Shown here: positions 1 to 64,000 of the stretch, piece after piece | Layout of the letters: the number at the start of each line of letters is the position of its first letter | Position numbering within the stretch: the first letter of the stretch is position 1 | Assembly: GCA_028023455.1 (NCBI GenBank) | Contig: JAQFVV010000010.1 | Coordinates: forward strand, 11,408,001-11,472,000 | DNA from: Epiperipatus broadwayi | Taxonomy: Eukaryota; Animalia; Onychophora | Direction of reading: 5' to 3' | DNA length: 64,000 bases | Notes under the pieces: model-generated | The model's database searches: none | Seen by the model: only the letters and a program-made list of their open reading frames with translations | Told to the model about the DNA's origin: nothing | Made by a program: the position numbers and the translations under genes

Positions 1-239
1 TTAAAGTTGTTTCTTTGAGTTATACTTCATTTTTTTAGTAAAACAGTAATTGTTTTATCTATTCATTCTATGTTTTAATTTTTTTATTTAAATTTATTAT
101 ACTTAGTTTTAAACTTTAAATGTGTATGTATTTCAATGCATACATATAACACAATTTCCCCCAACTTCAGATTTACATTTTCTCTGAAGTCAGGATAAAA
201 ATCAACTTGTTTTTTAAAATTTTCTTTTAACCCAATCAG

Positions 240-2220
240 GAAGTGGATTAACATTTATGCCAGTTTTTGTGTTAGTATCTTCTGCTACACATTCTTGCTT
301 TTCCTCGTTAGGCTGGATCAGCTAGAGTTCTTGTTTAGGTTTCAAAGATTGATCTTCCAAGTCAGAATCAGTTTTTGTAAATGTTAACTGTATTAAATCT
401 TCACTCCTATCCTTTCGCAATTGGTTTATGTGTTTCCATAATAATTTGTCTTTGTTTATACAAATGATTCTAACTTGTTTCGATAGATTGCTTTCCTTCA
501 AAATATATTTAGGCTATTTTTTGCCCACACTCATTCACCTGGCACAAACTTACATGTGGTAGATTATTTTTAAGTGTAATTCTGGAGGTGATTTTCCTGA
601 TTTAGCAGCTGGAATCAGATACTGATATGTTAGTGTGGTATAAATTGCTTCCTGTATTTTCATTTTTCACAATATAGTTCCTGATACTTTCAATTTTGCC
701 CCTCCATTAGATTGGGTATGATAGGGAGCATATGTTTTTTATCCTCCACTCTTTCAGTTTTCGAATTTGTCCAATGTAAACATGATTCATTGTCAGAAAT
801 TAAAGTTTCAAGAAGGCCATGATCTAAAAAAGTTTCACGTAATTTTTTGATTGTCACATCGTATCTAGTGCTCTTAATTTGTGTTCTGCTCCTCCCCTCC
901 CCGAATATGCATCTTAATTACTGTTTGGCTATTATACATAGCTACAGGCTAAAGCTTTTGCTCTGGCTATGCCTGGGTAACCTTCATGCAATAAATGGAA
1001 AATTAAATCTATACCCTTAACTGGGATTAGTACATGATCACTCATCAGAATAGTCTTTACAAACTGATAAATTATCACAGGCATTTGATAATTCTTTATG
1101 AAGAAATTTAGGATGTTTATTACGTCAACATCCTCGGATTTAGCTTATAATACACTGGTAACCATCATCTTCCTTTGCCTAACCAGCTACTGTTTTATTG
1201 TTAAAAACTTGCGACTTTAGCTCATTTATATGATTAACTTCAATTTATTTTTCATCTCTCAGTCTCATCTGGTATGCGAGACAGTGTAGTGTGTTGGTAT
1301 GGCCAATTTACTTTCCCTTTGCATATTCTAATGAATAATCATCGCCAGCGAGTATGTTTAGCCATCTCAGCATGTGAGTGATAGGATGCTCAGAAACTTG
1401 TTTGTTTCCAAAAATTTCCAGTAAAGATTTAGTAAGAGCTTCTTTGACCAGCAGACTGTAATTTTTTTCAGCTGTGGACAATGTGCACAAAGCATAGATA
1501 ATAGATTTTTTTATCTGTGTGTATTGGATGACATTTTATTGCACCAATTCCAAATTCAGATGCTTCCATTGTAAGCATAATTTCCATAAAGCTGTTATAA
1601 TGAACAAGTAATTTTAATTTTTCGAAGTCAGTAATAATTTGGTATGCATAAATGGTTGCTCTTGTATCGACCTCCAGTTCCATTTCTGGTTCTTTCTTAG
1701 TAAGTCGTATAAGGGTCTGGCTATAAGAGTTTTGCCCTTCAAAAAATTCTCAAATGATTTTACAAGATTAAAACAAACTCGTAATTGTTTTACAGCTTTG
1801 ATATTTCCAGGAGGAGTACCTTTATTTGAAATTATATGCCTTGAAAATTTAATTTCGCTCATCTACCAGATACATTTCTGGATTTGCAATTTTGCTTCCA
1901 AGTCATTCAGTTTTTTGCACACATTATATAAACGACTTCTTGATTCATTTTCCATTATAGTGGTAACTAGAATGTCATCAAAAAATGGTACAACGCCCTC
2001 AAATCCATTAAGGTGGGTCTCAATATTCGACTGGAAAGTACTAGGTGCAGAAGTTATCCCAAATGGAAGTCATTTGCACCTAAATAACCTTGCATGAGTG
2101 ATTAATGTACTACTTAGTATTTCTGAAGCTTTGTTTGCCAACAGTATCGGGTGGATTCCTGAGTTAAGATCTAATTTTGCCAAGAAATTAGATCTTGAAA
2201 TGATTTCTTCAGAAAATATA
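240..2220 (-). mobile_element. Decayed Ty3/Gypsy LTR retrotransposon pol (RT-RNase H-integrase order), many stops and frameshifts
   Basis: Minus-strand translations: RLFRCK*LPFGITSAPSTFQ (RT, ~2020-2090), VKQLR...IARPLYDLLRKNQKWNW (RT thumb, ORF 1614-1862), TLSTAEKNYSLLVKEAL (RNase H, ORF 1308-1490), LETLISDNES and APYHTQSNGGA (integrase core, ~697-812). Confidence 0.85.
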
Positions 2221-2558
2221 TAACTCAATATTGTTTATATTATTTTTCTAGATTTATATGTGTGTGTACTTTAACATAAACATAACAATTAGAAAAAAAA
2301 CTTTGCTAAAATAGAAGTTAAATACCAATTCATAATTATATTTTGTAATCAAACTTGTTGTATGATTTGCTAACTTCTTTAAATGCAATAAGCTATGGAC
2401 TACATTCATTCAACAGGAGTAACTTGTGTTCTACATGTTCCAGCCATGTATTGCAAATAGGAATTGAATGTGGTAGTCATTGTTATTTGGTGAAATAAAA
2501 TAATGTTTAAAATATATATATATATATATTGGTTTATTTCCTGATAGTTAAAAAAAGG

Positions 2559-3760
2559 TGGTGCCCATGTAAGTTTTAAATAAAATTAAAAGGTAAATCA
2601 CAGAAGTAGGATTAGTTTGACCATTACTATATATTTAAATATGGAAGAAGTTAGAGATAATATTTAAATGTGTGCTGATAGAAATTTAGAGATTATATGA
2701 AATATTAAACAGATAATTGTAAAAAATTTAAGATAATTTGGGAAGATGATAATATAAACAAAACAAAAAAAAGGTAGAAAAAAAAAAAATTCAGATAGAA
2801 AAATTTAAAATCAATATAAAAATGACCAAACATTGTGCAATTGATATGATTCTATGGTTCAAATCAAAGATCAAATATTATAGAACAATTTAAAAATATA
2901 AACATGGTAGAACAAGTGTTTTGTCATTTACTTATGAAGTGTGGAAGAATATAGAAAGAAGGTGGAAGTAATAGAAAAATCTGAAACAGATATAGTAATT
3001 GACAGAATTACTAAATAATGAAACTATGGAAGAATTTAAGATGACTGATGCTGAGACTAGCTTAAAGATTGGGGTGGAGGAACCTAAAATTGATGGTAGA
3101 AATATACAAACATTGTACAAGTCTCAAAAATTAAATTGTATAATTATATTGTATCAAGAAGGATATTATAACAAAGTGTTAAAGTAATGTGAACTTTATG
3201 GGAGTATTTAAAAAAAAGATTAACATTGTATAGAAATAAATGAATTCTCTACTAGTGCAGTAAGTAATATTTCTCATATGAATGAGAAAATTGTAAAATA
3301 ATACGTATAGATAAAGGGCAATATTTAGCCAGCCTTCAACTGAGGCAGAACTCGGGGAAAATATACAATGAGGCAACATTGTGGACAGACTTTCCATTAA
3401 TCAATTTAAAGTTGAATTCTTTGTAACGATTCCAAAGATATCAATTATTGTACCTCTTTTGAAAAGAAATCATGTAATCGCACCTAACAAATGTAATCAA
3501 TGAGAAAATTATAATGTACGTGGTAGTAATGTGGCATATCATCAATCACCAGAAATTCAAAATTAACACTCCGTACTTGTCAATGGAAGTGTGATCACTT
3601 AGATGGCTTTATAATATGAGATTTATTTGAAAAGTCTTGCATAGTTATTAAGAAATATTTAAAATTCAGTAGTGGCAGATAGAACTGTTCAAAAGATTAC
3701 AAATAACGTTATTCTATTATGAAACAGATGGAATCTCTTACATTGGAACCACAAAAATAG
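2559..3760 (+). mobile_element. Possible highly decayed LTR-element gag/protease remnant
   Basis: Partial PBS-like TGGTGCCCA at ~2559, followed by purine-rich E/K-coding sequence and weak protease-like words (LVNGSVIT, VADRTVQKI). No long ORF. Confidence 0.25.
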
Positions 3761-6282
3761 CTATAAGAAATTATGAAACATCCATGACATTAGAGTTAAA
3801 ACAATTGTCATAGAAATCTTTTTTTTTTTTTTTTTTAAAAAGTCAATTTGTATGAGGATTCAGGAATAGTTCCTTGTAATGTAAAACTAGTAGAGAATAT
3901 AATTATTTTTATATGAAAACTAAGAATTAGAGATAAATGGCAAGTTTAAAATATGGAAGGTAGGATTAATAAATAGATTGGTACTCTTTATATTTGCATC
4001 TAAGACTAAATTTGTAAATATATCACAAGAATCATTTTAATGAATATCATATCCTACTGAATAGGAAAGAATAATTATGCAATATCCAACCCAATGTGAG
4101 AGTTAAAACAATTATGGTAATAAATTTATATACATAAATGGAGGGGAAGGGGAGGGAAGTAGGGATTACTAATTCATACAAAATATGAAACTAGAATAGA
4201 AGAAATTATCAAAGGCAATAAAAGAATAAAAACCAATAACATAGGAACATAAAACAAATATCTTAGGATAATTTTTATTTTTTTATGTGAATTCCAGAAA
4301 TGTGAGAAGTTCAAAAAGATTATTTTACTAAGTTAAAAAAAACAAAAATAAAATCAGCAAAAAAGTGAAACACATATGGAAGAACTAAAAATGCATGCAT
4401 GAATGTAGCAGTAAATGTAAACGCACAGGATAATCATATTTTATTTAAAGGCAATTAGTATTATTATATATAAAATTTATTAAGTTTTATTTTAGTAATA
4501 ATAATAATTTATCATTATTGTGTATTGGTATCTTACTAAAGATGAATTGCTAAAAAATTCCAGAAAAGATAAATCTTTCCCTTATTCTTCCAAGAATTTA
4601 AATTTATTATATAACAACCTGCAATGAATAACTGGAAAAGTAAGGTCTAATAAATCAATTCAATAGTAAATAAAATGTTTATTGAAGTATCAATACCTTA
4701 AGGATGATAAAAAAAAAAAACATTATAAGGCTTTAGGAAAGTATAATATCTTATAAACATACATGATGAATTTTTTTAATTATTAAAATTTTTGATACAT
4801 TATTCGTATATCTTTTAAAAACCTATGTTAAAGAATATTTAATTCTGAAATTTTAAAACTAAAATTTGAAATATACTTTTGATTAATCTACACTTATGTT
4901 CTTAACAAACATACATTTTTAGTGATATATGTGTGCTTTTAGTATAAATAAATGCATATTTTCTGAAACAGTCTGTTATTTATAATTCCAAGAAAATATG
5001 AATAAAAATGTAAATGTTATGAGGACAGTGTCCTAGAAAATAATTAAGCTTCCTTTTTATATCTTGTTGAATATGAAAATAAACACTTTCATAATTTAGA
5101 TATTATAATATAAGCATTATTCTGAGAATAAATAAAATGAACAAAAAATTGGGCAATTGATCCATTTAAATACAAGAGAATCTTTCCAAAGAATGAATGT
5201 TTATAAACAGATTTTAAGTGGCAAGAATCAAAATGCATCTGACAAGGATGGTTATAGATTTTAACTATTTTTTTTTTTTTTCTTGCATATCCTTCATAAA
5301 TTAAAGTCTTTACTCATAAGTGTCATAGAAGTATTTCTTCCTACACCATAAGAATTTAATCTAGCATGACACAAACAGATATAATTAAACAATAATGAAG
5401 ATGAGTTTTTTCTTCGCCATCAGACATTTAAGAAAGGATAATGTTACTAACAGTATTGATTAAAAAAAAATATTAGAGTTTTGCCCAAGTTTATAGATTA
5501 ACCACATTTGAGTAGATAATTACAAAGAATATATCTACGAAAACGAATGAAATTATGTTTTAAGAGATATGCATTATCATTACACATATATATATATACG
5601 TGTATGAATGATAATGAATAAATCTCTAATTATAATTCATTTAGCACATTCTTGTTTTCTTGCTTAAAGTTCCAAATAATTACATTTATCAAAAAAAAAA
5701 TTAATTATATATTTTTCTAGGTCCTACGAAGTATGAATAAGAGGTACAAATTAGAAAGCAATACTAACCTCAAATATTTATTTGTATATATTCCTAATTA
5801 TTGTTTTATTTTGTTAAGATTATAATTATATTTTTTCCACTGTCATATATCTCTTGATTCTGATTCCATCTTACCCCCTGTGATCTGATGTGCTTTTTAC
5901 ATGGGTGATTGTAATAGATGGGTAGGAATTAAGTGTGGGTATGCATATAGTAGCATCTATAATGATTATTCCGATTTGCATGGTATCTATACTTTATAAT
6001 CTTTGCAAGTCCAGACCGTCAATTCAATTAATATGATTATTATGCTATTTTAATCCATATCTCTACTTTCGACCATTACAATATACATATATAAAACAAA
6101 AAACTTCTATGCAAGTGTAACAAAAATATCTATATATTTGTTATATGAAAATAAATTTCGTCTCTGTACATATATTTTATAATTTTGAACACTAAATACA
6201 GTTGTTCATATTTGTGAAAGATTATTAACTACAATATAATAAAAAATATGCAAAGAATAAAAATTAAAAATTGAATACTTAC

Positions 6283-9182
6283 ATAAACATCTTCTTCATT
6301 AATGCTATTATTTCGTTCTTCTTGTAGAGTAACAAACTTTTTAATAATTTCAAAAAGGGATGGTGATAAATATTTGAAATATTTATGGAAATCAAATTTT
6401 ACAGCCAAAGATGCAAAAATTGTATTATTAACTAGAGCAGATCTAAGATCAGTTAATTCTCCAGGACTTCGATCATGAGCATCTTCATAGAGGTAACGTG
6501 TAATTAAATAATCCAGTATTGCATCGCCTAAAAACTCTAATCTTTGATAACAATCGGTAATTTTGTTATAATAATATGAAGGATGTGTAAATGCTTGTAG
6601 GAGATAAGCTTTATCTTTAAAACAGTAATTAATTTTCTCTTCAAAACCACTGAAATCTTGAAGAAAATGGTTTAATTTTTCTGATGCACTTGGAATGTTA
6701 AGAAGAGGTGAAGGTGGAAGTTCCCAGCAGCCAAAGTTATAATCATTTCTGTTATCATCGGCATTATGCATTTTCAACTCAGGAATTTTGGGTAAAACTT
6801 TTAATCCTAGCCATGTCATGAATAAAAGAGCTCCTTGCGAACCACAAGATATTAAATAGGCTCCTATCAAAGCTTCAACACAATCAGCAATACTTTTGTC
6901 AGGAATACTATGTTGTGTGAGTAAGTTGTAAGGAATTATGTAAGGTTTATAGTCAGAAAGTAGGTTAGAGCCCATCTTTTCTGGTTGTAAAGCTAAATCT
7001 TTGGATACAAGATAACCTGGAGGTAACCAATTATCACTCGGTTCAAATTTATTAGCTGCCATGCAAAGTCCCAGACCTTTCTTCTTCCCCAATCTATACA
7101 GATTAAGGTTGCTTACTTGTTTACTCCGTAGAAATGATAATTTTCCCTCATGCATTCTAACATATTTAAGATAAAGATAACTTGTGACTGCATGTTTTAA
7201 AAAAGAATCACCAATTGTTTCTAATCTTTCTAAATTAAAAATATCATTTGCGTTGGACATAGTAAAAGCTTGCAAAATTGTACTAGGACTGGGTCCAAGG
7301 TGACATTTTAAGTTGATTTGTTCATCAAATTTTATTTTGACTTTTTTCTGTGAAAGACTTTTTTTATTTTCAATAACACATTTATTTTTAAACTCATTTG
7401 ACAATAAATCTAATTTATTAAAATATTCAGAATTTTCTTTATCATTTATAGGTAAATCAGAATCAATATTATATGAACTATAATTGTGAACTTCATCCGC
7501 TGATTGTGAATTATTAATCTCAGAAGGTTCTTTATGTTTTGAAATATTTTCAAGCAAATTGATTTCTAAAACAACTTTGCTCAAGTTATTAATAGGCGTT
7601 TTGTCAAAAAAAATGCCTTCTTCTGGAGAAATAAGAGCTACTTGTTCAAAATAGTAAACTATATTTTTCTCATCATCAGTATCATTAATATAGGAGTTAT
7701 CTTCCAAATTATCATCAAACATTTCATTAATGCTACTTTTGGATTTCTTAGGTGATGGTTTCTTTTGAAGTAAAAAAAAAATTGAATATTTCTGTTTTTT
7801 TTCTGGACTAACATTATTTTTAAGTGGTGGACTAACTCGATCATTGTCATCATCATTAATTTCTTGTAAAGATAATGGTGAAGATCTATTGGAGTAAGTA
7901 CTTTCCTCAAATGAATTATTTGGAGAACATGTTTTGATATACTCTATTACATCTGGAATATGAAGTTTTTTGCTCTTATCAGCTTCAGAATCATCTGACC
8001 AAGATAAAGCATCATTATCTTCCCAGGCACTTTGAAAGTAAGTAGGAGACCCAAATCTGTAGTCATGATTTTGCATGTTAGCTGAATGAAATGGAAACTG
8101 TGACATTTCTTCAAAGTCATCAATATCATCTTGATTAATTTGAAAACTTGATGACAATCCATTACCCTTACAATTTACGCCATTCATACTTAATATTTCC
8201 ACATGTCCCCCTATATTACCATTACGACACCATGACACATCAAGATCATCATCAAGAGATTGTAATGGTGAATAATATTTAGAAAAATTGCCATTTCCTA
8301 AAGCAAAGTTATTATCCCAATTTCCGATTTCCATTTCACAGTCATCATCATCTTCATCACTTTCAAAAATCACTTCTTTTTTATCATTTACCATTGAATT
8401 ATCCCAGCTACCTATTGGAAAATTAGAATTTTCAACTAATAATCCTGATACTATACATGACATAGGCATAGGCTTAAATGCTGGTGGAATATATGTTCTA
8501 GATGGTTTTGCAGTCTTTTCTTCTTCAATTATAAGAGACCAACTAGCTTGAAGAGGAGGCCAATCAAAATCAACTGGAACTACAGTTTGCATAATATTCA
8601 TCTCCAAAGAAACTCTTACTCTTAATTCTTCAGCTAAAAGTAAAGAATTAGTTCGATACAATATGCTAGGTAAGCACACGGCCTTTCTCCATAAAGAGGC
8701 AGGAAAGGGATGGATTTCACACAATTCTGGTACTAAAATCTGTTTTTGATGTAAATCTTCTCGTTTAGCCTTTTTTGTTTCATCACTACTGGTAGGCAAT
8801 GCTTTTCCTTTCCTATTCATATGTCTAGAGGATAACATATTTAATCTTGATGAAGTTCGATCCACATCTAATAAGGGTTGTTTTTTATTAAAAATATTTT
8901 TACCATACTTTGACAAATAGTAACTTTCAAAAGTATCGAATTCTCCATCCGGAAACTGACTAACAGGATTTAAATTGACACAAATTTCTGCAACATAATA
9001 TTGCTCCGGTTGATCATTGTGCCGATACCAAGGCATAACTACAGCATCTTCGTACTTTGCCTTGTCAAAGTGAAAATTTTGACGTTGTTGTTCTGTAGGT
9101 GCCATGACTTTATCACTGGTGATTGGATAAATAACATCAGCAAACTCCCAGTCAATGGTCCATTCTGAACTTGTTTTACTAT
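6283..9182 (-). CDS. Dcr-1: Dicer-1 exon, 2900 bp: end of platform, PAZ, long acidic linker, RNase IIIa, N-terminal half of RNase IIIb
   Basis: Acceptor ttaacag|AT AGT AAA at 9182 (WTIDWEF). Donor GAT GTT TAT|gtaagt at 6283/6282. Overlaps the ORF-track entry 6229-9105, which shows PAZ (DAVVMPWYR...QPLLDVD) and both RNase III signatures. Confidence 0.96.
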
Positions 9183-12100
9183 CTGTTAATTTAAAAAAAA
9201 ATAAAAATGAATAAAATAATTAAAAAATAATAATAAGAATAAAATTTTTAAAAGTTTAATACAAATCTCATTAAGTTGTTTACTAATTAAATATATATGC
9301 ACCATATATTAAAAAAACGAAACTCATGAGATATAGGGTGTATCTGTATGTAAGATGAGATAAAAATAGTTTTGAATAGCCCACTGCAAGTACAAAACTT
9401 CTCTAACCAGTCTGTCATAGAGAATCTGTTAAGAAAAATTTACTCATGTTTGCCAATTGCTGGTCAGTGAAATGTAAACAGTTTTCCATCATTGTTTTAC
9501 TTTCTAGTTAAGAATAGCAAGATATCCATTATTAACTAACATTGGATAAATAACTGAACTACCAACCTGAGGAAAAAAACCTATGTTTACTTAATACCTG
9601 GGGGGAAAAAAACTCAGTAGGCAGATGAACTACATTCCCTCTATAGCCTTATATATTACATATTAAGATTGAAAGAAAAAAACTTTTATTAACAAAAAAG
9701 AAAATCATCTAAGATTGCCTTCAAAATAATTCCCAGCAAAACATTCACACATCCTCATATGACAATGTTTACTACTGAAAGCAAGGTTACAAATCATTTA
9801 TTTTAAGTTCATTGAAAAAACAGTTTTACTTTTTAACCTTTTCTTTAAGTGTAAATTTGATTTTTGGAAAAATTAGAAGTTGAGTGGAGTCAGGTCTGGT
9901 AAGTTTCTGCCATGGATTTCTTAAGCTTAACAAAAAATTTGGTAATAACTATTTCACTTTTGCAATCCAATGTTTTTTGATTAAGAATAGAGACACATCT
10001 AAGCTTGAGTATACATTGATCAAGTTGCTTCTCCATACTAAGATGTTCAATCTTGTTCAATAGTTTTCTGTCCCTAGTCCATAACTCTTGCCTTATTATA
10101 TACTTTTAATATCATCTTTTGTATATCAGACTTCCCAATCTCTCTCTCTCTCTATACACATAGAAAGAGAATATGCTTGTCAAATAACTTATTATTTTCA
10201 ACTTGTTAATTATAAATTAAACTGTACATAAATAGTCCTATACTTATTTAAATAATACCTTCCACAAGATTTCATGCAAGTATTGTACCAGTCAAAAAAT
10301 ATATATAACAACATTAAAATATAAACAATGAGCATTGCCAATTGCTCAACAGGCTTTGTGATAAATGCTTAGCCAGAGAAAGCATTTAAAATATCTCTGT
10401 CAAGACCCCCCCCCCCAAAGCCGGCAGAGGTTTTTTTGGGGGGAGGGGGTTCCTGACAGAGATATTTTAAATGCTTTCCCTGGCTAAGCATATATCACAA
10501 AGCCAGTTGAGCAATTGGCAATGCTCATTGTTTATATCTTATAAGCTTAAGAAAATTGGGTCGTGTGATCTAAGACTCTTATTTTGAACATTAAAATATA
10601 ATTCAATAATATATTTAAATGTTAATCAAGAGAAACAGATTACTATGAGCAAGTGAAAATATTTGATCACTATCAATTAAAATTTTCCACTGCTTTCCAA
10701 TCTCCCAACATATTTTGTTCTAGCATTTCATATTTAAAGTCACATTTTAAAAGCAAAAGATCTAATGACACAGAGTTAACACATTTACCACTAAGTCTAC
10801 AAATAGATTTGAATCCAGGTCAAGTAAAGGTTGAAAATTTGTTCAGTTTCTAATCAGACTCAGGATTTTCTTTCACTTTAACTAAACATCCAATATAACT
10901 ATCTGATTACTCTTAGCTGGAGAATAGAACAAAGATGCAAACAGCTTAAATCTTCACTATCTGGCAACTGGCAATCATAGACCGTGAGGTCTTTTCTATT
11001 ACTGTTACTCTATTGGGGGTGATAGGAAAACTTTTGCCTAAAATGAGCAAGCTATATACATCATGGCTTCCTTCAAATAATTAATAACAATGGAAATTTA
11101 TTTGAGTAAAAGAAATAATACATCCTTTTAAAATTTACTTAAATAAGTGAAATCACTTAATGCATATTAGTACAATGTTAACCTTACACCCCTTGATAAA
11201 CATGTAATTTATATTTAATTTGCATTAAAATAGTATAACTTTATATAATTGACTTTTTGCATGGTTTTTATTAATATTTGAATTGCCACTATGACTTGTA
11301 TGATGTATCATTGCTAATTTGATATTTATATGTATATTTATCTACATAAAAAATAAAATAATTAACAGCTTTCAGTCACTCACTTCTTAGAAATGGTCTC
11401 TTCAGCATTTCTTCCCAGAAGAATTATGAAGATATTGCTGACCAGAATACTCATCTAGTGCTCAGTGATGGTTTTTATTTTTTTTTTTTTTCTTGTTTTA
11501 TCTTCTGAAAATAGTTAATGTCTATCTGGGATAGCTGTGCATCAAACCTCTTGAAAATCTTTCTCAATAAATCTTTACTTATCTGAAAAAAATTTCCAAG
11601 TTCCCTAACCTTAAATTATAAGCATAACATATACAAGCGTCCAAGAGCTTTTGTTTGTACAGGAATAATATATGTGCTTATATGTGTGATGAATCTAATG
11701 TTAATTTCCTCAAAATAATGTTTTGCATCAGCAATTCAAACTATTCATTGGAGGAAATAAAGATATTGAGATATTTATGTGTATACATATGTATAAATTG
11801 TTAGTTATTTGTGTTTATTCTCTAGTTCTTACCTATATGTATTGTATGTATATGACTCATTTCAAACACACAAATATATTATTTATATATGAAAAAAAAA
11901 TTTCTTTTATATATATAGATTTATGTGTGTATTTATTATTATATAATTTATAAATAGTTAATAAATAAGCAGTTGTAAAGAGAGAATGTAATAATATTTA
12001 ATATGGATTTATTATATTTTCTTATTAAATAATGTGTTAACTTATTTAACATTAATTTTTTTTGTTAAAATAAAGATCAGAAAGAAAGTGTAAAATATGG

Positions 12101-15100
12101 CGATCAGATTAGTAGATTAGGAGATAAAAAGAAACGTGCACGTGCAAAAGAGTGTGAAAGAATAAGAACGTCTGTATAAACACCAAAACACTTTTACACC
12201 TATTTCTAAGGACTATAGATTGCCAGCTTTATTGTTTGTGTTATCTGTATCTAGATAAGGAAGTGGTGCTTGGATGTAATAAAAGTAACAATTGATCCTA
12301 AGTTTTTTTTTTATTAATTGCGACAGACCATCAAACTTGTGAAGCTTTGATTTTTATTTCAAGATAAGATTTCCAGGTGGTTCTTTTCTTTGATTAAGAT
12401 TCGCAATATAAATGAATGAAACAATATTTAGGGACGCTCAGTTTTTCATTATTATTAAACAGAGATGTAGCGATCAGTCAGTTTTTTCAATTTTTAGTGG
12501 GCAGTCAATTTTTTCAATGTTATTGAACGAGAGATGTGGCAGTCAGTTTTTTTAATATGATGAGAGAAGAGATGTAAGCTCTGATTTTTTTTTTCAAAAG
12601 AGAGTGAGCGATTTTTTTTTTACTCTTTAAAAGTTGAGGAAGAAAAAAAAAGACTGTTGTTTTAAAGTCAGTATAGACGAAGATGTGCGTATATATAAGT
12701 AATTCCCAGCAAGATTAAGATAAAGAAAAAATGGAACAAAATTGAATTTCTTGGAAGAAGTTATTAACAGTTTTATGAAATGATATTAATATATTTTGCT
12801 GTGTATAATACAATGAATTTGCATTGCTAAAACCATTTTTTCTGCTTCCTGGAATAATACAGAATGGGTTAAAATCACTGATCTGTCTATGGACTCATAT
12901 ACCAGTCAAATAATAACCAACAAAATGATCGAGTTTAAAGCCAACCACACAAGCTATTTGAAATGCTTCTTTTCTGGCTCCTGGTCCATTATAGGCTCAT
13001 TATCTTTGGATGGAGGGAGAAGGCGAAGGAAGAGGAAAAGAAAATTGTATAAAGGCCTTATAACTAGGTTTGATTAAGCTATCAACCAAATTTTTTGTTA
13101 GAATTTTCCTCATAGTTATCTAGAGTGTCTACAACAATTCTGTTTGAAATGGAAGAGACAAGCAAATCCACCAGTTCATACTTATCTAAAATTTTTGTAC
13201 TTGTAATAACTCTTTTTGAAACAATTAGAAGCAAGCCAGTCAACGAATTCAGCATTATCAAAAGCATCAACAATAAATAATTTTAAAATTGTGGAAACAA
13301 GCAAGTCAATTAATTCATGTTTATTTTAAAAGTATCTGCAAGAACTTTTCTTTTTTTTTTTAAATGGAGCAAAGACAAGCAGTCTGAAAATTCAAACTCG
13401 GGACATTTATAAGAAGTGAAAGTAATTGGGTAACTATGAACTTTCCTTAACAGATCTTTTATTCTTACTTATTAAAAGTAAACCTTAATTTATTGTTCAA
13501 AGCCTTTTTTTTCTCTTTGATACAGAAACATTAAAGTCTTGTTTATCGATAGTTATTCTCAATATCACATAACATAACACAAACACAGTTTAAATCTTTA
13601 AACTTAAATTTTCATTATTTTTTTTCATAATTTTTTTTTTATATTATATATTGTAATATTGAAATGTTTTTTTTTTTATTGTTCTTCATTTGTTATGATA
13701 ATGAGCAACCTATAAATATATGCATTTAGTGTTTTTTTTATATTTTATTTTGTTGCATATTAAAATTGATATAATGTATTTTCTTTTCTTTTGCTGAAGG
13801 TTGCAAGAATATTTTTTTATATATGTGATTTATGTATTAACTCTAATATAAAGGAACACATTTTAGAAATATATGTTGGCATATCACAGGGTGTGTGCAT
13901 GTGTAACTGCTTATACAAACATGTCAAAAGAATAGGTTATACATAATTACTTTAAGTATGAGAAATTATAAAGCAAGGCTTATATATGAATGGAAGTGAA
14001 ATAAAACACAAGTTACATATGAAATTTATTTTTATGATATAATAAGTTAGGAAAGTCTTAAGTAAGCATTCCATGAAATATATTTTTTTAAATGTCATTT
14101 TAAGCCAGCTTATTTTAAAATTATCCAAAATGACGAACTTGTATATAAAATTTTGTATTAGTTCTATATTGAATTAATGTAATAATAAGCCATTTATCTA
14201 ATTAGTAAATTTGATTTTAAAGAAAGAAAGAGTAATAGTATTAATAAAAATATAATTATATACCTTAATTAGTTTCGAGTTGTTATTAAAAATATTGTTG
14301 TGTTTTTCTTGTCTTAATTCTATCATTTTAATTCATCATCATCGCTCGCAGATATTAAGAATCATCATTCGTAAATATTGAGCAATCACTTGCAAATATT
14401 AAGCACTCGCAAAATATTAAGTAAACTAGAACGTTCATTTACCTTTAAGTATTTAGGATTATGCTTGATAATAACCAAGTTTTAATAATTATAGTTCAAC
14501 AATAGAAAGCTAAAATTATGTTGTGTCCATGAGTTTTGATCATCCTCATCAAAGATGGATATTGCATTATTGATTAAAACACCTTTTAAACATGGTACTG
14601 TACATGAGTTATGATTGCCATCATCATTAATAAATTATAATCATTAAATCTAATGTTTAACATAATTAATATATTTAGTAAATAAGGATTTGTGGAAAGT
14701 TGAATATCATGCATAGAGATTCGTGATGATCAGTCATCATCACTAGTATTATTAAATCCTAGTTTTAACTATAAAAGTATTTTAGTAAATAAACATAAAC
14801 TTATATAAATGCTAGTGAATGTAATAATTAAATCCCAGTTTGACATGGGATGATTTTAGAAAGTCCTCATGAGTTTATAAAGATAAATTTATTGTTGTGA
14901 GTTTATTAATAAGCTATGGCTGGTATCATCACTATTACTATTATTATCATCACTATTATTATGATATTATTGTCATCATCATTATTACCTTTATATTGTG
15001 ATAAATAATCTAGTTAAATGGCCATCAATATCAATAATGGTCTTCACGATGCTTGTTTAGAAGCCATTAATAAGATTATACTTGTCTGTTCATCAATATA

Positions 15101-18100
15101 CATAAAATGAGCTAGCAATGTCTATTAGAGTCTTGATCTACATAAAATTTTGGTAATATTGGGATCTTATGATTTTATTGACATGAGTAAAAAATAAGAG
15201 TGTCATTTTTTTTCATTAGTCATCCAAGTCATGTGTGATAAAAATGTACCGAATGAGTTTGAACTCAGTACACTCTAAACAGATATTTATCTAGATTTAA
15301 AACAATCTAGTGGCACTCGTGGGAAAACACATATACTTAGCTAAACTGAATAAAAAGTGATCCCATCCCTTTTCCAACTTATTAACTTTGTGTAATATGT
15401 TTTATAAGTTGTCATGAATAGCACCAGTGTGTGTGTGTGACCATGAATGGTCTTATATGGTTGGAAAGAAGAATAGAAAGGATTCTTTGTTAAAAGAACC
15501 TAGTATGGGAGATAAGCATAATGCACTCCAGGAATCTCAAAGTGGGTAATTTTATTCAGATGCTATATTTAATATTATTTTTATTTGATGAAAATGGCCA
15601 GTATGTTTTATTGTTCAAATGACTTCCCCAATATCTAAATATCATTAGATATTTAATGACGATAGTTTTAATTTTCATTGTTGTTATTTTAAGTATTAAG
15701 AAATGAGATAATTTATTTATTTCATTACTAATGTGACAGAATTAATGTATAGGATAGTTGCAATCGGGCTATAATGTTATATTTAATTAATTAGAAATAG
15801 ACACTCAAATAGAGCATGATATGCATATATTCTTATTTATATGTTAGCGTCATCCTTGTTTAATTATAAATTGTATTTTAGCTAACACAGTGAATTCATT
15901 TCTCATTGAATTTACTCGGTTACAAATGATGAACCGCTGAAGCATATCATTATCCTGTTTAGTGTTTAGTTATTGAATTATAGCAACTATCATTTTATCA
16001 CTCATCAATATATAGATTGTAATCAGTTATAAAGTAATAGCCTTTTATCAACCTTTTTGTCAGTTCATCTTTATTTATTCATACTGTTACAAATGACAGA
16101 TTACAAATGTATATTTTAATAATTAATAATTGCTTCTAATATTAATTTAAGTTACAAATGGTGCCCAATGTGGGGCACGATTTATAACAGAATTAATAAT
16201 CAATTTCTATTTTTATTAATTCTGTTATAGTATATATAGTTGGTAATAAGACCAGATTTAAAATAATTTCAGTCAATTATTTGTCATGGTTATTTAGTTG
16301 TTGTTTTTTTAATTTAACGTTTATGTATAATTTATTAGTAAATTAATGTTTTTGTATAATTTGTTAGTAAATTAGAATACTATTATTAATATATTGCTAT
16401 TTGATATGGACCAAAAAGGTAAATATAATTTTTAAATGAATGCTAGAATAGTTTTAATAATAAATAGAATACTAAATAATCAGATTAATGATATTTTTTG
16501 GCACACATAAAAATGTTTATAAAATAATTTGCAAAATCTGTTTATGTCTTTATAAGAAGACTATTTGGTAATATTTTCAAAAGAAACACAGCTTAGGGTG
16601 GAAATCATAAAAATGAAATCCAATGTAAAATTTATAATTTTGATATGAGTATGTTAAATTATTGTAAGTAATTGATCAGATAATAAGAAAAGAAAGCACT
16701 TGAGTTCAAAATCTCAGAAGTGAGTTGATGGTAGATAATTATTCACCAGGAGTTAGCAGGAAGAAGATTATTTTTCAATAAATAAAAGTACTCTTATATT
16801 CAGCTTCAACACTAGAACATCCAGGTGGATGATGAGCACAAAAATTGTTTCAGTCAATTTATAAAAATATTTTTTCCCCCTAGCTAATAGCATCATTCAA
16901 AAATTTTTATTTTCAAGTGATCCACTCCATCATCATCCACTATTGCTAAAATATATTTGCTACTTGCATAGAAACTGAGAAAAAAATATAATGGAAATAC
17001 AAAATACAAAGTTTATATAACTGAAAGACATAATGAATAACTGATTTATGACAATAATAATTCTTAGATTATTGTAACACATCAAAAATTGTAAGAAAAG
17101 ATACTTGTTTGAAACAAACATTTTAAAATTATTTTTATAAAATAAGTATTTACTTTATTATGAAAGAATATCTGAAATATAAAATATAATTATGCATAAT
17201 TAGGTAATAGCTTTGAATAAAATATGTGTTTATGGTTTGGGGTTGAAAAGTATGAAGTTCAAAAACAATTTCTAAAAAGTAACTCAATTGTATGCATCAA
17301 AGAGGATAAAGGCAATAGATTCGTCTTGATCTCAAGAGCTGAGTATACAAACAAAATGGAAGAACAGATCAATAAACTTAAGTTCACATGCATAACTGAA
17401 AACAATAATAAAATCAACAAAGATAGATTTATATCCAATATATTAAGGTCTCACAAAGATAAAACATTGTCTAGGGCTGAATATTTTTGAATATATCCAT
17501 CATCTTCCATACCTCCTAGAATGTTTGCCAACATAAAATTGCATAAAGAAAACTCTCCTCTTAGATTAATGCTCGACTTTGGAGGCATCCACTATTTCCA
17601 AACTGCAAAAATGATTAACCTATGGCTTATAGATTCCCTGGGATTTGGAAACCATACTATCAAATCTTCATTTGAATTCGTGGAAAGAAAAAATGCTAAA
17701 ATAAATTTGGAACACAAAATGACTGTATGCGATGTTAATGAACTTTATGGCTCTATTAACAGAAATAAATCCATTACCATCATCAAAGATGAATTAATTA
17801 AGAAAAATTATCCAAAAAAACGAATTGATTTTATAATAGAATTTTTGAAGTGGCTGGATAACAACATAGTTGTTAAATTTGAAAACAAATGGTATGTGAT
17901 GAATGATGGTTGGCCCATGGGACTGCCTATGAGTGGAGTTGTTGCTAGTGTTGTCATAAACCATTATGAGAACCAAATTCTTCCAAAATATTTCACAACG
18001 GATCCAACTTTCATATACTCTCGACATGTTGATGACATTTTTATTGCAGCAAAACCTTCCACCACTATTAACATACAAAATAAATTTCAAGCCATCTCAG

Positions 18101-21100
18101 GATTAACCTTTAGAAGAACAGAGGAAAACAAGGAACAAGAAATAAAATACCTAGACTTGTTAATAGAAAGAGAGAATACACACTTGGATTATAAAATGAT
18201 GATTAAACCACTGAACATACGAGGTTACACAAGTCCAAAATCTAACACCCCTAACACATATAAATGGGCAGGTATGAATGCGTTCCTTTTTAGAAATCAC
18301 CAATTATGTAAATATATAGCGGATAGGAAAAACAATATAAACAAATATACAAAGAAAATGACTAACATAGGCTTCAAACCTAATACAATCAATCAGAAAA
18401 TAAAAATATTTTATAGAAAACTAAGATATACATTGCCTAAAGGCAATATGAAATACCTAACAATTCCTTTTATACCTAATATAACACCAAATATTGCAAA
18501 AACATTGGCTAACAATTTTAAATTTAGCTTCAAAACACCTCCCAATACTAACCGGCTGATAAATAATGCTAAAGATAAAACAGATAGAGATCAAGCCCCT
18601 CATGTGGTCTATAAAATGGCATGCCCTCAATTAGGCTGCCATGCATCATATTATGGTGAGACTCGGGCTAACCTGAACACAAGAATTTATCAACATAGGT
18701 ATGTCTACAATAGGGTCAAAAATAAAAATGAAGGATCATCAGTATTCTGGGACCACCAAGCAGCTACAGGCCATGTATTTGAACCTAGTTCTGCCCAAAT
18801 AATTTGTACAGAAAAAAATGACGCCAAAAGAAAAGTTAAAGAAGCTTTCTAAATAGCAAATGACCTTAATGCCATTAATAGAAGAGAGGCATGTTTTGCT
18901 CTCTCTAAACAATGGACTAATTAAAAATTCAAACGCATTTGCAAAATCATAACAATTGTTAGTTACAAAGCTATGAGTATGAGATTCAAACATGAAATCT
19001 CGAAAGCGCTTAGCAAAGCTATTATAAAACAGGCAAAACTCACTATACGTATGCCACACACAGCAAGCTAGAGTAATCAATGGATGCCAGAAGGCTTGTG
19101 CATAAAATCCCCATCTAGTGCCTACTCATCCAACATCCCCAGACTAGTTTCTGGCTTGTGGCCTTCGTCAGTGAGGAGCCTTGGATCTGAGAGCATTTCA
19201 TCTAGATCTTAGGATCTAATGCAACCCTCCAGCAACTACCTTTTATCTCCATTTAACAACAAAACTACGAGTCTTAAACTGAAAACATCTTAATGTTTCC
19301 AATTCAAGCCCATCAGCTTATGTAGTTATATGTGTCTGAACCCAGTTCAGTTCCCATACATTTTGGTGTCTTTGGTTCTTTAATAACCATAGCCACCAAT
19401 ATCCTATTAGGCAGGATCAGTTCTAAGCCAATAAACATCACATGACCACCATCTCTTATGCTTGTGTATAACTGTTGTTAAAACAGGCAAAACTCACTAT
19501 ATGTATGCCACACACAGCAAGCTAGAGTAATCAATGGATGCCAGAAGGCTTGTGCATAAAATCCCCATCTAGTGCCTACTCATCCAATATCCCCAGACTA
19601 GTTTCTGGCTTGTGGCCTTCGTCAGTGAGGAGCCTTGGATCTGAGAGCACTGCATCTAGATCTTAGGATCTAATGCAACCCTCCAGCAACCACCTTTTAT
19701 CTCCATTTAACTACAAAACTATGAGTCTTAAACTGAAAACATCTTAATGTTTCCAATTCAAGCCCATCAGCTTATGTAGTTATATGAGTCTGAACCCAGT
19801 TCAGTTCCCATACATTTTGGTGTCTTTGGTTCTTTAATAACCATAGCCACCAATATCCTATTAGGCAGGATGTATGGAAACAGAGCTGGGTTCAGACCGA
19901 TATAACTACATAAGCTGATGGGCTTGAATTGGAAACATTAAGATGTTTTCAGTTTAAGACTCATAGTTTTGTAGTTAAATGGAGATAAAAGGTGGTTGCT
20001 GGAGGGTTGCATTAGATCCTAAGATCTAGATGAAGTGCTCTCAGATCCAAGGCTCCTCACTGACGAAGGCCACAAGCCAGAAACTAGTCTGGGGATATTG
20101 GATGAGTAGGCACTAGATGGGGATTTTATGCACAAGCCTTCTGGCATCCATTGATTACTCTAGCTTGCTGTGTGTGGCATACGTATAGTGAGTTTTGCCT
20201 GTTTTAACAACAGTTATACACAAGCATAAGAGATGGTGGTCATGTGATGTTCAAAGCTATTATGAATTAGAGTAAAATTATAGCTTCACTATTTTATGCG
20301 AAAAAGTCGCATACTTATAATTACAATTTTACTAGTGAAGAGAAAAACAATTTATTATTAAAAGACTGTATATAATAGTTAATTACCGTTATATTTATTA
20401 TTTTTATTGATATACATAAATTTGTATATTCATCATTACTATTATTCTGCTGTTAAATTAATAAAAAATTATATGATTATTATAAATTTAATTCTTTATG
20501 AAACCTTGTAAAACTATTAATGCTAGCAGGCTAACTTGAAGCATATGCCAATGCTAATTTTATTGATGATAGTTTAATGACTTTTTTTACAACGACAAAA
20601 AGTTTTAAATATACATGTTATAAGCAGAAAAATATATACAAAGAAAAAATGAATTATAAACACAAATAGCATTTAAAAAAATGTCATTTAGATGCTTTCT
20701 CAAAGCATCTTCAAACTTTAAAAAAAAGCAGATTTCATGATTGTAGTTAGTGTAAACTTGTCTGTAAATCTCCTACAGTTATTGTAATTTAATAATACAC
20801 GAACAGTGGAAAATTTTTATTTTTCATGAGATTAAATTTTAAAACTTCTCTCGATATTTTGTTTACTATTTATATCCAATACAATAGTAGTCATCTTACC
20901 TTTATTAAGAGGAACAATAAGAAAACAACTTGCAGCCTGACGTGGAACATATGTCATGTGTTGTTTTTTCAGTTGAAGTACATTAGAAAAGACGTAATTA
21001 TGAAAATGCTCTAAAATTTTTAATTCTCTTGAATCAAGTGTCAAACTATCTGTCACAAGTTTTAAATCGGCAGCCACTTCTCCTGATCGAGTAAAAACTG

Positions 21101-24100
21101 GAAATTCTGGAATCTTAATAAAGAAAAAAAAATGCTGCAATTTAATCATATACTATTATGAACATAATCAATTATAAAATTTATTTTTTAAAGAACTAAA
21201 CTTATAATATATAAATTATATTTATCACTGAATATCTTATTTTCCAATGAATTCTGTAAACAAAGCATTAACCTTTCGATTCTCATTTTTTGATAAAACC
21301 TTTTGGAGACTATAATATAGGAATATAATTTATGGCATTACTATACTATTCTAATAACAATCGGAACATATAAATGAAATTTATCCAATACTTTGAACAT
21401 GTTTTAGCAAAAATCTTTTATTGTACTTATATGCATACATAATCTTATGTTTCAACTGCCCTGCTGCAAAATAAGGAAAATGGTGAATTTGGTTAATATT
21501 TTTAATCGGAATAATAGAAGACACATAATTGTAATCTCACCATAAATGTACAAAAGATAAGCCAATTAAAACTAAGAAGTCTAGCAAACCACTTGAATTA
21601 TGGAAGTTAATGTAGCTCTAGTTATTGATCAGAGAGAACATCTATGTTATTTATTAGTGCTTCCTGGTCTGATGCTGCAGGTTGTTTAGTGTCTGAAGGT
21701 ATTAATTCCAACTCTTAAGTTGAAAGAATTTATCATCTTATACATATCTGTAATGAAATTAAATCCCAAAAAAAAACTTACAGAAAATTATATGAATTTT
21801 GTTCCTAATTATTACAAGGCATAGACAAGCTTGATCACAGGATAACTTTTTTAATGCCTATGAGTTTAAATCATACATACACTATTATATCTTTGATAAA
21901 ACCTTAGTTACTATTGCTGAAAATGTATGGATATTTATTTAACAGTCTGAATTATTTCATATATCACATATCTATTGTTTATTTATTAAACCATCTTTAA
22001 ATGCATTTCCATCAATTCCAGATTCCCTATATATGATTCTATTATAATGTATATGATTAATTTTGAGGTGTGCATGAGAGCGAATACATACAAACATTTT
22101 AAATAATACTATATAAGTTTAATTTGCACATACCAATGTGAAAAATACACAGATAAACCTAAGCACATAGAAGCAGAATAAATATTTAAAAAAAGTGTAA
22201 ATTCATCAGATATCACAAGTCAAAAGAATATTTTGAAGAATTGTAGCACATCAATAATGTAGCAAAATAATATTATTTTATAAACATTCTAGCCAGAATA
22301 ACATATTATTTTAGAACTGCTTAATATCCCTAACATGTAAAAATAATTAGGAATGAGGTTGACTTGATTTTATTATCTAACAAGATATACCTGGCCTATG
22401 TAAATACTGTCTTTTTTTTTTAACTGGTTGCTTTAACAAAATTTTTTTAAAGATTAATAGGATGGGGTGATTGGCGAAGGTGGAGGATCTGAAAATCATC
22501 CCCAAAATAAAATAAATATTTCAATTAAAATAATTTAATATAAATTTAAAATACATAAGTATAAAAAATCATATTTAAGATATTAATGTAATTAAGTAGG
22601 ATATTAATGTTTCTATCTCAAAATTATATAAAAGTAAGCTATATATATATATATATTACAAGAGAGCATGAGACCAAAAGATCTCTGAGAGATAAGTCCA
22701 GTTAATTCCTTAGAGCAACTATAAGTATAATTAACCAAATTCACCAGCATTATCAAAAAGTAAAAATAAGTTTAAGTAATACTCATCATTATGAGTGACC
22801 AATAATAAAATAAATCAACAGTCAATCTTGTGACTGAATTTGAAATTGGTCTATTGTAAACCAGACCTACTATTTATATTTAGTCTTTGCCAGCTTGGGC
22901 AATGCTAATCCCATAGAATATATAACTAGAAAAAAACAATAATGCTAGGATATTAAAACATGCTGATCATCATCAATGTTCTGGCCACTTAGTACCATTA
23001 GTATACTTGCCATATATAAATTTAATTTCTAATAGACTAAACTAAATAAAATGTAATGCAGGGGCTTTAAAGAATAATATCTTATGTGCCAACCAGAATG
23101 ATGATGATTTATCATCACTGGATGCCCAAAAGCACTAAAATACATCCCCATTCATATAATTAGGCCATTATGCATGAATCTAGCTCAGAAGAACACAAGC
23201 TAAAATAGAGTTATAGTGATAAAGATGATGATACAGTAAATAATATGATTTAAAAACCATTTAAAAGTCACTGGAATAATTTTAACAATTAAATACAAGT
23301 TTATTAACAACAACAAAAAAGTAATAAAATTAATGTCTCTAGAATATGGCTATACACATATGCCTTCTGATCTTGATTAACATAATACCAAAAAAATTAC
23401 ATGGTGGTTTACATGATTAATATACAAAATTCATGTTACTATATAGTGGTTAACATATAACACATATATGGGCACAGCTGCATGTTTTATTATTATATGA
23501 ATATATTTCAATTGACATTCAATAATGTCGAAAAAAAGATTAAATTTTACATGTGTCTATTTGACACTCATTCATATATGCACAGACATGTGCAGTACAA
23601 TTGATTTATAGTTCAATCACTATATAAATATAATAAATGATTAAAATTTTTGAGTTATATTTTTAATACAAATACTCTATGCTGGGTTTACTTAAACAGC
23701 ATATAGATATCCGCATATCAGATTAACATAAATTTAATTTTGTCAAAACAATAAATGACAATAATTTTTATAATAACAAATTCTATTTTGAATATATATA
23801 AAATTTACATATATACATATACATCAATAAAAAAAACCAGCTTAACAAACTCTATCACAGCTTTCTTTTTAAAATAATAGTCAATTTTTGACAGGTTAGA
23901 AAAATTCTTTTTTTTCTTCAGGTTATTCTTAATTAATTATAAAGCTTTTAGAATCGGCTTTAAATTAATCTAAAAAGATTTGTTTTGGTCAATGAATTCA
24001 ATCATTTCATTCACTCAAAATTTTACTTGCTTTCTTTTAAAATACATATCTTTAAATGTCATCTTTAAGGAATATTAAAAATAATTTTTTCAATAATATA

Positions 24101-27100
24101 TATAAATCGTTTTTCTTTTAGATGTTTGACTCAAGCAAATTATTTACTTGTTTTACTTTATGTTATAGGTTAAAATATCTTTTAAGGAATATTAAAAAAA
24201 TACAACTTACTGTATATACATTTATCTGTGCTTCCCTGCATATGGCTGAAATAGCATACCTATATTAATTCTTCATCCATTGATGGCCTCACTGGGCAAT
24301 CTGGTAGACTGGCTTGTCATTGAGAAAAGCATAGTTCAGGCAATTGTCAGCATCAGGAAAGGCATTTTCAGTTAAACATTGGCATTGAATCAGTACCCTT
24401 CTGTCTAGGATTGTTCCAGGCAAGTTAGCTATTTTCTCAGAACACATTTGTAGCTATGAATTACAAAGAAGTTGATTCTTTTCCTCCATACAAATTCAAA
24501 CTCTGCCATTGAACTACAGAGCAGTTTCTTCCTTGCATTCTTACATTCTCATGGTAATTTTGTGTAACTCTGGAGACCAGCTCTGCAGCTATTATGCTAC
24601 AGCTACCAACTACTACAGGTAACTATTTCATAAACTATTTTAGCCAAACTATATTAGCCAACTTTCTTTTCAAAAACTAATATCCAGATTAAAATAATCT
24701 TTTTATAAGAGTGATTGAGGTGATAAAAACACTAATTTAAACACTATTATGTTTTTAATCCTTTTGAAAACTTTGAAATTTTATTAAAGGTGTGATATAC
24801 AAAGATTTCTATATAAATAGAAATTTACCAATTAAATAAAAGATTTCAAAAATACCATACTTGTTTTTAAATTTCATATCAGAATAATAAAAAAAATTAT
24901 TTAGATATTTTTAAATATTTAATTTTATAATAAAATTTTATTTTAAATCCAAAGTTATTTAACCCTTTATAGTATAATTATTTTTATTCCAGAAAATATA
25001 GAAAATATCTATAAAATTTTTTCTGTTTATTTCTACTTTTCCTTTCAATTTTATATATATTTGTGCACACACACAACAATGCTGCTGTGTGCCATGTAAC
25101 CCATCCGGTTACAGTAAATTAAACAAAAGATTTGAATATTATAGAAATAAATGTGAGAAATGTAGTTATGTCTGAAAGGCCATAATTTTTGTAATAGTTT
25201 TTTTAATTGGTTGCTTTAACAAATTTTTTTTTTGCTTTGCAGAATTACATGCTTTTTAAATTAAGCTTCTAAATTAAAATTTTTAAATATACCAGTTGAA
25301 TTTGATATGTGAATTTAACAGTGTTATGGACAACTATTAATGGCAGAATTAGCGTGAACTATGCAATATCAAACTACATGACTTTAATTATATGCCAACA
25401 AAAACTAAATGTAAATACAGTATTAAATATAAAGGGTGAAAATATTTTCTTTTCAGAAAATGCTCAAAATACAAATTACAGTTTAGTTAGGTATAGTTAT
25501 TTATTAAAGTATTTTTTCAACAATCAAATCTGCTGTTTTTGTAATATGATAAAGCACCCAATTAAAAAAAATATTTTTTTAAACCAAACCAATTAAACAG
25601 CACTGCAGAACTAAAAATCATTCAAACAACAGATCTGAGGTCATGAGAAGAGTAAGCTTTGTTCATAAAATTCATACTTAATTATGGATCTTCTTTATGG
25701 TAAAATCAATCACAAAAATATCATACACCTTAGAGTGAGAGAAAGAACTTCTTAAGCCCTTCATTTTCACACTATTTCAGATATGTACATAATTTAAATG
25801 GCAACCATGTAATGATGATCATACCTCTCATTTAGTATTCCAAAGAATTCAGATATATCTAAATCCCATTTTAACAAAGTTGAACCAAAGGCAAGTAATA
25901 TAAATGAGTGATAAGAGGCTTTTCTACCTATTCAAAAAGAAATCACTATACATGCATGTATATCATCTATGTACACATGCTACTATTGTCCAACAATTCA
26001 GTACGTATATAAGAAATGAAATAAATGTATAGCGAATATAAAGCATATATATAATTATGAGATGGGAAAAGAAAAGAAATTACTTAAAGAAAAAGTAGAT
26101 TTACGCAGAAATAGGCAAAAATGGGATAAGAATTTGTATTTCTATGGTTTACAAGGAAATGACAGCGAGAGTATTAAAAATTTAGGTACTCATCTTATAG
26201 CTAAAGACGCCGTTCTATGGCGCGGTTTTCGTGCTAAAACACATAAAAATGCTGTTTCCGCGGCCGACACGTTCGAACCCGTGTTTTCTATAATACAACT
26301 TTTTTGTTGTGCTACAGAATGCAGGCCGCTATGTCGCGTCGCAGTACAGCATGTATGTCACTAAGCAGCAATTACATTTTCCGAATTCGCACAGTTTATA
26401 AAATAATTACGGCTTGATGAGAGAGTTTGTATTTGAATTGTATTGAAATGTTGTTTTCATTGGATTTTTTTTTATTTTAAACTATTGAAATGTTCAGATT
26501 TTTTAAAACAATAATTATAAGACTTTTTACAACGTACTGTATTGAACTTTTATTTGGGTAAATGTTAAATATCTATGTTTTTATTGAGTTGCAATTAGGT
26601 AACGTGTCAAGTAACGTACTGTTAGTAACATTCCACGAGACAAAGAAGATTCTACCGTCTGTATATTTTTGAAGTAAAAAAGAGCGGTACGAAAAAAATA
26701 TCCAGTAAGAAAAGTCCAAATATACAGGTTTTTTTGTAAATTTAATAAAAAGCAAATATTATAAACATGTTTAATAAGTAAAGAAGACATTTGTATGTGT
26801 TTGTTGTTGTTTAAAAAAGTTTGAGTTTCTTTCTTCTGTCCGAGTACGCTTACGATTTTGAATTTTTTTATTTTAGCATTACAAACAAACAGAACACTAA
26901 CCCTAAAACTAACCCTAAACCTAACCCTAAATCTAACCGTAACAACTTTTACTTTTATTACGATTATTATTTTTTAGTTAAACAACAACAAAAAAAGTCG
27001 TAACACAAGTAAAAAAATATCCGATAGAAAATTGATAAAAAAAAAGCCGTAACACAAGTAAAAAAATATCCGATAGAAAATTGATAAAAAAAAGCCGTAA

Positions 27101-30100
27101 CACAATTTAAAAAGTATACGATATAAAAAACACGAATCAAATTGTAATTTGTTGATTTTATTTTACATTTATTATTATCATTTAAATTGTATACGTTAAT
27201 AAAAAATAATATTTAAAAAAGACGATTTTGTTTTGTTTTTATTTTCGCATTACAAAAAAGCACAGAAAAATTATTAAAATCAACGGCCCGTGAATGTTCA
27301 TATTTTATAGTTTTAGCGTGAAAACGGCGCCATCCAACGGCATCTTTATCTATAATACAAGCACCAAAATGTATTTTTGGGAGATAGGGCATGAAAAAAA
27401 CATTAGGAATGTGGAGACAAAGAAGATAGAGATTCTTTGGTTTTTATTTATGACAAAAAATAGAAAAAATGAGAATAGTAACTTTTATTAAAATGGGATA
27501 GGAAGGGGGGGGGGTATATAGCCTATAGAGAAACTTCTCATTTTGTCAAAAAAAAAGCATTTTACATCACATTGTATTACTGATTAACAGAGTTTATGGA
27601 CATAAATTTATGCATAAAAACTTGATTTTAACGAGAGGCTATTCTACATTGCATCCAATATTAAAAATATATCTCTAAATATTGACCACTATTATCCTTA
27701 AAATACAGTTTGTAAATAATGGAAAATATATATTAAAGAGTTATGCATTTTTTCAGTCAGGTCAAGCTATTCTTTTTCCTGCTAGCTGTATACCATTGTT
27801 ATGTATTTATTTATAACAATTTATTATTGTGATAATTTTAATTTGGGTTTATTTGCAACAATCATCCACTTAATTAAATGCACAAATAATCATTAAATAC
27901 CCTTTATTAGATTAGACTTTTTTTTCTTCTTTTTATCTTAAATATAAACTTTAAATTTTATTATCTACTATTCTTAATAAATTTGCATGATAGCTTTTTT
28001 CTTTTTTAATCATTTACTACTCTTTACACTCATGCAAGCAATTTTATACTCCTAGAAGTCATTAATATCAATATTATACTTCAGACTTTAATATACTGTA
28101 ATGTTGCCATCTAAGTTAATAAGACATATACAAACATATCTATGATTTCTTTTTATAAATGTGCACAAGTTTTCTTTATTTTCTTATTCAATAATCTTTC
28201 TTTCTAACAATGCAAATAATTTTATATCTAAAGTAGTAAGAAACATAATAATTTTTAATTTATTACTTAAACAGCATACTTCTCTCTATTAACATTGTAT
28301 TTTATTCAATATTAAGTATGTTATCTCCTTTTTTTACACTCAATTTTTTGCAATACTTTATTTTATGATATGTCTACATTTTAATTGTTCTGCTATCTTC
28401 TTCAAATACTTTTTTTACTTTTAACAAAAAAGAAAAATAACATTTTTTCTTTTTATTAAACTACAAGAAAAATTAATCCCTGACGAAGATTGTAGAACAA
28501 TCAAAACATTGACGTTACATCAGAAAACGTTTCAAAAATTAATTAAATATAGAAATAGGTAAATAGCTAAACTTATATACAAATGAATATCAAGTCATTT
28601 TACACAATTAAAAGTTTATGTAAACATTAAAACAGATTAGTCTTATGGTGTATAACATGATGAATGTGTAATCTTGAGAGTGTGTGGATGCATGTATATT
28701 TAAAGCTTTAAAAAAGAGAGAAATGAACATAAGCAAAATATGCATATATAATTGCTTAAAATAGTCTGGAATGACATAGAAATATTGTTTATTTAAGTAA
28801 TATTTCTTGATATTTTTGAAAAATTAAATTATTTAAAATTAAATATGAAAAAAATCTGTCGGATACAAATATTTTATTTCTGATTTTAACAAAATGTAAA
28901 AAATTTTAAGTAATAAAGTAATAAAATTGCTTTTTGTCTAAACAAAGATATATTTTTTTTTACATACACATAATTATAAAAAATAATTGTAATATACTTA
29001 AAAGATTTAAGAAAGAATTTTTAAATTAAAAATCTTTTTGAATATATTTTTAATTTTGATGAATGTAAGTTAAAAATAAGAATGAGTATAATTTGTTTGT
29101 AATCTTGTTTTTAATAATTAAGAAGAAAAAATACTTACTTCATCTTCTGTTTATAAATTCTATAGTATCTACTATAAATAGTAGATTCAGTTTAAGCAGT
29201 GTCATTATAAATAAACAGCTTCAACAAAAAAGAGACAATTGTTATTAGTCTCCATGCTGTTAGAGTATGAGCTTACCAAATTGTCCAGTAGCACAATGTG
29301 TATAACCGATACTATTTATTATATTTGCAGGGTGGACATTATGGAAACTGAACTGAATTGAGGCTCACCCACATTTATCGTTTATCTGTTGACAATACAT
29401 GTCATATTAATAATCACATGATCACCATCTCTTATACTAGCACATAATTGTTTTACACAAGGCAAAACTCTCCATACATTGATTACTCTGGTTGGCACTA
29501 CTGTATGGAGAGTTTTGCCTTCTTCATATTAATAATCGATATGAAAAGCCAGCCTATTGAGAGACTCCATCATAAAGATTAAGCTGTTATATATACTTGT
29601 AAAAATACCAACAAAAAAACTTATTTAATATTATCCTTTTTGTTTGTTTGTAATAAATTGGCCAAAACATTTCTAACATTGGCTAAAGAAAAGGTTTATT
29701 ATATGCATTTATTTTTATTAAACTTAGTTGAGTGCACTTTCAGCGCCGAATCTCATTTTCCAGGTCGAAAGCGCACTACATTTAATAAAAATAAATATAT
29801 ATAATAAATCTTTTCTTTAGCTAATGTTAAAAAAGCTTATTATATATTATCTTCTTATACTGCTACTATTATATTACATATATATATATATAAGTACACC
29901 AGAAAAAATAATTATTTTTTTTAAAAAACTAAACAGTAGTAAAATGTCGGGGGAAAAAAAATCTGCTAATTTATTGCATGGGTAAAAACCAAGACTTTCT
30001 CTAATTTAAAAAAAAAAGAAAGATCGTAAATACGGTAACACCTATTACTTTCAATTGATATAAATAAGTTTGAAAAAACTTCAAGGCTGAGAAAGGGGAA

Positions 30101-33100
30101 CTGAAAATTAAGTACTGTGTTTTAACTTTGTTCTAATTGATACCTCTGGACAATTTAATTCTCCAGAGGTTACAGTTGATCTGAAAAATACAAATGAATT
30201 TTTTTCTTAAATATTATTACATATTTTCAGGGCATATGTCCAAGTTGATGATAGTTATGCGTTTGTGTGTGACTAATACTAAATCATAATGTTTAAGCTA
30301 TCAGTATGAGCTTTGATTATTTCATAATAAAGCATATTTGATAGTAGATTGTATCTGAGAAATGCCATGATCTCCAAGATCAGAGATGGTATAATTGTAA
30401 AAATAAAAAATGCTATTTATTATATAAATATAATAAAGGCAAATTTGTAACATTTTAATTTTTTTTTTTTCAGATTTTAACTTAATATTAGAATGACAAT
30501 CATTAACAAAAACAAGAAAAGAATTCACGTCATCAATATTATGAGATCATATAACAAATGTAACATACATATATCTGAGACAGATAGGTTTCTTAGTAGA
30601 TGCATTTAATATACTATTAATGAATGAATCTCTCGAAGACATCCAATTTCCACTGCAATTTTTTGTCAACAATCTTCATATTTCTTTAATAATTTCTAGA
30701 TTATAATTTAAAATAAATAAAAAAATCATAAACATAACGGCACATCTGCAGAGTTTTTAATTTTTTTTTTGGCATCAGTGCAATTTTTATTTTCCATGAT
30801 CTCCGCAAAATTAAAAAAAAGGATGAATAAAATCCAACTTCTTAAAGAATTATATATTGGGAATTTAATAACATAACTGTAATCAATATTTTTATTAATA
30901 TAAAAATGTGGTACTTGTGAGTTTTCCTGTAAATAAACATGGCAGCCCGTAATTTTGATAAATATACAGTTTTGAGAGCTTGCAATCTACCGAAGATGTG
31001 TTAGTTGTTAAATTAAAACAAAATTAATAAATCAATTGTTAAATTAAAAAAAAGAAAAGAAATAAATTCCAATAAATTTCATAGAGAAGCTTTATTTCAA
31101 TTTTTTTTACCTATATTATAACATGGAAAATGCGAGATGCTCTTAACATTGGCGTACTTTGATTAAATTCAGCATATTTCTTTTTGTCAGAGTCCTTTTG
31201 GTAAATTGTCATATGATAAGACCTTCCTGTCACAGAATGTGATACAGTGGATATTTCCAAAGGTACAGGATCCTGCCCTCCCAAAAAGTATGCATTAATG
31301 GTCATGATATAATTGCATGTCACTGTCATGATTAAAGTGTAAATAGTGCATTTATATATATATTTTTTCATTTTCTAGTTAGTAAGTTAAATCCAAAAAA
31401 GAAGAAGAAAATAAACTGTAAATATTGTAATTATTTTTTCCACAATGATTTCTTTTTTTTAAAATAACAGTAATAAAAAAAAAATGTAATATTAAATACA
31501 ACAACTTTTCTAGGAAGCATTTTTTTGTAAATACTTTTTGGAGGCCTCCAAAATTATAGATTAAATACAGGCTGCCATCTTGGTTTACTAGAAAACTCAC
31601 AAGTATCAAAAAAATTGTGTATCAGGTATAGATTTACTACTATTTAAATAAGAAGAGGATAAGGTTTTTTATATTTTAAAAAGCAAATTAATATTATATA
31701 TATATAAAATAAAGTCTAAAATAGAAATTTACAGCTAAATCAGAGCATAGATTGCATAATGTAAAAGTTGGTTTTCGTTTATTTTTATATTTAGCTATAC
31801 ATAATTTCAAAGTTTTTAAATTTTATACTTTTCACAATTTAAACACTTCAACACTTTCAAAAGCAAAGCAATAATTTTTTTAATATATATATATTTAATT
31901 TCAAGGCAGGAACAATTTTTTTATATGTACAAATCTAAATAATCTTCAGTATCCCAATCTTCACATACACACATATCATAAACAAACCTTAGGAATCCTC
32001 TTTGAAGTAAGAATACCGAAGCATCTTGAAGTATTTTCTGGTGGATAAATTTTACGACCTCGAGTATTTTGTTCTTCGGGTAAAGGAACTGTAAGTCTCA
32101 TAGTAATAATATAAAGATAGTTTGGTTTATTTTCATCTGGAAAACAATCAGTTAATGCATCAGCAATCTGAAATAAAAATTAAATAAATGTATAAAACAA
32201 ATAAATAATTAAATAGTAATATTAATGCCTAAATATATTTAAAAAAAAATAACTTTTATAAAACATATAAAAAATTCTATAATTTAACCTTTTTATCATA
32301 ATGCTGTCTTCTCTTTGTGGTGCCTGGACGAGGGGTATCCTCAGTCACAGGTTCAATATCTTCATCTTCGTTTTCTTCTTCTTCATAAATGAGAGATTCT
32401 TTACCAACAGGAAGCAAATTATTATCCAATTCACCTATTATAACAAATAAAATTTATAATAATGCTTTCTTCTTCAGTTTCAATCTTATTTCTACATTAT
32501 AAATTATAAAGATATAGAACAAATATGTTAATAGTTTATTTGCTAGCTTATAAAAACCCATAACAACATAATAATACAATTAAATCCACCTGGCAGTCAA
32601 AATTATACATGGCAATAATAAGATAAGCATTGACAAACATAAACAATAGAGTTATAAATTTTTTTATGGAAAGTACTTTATAAATTAAAATAGAAAGTTA
32701 AGGAATTAAAAATAAAAAGATCAGCTGTTTAATGTGTAGTAAAATGGCAGACCTGTTCCATCATTTTCTAATGCTCAAACTTATTAATTTCTGAAAAACA
32801 AACCATTCAACAATGTTACAAGATCTACTAGATAAAAAAAAAAAAAAAGAACTAAAAATAAGTGTTATAAACACTGAAGTCAATGACTTTTCAAAGACAA
32901 AAATAAAAAATAAATGTTAATAATAAATTTAAAAAAAACTAATTAATACAAAAAACTTATTCAAATATATAATACAGATAGAAACATAATGGTTAAAATT
33001 AATCATAGAATTAAACTTGTATGATCTTTTGATTACAATAATTTGAAATAAAAGGAAATATGCTTATATGCTTGAAAATATTTCCATTTTGCAATGCAGA

Positions 33101-36100
33101 GATTTCAGACCATACAACAAAGAATGGAAAAATTATGTTGAAATTAATAAGGATTGAAAATAAAATGCATACAGACCAAAAAAAATCCAATAGGTAGGAG
33201 TGATATATGTCACCAGAGGAGATGGCAATAGATGGTTAATTAATCTACTGTTTATTTAAATATTCAAAGTCATAATAAAATAAAAAAAATTACTCGTGGA
33301 AATCAATATTTTTTAAATTCATAATGATTAACAATAAAACATTTGGAATGAATTATAAGTTTTGAAATAATATTATGCCTGCCAACTAAATAAAATTTGG
33401 ATTTTAAAAAATATTTCAAAAAAAATTTTTCCATTTTAATTTAGAATTTTTTACTAAATGCTAGTAATAAAAAGTTAGTCTCAGAGTGAGAAGCCCTGGG
33501 GCCAATTAAACCCTTGAAAGCTCTCAATACACCCCCCAGAAAATTTTCAAAAATATATATAAAATGGCCTTATATAAAACTTCTATTTAAACACATGCAC
33601 TATTAAAATATTAAATTAAGAGTTAAATAAAATAAAATATTTATTTTCTCAACTATATCCAACTTTTATAATAGTTCTAGTTCATTCTATCAGAGATGTA
33701 ATATTCCAACAAATTATCTATATTGTGTGGTCTACCAGACTACTGATTGAATCTATGATGCTTATGGCATTTTGTTTGTTTCTATAGTGACTTTCACAGA
33801 CTAACTATATATTTCCAGTCTTGCGTTGTTAGCCGAGAGGTATCGCAGCCACCATGCAAGCAAGTAGTTGGTTGCAGACGGTTGTGGGTTCGCGTTCCGG
33901 CCGATGCTATGACATACGAAAAAAAAAAACTATATATTTCCAAAAATGAAATTAGAATTTTACTTTGTTTTGTTATTATTATTTTGCCCCCCTTTTTTTT
34001 TATTGTGATGGCTGCACCGAATAAGATAAAAAAAATTGACACAGAAATTTACATATTTCAATAGCAATGCATAACGCATATTTTTTTAGAGAAATAGTAA
34101 ATCAATGTGCCTAATATGTCTGGAAAGTATTTCAATTAATAAGAAACACTATTTATCCAAAACATCCTAATTATAACGATATTGTTGGAGAAATATTAAA
34201 TAGAAAACTTGAAAAAGAGCTTTGTCTCATAAAAAGTTCAAACATGTCAGAAAATTCTGTTAAGGCAAATTACGTTTTTTTTTGTAAAAATAAATAAATT
34301 TTGAAACCATTTCTAAAAGGAAATTTATAAATGACTGCATTCTAGCTGCTGTAGAATTAATCTATCCAGAATATAAAAAGGAATTAGAGAACATAAATAT
34401 GTCATGAAGAATAGTTACAAGGCAAACTGGAAAAATTGTCATTAAATGTGCAATAGTCATTAATAATAATGATGTTACTTTATTTTTAATTCACAACCTT
34501 ATTTAAAAAGGGTAAGTTGAAGAATGGCTTAATATTCCCATTCTACATAGTACACAATCAATTCTTTATGCAAATGATGTTCTACATCACATTAATAAAG
34601 GAATCTAAAGGTGTTTTTGTTATTTAAAAATAAAAAATAAACCTCCATCTCTGGGTAGTAGATAAAAAACAAATATGTAAAATGGCTGACATACCTTCTT
34701 GATGTAAAATTATGCAAGCTTTAACAGCCACAGCCTTTCTTGATAAACTTTTACTTGGCATGTATTCCCCCTAGGATAAATAAACAATTTTACAACAGCT
34801 TTTTCATAAAATAATTTATCTTATGAATAAAAAAAAAAAAAAAACTAAATTCATATTATTATATTTAAAAAAATTAACAAATACAAGAAACATGATTCAA
34901 AATAAATGTTTAATAATTCTATTTAACTATTTTAAAAATATGCTGATTACATATTATATTGATAAAACTACCTACATTAAAGTATGACTATATTAAATTA
35001 TTTAACTATAAACAATAGAAAAATACTCATTCACTTGTTAATAAATTATCCTATAATAAACAAAAAACTATATTATCTAATCAGAACTGAGATAGTATTT
35101 TTTGCTGTAAATGATAATGATTTTGCATTTATAAAATTTAACAATATTTGTAAATCTTGGTTTGTTTTAAATTAACATCAGAAAATGCTCAGCAGGAATA
35201 ACTGATAATTTAATAAATTTAAAAAATTAAGTAGTGAAATTAAATCTGATATCAGGAAATTAAAATACATCTCTGAAATGGAAATTGATTAATTATTTAA
35301 TAAAGATTCCACTATCAAATAAAACTGAGTTTATTTAATACAATGATAATTTTTTGGAAGTTCAAAATAATGAAAAATAAGTTACTGATATGTTTAATAA
35401 TTTTTTTTCACTTTTAATATATACTTTTTCTTTTTATATATGGAGATTACTGATTTTCAGTTGTCATATATGATTGATCATTTAAATACTGTTAGTTCAG
35501 TCAGATAAGATGGTTCAACAATAAAAATTCTTAAAGAAAATAAATCTGTTTCTATATTGGTTCCTTTTCATTTATTTAATCTTTCATTAAGAGCTGGATT
35601 GTTGACCACATATTAGAAACTTTATATTATTACACCTATTTTTAAAATGGGTGATCTTTCACTTTTTGATAAATATAGACCAAATTGTATTATTTCTGTC
35701 ATTTTTATTTAAAAATAATATACTGTCTGGTCATCAGTGAGGTTTTGGTTTACATAGAAATACATCATATATACAATTTGATATCATCCTTAGACTTACC
35801 TAAATAAAACATTATTTGACTGTACCATATAAAATTTTATTTAAATGTTTATATTCATATGATCTTTTTGCTTCTTGGCTTGCAACTTGTTTAAAAGATA
35901 GAAACAGGCAATGAATAATTTCTGGTATTAATAATTTTTTTACAATAATAAATCTTGATTTACCATAAGGTTCTATCCTAAGTCCTACTTTATTTTTACT
36001 TTATGTAATGATATATTTTCACATCAAAAATTTGTAGTTTTGTCTTGTGCTGCAGTTTACTTTTAATTATTAAATGGTTATCTTTTAATTATTTATCAAT

Positions 36101-39100
36101 TAATCTAAAAAAAAACCCACAAAAGTGATACATGTCCTATAAATTTGTATCATATTCTCCGGACAACACTATTTATTTTCAATAATTATTTTTTTGTGTT
36201 TTAAAAGTATTCGTGCTAATATTTTACTCAATAATAATTATTATTATCTACATGTATTTATTAATTTTAGAATATCCTCGTCAAATCATATCCAACTTTG
36301 TTCTCGCTTATGTGAATTAAATTATATAGTTTTTCATTTAGCTAAGTTTTTGCCCCGATCAAGTTTTAAATAAATTTTATATTATCAAAACATATTATTA
36401 TGTTATAATATTTCTATTTAGGGGACTGTTCTACTTTTAGAATGTCTATTTTATCTGTTTTAGACCGAATTATACAAATGTCTTATTTTTAGAAGATCTT
36501 ATGTCACACCTATTAAATATTTATAGAATTTATATATAACTGGATGTTCATTTTGATATACACCAATTCTTGACATATATTGCAGATCTCATTTGGATCC
36601 TAGATTTTCTGTTGCAAATATCTAATGATTATCCACTGAATATCAGTTATCTACTCAGAAATTTTCTTAGGACTCCCAATCAAAAGCAGTTTAGTTATAA
36701 TGATCCCAAATTATTTAATAAAAGGATGGGCAAATAGCGGCCCGAGGGCCACATGCATCCCGCTAAAAGTTTTTATGCAGCCACCAAGGCAATCAGAAAA
36801 ATCCACTTGAACTGAGATTTCCTACTTGTATGCGACCAAAGATTCGTCTTGTATTTTTCACTAGGATGGCCATGTCAATACACATGACAGTGTAGATATG
36901 ATATGCAGTGCTTTTTCAGTTGGTCTGGTTAATTTCAATTTTGTCTTTGCATTAGAAAATATATACATTTCCAACTTTACCTGAAGCTATGAACCCTCCG
37001 AAAAATGTAAAATCAGTGATGAATGTCATGTGTTTAATGAAGAATGGACAAACAAATATTTCTTTGGTAATACCTGGAATAAAGCAGTGTGTTTATTGTG
37101 TCATGAAAAAAAGGTGCGGCCCTTCGCTTCCACAAAGTGGCCCCCGATGCGGCCCTTCACCAACCTCTGCAGCCCCCGAGCCAAAATAATTGCCCACCCA
37201 TGATTTAATATGTTTATGCAAAAATGTTCTTTGAATCCAACTAACACCAGTTATTTGACTTTTAAATTTTTTTTATGTTATTAGTTATATTATACTACAT
37301 AATATTTTGTTTTTTTTCATAGTTTATGTATTATCTGTTACATTTTAAACTCCTCACTGAAGATATTTCTTGTTGGACTTACATATAGCAACCATTCATA
37401 AATAAGTATGGAGATTCCAACTTCAAAAAAAAAAAAAAAAACTACTCTAGAAATGACTTATGCAATATAAAAATCAATTTTTGAACCATAAACACATCCA
37501 CACATAGCATATACTGATATATTTTTCTGTTAATATGATATTAAACAATTCATATTAAAACTCTCCATATAGTAGTGCCATCTTGTGCTAATAAGAGCAA
37601 TCAATGGATGCCAGAAGGCTTGTGCATAAAATCTCTATCTAGTGCCTATTCATCCAATATCCCCAGACTAGTTTCTGGCTTGTGGCACTACTATATTGAG
37701 AGTTTTGCTTTGTTATGAATTGTTTAATAACATTTATGTGCTAGTATGAGATAGTGATCATGTGATGTTTAGTGGTTTAACACCAATCCTGCCTAATAGG
37801 ATAGTGGTGGCTATGGTTGTTAAAGAGCCAAAGACACCAAAATGTATAGGTGCTGAATTGAGTTCAGACCCATATGACTCTATAAGCTATTGAGCTTGGA
37901 TTGAAAATATTGTGTTTTCAATTTCATTCTCATAATTTTGTAGTTAAATAGAGTTAAAAGGTGGCTGCTGGAGGGTTGCATTAGATCCTAAGATCTAGAT
38001 GCAGTGCTCTCAGATCCAAGGCTCCTCACTGATGAAGGCCACAAGCCAGAAACTAGTCTGGGGATATTGGATGAATAGGCACTAGATAGGGATTTTATGC
38101 ACAAACCTTCTGGCATCCATTGATTGCTCTTATTAGCACAAGATGGCACTACTATATGGAGAGTTTTGCTTTGTTATGAATTGTTTAATAACAATTATGT
38201 GCTAGTATGAGATAGTGATCATGTGATGTTTAGTGGTTTATATATTTTGTGATGCTGTCTTTTAATTTCATCAGCAGAAATTTTTTCTTTTTGATATACT
38301 TCAGCACTAAGTCTAATTACAGCTCTTCAATGTATTCTATTCTCTGCCATATCTTCCCAATGAAAGCAATCAATATTGCACTTCCTTAGAATGCCATCAT
38401 AAAATATCCTTTAAGAAAGTCTTGCATCGTTCATTCATTTTACATGTCCAATCCAACGAAGGTGAATTTACAATAGTATCACATCTAGCAAGTTGAAGAA
38501 CATATTGATTGAATATGATACATTTTTCAATATGGAGAAAATAAAAACTGGAATCCATAACAGGAAAAGATGGACAGTGCCCAAATAAAGCTATTTATAT
38601 TAATCCGAGGGATAAACTTATATTTGGTTAGATATAATCTGTGATTTAATAAATGATTAGTAATAATCAATAGTTATTTAGCTGAAGTAGTTAGTGTTGA
38701 AGTTGCAAATGCAAAAAAATTGATACTTGTAGATCAAATTGTAATGATTTAAAAGATTAGTTAAATTAAGGTTTCAGAAATTACAAAAACATGAAGTCTA
38801 ATTATACATATATCAAAATTCTTGATATGACTCTAGATAAAATTCTGATTTTTTACAATTTAGATTAGTTCACTTCTAGTCAAGATAATTGTTACAAAAC
38901 TAAATTTAATACTGTATTGATTTTGTAGTCTTATAATTCATATCTGCTTTTAAAAAAAAATGAAAATCATCTTTCTATTTTTATCAGCACATCAATATAA
39001 ACATTGCTTTTTAAAATTGCACATAGTCAAAAATCACAGATATAGATTTACAGATGATAATTGAATGAACTAATGAACAAATATTTTACCTTCCATGTCA

Positions 39101-42100
39101 TCAAATATCTTGGAGCAATCCAAATCTAAGGAACAATATTCTCATTAGGTACAAAAGTTATATCCCCCCCCTACAATTTTGAACAAGAATAATTTAATAT
39201 TATAGTACTTGTGTGATTTTATAATTCTGGAAATAATTGCAATATTAATTTTATGTAAATTAACATGAATTATTCAAAATTCATTATTTTCTTCAGGAGT
39301 AATATTATCTCATTTATAATACATTTAAAAATTAATATAATTATTTAACATAATGATTATTAATATATTCATTGCAATATTAAATTATTTTTAATAAAAA
39401 TGCATCCTCACCGATTATTTTCTAACTATTTAAATTATTTAAGAGCTACTAAATTATAAATCATGAAATTTGTTTTAAATATTAAAGCGAAATAAAGAAT
39501 ATTTATTCAAAAACTTTCATATATATTAAATCATATAGCAAGACTGTGAGCTGATCATTTCATATGAAAGTTGTTTCCCATTGTAAACATATTATATTAT
39601 TATTTACAATGATAAAACTAATCTGTAAAATAATTTGAACAGTTTAGGAAACAAAAAACTTAATGACATTTAGATTAAAATAATTATTATTTTGATTTTA
39701 TAGTTCCTTTTTATTTTAATATTACAAATTATCAAACTATTTTGCATAAGTTGAAAATATTCCTGTATTACGGGGAGAAAAAAAGACATAAGCAAAAGTT
39801 ATAATATTTCCAAGTAGTGTTTTTTTTATTTCATTGTAATCTGAGAAATAATAACTTTATTACTTAATATATAACGGTAATCATGTTTAAAAATTATTCC
39901 CATTTTATAGTCATGTAGACCTTCTTTCAATTTAGTAAAATAAATTAATAAGAGTATTATGTCAGAATTGAAGATATTTATATCAAATGGAATAAAGAAA
40001 ACAACTCCAACAGCAAGAATACATATAAAACTTCCAAGTAATACATTTTCTTTAAATTTCACTGACATTTTGTGTAATATTAATTTTTTTTTTGACTTTA
40101 TATCTATATATAACTATCTTGATAACACTATACTCAATCTGCCTTAGAAATATAGTGAAGCTGTAATATATACTGTATCAATACACACTATTTCAATTAT
40201 ACACTATCCAGAAAAATGTAAACAAACAAAACAAAAAAAAAGAAATAAATAAACATAAAAGCAGACATTTTTCGGCTCAAAACATCGTACACAATCGCAT
40301 TTATTAATAATTGTTATTTCAAGTTACATGAAAGCATATTTTATGATTTGCTTTTTTCTTTTTATTCTTCCAGCAATGCTATTAAAATTTCATATAATAA
40401 AATGTTTTCTAAATCTAAAACTAAAAGTTTTATGAAATTTGAAAAAATTTGTATTTTTTTCAAGCAATAAAATGAAAATTAGTCATATCAGGAAAAAAGA
40501 ATTATAAAACATTCTTGAACGGCACCAAAAAGTTTAAAATTGAAGTTTAAATGAGAATTTAAAATAAATAATGACAAGGAAGGTAACTGTAGATTCTGCA
40601 GTCAATATGGACTTAAAAACATCAAAACAATTAGAAGATGTAGTGTGCTGATAATGAAAGAGCTATCTATAGGCGTAAAAAAAAGATATCCAGAGTATGT
40701 TTAACTGCGATAAAAAGTTAACCCATTGCTAGTCATTTTATTTTAAATGAAGATATAATATAGTTACTTTCTATTATTTTTACTTTTTGAATGTGAATGC
40801 ATCAACTGACATGGCTGATGTGTATATATATGCTCCTTCAAATAATTACATCATTATTATTTTAAATTTTGTTTATATTAGAATCTTAATTTATATATGC
40901 ATACCATAAACACAAATAAGTATCTGTTACATGTATGTGCGTGTAAAAAGTTCAGTACACTTGCACTTTAGTAAAATAATACATTCTATTGGAATCAAAA
41001 CTTATCAATAGGCTTAATATATGATATGCATGAAAGGAGGTGGGGAGTGGAATAAAATGTAGCAGATATCATGAATTCACTACATATGGTTATATGTATA
41101 ATAGTTATGGTTAAAGATTTTGCTTACATGGAGATCCAACTATGGAGTGTGTATTGCCTTAAAATTGTTTCTATCTGAAATGTTTGCATATTGGTAAAAA
41201 TCTTGCATAGTTTGGTGCAGTGGTAGAGTGGCATACTCTGAAGTCTATAGACAACATCTAGCTCCATCATTTGGTGCCCAAACTGCTCATGAACTCCTGA
41301 AGAATATATCCATTTGATTATTATTATTGGTAAAAAAAAAAAAAAAAGGAATAAAATGCTTTTAGTGTAGTACGAGTATTGATAAGTTTAGGGAGAAGGA
41401 AAAGTAAGAGGCTGCATGGAGAAGTAAAAAAGAGGGTTTAAAAAAAAAAAACACAAAACAAAAAGTTGACTGAATTGAGAATTTTGGATGACAACATGGA
41501 AGAATCTAATAAAAATGAAGGAAGAGTTGAATAAAATAAATGACAAAATTAAGAAATATTTTGTAAAAAAAAAAAAGAATGCAGAACAATGCAAATATTT
41601 AGAGGAATGAAAATAAATTAGAATATATATAATTTATTGAAATTTATATTATAGAAAGGAAGCCTTTCTGAGACCCTGTAAATTGGCGGAAAAATCAAAT
41701 TAGAATTTTAGTTACAATTAATTTGATTACAAATGCTTGCTAGCATAAATTAATTTCACACCATGAGTATACAGTTAAAGTTATTCAAAAATGAATATAG
41801 ATAAGCAGGTTTTTCTTTATAAATATATATATTATTATAGAATTAATTTGAAAATTGGAATTCTTATTTACTAAAAATAATCCATAATCTTTAACTTACC
41901 ACTATTTCATTTCGCACAGGTGAATTAATAGGTAATGTCAAACAGCACTGGTAAGAAACTTGACCACCTTCAATTTTATTTATACTATATTTAGGAACCA
42001 GGCGAGTAAAAATGTCACTTGGAAGTTTAGCACAATATCTAAAAACATATGTTTAAAAAACAGGCACAATAAAAAGAAATTAAATGCTTTTAGGAAAAAT

Positions 42101-45100
42101 AAAAATTTGATTAATGCTTATTAACAACTTATTATTATAGGAAGGTAAAACAAATTTTAAATAACCCATAATGGGCCAATGACCTCTCCAATATTTCTTC
42201 ACAGAAAAATAGTGGAGAAAGTCCTATCTACTAGGTTTGCCAATCACTAGATGATAAGGATCTAAGTATTTTTCATTTTTGCTTTCTTGCCAAAAATAAC
42301 TAATTAATTATTTATTGGCCAATATTAAATGATAACTTAAATTGGCAATGACTTGGTTACATGGGAAAAAATCTTGGCTTGATTATATACTGAAATTTTT
42401 TTTCAGTATACAATCAGGACTAAGATTTTTGTTTCACGTAACCAAGTCATTGCCAACTTATCATTTAATATTGGCCAATAAATAATTATCTAATTATTTT
42501 TGGCAAGAAAGCAAAAGAATTATGAAAAAATATTTTTTTAATGCAGATTATGAGAATGGTAGATAGATGCATTAACATTACACCATAAGTCTTTGATTTA
42601 ACATAAAAATTGAGAACTTACAAAGTCCTAAAATTAATTAAAAACCGAATAAAATATTTGCTAGTAAATTAAACCTAGGCGTAATAAAGATATTAGTTCA
42701 GATTTTGTCATATTTTCCCGGAGGATCTTGCTCTGTGATATAAAGATATTAGTTCAGATTTTGTCATATTTTCCTGGAGGATCTTGCTCTGTGATCTCAA
42801 CATAAACTAAAATTATATCTTGGAATAAGCAATTGCTTTACTTTAGAAAAGAATCAACTCCATGCAGTAACTTATACTTTTATTATTTGTAATAAAGAAA
42901 TAGTAAACTGAATCTCATCTATTAATGTTAAGATTTTTTTAGTGTATTGAATATTATTACAAACACTATTCATTCACAAAAGCAATGGTATTTTTTTAAT
43001 GATCAAAATATGAAAAATGAGAATATTACACGTATTCTTTACTTGAAGTATTATTCTTTATCATTTTCAAACAACAGGTTATATATGATTCATAGCCGAA
43101 AGATTTCTGCATTGGTAAAGATGTTGAAGTCAGTTGACAGTAGAAAGAACCATATTTATAATAGCCATTGTTATTAGAAAGGATTTGAACTCAGACTTTC
43201 GAGCTACCGACAGGTATCCACTCCATCTTATGTAACCAATACATATGACCACATACTCATAAAAAAGATAAATTATTTCCAATATACGTATTTCATGCTA
43301 AACCAGGATTCATCGGTCAGCCCAGATCATCTCCCACATATATATAACCAGTGTTCAATTTATATTAAAATAACAAATCTTCAAACTTTAATAGACATGA
43401 GATGATGATCTGGACCAAATGATGAACATTGAAAATCATTTATCTTTTTCACATGTGGTCATGTGTATTGGTTGTATAAGTTGAAATGAATAGTTGTAGG
43501 GAGCTCGAAAGTTTGAGTTCAAATCCTTTCTAATTACATTAAGTTCAGTATAGACAATATATTTGTATCTAAACATTAAATAGTCATTGTTGCAGTTAAT
43601 AGTATGTTTTTCTCTAAATAAGAAACATCCTTTATTATATCTGAATCCAGATCATAAACATTTTTGTGAGATAAGGGTAAGAATGCATTCTGAAATATAG
43701 GTGATAATAATATGTCTAAAATCTTAGAAAAAAATTTCAATATGGACTGAGATTTAGTTCGAGTTACAAAAAGATTTATTGACTTGAATGAAATAACTTT
43801 TTATACAAAAACATGAATATATTGTAATTAACAAAAATAAAAAAAAATGGTGAGAAACTTGATTAGTGATGGTATGAAAAGACTTATCATGAGATTGATG
43901 ATTTTTATAGAAATATTAATGAATATAGATAATAAAAATGATGTATGCATCTGTGTTAGGTCCATATGACACTTTGAAGTGATGCTATTATGACAGTTAG
44001 ATTGTATAAAACATTTGCATTTCTTTAAGAGTAAATGGATAATTTTCAAACCCAGTTCTAACAATATCTACTTGACTTGAAAACAGAGATGCTATTGAAT
44101 CATGTATTATAAAGGCACATTCCTGCTAGATTAGGCATGGTAACAGACATAATATATATATTTTAAAATAAATATGAACATGGATTTCATGAGTCAAGAC
44201 TTTATTAATATTATAAAGTTTATTTCAAAGAGATAAAATATTGATTGCTATAATAAAGATATGGAGAGTTACAATTAAGCAAGATTTTTGTTTGTCTTTC
44301 TGATGTTATAATAATCATATTTATAGCTACTAGATGATTTATAGTTTTAGACTAAACCAGGATAACAAATTATGAGTAGTTGAGATAAAATAGACTATTT
44401 GATGAAAGAAACAATGGAATGTTTCAGAACAGCTTACAGAAAGCACAATATTTATAAAATATATAATTTACACCAGTTGGACTGACAACTTGAAGTGCTA
44501 TTATTATACCCCCCCCCCTCTCTGGTCAAAAGCAATGATCAGCAAATTATTTAATTAATTATCTAACAGAATCTTTTCTTGTATTAGCATATTAACATTA
44601 TTCATAGAATAAAAATATCAATAAACATTTTATTTTGTATTAGAGAATTAGAATAATTTAGTTTGCAGATATAATGAATGAGGTCATTCTTGTTGAAAAT
44701 TGATGTGATCTAATTACCAAAAATTAAAAAAAACTTGAATATATATTTGTTTAAAAAAAAACCCTAAGATATATTAGTGAAAATAATATAACAATTAAAT
44801 CATGAAATTAAAGTAATTCATAAATGGGTTTTTTTTTTAGTAATACAATATTAAGATTTTTAAAATCCTCTTTCATTACAATAAAAGCAACGACCAGTAT
44901 ATTTAGCTATAATAAACATTACGAATTAAATAGATTGTTCCAGAAAATGGTACATCCTTTTTAATATCTGCATTATTAAAAATTTTGATATTATTTTTAA
45001 ATCTTTTATAAATATATGTTAATCAATTGTTGATGCATTTATTGTGAAGCAATTTGTTTAGGTCAATAAATGTCCTTGGGTTAAGGTTTTTACATGCATT

Positions 45101-48100
45101 ATGCCAGGATGAATTTTATGGATTAATTTTAATATATCATTCTCTTTCCTGCGATATTATTACAAATATGACTCCCTTTGGATCAATCTTCTTGAGCCTT
45201 GATAACTGCTTCCAACTATTCCAAAAATTAAAAAAAAACACAATTTTTGGTCTTTATACTGCTAAACTTTACAAATCCATTTTATAAGAATTTGATATTC
45301 TTTATCTTGTATGTGCATTCCGATATAGATAACATTTAACTTCAACTTTTCTCTATGGAATTCAATCTTGTTCGATATTTTTAACACATATGCTGAATAT
45401 AAATTTGTTTTTGATATTTTAATTCAACATCATAAAATATTGTGCCAAGAAAAGACTTAAGTAATCGAGAATGTTTTGCTTTAGATAAAATATCTTAGAA
45501 TGATTTGTAATCACTTGATTTTGAATGAGCAATCATATAGGTATTGACAATCTTTTTTAATTCCAAAGATAATTATTTGTGCTTTTTTAAGTTGGCTATA
45601 ATTTCTCTCTATCCTTAACTTTGAACAAAATGCAAAAGTAATTTAGTTTTTCATCATCACTCGTTTAATGATCAATCATTGCAAGTGTCATCAATAATCA
45701 GCATTACTTTCATATCATTATTAAAATGCATTAATAATTTAAGTAAATAATGTTTTAGCCATATGAATGCATTCTCTAGATCTGTTTACTAAAATCATGC
45801 CCGATTTTTATAAAGATCATATGTTAGCTGTGCTACATAGGTTTTTTTCTTCTAAATAAATCTTGTAAAAATTCACTGATCCTAAAAAAATTCTTTAAGT
45901 TTCTTTACATTTTTAGGGATTCGGACTTTTTTTAACTACCATAACTTTTTCAGGAGTGCAATGTTTTTCTTATCCTGATATAGTAAGTCCTAAAAAATAT
46001 ATTATCACAAATTTATCTAAATGTTTACACCCTCATTATTGTTTTTAAGAGTGGCATCGGATTTTTGCTAAGCTCGGATGTTATAGTGTATTATTTTTCT
46101 ATTCCTTGAATAAGTATATTCATTTTAGCTTGGAACATATTTGGAACAATTGTGATTCCAAATGATAGAAGTTTATATTTAAAAACTCATGTAATAATTA
46201 AATTTTGATTATTCCTTTAGCTTTCATATCACGTTTTTAGTCAAATAAGAGCATTATTGCATTGATGTTAACACTACTTTCACATTCTGCAAGCTACACA
46301 TGTTCTTACATTAAGTTTTGTTCACACTTACATAAGAAACCCTGCAAGTGTATATGTACTGTCTGATTTTATGGTAACAATAGATGTAGAACACTCAGAT
46401 ATTTCCATTGGAATTAATATTCCTTTTCTAAGTAATATATTGAATTTCCATTTAACTTTTGCTCTTTTATTATAAGAAATCTTTGATGGTTTTGTGTTTT
46501 CCATAAGAAATATTTTAACAGGCAATATGATAATTTAAACAAATTAAGGAAAACAATCTTGTATCTCTCTCTCTCTCTCACTTTTTTAATAGAAATATAC
46601 TTACTGTATGCAATGTCTAAACATGTATAAAGTGATGAAAAATAAAGACAAAACGTTATACATAACAAATAGTCAGAATTTACAAATGTATGCTAATCCT
46701 GCAAGTATCTATTCATTATGTGAATATATGGATTATGCTGGTGCAAATAAACTACTGAAAATAGCCAGAGTAAGAGGATAAATAGCAGCTTTGAGTATGC
46801 ATAGTGCTAAGAATGGATGAGAGTAGAGTAGCAGAATTATCACAGATAAGATGATAAATGTCAATGGTAAGAAGATGTATAATTTGCAAGTGTTTATATG
46901 AAGGAACAATTTTCTAGTTGCATAGATGAAGATTTATACTTATTTGTTTATATCGAGTCAATAAACTCTCAACATCGAAGATAAAACTTAACAAATCGTT
47001 AAGTTTTATCTTCGATGTTGAGTGTTCATTTTAGCTTAAATATTGATGTGTATTCAACTGGAAATAATAATATTAACTCTGGATGTAGCACTGTATGGAG
47101 CTTAATTCAAAACGGCTGAATAACTCATAATTTAATACGGGTGAATTTCCTTTGACAATTTATATATTTAAATCTGATAGTTTCGAATGTAGTCTAATTA
47201 AACTAACATTTTTACTACAATTTCTCTTTGCATATATATTATATTAACATTTATATCTTTTGTGCAAAGTTTAAATTTTTTAACAAGTGGTAGATTTTTA
47301 GATTTAACTATCAGGAATTACCTGTCTATTTCTGACATTAGCAATATTCCTGAATCACTATTTCCATGGAGATATTGATTTTTATAAATGTTTTTAGATA
47401 GCATATATTGATCTAGAATTCCAGCGAATATTTTTCAAATTTATTTTATTAATTTTTACATCAGTTTTATTTCACCAATTATTAGAATTTCATTTCATCA
47501 TGCTTTTTCCTTCTGGAAAACTTTTGCCATGTTATCTCTAATTTTGAAAATACTATAGTTTACATTCCTTCACTTGCATTTTTCCACAAAAAAAATATTT
47601 CAGTTCTGGAATCATACTATCTTTTTTTCAATCTTCCTTGCATTAGCATTTTAGATTTATTAATGATAGTTTGTTACTTTTCTGCAGTAGTCTTGTCTTG
47701 TAACCCTTAATATTGATTTAACATTATCCTGTGCATTAAATTTTTCTTGACATTATCTGCACAGACTATTGTCTCAATTTTATATCTGCCATTCGTATAA
47801 AAATTATTCAAGAAGTGTCTCTTCTAAGAAATTTCCATTTATTACTTTTTTAGTGAGATCTTAGAGTGTTATACTATATTATCTTATAAACTTTCTTTTA
47901 AATTGTTTCAGATTTTGAATGCATAATCTAATTATAAGCCTAAATGGATTTGGTTAGAATAATTATTTCCTTTTTCTATACTTTTGTTGATAGATCTCAA
48001 ATTCTATCAGAGATCTCATTTACCCTCTTCCTTGCAAAACGTAATAATGTAGCTGTCATTGATTTATCAAAGTCAATTTTGTTTAGTAAAAAAAAATTTG

Positions 48101-51100
48101 ATCCTCATCACATACAAAAACTATTTGATGGCATTTTTATATCAAACTGTCCATAAATGTTCATCCCATTAATATTTTTTACCTTATATATGTACATAGG
48201 AGTATGAAATTATTATATTCAAGTCTTACAGTTAATACAAAAAGTGGTAATATGTTGCAAGATTCTTGGCCAAATAAATTTTTCCCATTATGTGAGTATT
48301 CGCTCCATTGCCTGAGCTAGTGAATTAATACATCGAACTGTTCTGATGTATTATGTTTGAAGGGACAACTTTCATTGTGGGTGAGGATTAGCTAATGGAT
48401 TGATCAGATATACCTACAATAAAGGGAAGCTATAGATTTCATATTCAATAAATAACTCAAGGAATATATAAGGCATACACTTTTAATACAACCAAATATA
48501 ATTCTATAACTTTATTAATAAATATATTGAAACAAAAGAAATCCAATAGCTCAATTAGTAACATTACAAAGCTGCATGAAAAAAAAAGTTTAATAAAAAA
48601 CTCATAAATTGAATAATAAATGTAAAATTTGCCATATTTGTATGTGCACTTATACTTGGTATAACATATTTGTCACAAAGTACATTGGTAAAAAATTTAA
48701 AAAAAAATTAATTTATACATTGTAATCATGCTATTGGATATTTTTATCAGTGAAATGTAATAGATGAAAAGTAATAAAATGATGAGTTGTACTATGTAAA
48801 GGAAGAAAAAAAAGATAGTTTTGATGTCATAAGAATTTGAATTCGAAGAGTGTTTCTTTCTTATTTTACTCTATATAAACCTGTTCTTATGATATTTTAG
48901 ATTGATTATATTAAGAAGCTCAATTAGCAAGCCACTAGTTGAATATATTAATTCACTATCAATTTGTATATATATTGAATAATAAACTTGTTAAGTTATT
49001 AAAACTTTTGGTGTGTTGTTTTCTACAAATAATTACTGAGTGTATGGCTGCTAAATTAAAGTCTGGTCCCGTACATAACAATTTTATAAAGAAACTACTA
49101 TTCAATACTTTAAATATAATTAACTATAAGTACCAACAAGTAACTAGTTATTATATTTAAATCACAACACTATAGTTACTGCTTAAATAAACCAATAGAA
49201 TATCAACAAGGCAACATTCAATTAGAAAACAAACAGAATCTAGTGCAAAATTTTTAAAGACAATGATTGAAATCAATTACTAAAAGATTAAATCTGCCAT
49301 CTATTATCTAATTGAATTACCTTGACAATAAATTTCGGTAATCTATTGGTTTATTTAAACATTTGTTTTGCAATATGATGTGTATATAATAATAAGAGCT
49401 AATGGCATTTATGGGTTAAATCAATATATATTTAACTTATTTTCAAACATATATTATAGGCACTAATAAATTTGATATCAGATGAAAGACATTTCATGTA
49501 AGAGAATGTTAAAACAAATGATCTAACAATTGCTAATGCCCAAATTAGCATTTTTCAGTAACAACAATTCAGACAATAGCAACTTGATTTAACCTAAATG
49601 CAACAGAATTTATTTCATTCTAGCAAACTGCTATTGTCCAAATTGATTGATGTGCAACATCTTTACAGACTACTAAAAGAGATTACTTTTTTTATTAGTA
49701 AAAAATCCAGACAGTAGCATTTGTGAGATAATTTATTTTAGCGTTCTCTTATTATTATTAGAATTATATATATATATAATAATCAATGAAGCAAGTCATA
49801 TATAGCGTGACATTGCTTTTATGAGCTTGTATTTACAAATATGTAATATAGGGAGCGTACTGTGCCGAAAGCTAAGTTAAAATTTGATATGGATATAAAG
49901 ACTGCTTGCTTGTGGTATGAAAGTGAGGAGTAAATTGTGATCAAGAGAGATAGACTTATATGAATTTGGAAAGATCGGGAATTGTTAACGTTTAGAAAGT
50001 GTTTCGTTCACCATTTTAAACATAGAAGTTTAAAAAAAAAAAAAATTATTTTGATGAAAGTGTGTTAATGTAAGGATATTTTATAACTAAGTTGTATGTA
50101 AGATTAGTTGGTTTTTTTAGTAAGTTTATTACTAAAGATTTTTTAAATTTAAGAACAGTGATTTATTTGAGAAAAAAGATAATGTTTTGGAGGCCTAAGG
50201 TCGGAAAACACATGGTTATTGATCGAGCGTTTTTGAAAGTTTTTATCCCGTGCAAAGGGGTTCGACGAGTAGGAGAGGAAGTATATAGTCAAATATAGAG
50301 TAGGTGACTTGAAAAATACAGAATATGGATTGCATTTGTGTTTCACAATGCATATAATCGTCAGAAAGAAATCAGATGTGCTATGGTAGAGTGTACTATA
50401 TGTGATGAGGTTTATCACTTGAAATGTTTAAATATTACTAGGAAGGATGTAATGGGTTTATGGTTATGTAGACAGTGTGTACATGTGATAAAAGAGGTGA
50501 AAAAGTGGTTTCTAAGTATAGATAGCTTAAAAAGCAAGTCAGGAGAAATGGAGAAAAATGTAGTTGAGGAAGACAGGACAGAGTATGTTTTTAGTGGAGT
50601 GACAAGAAATATGAATGAAAAAATAGGTAATGCAATAGAGATGATTAGCCAAAGAATAAGTAAGATAGAGGAAGAGGTAAAGGATGTAGAAGCAAAATTA
50701 AAATCGTTAGAGACGAAGTGTGAGCAGATAACAGACTTATTGAATAGGAATGATAAGGAAGAAGTAGATAAGGAAGTCCAGAAGGTGGTAGAGAAGGTTA
50801 TGAATGAAGCAGAGAAAGTAGACTATGAGACAGTATTGATAGGAGATTCACTAATTAGAGAATGTGGAGATATAATTGCAAGGGAAAATAGAAACAGGTA
50901 TGTAAGAGTATGTTTGCCTGGAGCTAGAATTAGGGATGTTACAGATAAAGTAAAGAAGCAAGGGAGTAGAGATGTGTATGTTATGGTAGGGACTAATAAT
51001 TTGTCAGAGCCATCAGAGAGAGTAATGGATGAGTACATAGAATTGATTAGGAATTTGAGTAAGATTAAAGGAAGAGTAGGAATAGTTGGATTATTACCAA

Positions 51101-54100
51101 GATTTGACAAGAGGTATATGTTAGATAGGGCATGTTCTATAAATGAGAGATTGAAAAAATTGTGTGAGAGAAATGATGTTATGTTTGTGGATGTGTGGGA
51201 TTTTTTTATTGGGAAGAGGGAGTTATATAGTAAAGATGGATTGCACTTAGGAAAACAAGGAAGTGAAGTTTTAGGGAGTCTGATTTATAAAGAATATAGT
51301 TCGGGAAACTTATAAAGGATGGTGGGGTTTTAAATTGCACCATTATCAGAAAAAAGAAAAATGGATGGGATGTAAGAAATAAACAAAGGGTAGCTGATTT
51401 AGATGTAAATGTGGAGAGGGAATGGGCTTGTAAAATTAATGGTAAGCAAGTTATTTATAAATGTAATGGAGAAGAAAGAGTCAAAAGAATTTATAAAAGA
51501 GTAGTTAGGAAAGAAGAAATTATTAAAATTGGGTATTTGAATATGCAAGGTGATAGGAGACCAGAAAAGTGGCTGGAATTAAACAAAGCAATTAAAAATG
51601 AAGAGCTTGAGGTATTAGCAGTAGTGGAAACATATCTAAGAGAAGAAGAACCTATTCTGGAAGACTTGGTATGGCAGAGTATAAATAGAAAACAAGAAAA
51701 AAGGATTGGTGGTATAGGAGTTATGTCAAAAAAATATTTAAATACTGTTAAATGTCAAGAACATTTGTGGTTTGAGATAAGGTTAGGAAGACAAGAATGG
51801 ATGGTGGCTATAGTGTATATAGCTACTGGAGATAGTCAATCTATAATGGAGTGGAACAGTAGCATATATGAATGCCTAGTTAAGGATATACAGAGTTTCA
51901 AAGAAAAGAGGAAGAGAATAATGGTTATAGGGGATATGAATGGGCATAATGAAGAAATTGATGATGTATTGTAGGTAATAAGAATGGACAGATTTTGAAG
52001 AATTTTTGTCAGAGTGAATTTGAGCATTGGAAATTTTATCAAATATTTATGAGGGACAATACACATGGTCTAGAAATGATATATTCCATACAATAGATTA
52101 TGTATTAGTAGAGAAAGAGTGAATGAATAAAGTATGAAAATTTAAGATGTTTGATAATGAAGAGAGAGTATGTAATAGTGATCATAATTTCTTTATAATA
52201 GAAATGGTTAGTAATGTGATAGAAAATAGAAATAAAGTTGAAGAAACCATGGAAGAGTAGGTTGGAGATGAGTATAACGACTGGTGTGGTACAACAGAGA
52301 AAGTGGCAAATAGAGTTTTAGGTGAGAATATTCAGAAGAATAAAAGTAATAAAAAAGGGAAAGTTAGTAAAAGTGTTAAAGAGAGGGAAAAAGCATGCAG
52401 AGAATATATGTGTGCTATTAAGAACAAAGAAAGTGAAAAAGATGTTAATGTTAAATGGGAAAAGTACTTAGAAAAAAAGAAGTTGGCTAAAATAGATAAT
52501 TATAGAGCGAGAATGAAATTGAATAGCAAATTGTTGAAAGATATTAATAGAAGTGGAAGAGATAGGAATAAAAAATTTTGGAAATACATTAAAAAAAAGG
52601 AATGTAGGGGAGAGAGAGATAGTATTACTAGATGATGAGAGAGTAGAGTAGCTCTAGAGAAGAATTAGAAATAATATTAAATATGTATTGGATATAGAAA
52701 AAATGTTAGATGTGCAGGACTGGGTGATACCCAACATGAAAGCATATAGTAATGGGAATATTAGGTTTACAGAAAATGAACTGATGAGGCAGGGAAGAAA
52801 TTAAAAAGTGGAAAGGCAAGAGGTTTAGATGGATGGGCAGTAGAGATGGCAATGAATTTAGGACATAAGGCAAAAGTAAAATTATTATCGTGTTTTAATA
52901 AGATGGCACTGAAGAGAGATTTTTCAGGTAGTTGGAGTAATACAAGAGTAAGGCTACTATTTAAAAGAAAGGGTAAGGATCATAGAAAGTTAAACAATTA
53001 TAGACCAATAGTGGTAACATCAGTTTTATATAAAGTTTTCTCATGTAGGGTGGCTGAAAGGATTGCAAAATGGATGGAAGAAAATAATATAGTAGGAAAA
53101 ATGCAAGGAGGTTTTTGATTGGATAGGCATACAGGAGATAGTTTATTTGTAGTTACACAACTTATGGATATGAGTAGGTATACAGTTATATATGGTTTTT
53201 ATAGATATAGAGAAGGCATATGATAGAGTAAATACTAATAGATTATGGGTAAGTTTAGTAAATTTGGGAATGGATGGAGCTTTAATGGATATTATTAAGA
53301 AATTATATGAAAATAATTACTGTATGTATCAATTAGGGAATATAGAATCAGTTAAAGTTAAAAATGGGGTGGGACTAAGGCAAGGATGCCTATGTCACTT
53401 ATTTTGTTTTTGTTGTATTTGAGAGAAATGGAGAGAGCAATAGAAAGATTAGGAAGAAGGATACAGATACCATTAATAGATGGCATTTAAATATATACAT
53501 TATCAGGTCTTTTATTTGCAGATGATGTCTTTTTGTGTGCAGAAAGAAGGGAAGATATAGAAGTTATGCTGAGGACATGTGCAAGGGTGGGTAAAGAGAT
53601 GGGGATTAAGTTTAGTGAAGAAAAATCAAAAGTAATGATGATTAATACTGGGGAAAGAGAAGACAAAGAATTTTTATTGGGGGATATAAAGTTAAGTGTG
53701 GTGAATAGATATAACTATTTGGGAATCATCTTAAGTAATCAGAGAAATTGCTTGGATGAATGGGAGAAAAAATTGATAAATGAAGCAAAGAAAAAAAAGG
53801 GATTGATAAAGAAATTAACAGTGTTTTCATATAATAAATATGATGTAGCTAGAATTGTATGGAAGGGAGTGGCAGTAGCAGGTTTAACATATGGTAAGCA
53901 AGTAAAGGGATATTAGATTACTTAGAAAAAGTACAAAGTGAAGTAGGAAGACATGCATTAGATGCAGATGTGTGGATGGCAAAGGAGGCAATTCAAGGAG
54001 AAATGGGATGGTCAAGTTTTTATATGAGGGATGCAAAAAGCAAAATGAAAATGTTTGGTAGATTGCAGTTTATGGATAATAAAAGAATAGCCAAAATAGT

Positions 54101-55248
54101 ATTTAATTGGGTTATGAATAAAGGGCAGGTAACAAGATGGGTGAGAAAGGTAATGCGGTATGCAGAAGATTTGGATAAAGAATTTATGTCAGTATACTTG
54201 TACAAAAGGTGGGATGATTGTGTTAGGAGAATTGTTGAGTGTTATAGTAGTAAGAAATGGGATAGAAGAATAGATGCATTAATAAAGAATAGGGAGTTGG
54301 AGAGATAGAGTACTAGTATGTAGAGTAAAAAAAGTTTAAATATATATAGAAGTAAAAGGAATATTGGGTGCGAGTTAATTTATGATAATAGCAAGGAAAG
54401 TAGTTTACTATTTAAGGCTCAAATGGGATCTTAGCAACTGGGGATTATACACATAAATGGAAAAATGTGGGTGATTTAGTCTGCAAGTTGTGTAAGGAAG
54501 GCATAGAAAATATTAGGCATCTGTTAATTGAATGTAAATGCCTGAAAGCAGAAAGGATACAAATAATAAAGTTGTGGAAGAATAAATATAAGGAAAGTGA
54601 TTATACAGAAAGTGGGTTATTGATTTTTATGCTGGGTTTGAGAAAAGATAAGGGGGATTTAGATATAAAGGCTATGGAGTTGACAAAGATTACGTTATAG
54701 AAATGGGATGGAGCAGGATATGGGAAAACTTAAGGTGGGGAATGGAAAGGGAAGATAAAGTGGCTAACAGGTTTCTCTGGGCATAATTGCTGAGAAATTC
54801 CTGACTCCGTATAAGGAGATCACAGTGCATCACCTCACATCTTAATTGATAAGTGCAATAAGAAAAAAATATTTGAAAAGTCTATCTAGAACATTCCCAC
54901 CACCAGACCAATTGGTTTCAAGCTTTTGGCACACATCAATTAAGAGCTTATTTGAGCTATTGGTATACTCCCTATATTATATATATATATATATATATGA
55001 TAGATACACATACATAATAGCAAAAATTTGCTATTTACATTTTTTAGAAGTATTTGACATTTTAGTCAGCCACTAAAAAAATAAAATTATCTAAAAATGT
55101 ACCTGTTCACTAAAGAAATGGCAGACTGCATAGTAACTCTAGCACCAGTTTCTTCTACAATGTAGGGTGGAATTTTTTGGTCATTCATATGCTCATCAAT
55201 GGCATTTTCATCAGGAGGTTCATGATTGTAACTTTTTTTTACAATTTC
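6283..55248 (-). CDS. Dcr-1: Dicer-1 endoribonuclease, partial: seven internal exons, gene extends beyond both window ends
   Basis: Exons 55248-55103, 42038-41900, 34770-34695, 32434-32289, 32167-31988, 21113-20900 and 9182-6283 join in frame (phases 0/2/0/1/0/0/1/0; 3801 nt). All have AG acceptors and GT donors. Dicer motifs: YCAKLPSD, LPINSP, RPGTTKRRQ, FPVFTRSGEV, PAZ, ERLETIGDSFLK, DCVEALIGA, QRLEFLGDAILD. Confidence 0.97.
9790..10080 (-). mobile_element. mariner/Tc1 transposase C-terminal remnant
   Basis: Minus strand ~9830-9900 reads PDLTPLNF*/FPKIKFTLKE across a frameshift, resembling the mariner YSPDLAP.DF.LFP.LK motif. Confidence 0.5.
10319..10537. repeat. 219-bp fold-back palindrome (~100-bp arms, C/G-run centre); MITE-like
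   Basis: ATATAAACAATGAGCATTGCCAATTGCTCAAC... at 10319 is the reverse complement of ...GTTGAGCAATTGGCAATGCTCATTGTTTATAT ending at 10537, with few mismatches. Confidence 0.9.
16159..16176 (+). promoter_or_regulatory. tRNA-Lys(CUU)-type primer-binding site of an LTR retroelement, after a putative LTR end (..TTACA at 16156)
   Basis: TGGTGCCCAATGTGGGGC matches the canonical Lys1,2 PBS TGGCGCCCAACGTGGGGC, differing only by two CpG>TpG changes. It follows TTACA plus a 2-nt spacer. Confidence 0.7.
17224..19025 (+). mobile_element. Penelope-like retroelement (RT + GIY-YIG endonuclease), 5'-truncated, two in-frame stops
   Basis: ORFs 17224-17490 and 17521-18852 are in the same frame, separated by TGA. 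Motifs: IKEDKGNRFV (KADKG-like), NIKLHK..PLR, GWPMGLPMSG, YSRHVDDIF, YLDLLI, and GIY-YIG VVYKMACPQLGCHASYYGETRANLNTRIYQH. A PLE-type tail (NR.E....LSKQW) follows a second stop at 18850. Confidence 0.92.
18970..19014 (+). ncRNA. Degenerate minimal hammerhead-like relic in the PLE 3' UTR (sense to the PLE ORF)
   Basis: GCT ATGAGTA T GAGATTC-AAACAT-GAAATCTC GAAA GCGC TT AGC: stem II, GAAA, palindromic AGCGCT stem III and a 3-bp helix I. The CUGANGA box has two mismatches. Confidence 0.35.
19128..19186 (-). ncRNA. Minimal type I hammerhead ribozyme motif (sense in Dicer-1 pre-mRNA)
   Basis: Reverse complement reads ATCCAA GGC TCCTCA CTGACGA AGGC CACAA GCCA GAAA CTAGTC TGGGGA TG TTGGAT. Confidence 0.75.
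19582..19640 (-). ncRNA. Minimal type I hammerhead ribozyme motif (sense in Dicer-1 pre-mRNA), second tandem copy
   Basis: Same 59-nt fold as 19128-19186, 454 bp away; core intact. Confidence 0.75.
20045..20103 (+). ncRNA. Minimal type I hammerhead ribozyme motif in the inverted arm
   Basis: CTGACGA 20060-20066, GAAA 20080-20083, GTC 20087-20089 (predicted cleavage after 20089). Helix I is TCCTCA/TGGGGA plus ATCCAA/TTGGAT. Confidence 0.75.
20900..21113 (-). CDS. Dcr-1: Dicer-1 exon (platform domain), 214 bp
   Basis: tattaag|ATT CCA GAA ... AAT AAA G|gtaaga; IPEFPVFTRSGEV...FLIVPLNK. The phase-1 end joins AT at 9182. Confidence 0.95.
26198..27352. mobile_element. Non-autonomous DNA transposon, 1155 bp, ~45-bp TIRs, CpG-rich, internal telomere-like and 48-49-bp tandem repeats
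   Basis: TAGCTAAAGACGCCGTTCTATGGCGCGGTTTTCGTGCTAAAAC versus GTTTTAGCGTGAAAACGGCGCCATCCAACGGCATCTTTATCTA (inverted). (CTAACCCTAAAN)3 at 26897-26938. Tandem units start at 26997, 27046 and 27094. Confidence 0.8.
29416..29523. mobile_element. Short fold-back fragment of the hammerhead repeat family (no ribozyme core), 14-bp TSD
   Basis: Shares ACATGATCACCATCTCTTAT.. and AGGCAAAACTCTCCATAC / GTATGGAGAGTTTTGCCT with the family. TCATATTAATAATC flanks both sides (29402-29415 and 29524-29537). Confidence 0.8.
30911..31606. mobile_element. MITE-like element with ~37-bp imperfect TIRs
   Basis: GTACTTGTGAGTTTTCCTGTAAATAAACATGGCAGCC (30911-30947) versus GGCTGCCATCTTGGTTTACTAGAAAACTCACAAGTAT (31570-31606). 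Confidence 0.6.
31988..32167 (-). CDS. Dcr-1: Dicer-1 exon (platform), 180 bp
   Basis: tttcag|ATT GCT GAT ... CCT AAG|gtttgt; IADALTDCFPDENKPNYLY...QNTRGRKIYPPE...FGILTSKRIPK. Confidence 0.95.
32289..32434 (-). CDS. Dcr-1: Dicer-1 exon, 146 bp
   Basis: taatag|GT GAA TTG GAT ... AAA AAG|gttaaa; (G)ELDNNLLPVGKE...RPGTTKRRQHYDKK. Confidence 0.95.
33818..33927 (+). mobile_element. tRNA-derived SINE / retroposed tRNA-like copy with poly(A) tail and 15-bp TSD
   Basis: A-box-like TAGCCGAGAGG, B-box-like GGTTCGCGTTCC, acceptor-like GCGTTG/CGATGC pairing and an A-tail. AACTATATATTTCCA occurs at 33803-33817 and 33928-33942. Confidence 0.8.
34695..34770 (-). CDS. Dcr-1: Dicer-1 exon (end of DUF283), 76 bp
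   Basis: tcctag|GGG GAA TAC ... CAA GAA G|gtatgt; GEYMPSKSLSRKAVAVKACIILHQE. Confidence 0.93.
35400..36650 (+). mobile_element. Decayed LINE reverse-transcriptase fragment (CR1/L2/Jockey-like)
   Basis: Fragmentary LFNLSLRAG..ITPIFKMGD...KYRP (~35570-35690) and GSILSPTLFLLY (~35970-36010); no open frame. Confidence 0.6.
36721..37202 (+). mobile_element. Internally deleted hAT (Charlie/SPIN-like) DNA transposon with 8-bp TSD
   Basis: TIRs AAAGGATGGGCAA / TTGCCCACCCATG, subterminal GCGGCCC motifs and TSD ATTTAATA (36713-36720 and 37203-37210). A transposase N-terminal fragment reads KCKISDECHVFNEEWTNKYFF...KAVCLLCHE. Confidence 0.9.
37539..38240. mobile_element. Hammerhead repeat family locus: short inverted arm (37539-~37686) plus >1 unit on + strand (period ~461 bp)
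   Basis: Same sequence family as 19026-20251. GATCATGTGATGTTTAGTGGTTTA recurs at 37756 and 38217. The left arm is cut off inside the ribozyme stem II. Confidence 0.88.
38014..38072 (+). ncRNA. Minimal type I hammerhead motif, intact core (CTGATGA variant)
   Basis: ATCCAA GGC TCCTCA CTGATGA AGGC CACAA GCCA GAAA CTAGTC TGGGGA TA TTGGAT. Confidence 0.75.
38250..38520 (-). mobile_element. RTE-like LINE 3' fragment
   Basis: Minus strand reads WIGHVK...MNDARLS..IFYDGI...CFHWEDMAE, similar to 56100-56450 and to the RTE C-terminal pattern. Confidence 0.5.
41900..42038 (-). CDS. Dcr-1: Dicer-1 exon (DUF283 dsRNA-binding fold), 139 bp
   Basis: ttttag|A TAT TGT GCT AAA ... ATA GTG|gtaagt; (R)YCAKLPSDIFTRLVP...LPINSPVRNEIV. 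Confidence 0.96.
42277..42516. repeat. 240-bp fold-back palindrome (MITE-like)
   Basis: TTTTGCTTTCTTGCCAAAAATAA... versus ...TTATTTTTGGCAAGAAAGCAAAA. The arms pair to a centre at TACTGAAA-(T)n-TCAGTA. Confidence 0.85.
42685..42795. repeat. Two tandem 56-bp direct repeats
   Basis: TAAAGATATTAGTTCAGATTTTGTCATATTTTCC(C/T)GGAGGATCTTGCTCTGTGAT starts at 42685 and 42741. Confidence 0.9.
43174..43533. mobile_element. 360-bp element with long imperfect inverted arms ending in Pol III B-box-like sequence (MITE or inverted SINE pair)
   Basis: TTAGAAAGGATTTGAACTCAGACTTTCGAGCT versus AGCTCGAAAGTTTGAGTTCAAATCCTTTCTAA; TTA on both flanks. Confidence 0.65.
44900..46520 (-). mobile_element. Second decayed Ty3/Gypsy pol remnant
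   Basis: GILIPMEISECSTSIVTIK (RT N-terminal GII.P..S.WA.PIV motif, ORF 46328-46525) and FKYKLLSFGITIVPNMFQ (~46135-46190). Confidence 0.65.
46968..47022. repeat. Perfect 25-bp inverted repeat with 5-nt loop
   Basis: CTCAACATCGAAGATAAAACTTAAC-AAATC-GTTAAGTTTTATCTTCGATGTTGAG. Confidence 0.9.
50338..51315 (+). CDS. LINE ORF1 protein: PHD finger, coiled coil, SGNH/GDSL esterase
   Basis: CTICDEVYHLKC...WLCRQC; LIGDSLIR (block I), VMVGTNN (block III), DGLHL (block V). The likely true start ATG at 50325 (MDCIC) is out of frame by one base. Confidence 0.8.
   Translation: MFHNAYNRQKEIRCAMVECTICDEVYHLKCLNITRKDVMGLWLCRQCVHVIKEVKKWFLSIDSLKSKSGEMEKNVVEEDRTEYVFSGVTRNMNEKIGNAIEMISQRISKIEEEVKDVEAKLKSLETKCEQITDLLNRNDKEEVDKEVQKVVEKVMNEAEKVDYETVLIGDSLIRECGDIIARENRNRYVRVCLPGARIRDVTDKVKKQGSRDVYVMVGTNNLSEPSERVMDEYIELIRNLSKIKGRVGIVGLLPRFDKRYMLDRACSINERLKKLCERNDVMFVDVWDFFIGKRELYSKDGLHLGKQGSEVLGSLIYKEYSSGNL
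51411..54700 (+). pseudogene. LINE ORF2 (endonuclease-reverse transcriptase), disrupted by multiple stops and frameshifts
   Basis: Consecutive ORF fragments 51411-51974, 52303-52635, 52846-53118, 53192-53422, 53533-53916, 53970-54308 and 54467-54700 carry the motifs in the expected order. Confidence 0.88.
55103..55248 (-). CDS. Dcr-1: Dicer-1 exon (linker after helicase C and start of DUF283), 146 bp
   Basis: atatag|GAA ATT GTA ... GTG AAC AG|gtacat; EIVKKSYNHEPPDE...IPPYIVEETGARVTMQSAISLVN(R). Confidence 0.92.
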
Positions 55249-56571
55249 CTATATAATGCCAATTTTTAAAAAACAAAAAAAAAAGAAAAAAGATGTTTGG
55301 AATACATATATATGTGTGTGTCTTTAAATCACAATAAAAAAATAAGATTATACTTATATGGCTTCATATATGAAGAAACTATTGGAAACCTTAAATATAA
55401 CACTATCAAAAAACAAATATTATATGACAATCATCATATTCAAAATAAAAAATATAATACTTGCTTTTTGACAATTAGCCCAGCAATGAAAATTCATTAA
55501 AAGTTATGTTTAACATTTTTAATATTTTCTCCATCATAGTTTTTTTACACTATAAAAAAAATGATTACTTTAATTTTAATTAAAATAAAAAAGATTTATT
55601 ATATAATGATAAAAATAGTTAAAACTGCAATCCTAATAAAATCCAATAATTCTGTAACTGAAAATTCACAAATAAATTTATGTTCATCTGTCAGCTGAAC
55701 AACATTTAATTGATCATACGTTAGAGTGTAAATGAAAATAAGTTTGGCTATTCTAACATTAAGACAAAAAAAAATAATTGAAAACAAAGGGTAAAAACAA
55801 AACAGAAAAAACTAGAGACAGAATACTACAAGTATATTTAAAGAATAGAAATGTGGTTGTACAAACACCATATCTTCAAATCAGAGTAACAACAAGGCCT
55901 GTACTATTCTAAGTGAATAAAGATAAATAATAATAAACAGCAGCTCAAAAATGAACACGGTCACTCCAACTCAAATATATATATATATATAAAAGCAAAA
56001 GAAGAAGAAGGAAAAGAACTATTCTAGAAACAAGTTTTGCAATGACTATAAAAACCAATCTGTGAAACACAATCATGTCCACATATAGAACATCTTGGAC
56101 CATTTTTCTGTTTACTTGATATTTTACATCTTGTCTTTTATTTCAACAACATGTCTAATTATAGCTTTCTAATATATTCTACTCTCTTCCATACTTTCCC
56201 AATGAAAATAATAGACATTACACTTCTTTATAATATCTTTGAGATAGCCTTTATAACATAGATGGGGTCTACTTTCTACTAAAACCATACTCAAGTTCAC
56301 CATTAAAGACTCTTTTAGAAAGTCTTCCATTGATACTTTGTTGCACCTTTCCAATCTAACGAAGAAGTGATTTTACAATAACAGTCTCACAATAGTAACA
56401 CATCCAGCAAGTTGAAGATTATACTGATTGGTGTTTACAATCTTGCGATTATATTTTTAAAATTTTGCGGAGTATCCTTAAATGGAACTTTTCTAATGCC
56501 TTTATATTGCGTTCATAAGATAACACAGTTTCGTATTCATACAATAAATTAGACAACATAACAAATCTATA

Positions 56572-57247
56572 TATAAACAGGCAAAACTCTCTATACGTAT
56601 TGCCACTCAATGCAAGCCAGAGTAATCAATGGATGCTAGAAGGCTTGTGCATAAAATCCCCATCTAGTGCCTATTCATCCAATATCCCCAGACTAGTTTC
56701 TGGCTTGTGGCCTTCGTCTGTGAGGAGCCTTGGATCTGAGAGCACTGCACCTAGATCTTAGGATCTAATGCAACCCACCAGCAGCCACCTTTTATCTATA
56801 CTTAACTACAAAACTATGACATCTAAATTGAAAACACTATAATATTTTCAATCCAAGCTCATCAGCTTATATAGTCATATAAGCGTATATAGTCATATAG
56901 TTAAAGCCACCAAAATGTATAGATACTGAACTGAGTTCAGACCTATAAGACTATAAGCTGATGAGCTTGGATTGAAAATATTATAGTGTTTTCAATTTAA
57001 GTCTCATAGTTTTGTAGTTAAGAAGATCTAGGTGCAGTGCTCTCAGATCCAAGGCTCCTCACTGACGAAGGTCACAAGCCAGAAACTAGTCCGGGGATAT
57101 TGGATGAATAAGTACTAGATGGGGATTTTATGCACAAGCCTTCTGACATCCATTGATTACTCTGGCTTGCACTGAGTGTCAATACGTATAGAGTTTCGCC
57201 TGTTTTAATAACAGTTAAGAGCAAGCATAAGAAATGGTGATCATGTG
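56572..57247. mobile_element. Hammerhead repeat family fold-back (two inverted ~300-bp arms), 9-bp TSD candidate
   Basis: Minus copy has a mutated core (CAGACGA; 56677-56735); plus copy is at 57047-57105. AAATCTATA occurs at 56563-56571 and 57248-57256. Confidence 0.87.
57047..57105 (+). ncRNA. Minimal type I hammerhead motif, core intact, two stem substitutions
   Basis: ATCCAA GGC TCCTCA CTGACGA AGGT CACAA GCCA GAAA CTAGTC CGGGGA TA TTGGAT. Confidence 0.6.
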
Positions 57248-58294
57248 AAATCTATACAGAGTTAATTTAATTGCAGAAGTTGATTTCCGTATGATGAAAT
57301 ATTCCATCTTTTAATTTGTTAAAAGCAGCAGCAGTACATTGGAGACCGTGAGGGATATCAATATCTAAGTATAACTACAAAGATATTTAAACTGATTTAT
57401 ATTCTCAAGTTGATAACCGTCCAAGCTGAAAATTGCTGACCATTTTCTTCTGTCACTGGCTGATGAAAAACTTGATTTTTCTGAACAATAAAGAGCCAAG
57501 ATTGCACTCAAGATGTCAAGAGCATTCTATAGTTTTTTGAACATGCAAAAGTACAACAATCATCAGCATACTGTAAATTCAGAATTAAAAAAAGATGTAG
57601 TTCTTGTTTTTGCTTTTAATTGATTCAAATTAAATATTCCACCATCAAACCTGTATCATATTTTGATCCCTATTTGATTAAGATCCCTACAAAATTACAA
57701 AGACCATCTTTATAAAAATTGAAAACAATGTCGGAACAAGTACATATCTTTGTTTAACACCAGTTTTTATTTCAAATGCCTGATTTCCCATTGTAATAAT
57801 AACCTTTCCTCACATTCTATCAAGCAGAAGTTATACAAAGACTTCATAAAAATAAAGACTAACAAAATATTTAGTATGATAACTTAATTTAAACAAAATT
57901 TGATTAGAATTTATATTACTTTCAACTTATGGGAGTTTAAATAAAAGATTTTTTTTTTCTTTTGAGTCCAAGGTCATAGTTTTGGATTGTTTTTTAACTT
58001 TTCTAAAGATTTTAAGTATGGAAGGAAAAAAATGGAGAAAAAAAAAATAGTAAAGTTTAGTAAGGATGGGTGGGGATAGTAATTATTATACAGTGAAACT
58101 GTGCAGTGAACATAATATTAGTACCAGAAGTAGATTTTCTAAATGATGTATTTGTCATCATATGATAAAAAGTGTATACGTAGAGATTCCAGACTCTCAG
58201 TTATTATCCAGCGTTGCAAAAACAAAAAAATGTCTACAGGATTTTCACTGCTAAAGGTACAAATACACAGGTAAAAGAATAACTTGAAATATCA

Positions 58295-58939
58295 CATGAT
58301 CACCATTTCTTATGCTTGCTCAAGCTGTTAAAATAGGCAAAACTTTCCATACAGTAATGCCACTCAGTGCAAGCCAGAGTAATCAATGGATGCAATATGG
58401 TTTGTGCATAAAATCCCTATCTAGTGCCTACTCATCCAATATCCCCAGACTAATTTCTAGTAGTGGCACTACTGTATGGAGAGTTTTGCCTGTTTTATCA
58501 GCTTGAGTAAGCATAAGAAATGGAGATCATGTGATGTTTAGTGGTTTAATACCAATTCTGCCTAATAGGATAGTGGTGGTTATGATTATTAAAAAACCAA
58601 AGACCTCAAAATATATGGGTACTGAACTGAGTTAAGACCTATATAACTATATAAGCTAGTGAACTTGGATTGAAAATATTATTGTGTTTTTAATTTCAGA
58701 CTCATAGTTTTATAGTTAAGTAGAGATAAAAAGTGACTGCTTGAGGGTTGCATTAGATCCTAAGATCTAGGAGCAGTGCTCTCAGATCCAAGGCTCCTCA
58801 CTAATAAAAGCTACAAGCTGGGAATATTGGATGAGTAGGCACTAGATAGGGATTTTATGCACAAACCTTTTTGCATCCATTGATTACTCTGGATTGCACT
58901 GAGTGGAACTACTATATGAAAAGTTTTGCCTGTTTTAAG
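58295..58939. mobile_element. Hammerhead repeat family fold-back, ribozyme cores degraded
   Basis: Inverted arm 58295-~58465 then a + unit. The + core has decayed to CTAATAA and lost GAAA-CTAGTC. Flanks TTGAAATATCA (58284-58294) and TTGGAATATCA (58940-58950). Confidence 0.82.
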
Positions 58940-59693
58940 TTGGAATATCATGGACATGCTTATATTACATCAACTAACATTATTTATCAATAACATTTAT
59001 AGCCATTCCATTTTAAGCATTAGAGCAAAAATTGTTTATATTAAATTATGTAATTTTCTATAATGTACACTTTTCTAAACAATTTTTTCTTTCCAAAATT
59101 TTAGTTGGGTTTATAATAAAAAAAAAAAAAAATAATAAAAAAAAAAAAAAAAAAAACAAAAAAAAAAAATTTTTTTAAAATAAACCCTTTTTCCCCCAAT
59201 AAAAAATGCTGAGAGGGATGATAGGAAAAGAAAATATAAAGAGATTTGGACTATTGCAATGGATCCTCATTCCATCAATAGAGAAGATTCCTGTGATCCA
59301 GTATAAAAAAAATGGAACATCTAATTTACATACTGTGCCTGATTTACATATTGGTCTTCGCTACTATATATGCATATTTTTAACGGCACAATTCTATTCA
59401 GCACTATGATTCTGGAAGCAATCTGCCAAAAGTTGGTTCAATGCATTTAAGATTTGCAATTTAGTTTTTTTTTTCATAGTAACTTGAACAGTACCAAGTT
59501 TAGTAGAATTACATTAAATTAGTAAAATAACAAGATAACTATTTTTTTTTTTTTTTTAATATCTTAAATTTAAAGCATTCTAATACCATAATTTATAGAT
59601 ATAGATTAATATCTCAAATATTGTATAAATTGTCTGATATTGATAAGACACTTATAGTATTGTGTAGAGATTAAAAGGCTTTGAGAAGTGAAG

Positions 59694-59772
59694 TTTTTTT
59701 TTTTTCCATGTGTCATAGCATCGGCTGGGAAGCGAACCCGCAACCCGGGCAACTGACCTCTCGACCAAGTTG
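59694..59772 (-). mobile_element. Second, internally shortened copy of the tRNA-derived SINE at 33818
   Basis: Reverse complement: ..TTGGTCGAGAGGT...GGGTTCGCTTCCCAGCCGATGCTATGACAC..A-tail, sharing the CCGATGCTATGACA 3' end with the 33818 copy. Confidence 0.7.
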
Positions 59773-62700
59773 ATAATTTAAATTAGATGAATTAAATTAA
59801 TTTAAATCTTAATATAGTAAGAGAGGCATGAATGATTTCTACATTGCTTAAATCACTGAATCTATAATTGTTTTGTCAATAGTAAGCATTTATATTAATA
59901 CCGTATTTTGTAAAAAAAAATAAAAAGTAAATTTTATTCCTGATTAATTTAATGCTTAAATGTATTAAACAATATCAATAGACTATACATAATAGATTGT
60001 TAAATTTAATGGGGGGGGGGGGCAGACATATATTGCAACAGTTTTAATCATAAATTTCTATCATAATCATAATTGTCAAACTGAAATGTACAAAAAAAAA
60101 TTTTTTTGTATTAACATTCAGTTCACATAATTATCTGTATTATAAATTTGCAATTAATAATATTCAAATTATATGTTTTATTCCTTGGAATTTTTCTTGA
60201 AAATTTATGATATTAAAGTTACAAATTAAATATAGTGCAATCTACTTAACATTTTCATTTTTTTCTGATTACTTATGTTAAAGAAAAAAGGAAGATAGTT
60301 TTGAAAATATCATAAATCATCTATTTTAAATATTGTGTTTTATTTACAAACAAAAAAAATGTTCAGAAGCATAGAGATAAAAACAAAGATCCCAAAATCA
60401 TATAATATTTCAAAGAGATAATAAAATTCATTCTAAAGCCTCCCAAAAGTGCTCAGCTCATTAAACTGCAGAGTATTATTTGTTTTTACTAACTTCATTA
60501 TATGTGTGCCAAATACATATATATATATTATAGATTACATGCTAATAAAGTAAATATTTAATTATCTAAATGTAAAGAAAGGATTTATGATTTAAAAAAT
60601 GACCATTAGAATAATTAATTGATATTATTATATAATCTTTTTACTATTTCCACATAACATTAGATATACTAGATTATAGTTCATACAATAAATGCAGAAC
60701 AAATCAAATTGTGAAATGATTTAAAACATCAATTGCAATTTCTAATCACAGATTCTTTAAAAAAGTTGACTTTTATGGGCTGATTTCCAATAATGTACAG
60801 AAAGAGTAATAAGTGATCTTTTTTTTTTTGATAACTATTATACAGTTTGTAGAAGGCACATTAGGAATAACAGTTGGAGAATAGAATAGTAACAATTTTT
60901 GTTTCAGTAATTATATAATTTCATAAAATTTAATAGTCAATTTAAAATTCCTCTACAGCTTTGCCTTCTTATCTGCTTTGAAAGTACAAAGATCAAAAAA
61001 TAAATAATCCAAAGAAACAAGACTTTATATATTATAATAGGAGTAGGGAATTGTCGTGATGTGTTACCATCAATATTTTGATAAATAAAATTGTTTTATC
61101 ATCAAATAAAAACCTTTTTTTTTTTTTAAAGTTCTTTATTTTGCCAAATCATATTAATCTGACACAAACAGTTGTGAAGGTTTCACCTTAATCTAGCAGG
61201 CACTATCATAAACATATTTTCTATATAATCTAGTGCAAAAACGTGTGATAAGATTATTGTACAAATAGCAATATACAATAAATATGCATATCTTTGAGTT
61301 ACAATAAACAAATCATGGCTTATACAATTATTGACCTACTTAAAATTAAAAAAATGATCTATCAAAGCAAAAAAAGTTTTATAAAAATAACTAAGAAGTT
61401 TTTAATATTCTCACTAATTTATTCCCAATGCTGATCTTACTTAAATTTCTGGAAATTATACAAGTAAATATTAATATACAGTTAACACAATATAAATGAG
61501 TCCTTAAAGACTGTCATCAATTCTCATAAAATACTTCTTAAATAATATTAAATACAATCCTTTCAAGATCCCATTTAGAGAAACCAAACTTTTTTGTAAG
61601 ACCTTCTATGAATCTTTATATTCACTAAATTTATTTGTATTATTGTATTCTTAATACTCATATTAATTAATAATCATCTTATTTTTCATTGTAAAGAGAA
61701 TATGTGAAGAAAATAATTCAAATATCAACATATCCATTACTATGGAATAATTAAATTACATATATTAAAATACTTCATTAAAGTTAAATGGTTTTTAAAT
61801 GAATAATTAAAACCTGTGAGCATTTCTATATCAAATATAATATAATTAAAATATATGAGTCTAATTTTAATTTTGGATAAGTGAATTCATATTTCATGAA
61901 TCCAAGATATTATATAAAAGATTGAAGCAGAAAGCAATACACATTGTAAGTACAAATAAAATTACAGATGCAAAAAAAAAAAAAAAAATAATTGAATAAA
62001 ACTGTCTCTAAATTTTATTAATATCCATATATTATTCTTTTCAGTTTGATATATCTACATCATTTAAAAGTAAAAAGAATATTTAGAATAAATGACATGT
62101 CTATAACACATCCAGTTTATATTCTAAATCTCTAAAAGCCAAAATTTGATAAAAATCAATGGCTGTAGATACATTCTAAGCTCAAATATACATATAACTA
62201 GTAAAAGAATACGACAATAACAGCACCTTTCTTATTTTAAATATAGCATGCAAAAGAGATTAAGATCTTGTTTGACAACTATTTCTCCATAACACAGGCT
62301 GTTTTTCACCAGCCTGAAAGAATAGTTGAGAAATTATGTATTTATCTATTTGATTAAATACCACCACCATAATAATAAGATGCCCTATTAAATTTTTTTG
62401 AGATACAATAATTTTGTTAAACATGAAATAAACAGGCAATTTCATTTAGATTCAAACTTGCAAATTCTTTTCACCCAAATAAAGAATGAACTGAGAAAAA
62501 TCATTAATTTCAACTAATAGTAGAAGATTTGTTCCTGACGAAAAAAATGTTAATTAAAAAACCAAAAGATATGAAGACAGAATAATGATGAGATTATTAT
62601 AATCACTAAAAAAAAAAAGTGATAATGTAACAAAAGAATCTAAAAAAAAAAAAAAAAAAAGAAACTATCTTTATATCTTAATAATTTTTATTAGTCATTC

Positions 62701-64000
62701 ATTAGAGTAGAGATTATTCAGTCCCTACCTTGCGTGAGTGGTGTAGTGAAAATAACACTACAGAAATATTATTCATTATCTTTATATCTATTAACTATTA
62801 CTTAGCTTACTTATATGAAAAAGACAGAGTAATAACAAAATCTGGTCTGTGCTAGTTAAGAATTTGTTGTTTCACAGGTAAAGGAGAATGACATTTATCC
62901 AGATGCATTAAAATTTGCAGATTAGAAGTACATTATTATTATTTCTCTTACCAGACTAATAGTACAAGCCATACTACTTTTTTTTTTTAATCTAATATTT
63001 TATCTGTAATTGGTGATATATATAAATTATGAAGATGAATATTTTCATAATATTACAATCTGTGTTCAGATTCACAAAATCATTATGCAGACCAAGTCAA
63101 CTATTTTGGTATTTTCGAGAATAAGCATTTCCTTGAAATTGCATCAGATGAAATCATGCTCATCTTCCGAATTTTGATATTATTTTCTTTCATGTTGATT
63201 TCCCTCTAGCTGTATTATTATTGTTGCATTATATATATATTTATAAATTACTTCTGTCTACAATGTGTAATAAACATCAACTTAGGACAATCTGCTTTTC
63301 TTGTTTTCAATTAATTTCTATATTTTCCCCGAAAACATATATATAACACAAATCAACCGACAGAAATCAATTTTCTAGTATTTAAATATATTTTGATGCT
63401 AGCCAGTTTATCATTCAATATCATGGTGGAATCTATGGTCCTATTTTCAAAAGGTAAGTGTATCTATTATGTTTTAAAAAATAATTTATACTCAATCTTT
63501 TTTTTATTATCAAAATGAAATAATTGAGTGAGAGAAAAACATCATTTATCTAATTTATCATTTTCATTTTTGGAAATTTCAATTTAATCTTTTATCTGAC
63601 CAGATTAAAAAAATTGCTTTATAAGTCCATTATGGATACATTACCTATTATTTTCATAATAGAGATAGTTCTTAATTAAATGAAATTCAGCCATTTAGAA
63701 AGTTAGAGTCTAATGCTTTATAAAAGTTCCTGATTTGAAACTAAGTCATTTTATAGTTCAAATATTGTGACCTCCTTCTTGATAAATCATTCAATTATTT
63801 TTTTTTTTCGTAATTAAATCTCTTCTTTTTGAGAGAAGCATAAGAATTTTACATAAAGTTATGGACTAAAGAGACCCAATTTTTCAGCATTTATATTTTT
63901 AGAAAAATATTTGAAATTCTTCAAGAACTTTGATTGTAAAAGCTGTCTATCAGTGCAGCTATTTGTTTAGACCTATATGCCTATTATTTTTTAAACAGAT

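Follow-up and report, generated by a model that had tools for sequence, protein, structure and literature searches.

A 454-bp hammerhead repeat family in Epiperipatus broadwayi, probably a non-LTR retrozyme mobilised by Penelope-type enzymes

That retrozymes supply animals with abundant small circular RNAs has been recognised only recently, and the case for particular helper enzymes is still an indirect one; the family described here is unusually well suited to this question. In the stretch of DNA analysed (hereafter the window; 64,000 nt of contig JAQFVV010000010.1 of the onychophoran Epiperipatus broadwayi), a preliminary description had pointed to a family of this type at 19026-20251, composed of tandem non-coding units that each carry a minimal hammerhead ribozyme. 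Which kind of element occupies this position, and by which machinery may it have been copied?

One insertion in a Dicer intron

The segment 19026-20251 is a single insertion of 1226 bp, in which two direct minus-strand units come first and then a plus-strand copy that is inverted and truncated at its 5' end. Its parts, with the hammerhead motifs that they carry and the repeated target sequence on either side, are as follows:

19014..19025, no strand assigned: left copy of the TSD, 12 bp, CAAAGCTATTAT (sequence and TSD search)
19026..19478, minus strand: full 454-bp unit of the minus-strand arm (repeat search; blastn of the unit against the window)
19128..19186, minus strand: hammerhead motif 1, in the sense of the Dicer pre-mRNA, predicted cut 3' of the C at 19142 (pattern search and descriptor scan)
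19479..19871, minus strand: second unit of the minus-strand arm, 5'-truncated (unit 62-454; repeat search and blastn)
19582..19640, minus strand: hammerhead motif 2, in the sense of the Dicer pre-mRNA, predicted cut 3' of the C at 19596 (pattern search and descriptor scan)
19870..20206, plus strand: inverted 5'-truncated unit (unit about 118-454; repeat search and blastn)
20045..20103, plus strand: hammerhead motif 3 (sequence, pattern search and descriptor scan), predicted cut 3' of C20089
20207..20251, plus strand: "tail", a repetition of unit 1-45 placed 3' of the plus-strand arm and forming "end A" (blastn)
20252..20263, no strand assigned: right copy of the TSD, CAAAGCTATTAT (sequence and TSD search)

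A repeat search of the window returned a period of 454 bp for the direct units, as first proposed, and the longest stop-free stretch in a trimer of the unit is 54 aa, in agreement with the reported lack of an ORF. The minus-strand arm amounts to 1.9 direct units, the second being 98% identical to the first, before the inverted copy begins on the plus strand; together, the arms form 382-nt inverted repeats that are 98% complementary, with 54 nt between them (repeat search). The earlier picture of tandem units is correct for the two direct minus-strand units, but the third copy is inverted and the array is not a simple tandem, which is why Tandem Repeats Finder detected no 454-bp array in the window. 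The outer end at 19026 ("end B") corresponds to unit position 454 (...GCCUGUUUU), and the tail is found at the 20251 end only.

Both boundaries given in the preliminary description proved to be exact insertion ends, with CAAAGCTATTAT directly outside each of them. Six paralogous uninterrupted sites (C177, C72, C6387, C6, C6282 and C61) contain the 12-mer once each, and in these six host-sequence paralogues the matches to the left and right flanks overlap by exactly 12 nt. The 1226-bp insertion entered a Dicer intron at a point where an older PLE copy has its 3' region, and duplicated 12 bp of target; a PLE ORF of the RT/GIY-YIG type adjoins it.

Three other insertions are present in the window:

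37557..38240, short minus-strand arm, then plus-strand arm: older insertion of a related subfamily
56575..57248, minus-strand arm, then plus-strand arm: older insertion with a 9-bp TSD, AAATCTATA
58287..58937, minus-strand arm, then plus-strand arm: old insertion, about 81% identical

The plus-strand arm of the first has an intact CUGAUGA hammerhead (38029-38058) and ends in a tail (...GUGAUGUUUAGUGGUUUA). Both hammerheads of the second are decayed, one having CAGACGA and the other GGU in helix II together with a U1.1-to-C change, and that of the third is destroyed, with a 12-nt deletion and core substitutions.

The hammerhead motif and its conservation

One and the same 59-nt type I hammerhead, its core intact, is found in all three arms of the 1226-bp insertion. 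The plus-strand motif lies at 20045-20103, exactly where it was first reported, and the minus-strand cores (19142-19171 and 19596-19625) are identical to the plus-strand core; motif 1 has a G in the internal loop of helix I, where the family consensus is A. Helix I consists of 6 bp, an internal loop and 6 further bp, and is the open helix in which the 5' and 3' ends lie. Helix II comprises an A.A apposition plus 3 bp, capped by the loop CACAA and followed by GAAA, and helix III is limited to an A-U and a C-G pair inside the palindrome ACUAGU. The core contains C3 U4 G5 A6 N7 G8 A9, G12 A13 A14, A15.1-U16.1 and H17, as type I hammerheads do. In motif 3, CUGACGA occupies 20060-20066 and GUC 20087-20089; N7 is C at 20064 and the 38-kb copy reads CUGAUGA, both states of the variation noted earlier being recovered. 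A search with a 30-nt core pattern gave six matches in the window against 0.03 expected, the six being copies of one repeat and not independent events.

The Rfam hammerhead model, which the preliminary description had put forward as a check, gave no match at the gathering score in the window and none at E<=10 when 1.5 kb or 79 nt were searched. Hammerheads with a very short helix III required a dedicated relaxed descriptor in previous work (PMC4209133). The Rfam matches to MIR7533 and MIR2655 were rejected as artefacts of the 382-nt inverted arms. By itself, the 59-nt motif folds no better than shuffles (z = -0.9); for the RNA of the whole unit, self-pairing is strong (z = -4.2). Canonical metazoan type I hammerheads share the same build and act as dimers (PMC4209133). 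The weak palindromic helix III of the present motif points to action as a dimer, and its assignment to the dimer-type type I hammerheads, with self-cleavage as a predicted property, is supported.

The canonical G10.1-C11.1 pair that closes helix II is absent, with A.A in 44,103 copies and U-A in 7,511. The A.A apposition had been raised as a caveat and is indeed found in most copies, but its weight is reduced by the 7,511 copies in which position 10.1 is U and pairs with A11.1, and by the experimentally active axolotl retrozyme hammerhead HHR_Amex2, in which a U.U mismatch occupies this position (PMC7229834).

A genome-wide count, proposed together with the original description, gave 93,192 matches of the motif core in the 5.6-Gb genome and 0 for the reversed control. 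Copies occur dispersed on all contigs, in short arrays (1-5 units), with up to about 5 units per arm in other insertions; the family is young, its copies being about 97% alike. Unit identity is 97.3-97.9% within insertions against 97.35% between them, values that do not discriminate as a test of rolling-circle copying. The covariation expected in helix II was found at pair 10.2-11.2, which is G-C in 44,103 copies, A-U in 9,243, A.C in 1,687 and G.U in 1,248; both single-change states remain at decay level, in contrast to the compensatory A-U subfamily, this covariation representing few evolutionary events inherited by many copies and not many independent ones. The three amplified variants all keep helix II paired, every subfamily keeps the palindrome ACUAGU together with the triplet GUC, and all 13 core nucleotides are intact in amplifying lineages. 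As for the predicted conservation of the core relative to the rest of the unit, no other part is as well conserved in divergent copies as the hammerhead with its flanks (0.92 versus 0.79 upstream). These natural variants of helix II (A.A, the U-A closing pair and the change from G-C to A-U) allow the tolerance of a dimer-type hammerhead to be tested.

Penelope-type insertion structure and proposed mechanism

A partial tandem with an adjacent inverted 5'-truncated copy was found in 21 of the 22 insertions examined. Each of the 21 two-armed insertions begins with a minus-strand arm and continues with a plus-strand arm, both sense 3' ends facing outward; on one side the insertion stops at unit 449-454, on the opposite side at unit 39-62. 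The tail, an extension of 39-62 nt, is confined to one end in 21 of 21, and none has like ends on both sides. Close motif pairs on contig C1 follow the same order (17 minus-then-plus, 0 plus-then-minus), which was seen again in the search that counted the U-A closing variant. A TSD search identified flanking direct repeats of about 8-16 bp in most of the 22 insertions, and the unit position at which the inner junctions break off varies, as it does in target-primed reverse transcription.

In published PLE anatomy, a partial tandem is accompanied by a copy that is inverted and 5'-truncated, and one end bears a tail of 30-40 bp (PMC8557442); the anole PLE PAc uses in vitro two adjacent internal RT start sites, with both DNA strands extended (PMC11167929). 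The inverted arms and the one-ended tail of the present family match both this anatomy and the two start sites mapped in vitro for PAc, and thus argue for PLE-type insertion. Besides the partial tandem, the inverted 5'-truncated copy and the one-ended tail, the likeness to PLEs (PMC4209133, PMC8557442, PMC11167929) extends to AT-rich targets and variable TSDs. Unlike PLEs, the family has no RT/GIY-YIG ORF, and its tail measures 39-62 nt against the 30-40 nt reported. The hammerhead lies about 118 nt upstream of the RT start sites here and about 85-92 nt upstream in PAc; it is of the "canonical metazoan" build (6-bp helix I and short helix II), whereas in the minimal PLE hammerhead helix II is long and helix I short.

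Taken together, the family is probably a non-autonomous animal retroelement of the "non-LTR retrozyme" type, mobilised by the reverse transcriptase and endonuclease of PLEs. It thus adds a well-documented case to a class of elements already known and reveals no new kind of system. The retrozyme-type assignment of the preliminary description is supported in this respect, as it fits the abundance, the arrays, the TSDs, the conservation, the change in helix II and the occurrence of Penelope GIY-YIG candidates, which number more than 10,000.

The template for transposition would be the hammerhead-sense RNA, because the untruncated ends correspond to its 3' ends. Reverse transcription would begin at two adjacent internal sites, about 118 and about 160-180 nt downstream of the cut site, and both starts would be primed from two cleaved DNA strands, as for PAc in vitro. 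More tentatively, the end asymmetry suggests that each cleaved strand may prime the hammerhead-sense RNA at a different one of these adjacent sites. If this is true, the family gives direct structural evidence of animal retrozyme copying by the PLE RT/EN, and its roughly 93,000 copies would offer a large natural sample in which to study how PLEs choose their start sites. The published link between retrozymes and PLEs consists of their co-occurrence and shared hammerhead motifs and, in Xenopus, of a relationship of retrozymes to PLE pseudo-LTRs by sequence and phylogeny. In multimeric transcripts, two hammerheads would pair via the ACUAGU palindrome into an extended helix III and cut 3' of GUC, yielding 454-nt monomers that a host RNA ligase could circularise; multi-unit arms would be copied either from multimers left uncleaved or from circles, in the latter case by a rolling-circle mode. 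It is in this sense that we infer catalysis, circularisation and expression of the family.

Searches for candidate helpers identified 10,241 Penelope GIY-YIG candidates in the genome, with all 150 of those scored exceeding the cut-off, and several PLEs have intact ORFs of 800-901 aa. None of 30 GIY-YIG loci and none of 10 longer PLE loci, whose ORFs reach 901 aa, has a CUGANGA hammerhead beside the ORF, and the matches to the unit at these 40 loci are separate retrozyme insertions only. The PLE adjacent to the 1226-bp insertion has no significant similarity to the unit (local score 25 against 21.4 +/- 3.1 for shuffles). In these 40 loci, out of more than 10,000 candidates, and in the adjacent PLE, no autonomous element carrying this hammerhead or resembling the unit was detected.

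Alternative readings and relation to known elements

Of the competing explanations, the one that survives best, unlikely as it is, regards the family as a PLE-dependent SINE-like parasite whose hammerhead is an inactive relic of a PLE pseudo-LTR and which produces no circular RNA; as part of this explanation, the region would be conserved for binding of the reverse transcriptase and not for cleavage. Such a relic might well lack an Rfam hammerhead match and have A.A in place of G10.1-C11.1, but the 13 core nucleotides, all intact in amplifying lineages, argue against it, as does the compensatory A-U subfamily (9,243 copies) in view of single-change states that both stay at decay level. The flanks of the hammerhead at unit 256-292 are as conserved as the hammerhead itself (0.93), a point in favour of binding, whereas the retention of ACUAGU and GUC across subfamilies speaks for cleavage. 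Two further points favour the relic: PAc inserts in vitro without needing its hammerhead, at whose cut site no RNA-seq reads end (PMC11167929), and arms of up to about 5 units show that long uncleaved templates exist in the present family. Against it, retrozyme hammerheads of this build, and one with a mismatched base of helix II, are known to cleave, best as dimers, and to yield circRNAs (PMC7229834).

Much less probable is a satellite or foldback-type DNA repeat, multiplied by DNA-level duplication, recombination or a transposase and without an RNA intermediate. The dispersal of 1-5-unit arrays over all contigs is at odds with it, whatever the tandem units and long inverted repeats may suggest, and so are the variable TSD length (8-16 bp), inner junctions that vary as in target-primed reverse transcription, and the clean insertion seen by comparison with uninterrupted paralogous sites. 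The spurious matches of hairpin-type miRNA models to the inverted arms would suit a foldback element, but the outer ends are not mutual inverted repeats, because one is end A and the other end B. Satellite DNA was itself rejected, since long homogeneous arrays at few loci are absent and each of the dispersed 1-5-unit arrays has its own TSD. Least credible of all is a chance resemblance to a hammerhead inside a repeat, which would agree with the non-independence of the six window copies and with the negative Rfam search, but not with about 17 fixed core and cut-site positions and three correctly placed helices, with the covariation, or with a motif that lies in the best-conserved segment of a PLE-type element and on the strand serving as transposition template.

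As a putative PLE-mobilised non-LTR retrozyme, the family can be compared with the metazoan elements of this type (Cervera and de la Pena 2020, PMC7229834), among which are axolotl Rtz_331 and Rtz_353 and the 350-390-bp mussel repeats. Like them, it forms short tandem arrays of non-coding units that each contain a type I hammerhead, and it shares with them low GC, TSDs of >4 bp, a very high copy number, a highly self-paired unit RNA, coexistence with PLEs and a helix III that is weak and palindromic. Axolotl has 126,247 motifs versus the 93,192 counted here, and the density is higher here than in axolotl. Differences concern the unit, which has 454 nt versus 170-400 nt and is unrelated in sequence; circular RNA and cleavage have been shown for those retrozymes and are predicted for the present family. 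The suggestion that the unit lies at or above the known long end of retrozyme sizes does not hold, 454 nt being inside the range of consensus lengths (51-972 bp) given in a 2026 preprint. The inverted arm and the one-ended tail documented here are not described in those papers.

Several of the hammerhead repeats of Schistosoma, newt and cave cricket act as dimers. In Schistosoma Sm-alpha and Sj-alpha, newt satellite 2 and cave-cricket pDo500, type I hammerheads process multimeric transcripts (PMC6765202). The present family resembles these repeats in being short, non-coding and high-copy with a type I hammerhead; unlike them, it has no detected Pol III or tRNA-like head in the 454-bp element, and its copies are dispersed with a PLE-type structure and do not form long satellite arrays. 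Plant LTR retrozymes (PMC4918200) are likewise non-autonomous, and their hammerheads release circularising unit-length RNAs. Type III hammerheads located in LTRs, a PBS, a PPT, 4-bp TSDs and Gypsy helpers belong to the plant elements, and all of them are absent from the family described here. A run search with the sequence recovered contig runs of unknown kind and none recorded as RNA; four of them, from other organisms, contained the family, with a pile-up on the hammerhead-proximal 150 nt. A metagenome scan for the motif gave 0 matches.

Anatomy and target site of the insertion

Positions 19026-20251 correspond to one insertion of 1226 bp, whose boundaries coincide exactly with the coordinates of the preliminary description. 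Repeat searches of the window revealed two direct copies of the 454-bp unit, spaced by 454 bp and 98% identical, as well as inverted arms of 382 nt each, 98% complementary and separated by a gap of 54 nt. Tandem Repeats Finder did not find a 454-bp array in the window. The units, initially described as tandem, do form a direct pair on the minus strand, but the third copy is inverted and lies on the plus strand. The absence of an ORF was confirmed, as no frame in a trimer of the unit stays open for more than 54 aa, and the unit RNA is predicted to be strongly self-paired (-144.5 kcal/mol, z = -4.2).

Features of the insertion and of the surrounding Dicer gene
6229-9105, minus strand: Dicer exon, PAZ plus RNase III
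19026-19478, minus strand: full 454-bp unit (repeat search)
19128-19186, minus strand: 59-nt hammerhead motif
19479-19871, minus strand: second unit, truncated at unit position 62 (repeat search)
19582-19640, minus strand: 59-nt hammerhead motif
19870-20206, plus strand: inverted copy, unit positions about 118-454 (repeat search)
20045-20103, plus strand: 59-nt hammerhead motif
20207-20251, plus strand: 45-nt run-on into the next unit after the inverted copy
20832-21149, minus strand: Dicer platform exon

The insertion is bordered on both sides by CAAAGCTATTAT (19014-19025 and 20252-20263). When the genome was searched separately with the left and the right flank, the two sets of matches overlapped by exactly 12 nt in six paralogous host copies, which are uninterrupted (contigs C177, C72, C6387, C6, C6282, and C61). 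A single 12-mer is therefore present at the empty site and was duplicated on insertion. The insertion lies in the 3' region of a Penelope-like element (PLE) that is young and abundant; the RT/GIY-YIG ORF of this host spans plus-strand positions 17521-18852, and other copies of the PLE are 98% identical. Both elements sit within an intron of a Dicer gene, which lies on the minus strand.

The hammerhead motif and its conservation

The same 59-nt motif occurs once in each of the three unit copies.

Elements of the 59-nt motif
Helix I: UCCUCA/UGGGGA, internal loop, AUCCAA/UUGGAU
Core: CUGACGA
Helix II: GGC/GCC, closing pair A.A, loop CACAA
Strand after helix II: GAAA
Helix III: palindrome ACUAGU
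Predicted cut site: GUC triplet

This is the build of canonical metazoan type I hammerheads, in which helix I has 6 bp, helix II four positions, and helix III 1-2 bp closed off by a palindromic loop of 2-4 nt, and which are active mainly as dimers (PMC4209133). The search with Rfam hammerhead models, proposed in the preliminary description, gave zero matches at every threshold tried, and the 59-mer in isolation folds no better than its shuffles. The G10.1-C11.1 pair is missing, with A.A in its place. The axolotl retrozyme hammerhead HHR_Amex2 is likewise mismatched at the base of helix II (U.U), yet it remains cleavage-competent, and far more so as a dimer (PMC7229834). The search of sequencing runs yielded no RNA library. 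We infer that the unit RNA is expressed, self-cleaves, acts as a dimer, and circularises. Since the hammerhead of PAc, an anole PLE, is dispensable for insertion in vitro (PMC11167929), the ribozyme would more likely serve RNA processing and circularisation than integration itself.

The pattern CACUGANGA-N13-GAAA-N4-UCUGG had 93,192 matches in the 5.6-Gb assembly and 0 for the reversed control. In this genome count, the helix II pair 10.2-11.2 is G-C in 44,103 copies, A-U in 9,243, A.C in 1,687, and G.U in 1,248, with an odds ratio of about 190. The doubly changed, paired A-U state was amplified, while the single-change states are about as frequent as decay of inserted copies would make them. 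The closing A.A reads U-A in 7,511 copies, a transversion far too frequent for decay. Pairing is kept or improved in every amplified variant of helix II, although the counts trace back to a small number of evolutionary events passed on to many copies, not to many independent ones.

Conservation among the divergent copies compared is highest in the hammerhead and its immediate flanks, with a mean pairwise identity of 0.89-0.93 over unit positions 241-390 versus 0.79 over positions 100-255. Contigs from the runs of four other organisms exhibited a 10-100 times deeper pile-up on the hammerhead and flank segment, and N7 is U in most of them. Motifs are decayed in older window copies at 56.6, 57.0, and 58.5 kb, as expected once insertion has released a copy from selection.

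A probable Penelope-like mode of insertion

Twenty-two complete insertions were mapped (that of the window and 21 loci). In all but one, a minus-strand arm precedes a plus-strand arm; the hammerhead-sense 3' ends face outward, and the 5' ends, which meet at the inner junction, are cut short at variable positions of the unit. In 21/21 two-armed insertions, one outer end falls at unit position 449-454 (...GCCUGUUUUA) and the opposite one 39-62 nt further on (...CAUGUGAUGUU, up to ...UAUUGGCUUA); no mapped insertion had the same end type on both sides. In most of them, a search for target-site duplications (TSDs) recovered AT-rich direct repeats of 8-16 bp at the flanks. Close motif pairs on contig C1 were minus-then-plus in 17 cases and plus-then-minus in none. 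Because the untruncated ends are its 3' ends, the hammerhead-sense strand would be the template RNA.

This architecture is the published PLE signature, namely partial tandems, an inverted 5'-truncated copy, and a one-ended tail of a few tens of bases (PMC8557442). In vitro, PAc cuts the two DNA strands and extends each of them, and reverse transcription initiates at two neighbouring positions within the RNA, the intervening sequence becoming the tail (PMC11167929); starts of this type would explain the one-ended tail. Here their distances downstream from the ribozyme cut site would be about 118 nt and about 160-180 nt, a layout that agrees with that of PAc (about 85-92 nt). A very short family insertion at locus L059 (reverse strand, about 1065-1210), bordered by the 14-bp TSD CCTTTAATTTATTA, begins with an inverted piece of tail whose junction is no more than about 5 nt from the hammerhead cut site, and continues for about 115 nt to ...GAGAGUUUUG; extreme 5' truncation therefore does occur.

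The retrozyme-type reading of the preliminary description is supported, as the element fits animal non-LTR retrozymes (PMC7229834). It also agrees with a recently proposed origin of such retrozymes from PLE pseudo-LTRs (bioRxiv 10.64898/2026.07.22.740005). The unit is longer than the 170-400 nt of the 2020 retrozymes (PMC7229834), but 454 nt falls inside the 51-972 bp of the preprint (bioRxiv 10.64898/2026.07.22.740005), and the size is not exceptional. Neither source mentions a tail or an inverted arm for retrozymes, and the strict two-end structure is a modest addition to a kind of system already known. PLEs are extremely abundant in the genome (10,241 GIY-YIG candidates), and intact ORFs of 800-901 aa are present; no autonomous partner emerged from a sample of 40 PLE loci or from the adjacent PLE, none of which resembles the unit.

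The host locus and other hammerhead-like motifs

The host PLE (17224-18852, plus strand, reaching about 20360 apart from the insertion) is a 5'-truncated copy whose 443-aa ORF combines RT and GIY-YIG. The PLE family, with 1,718 candidates at first look, displays minus-then-plus inverted pairing and variable 3' ends, like the retrozyme; matches extend to position 104-132 of the right-flank query, and in a few copies up to 195. Through the insertion, the Dicer pre-mRNA would gain two sense hammerheads at a spacing of 454 nt, as well as the 382-nt inverted repeat (98% complementary), which could form a long dsRNA hairpin. Transcription across any minus-then-plus insertion of the retrozyme family would yield such a hairpin.

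The host PLE carries a hammerhead-like motif about 120 nt 3' of its GIY-YIG ORF (18970-19014, plus strand; GCU-AUGAGUA-U-GAGAUU(loop)AAUCUC-GAAA-GCGC-UU-AGC), with A and U in place of core C3 and G8, an extra base after A9, a helix II of 6 bp, a helix I of 3 bp, and the palindrome AGCGCU. It has 1,524 copies in the genome; among the first 100 matches listed, which include subfamilies differing in loop 2, 99 have A..U and none C..G. The retrozyme insertion point lies 14 nt past the putative cut site of this motif, and the TSD starts 3 nt past it. Elsewhere in the window, a LINE-like element (50338-54700, plus strand) is split into several ORFs, with PHD finger, GDSL esterase, AP-type endonuclease, and reverse-transcriptase frames. 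A different candidate hammerhead, ACCAA-CUGAUGA-UUGCUGGUUUAGCAU-GAAA-UAUGUA-UA-UUGGU, adjoins GIY-YIG loci at L037 (about 1169-1202, plus strand) and L043 (minus strand), and suggests additional hammerhead families in the E. broadwayi genome.
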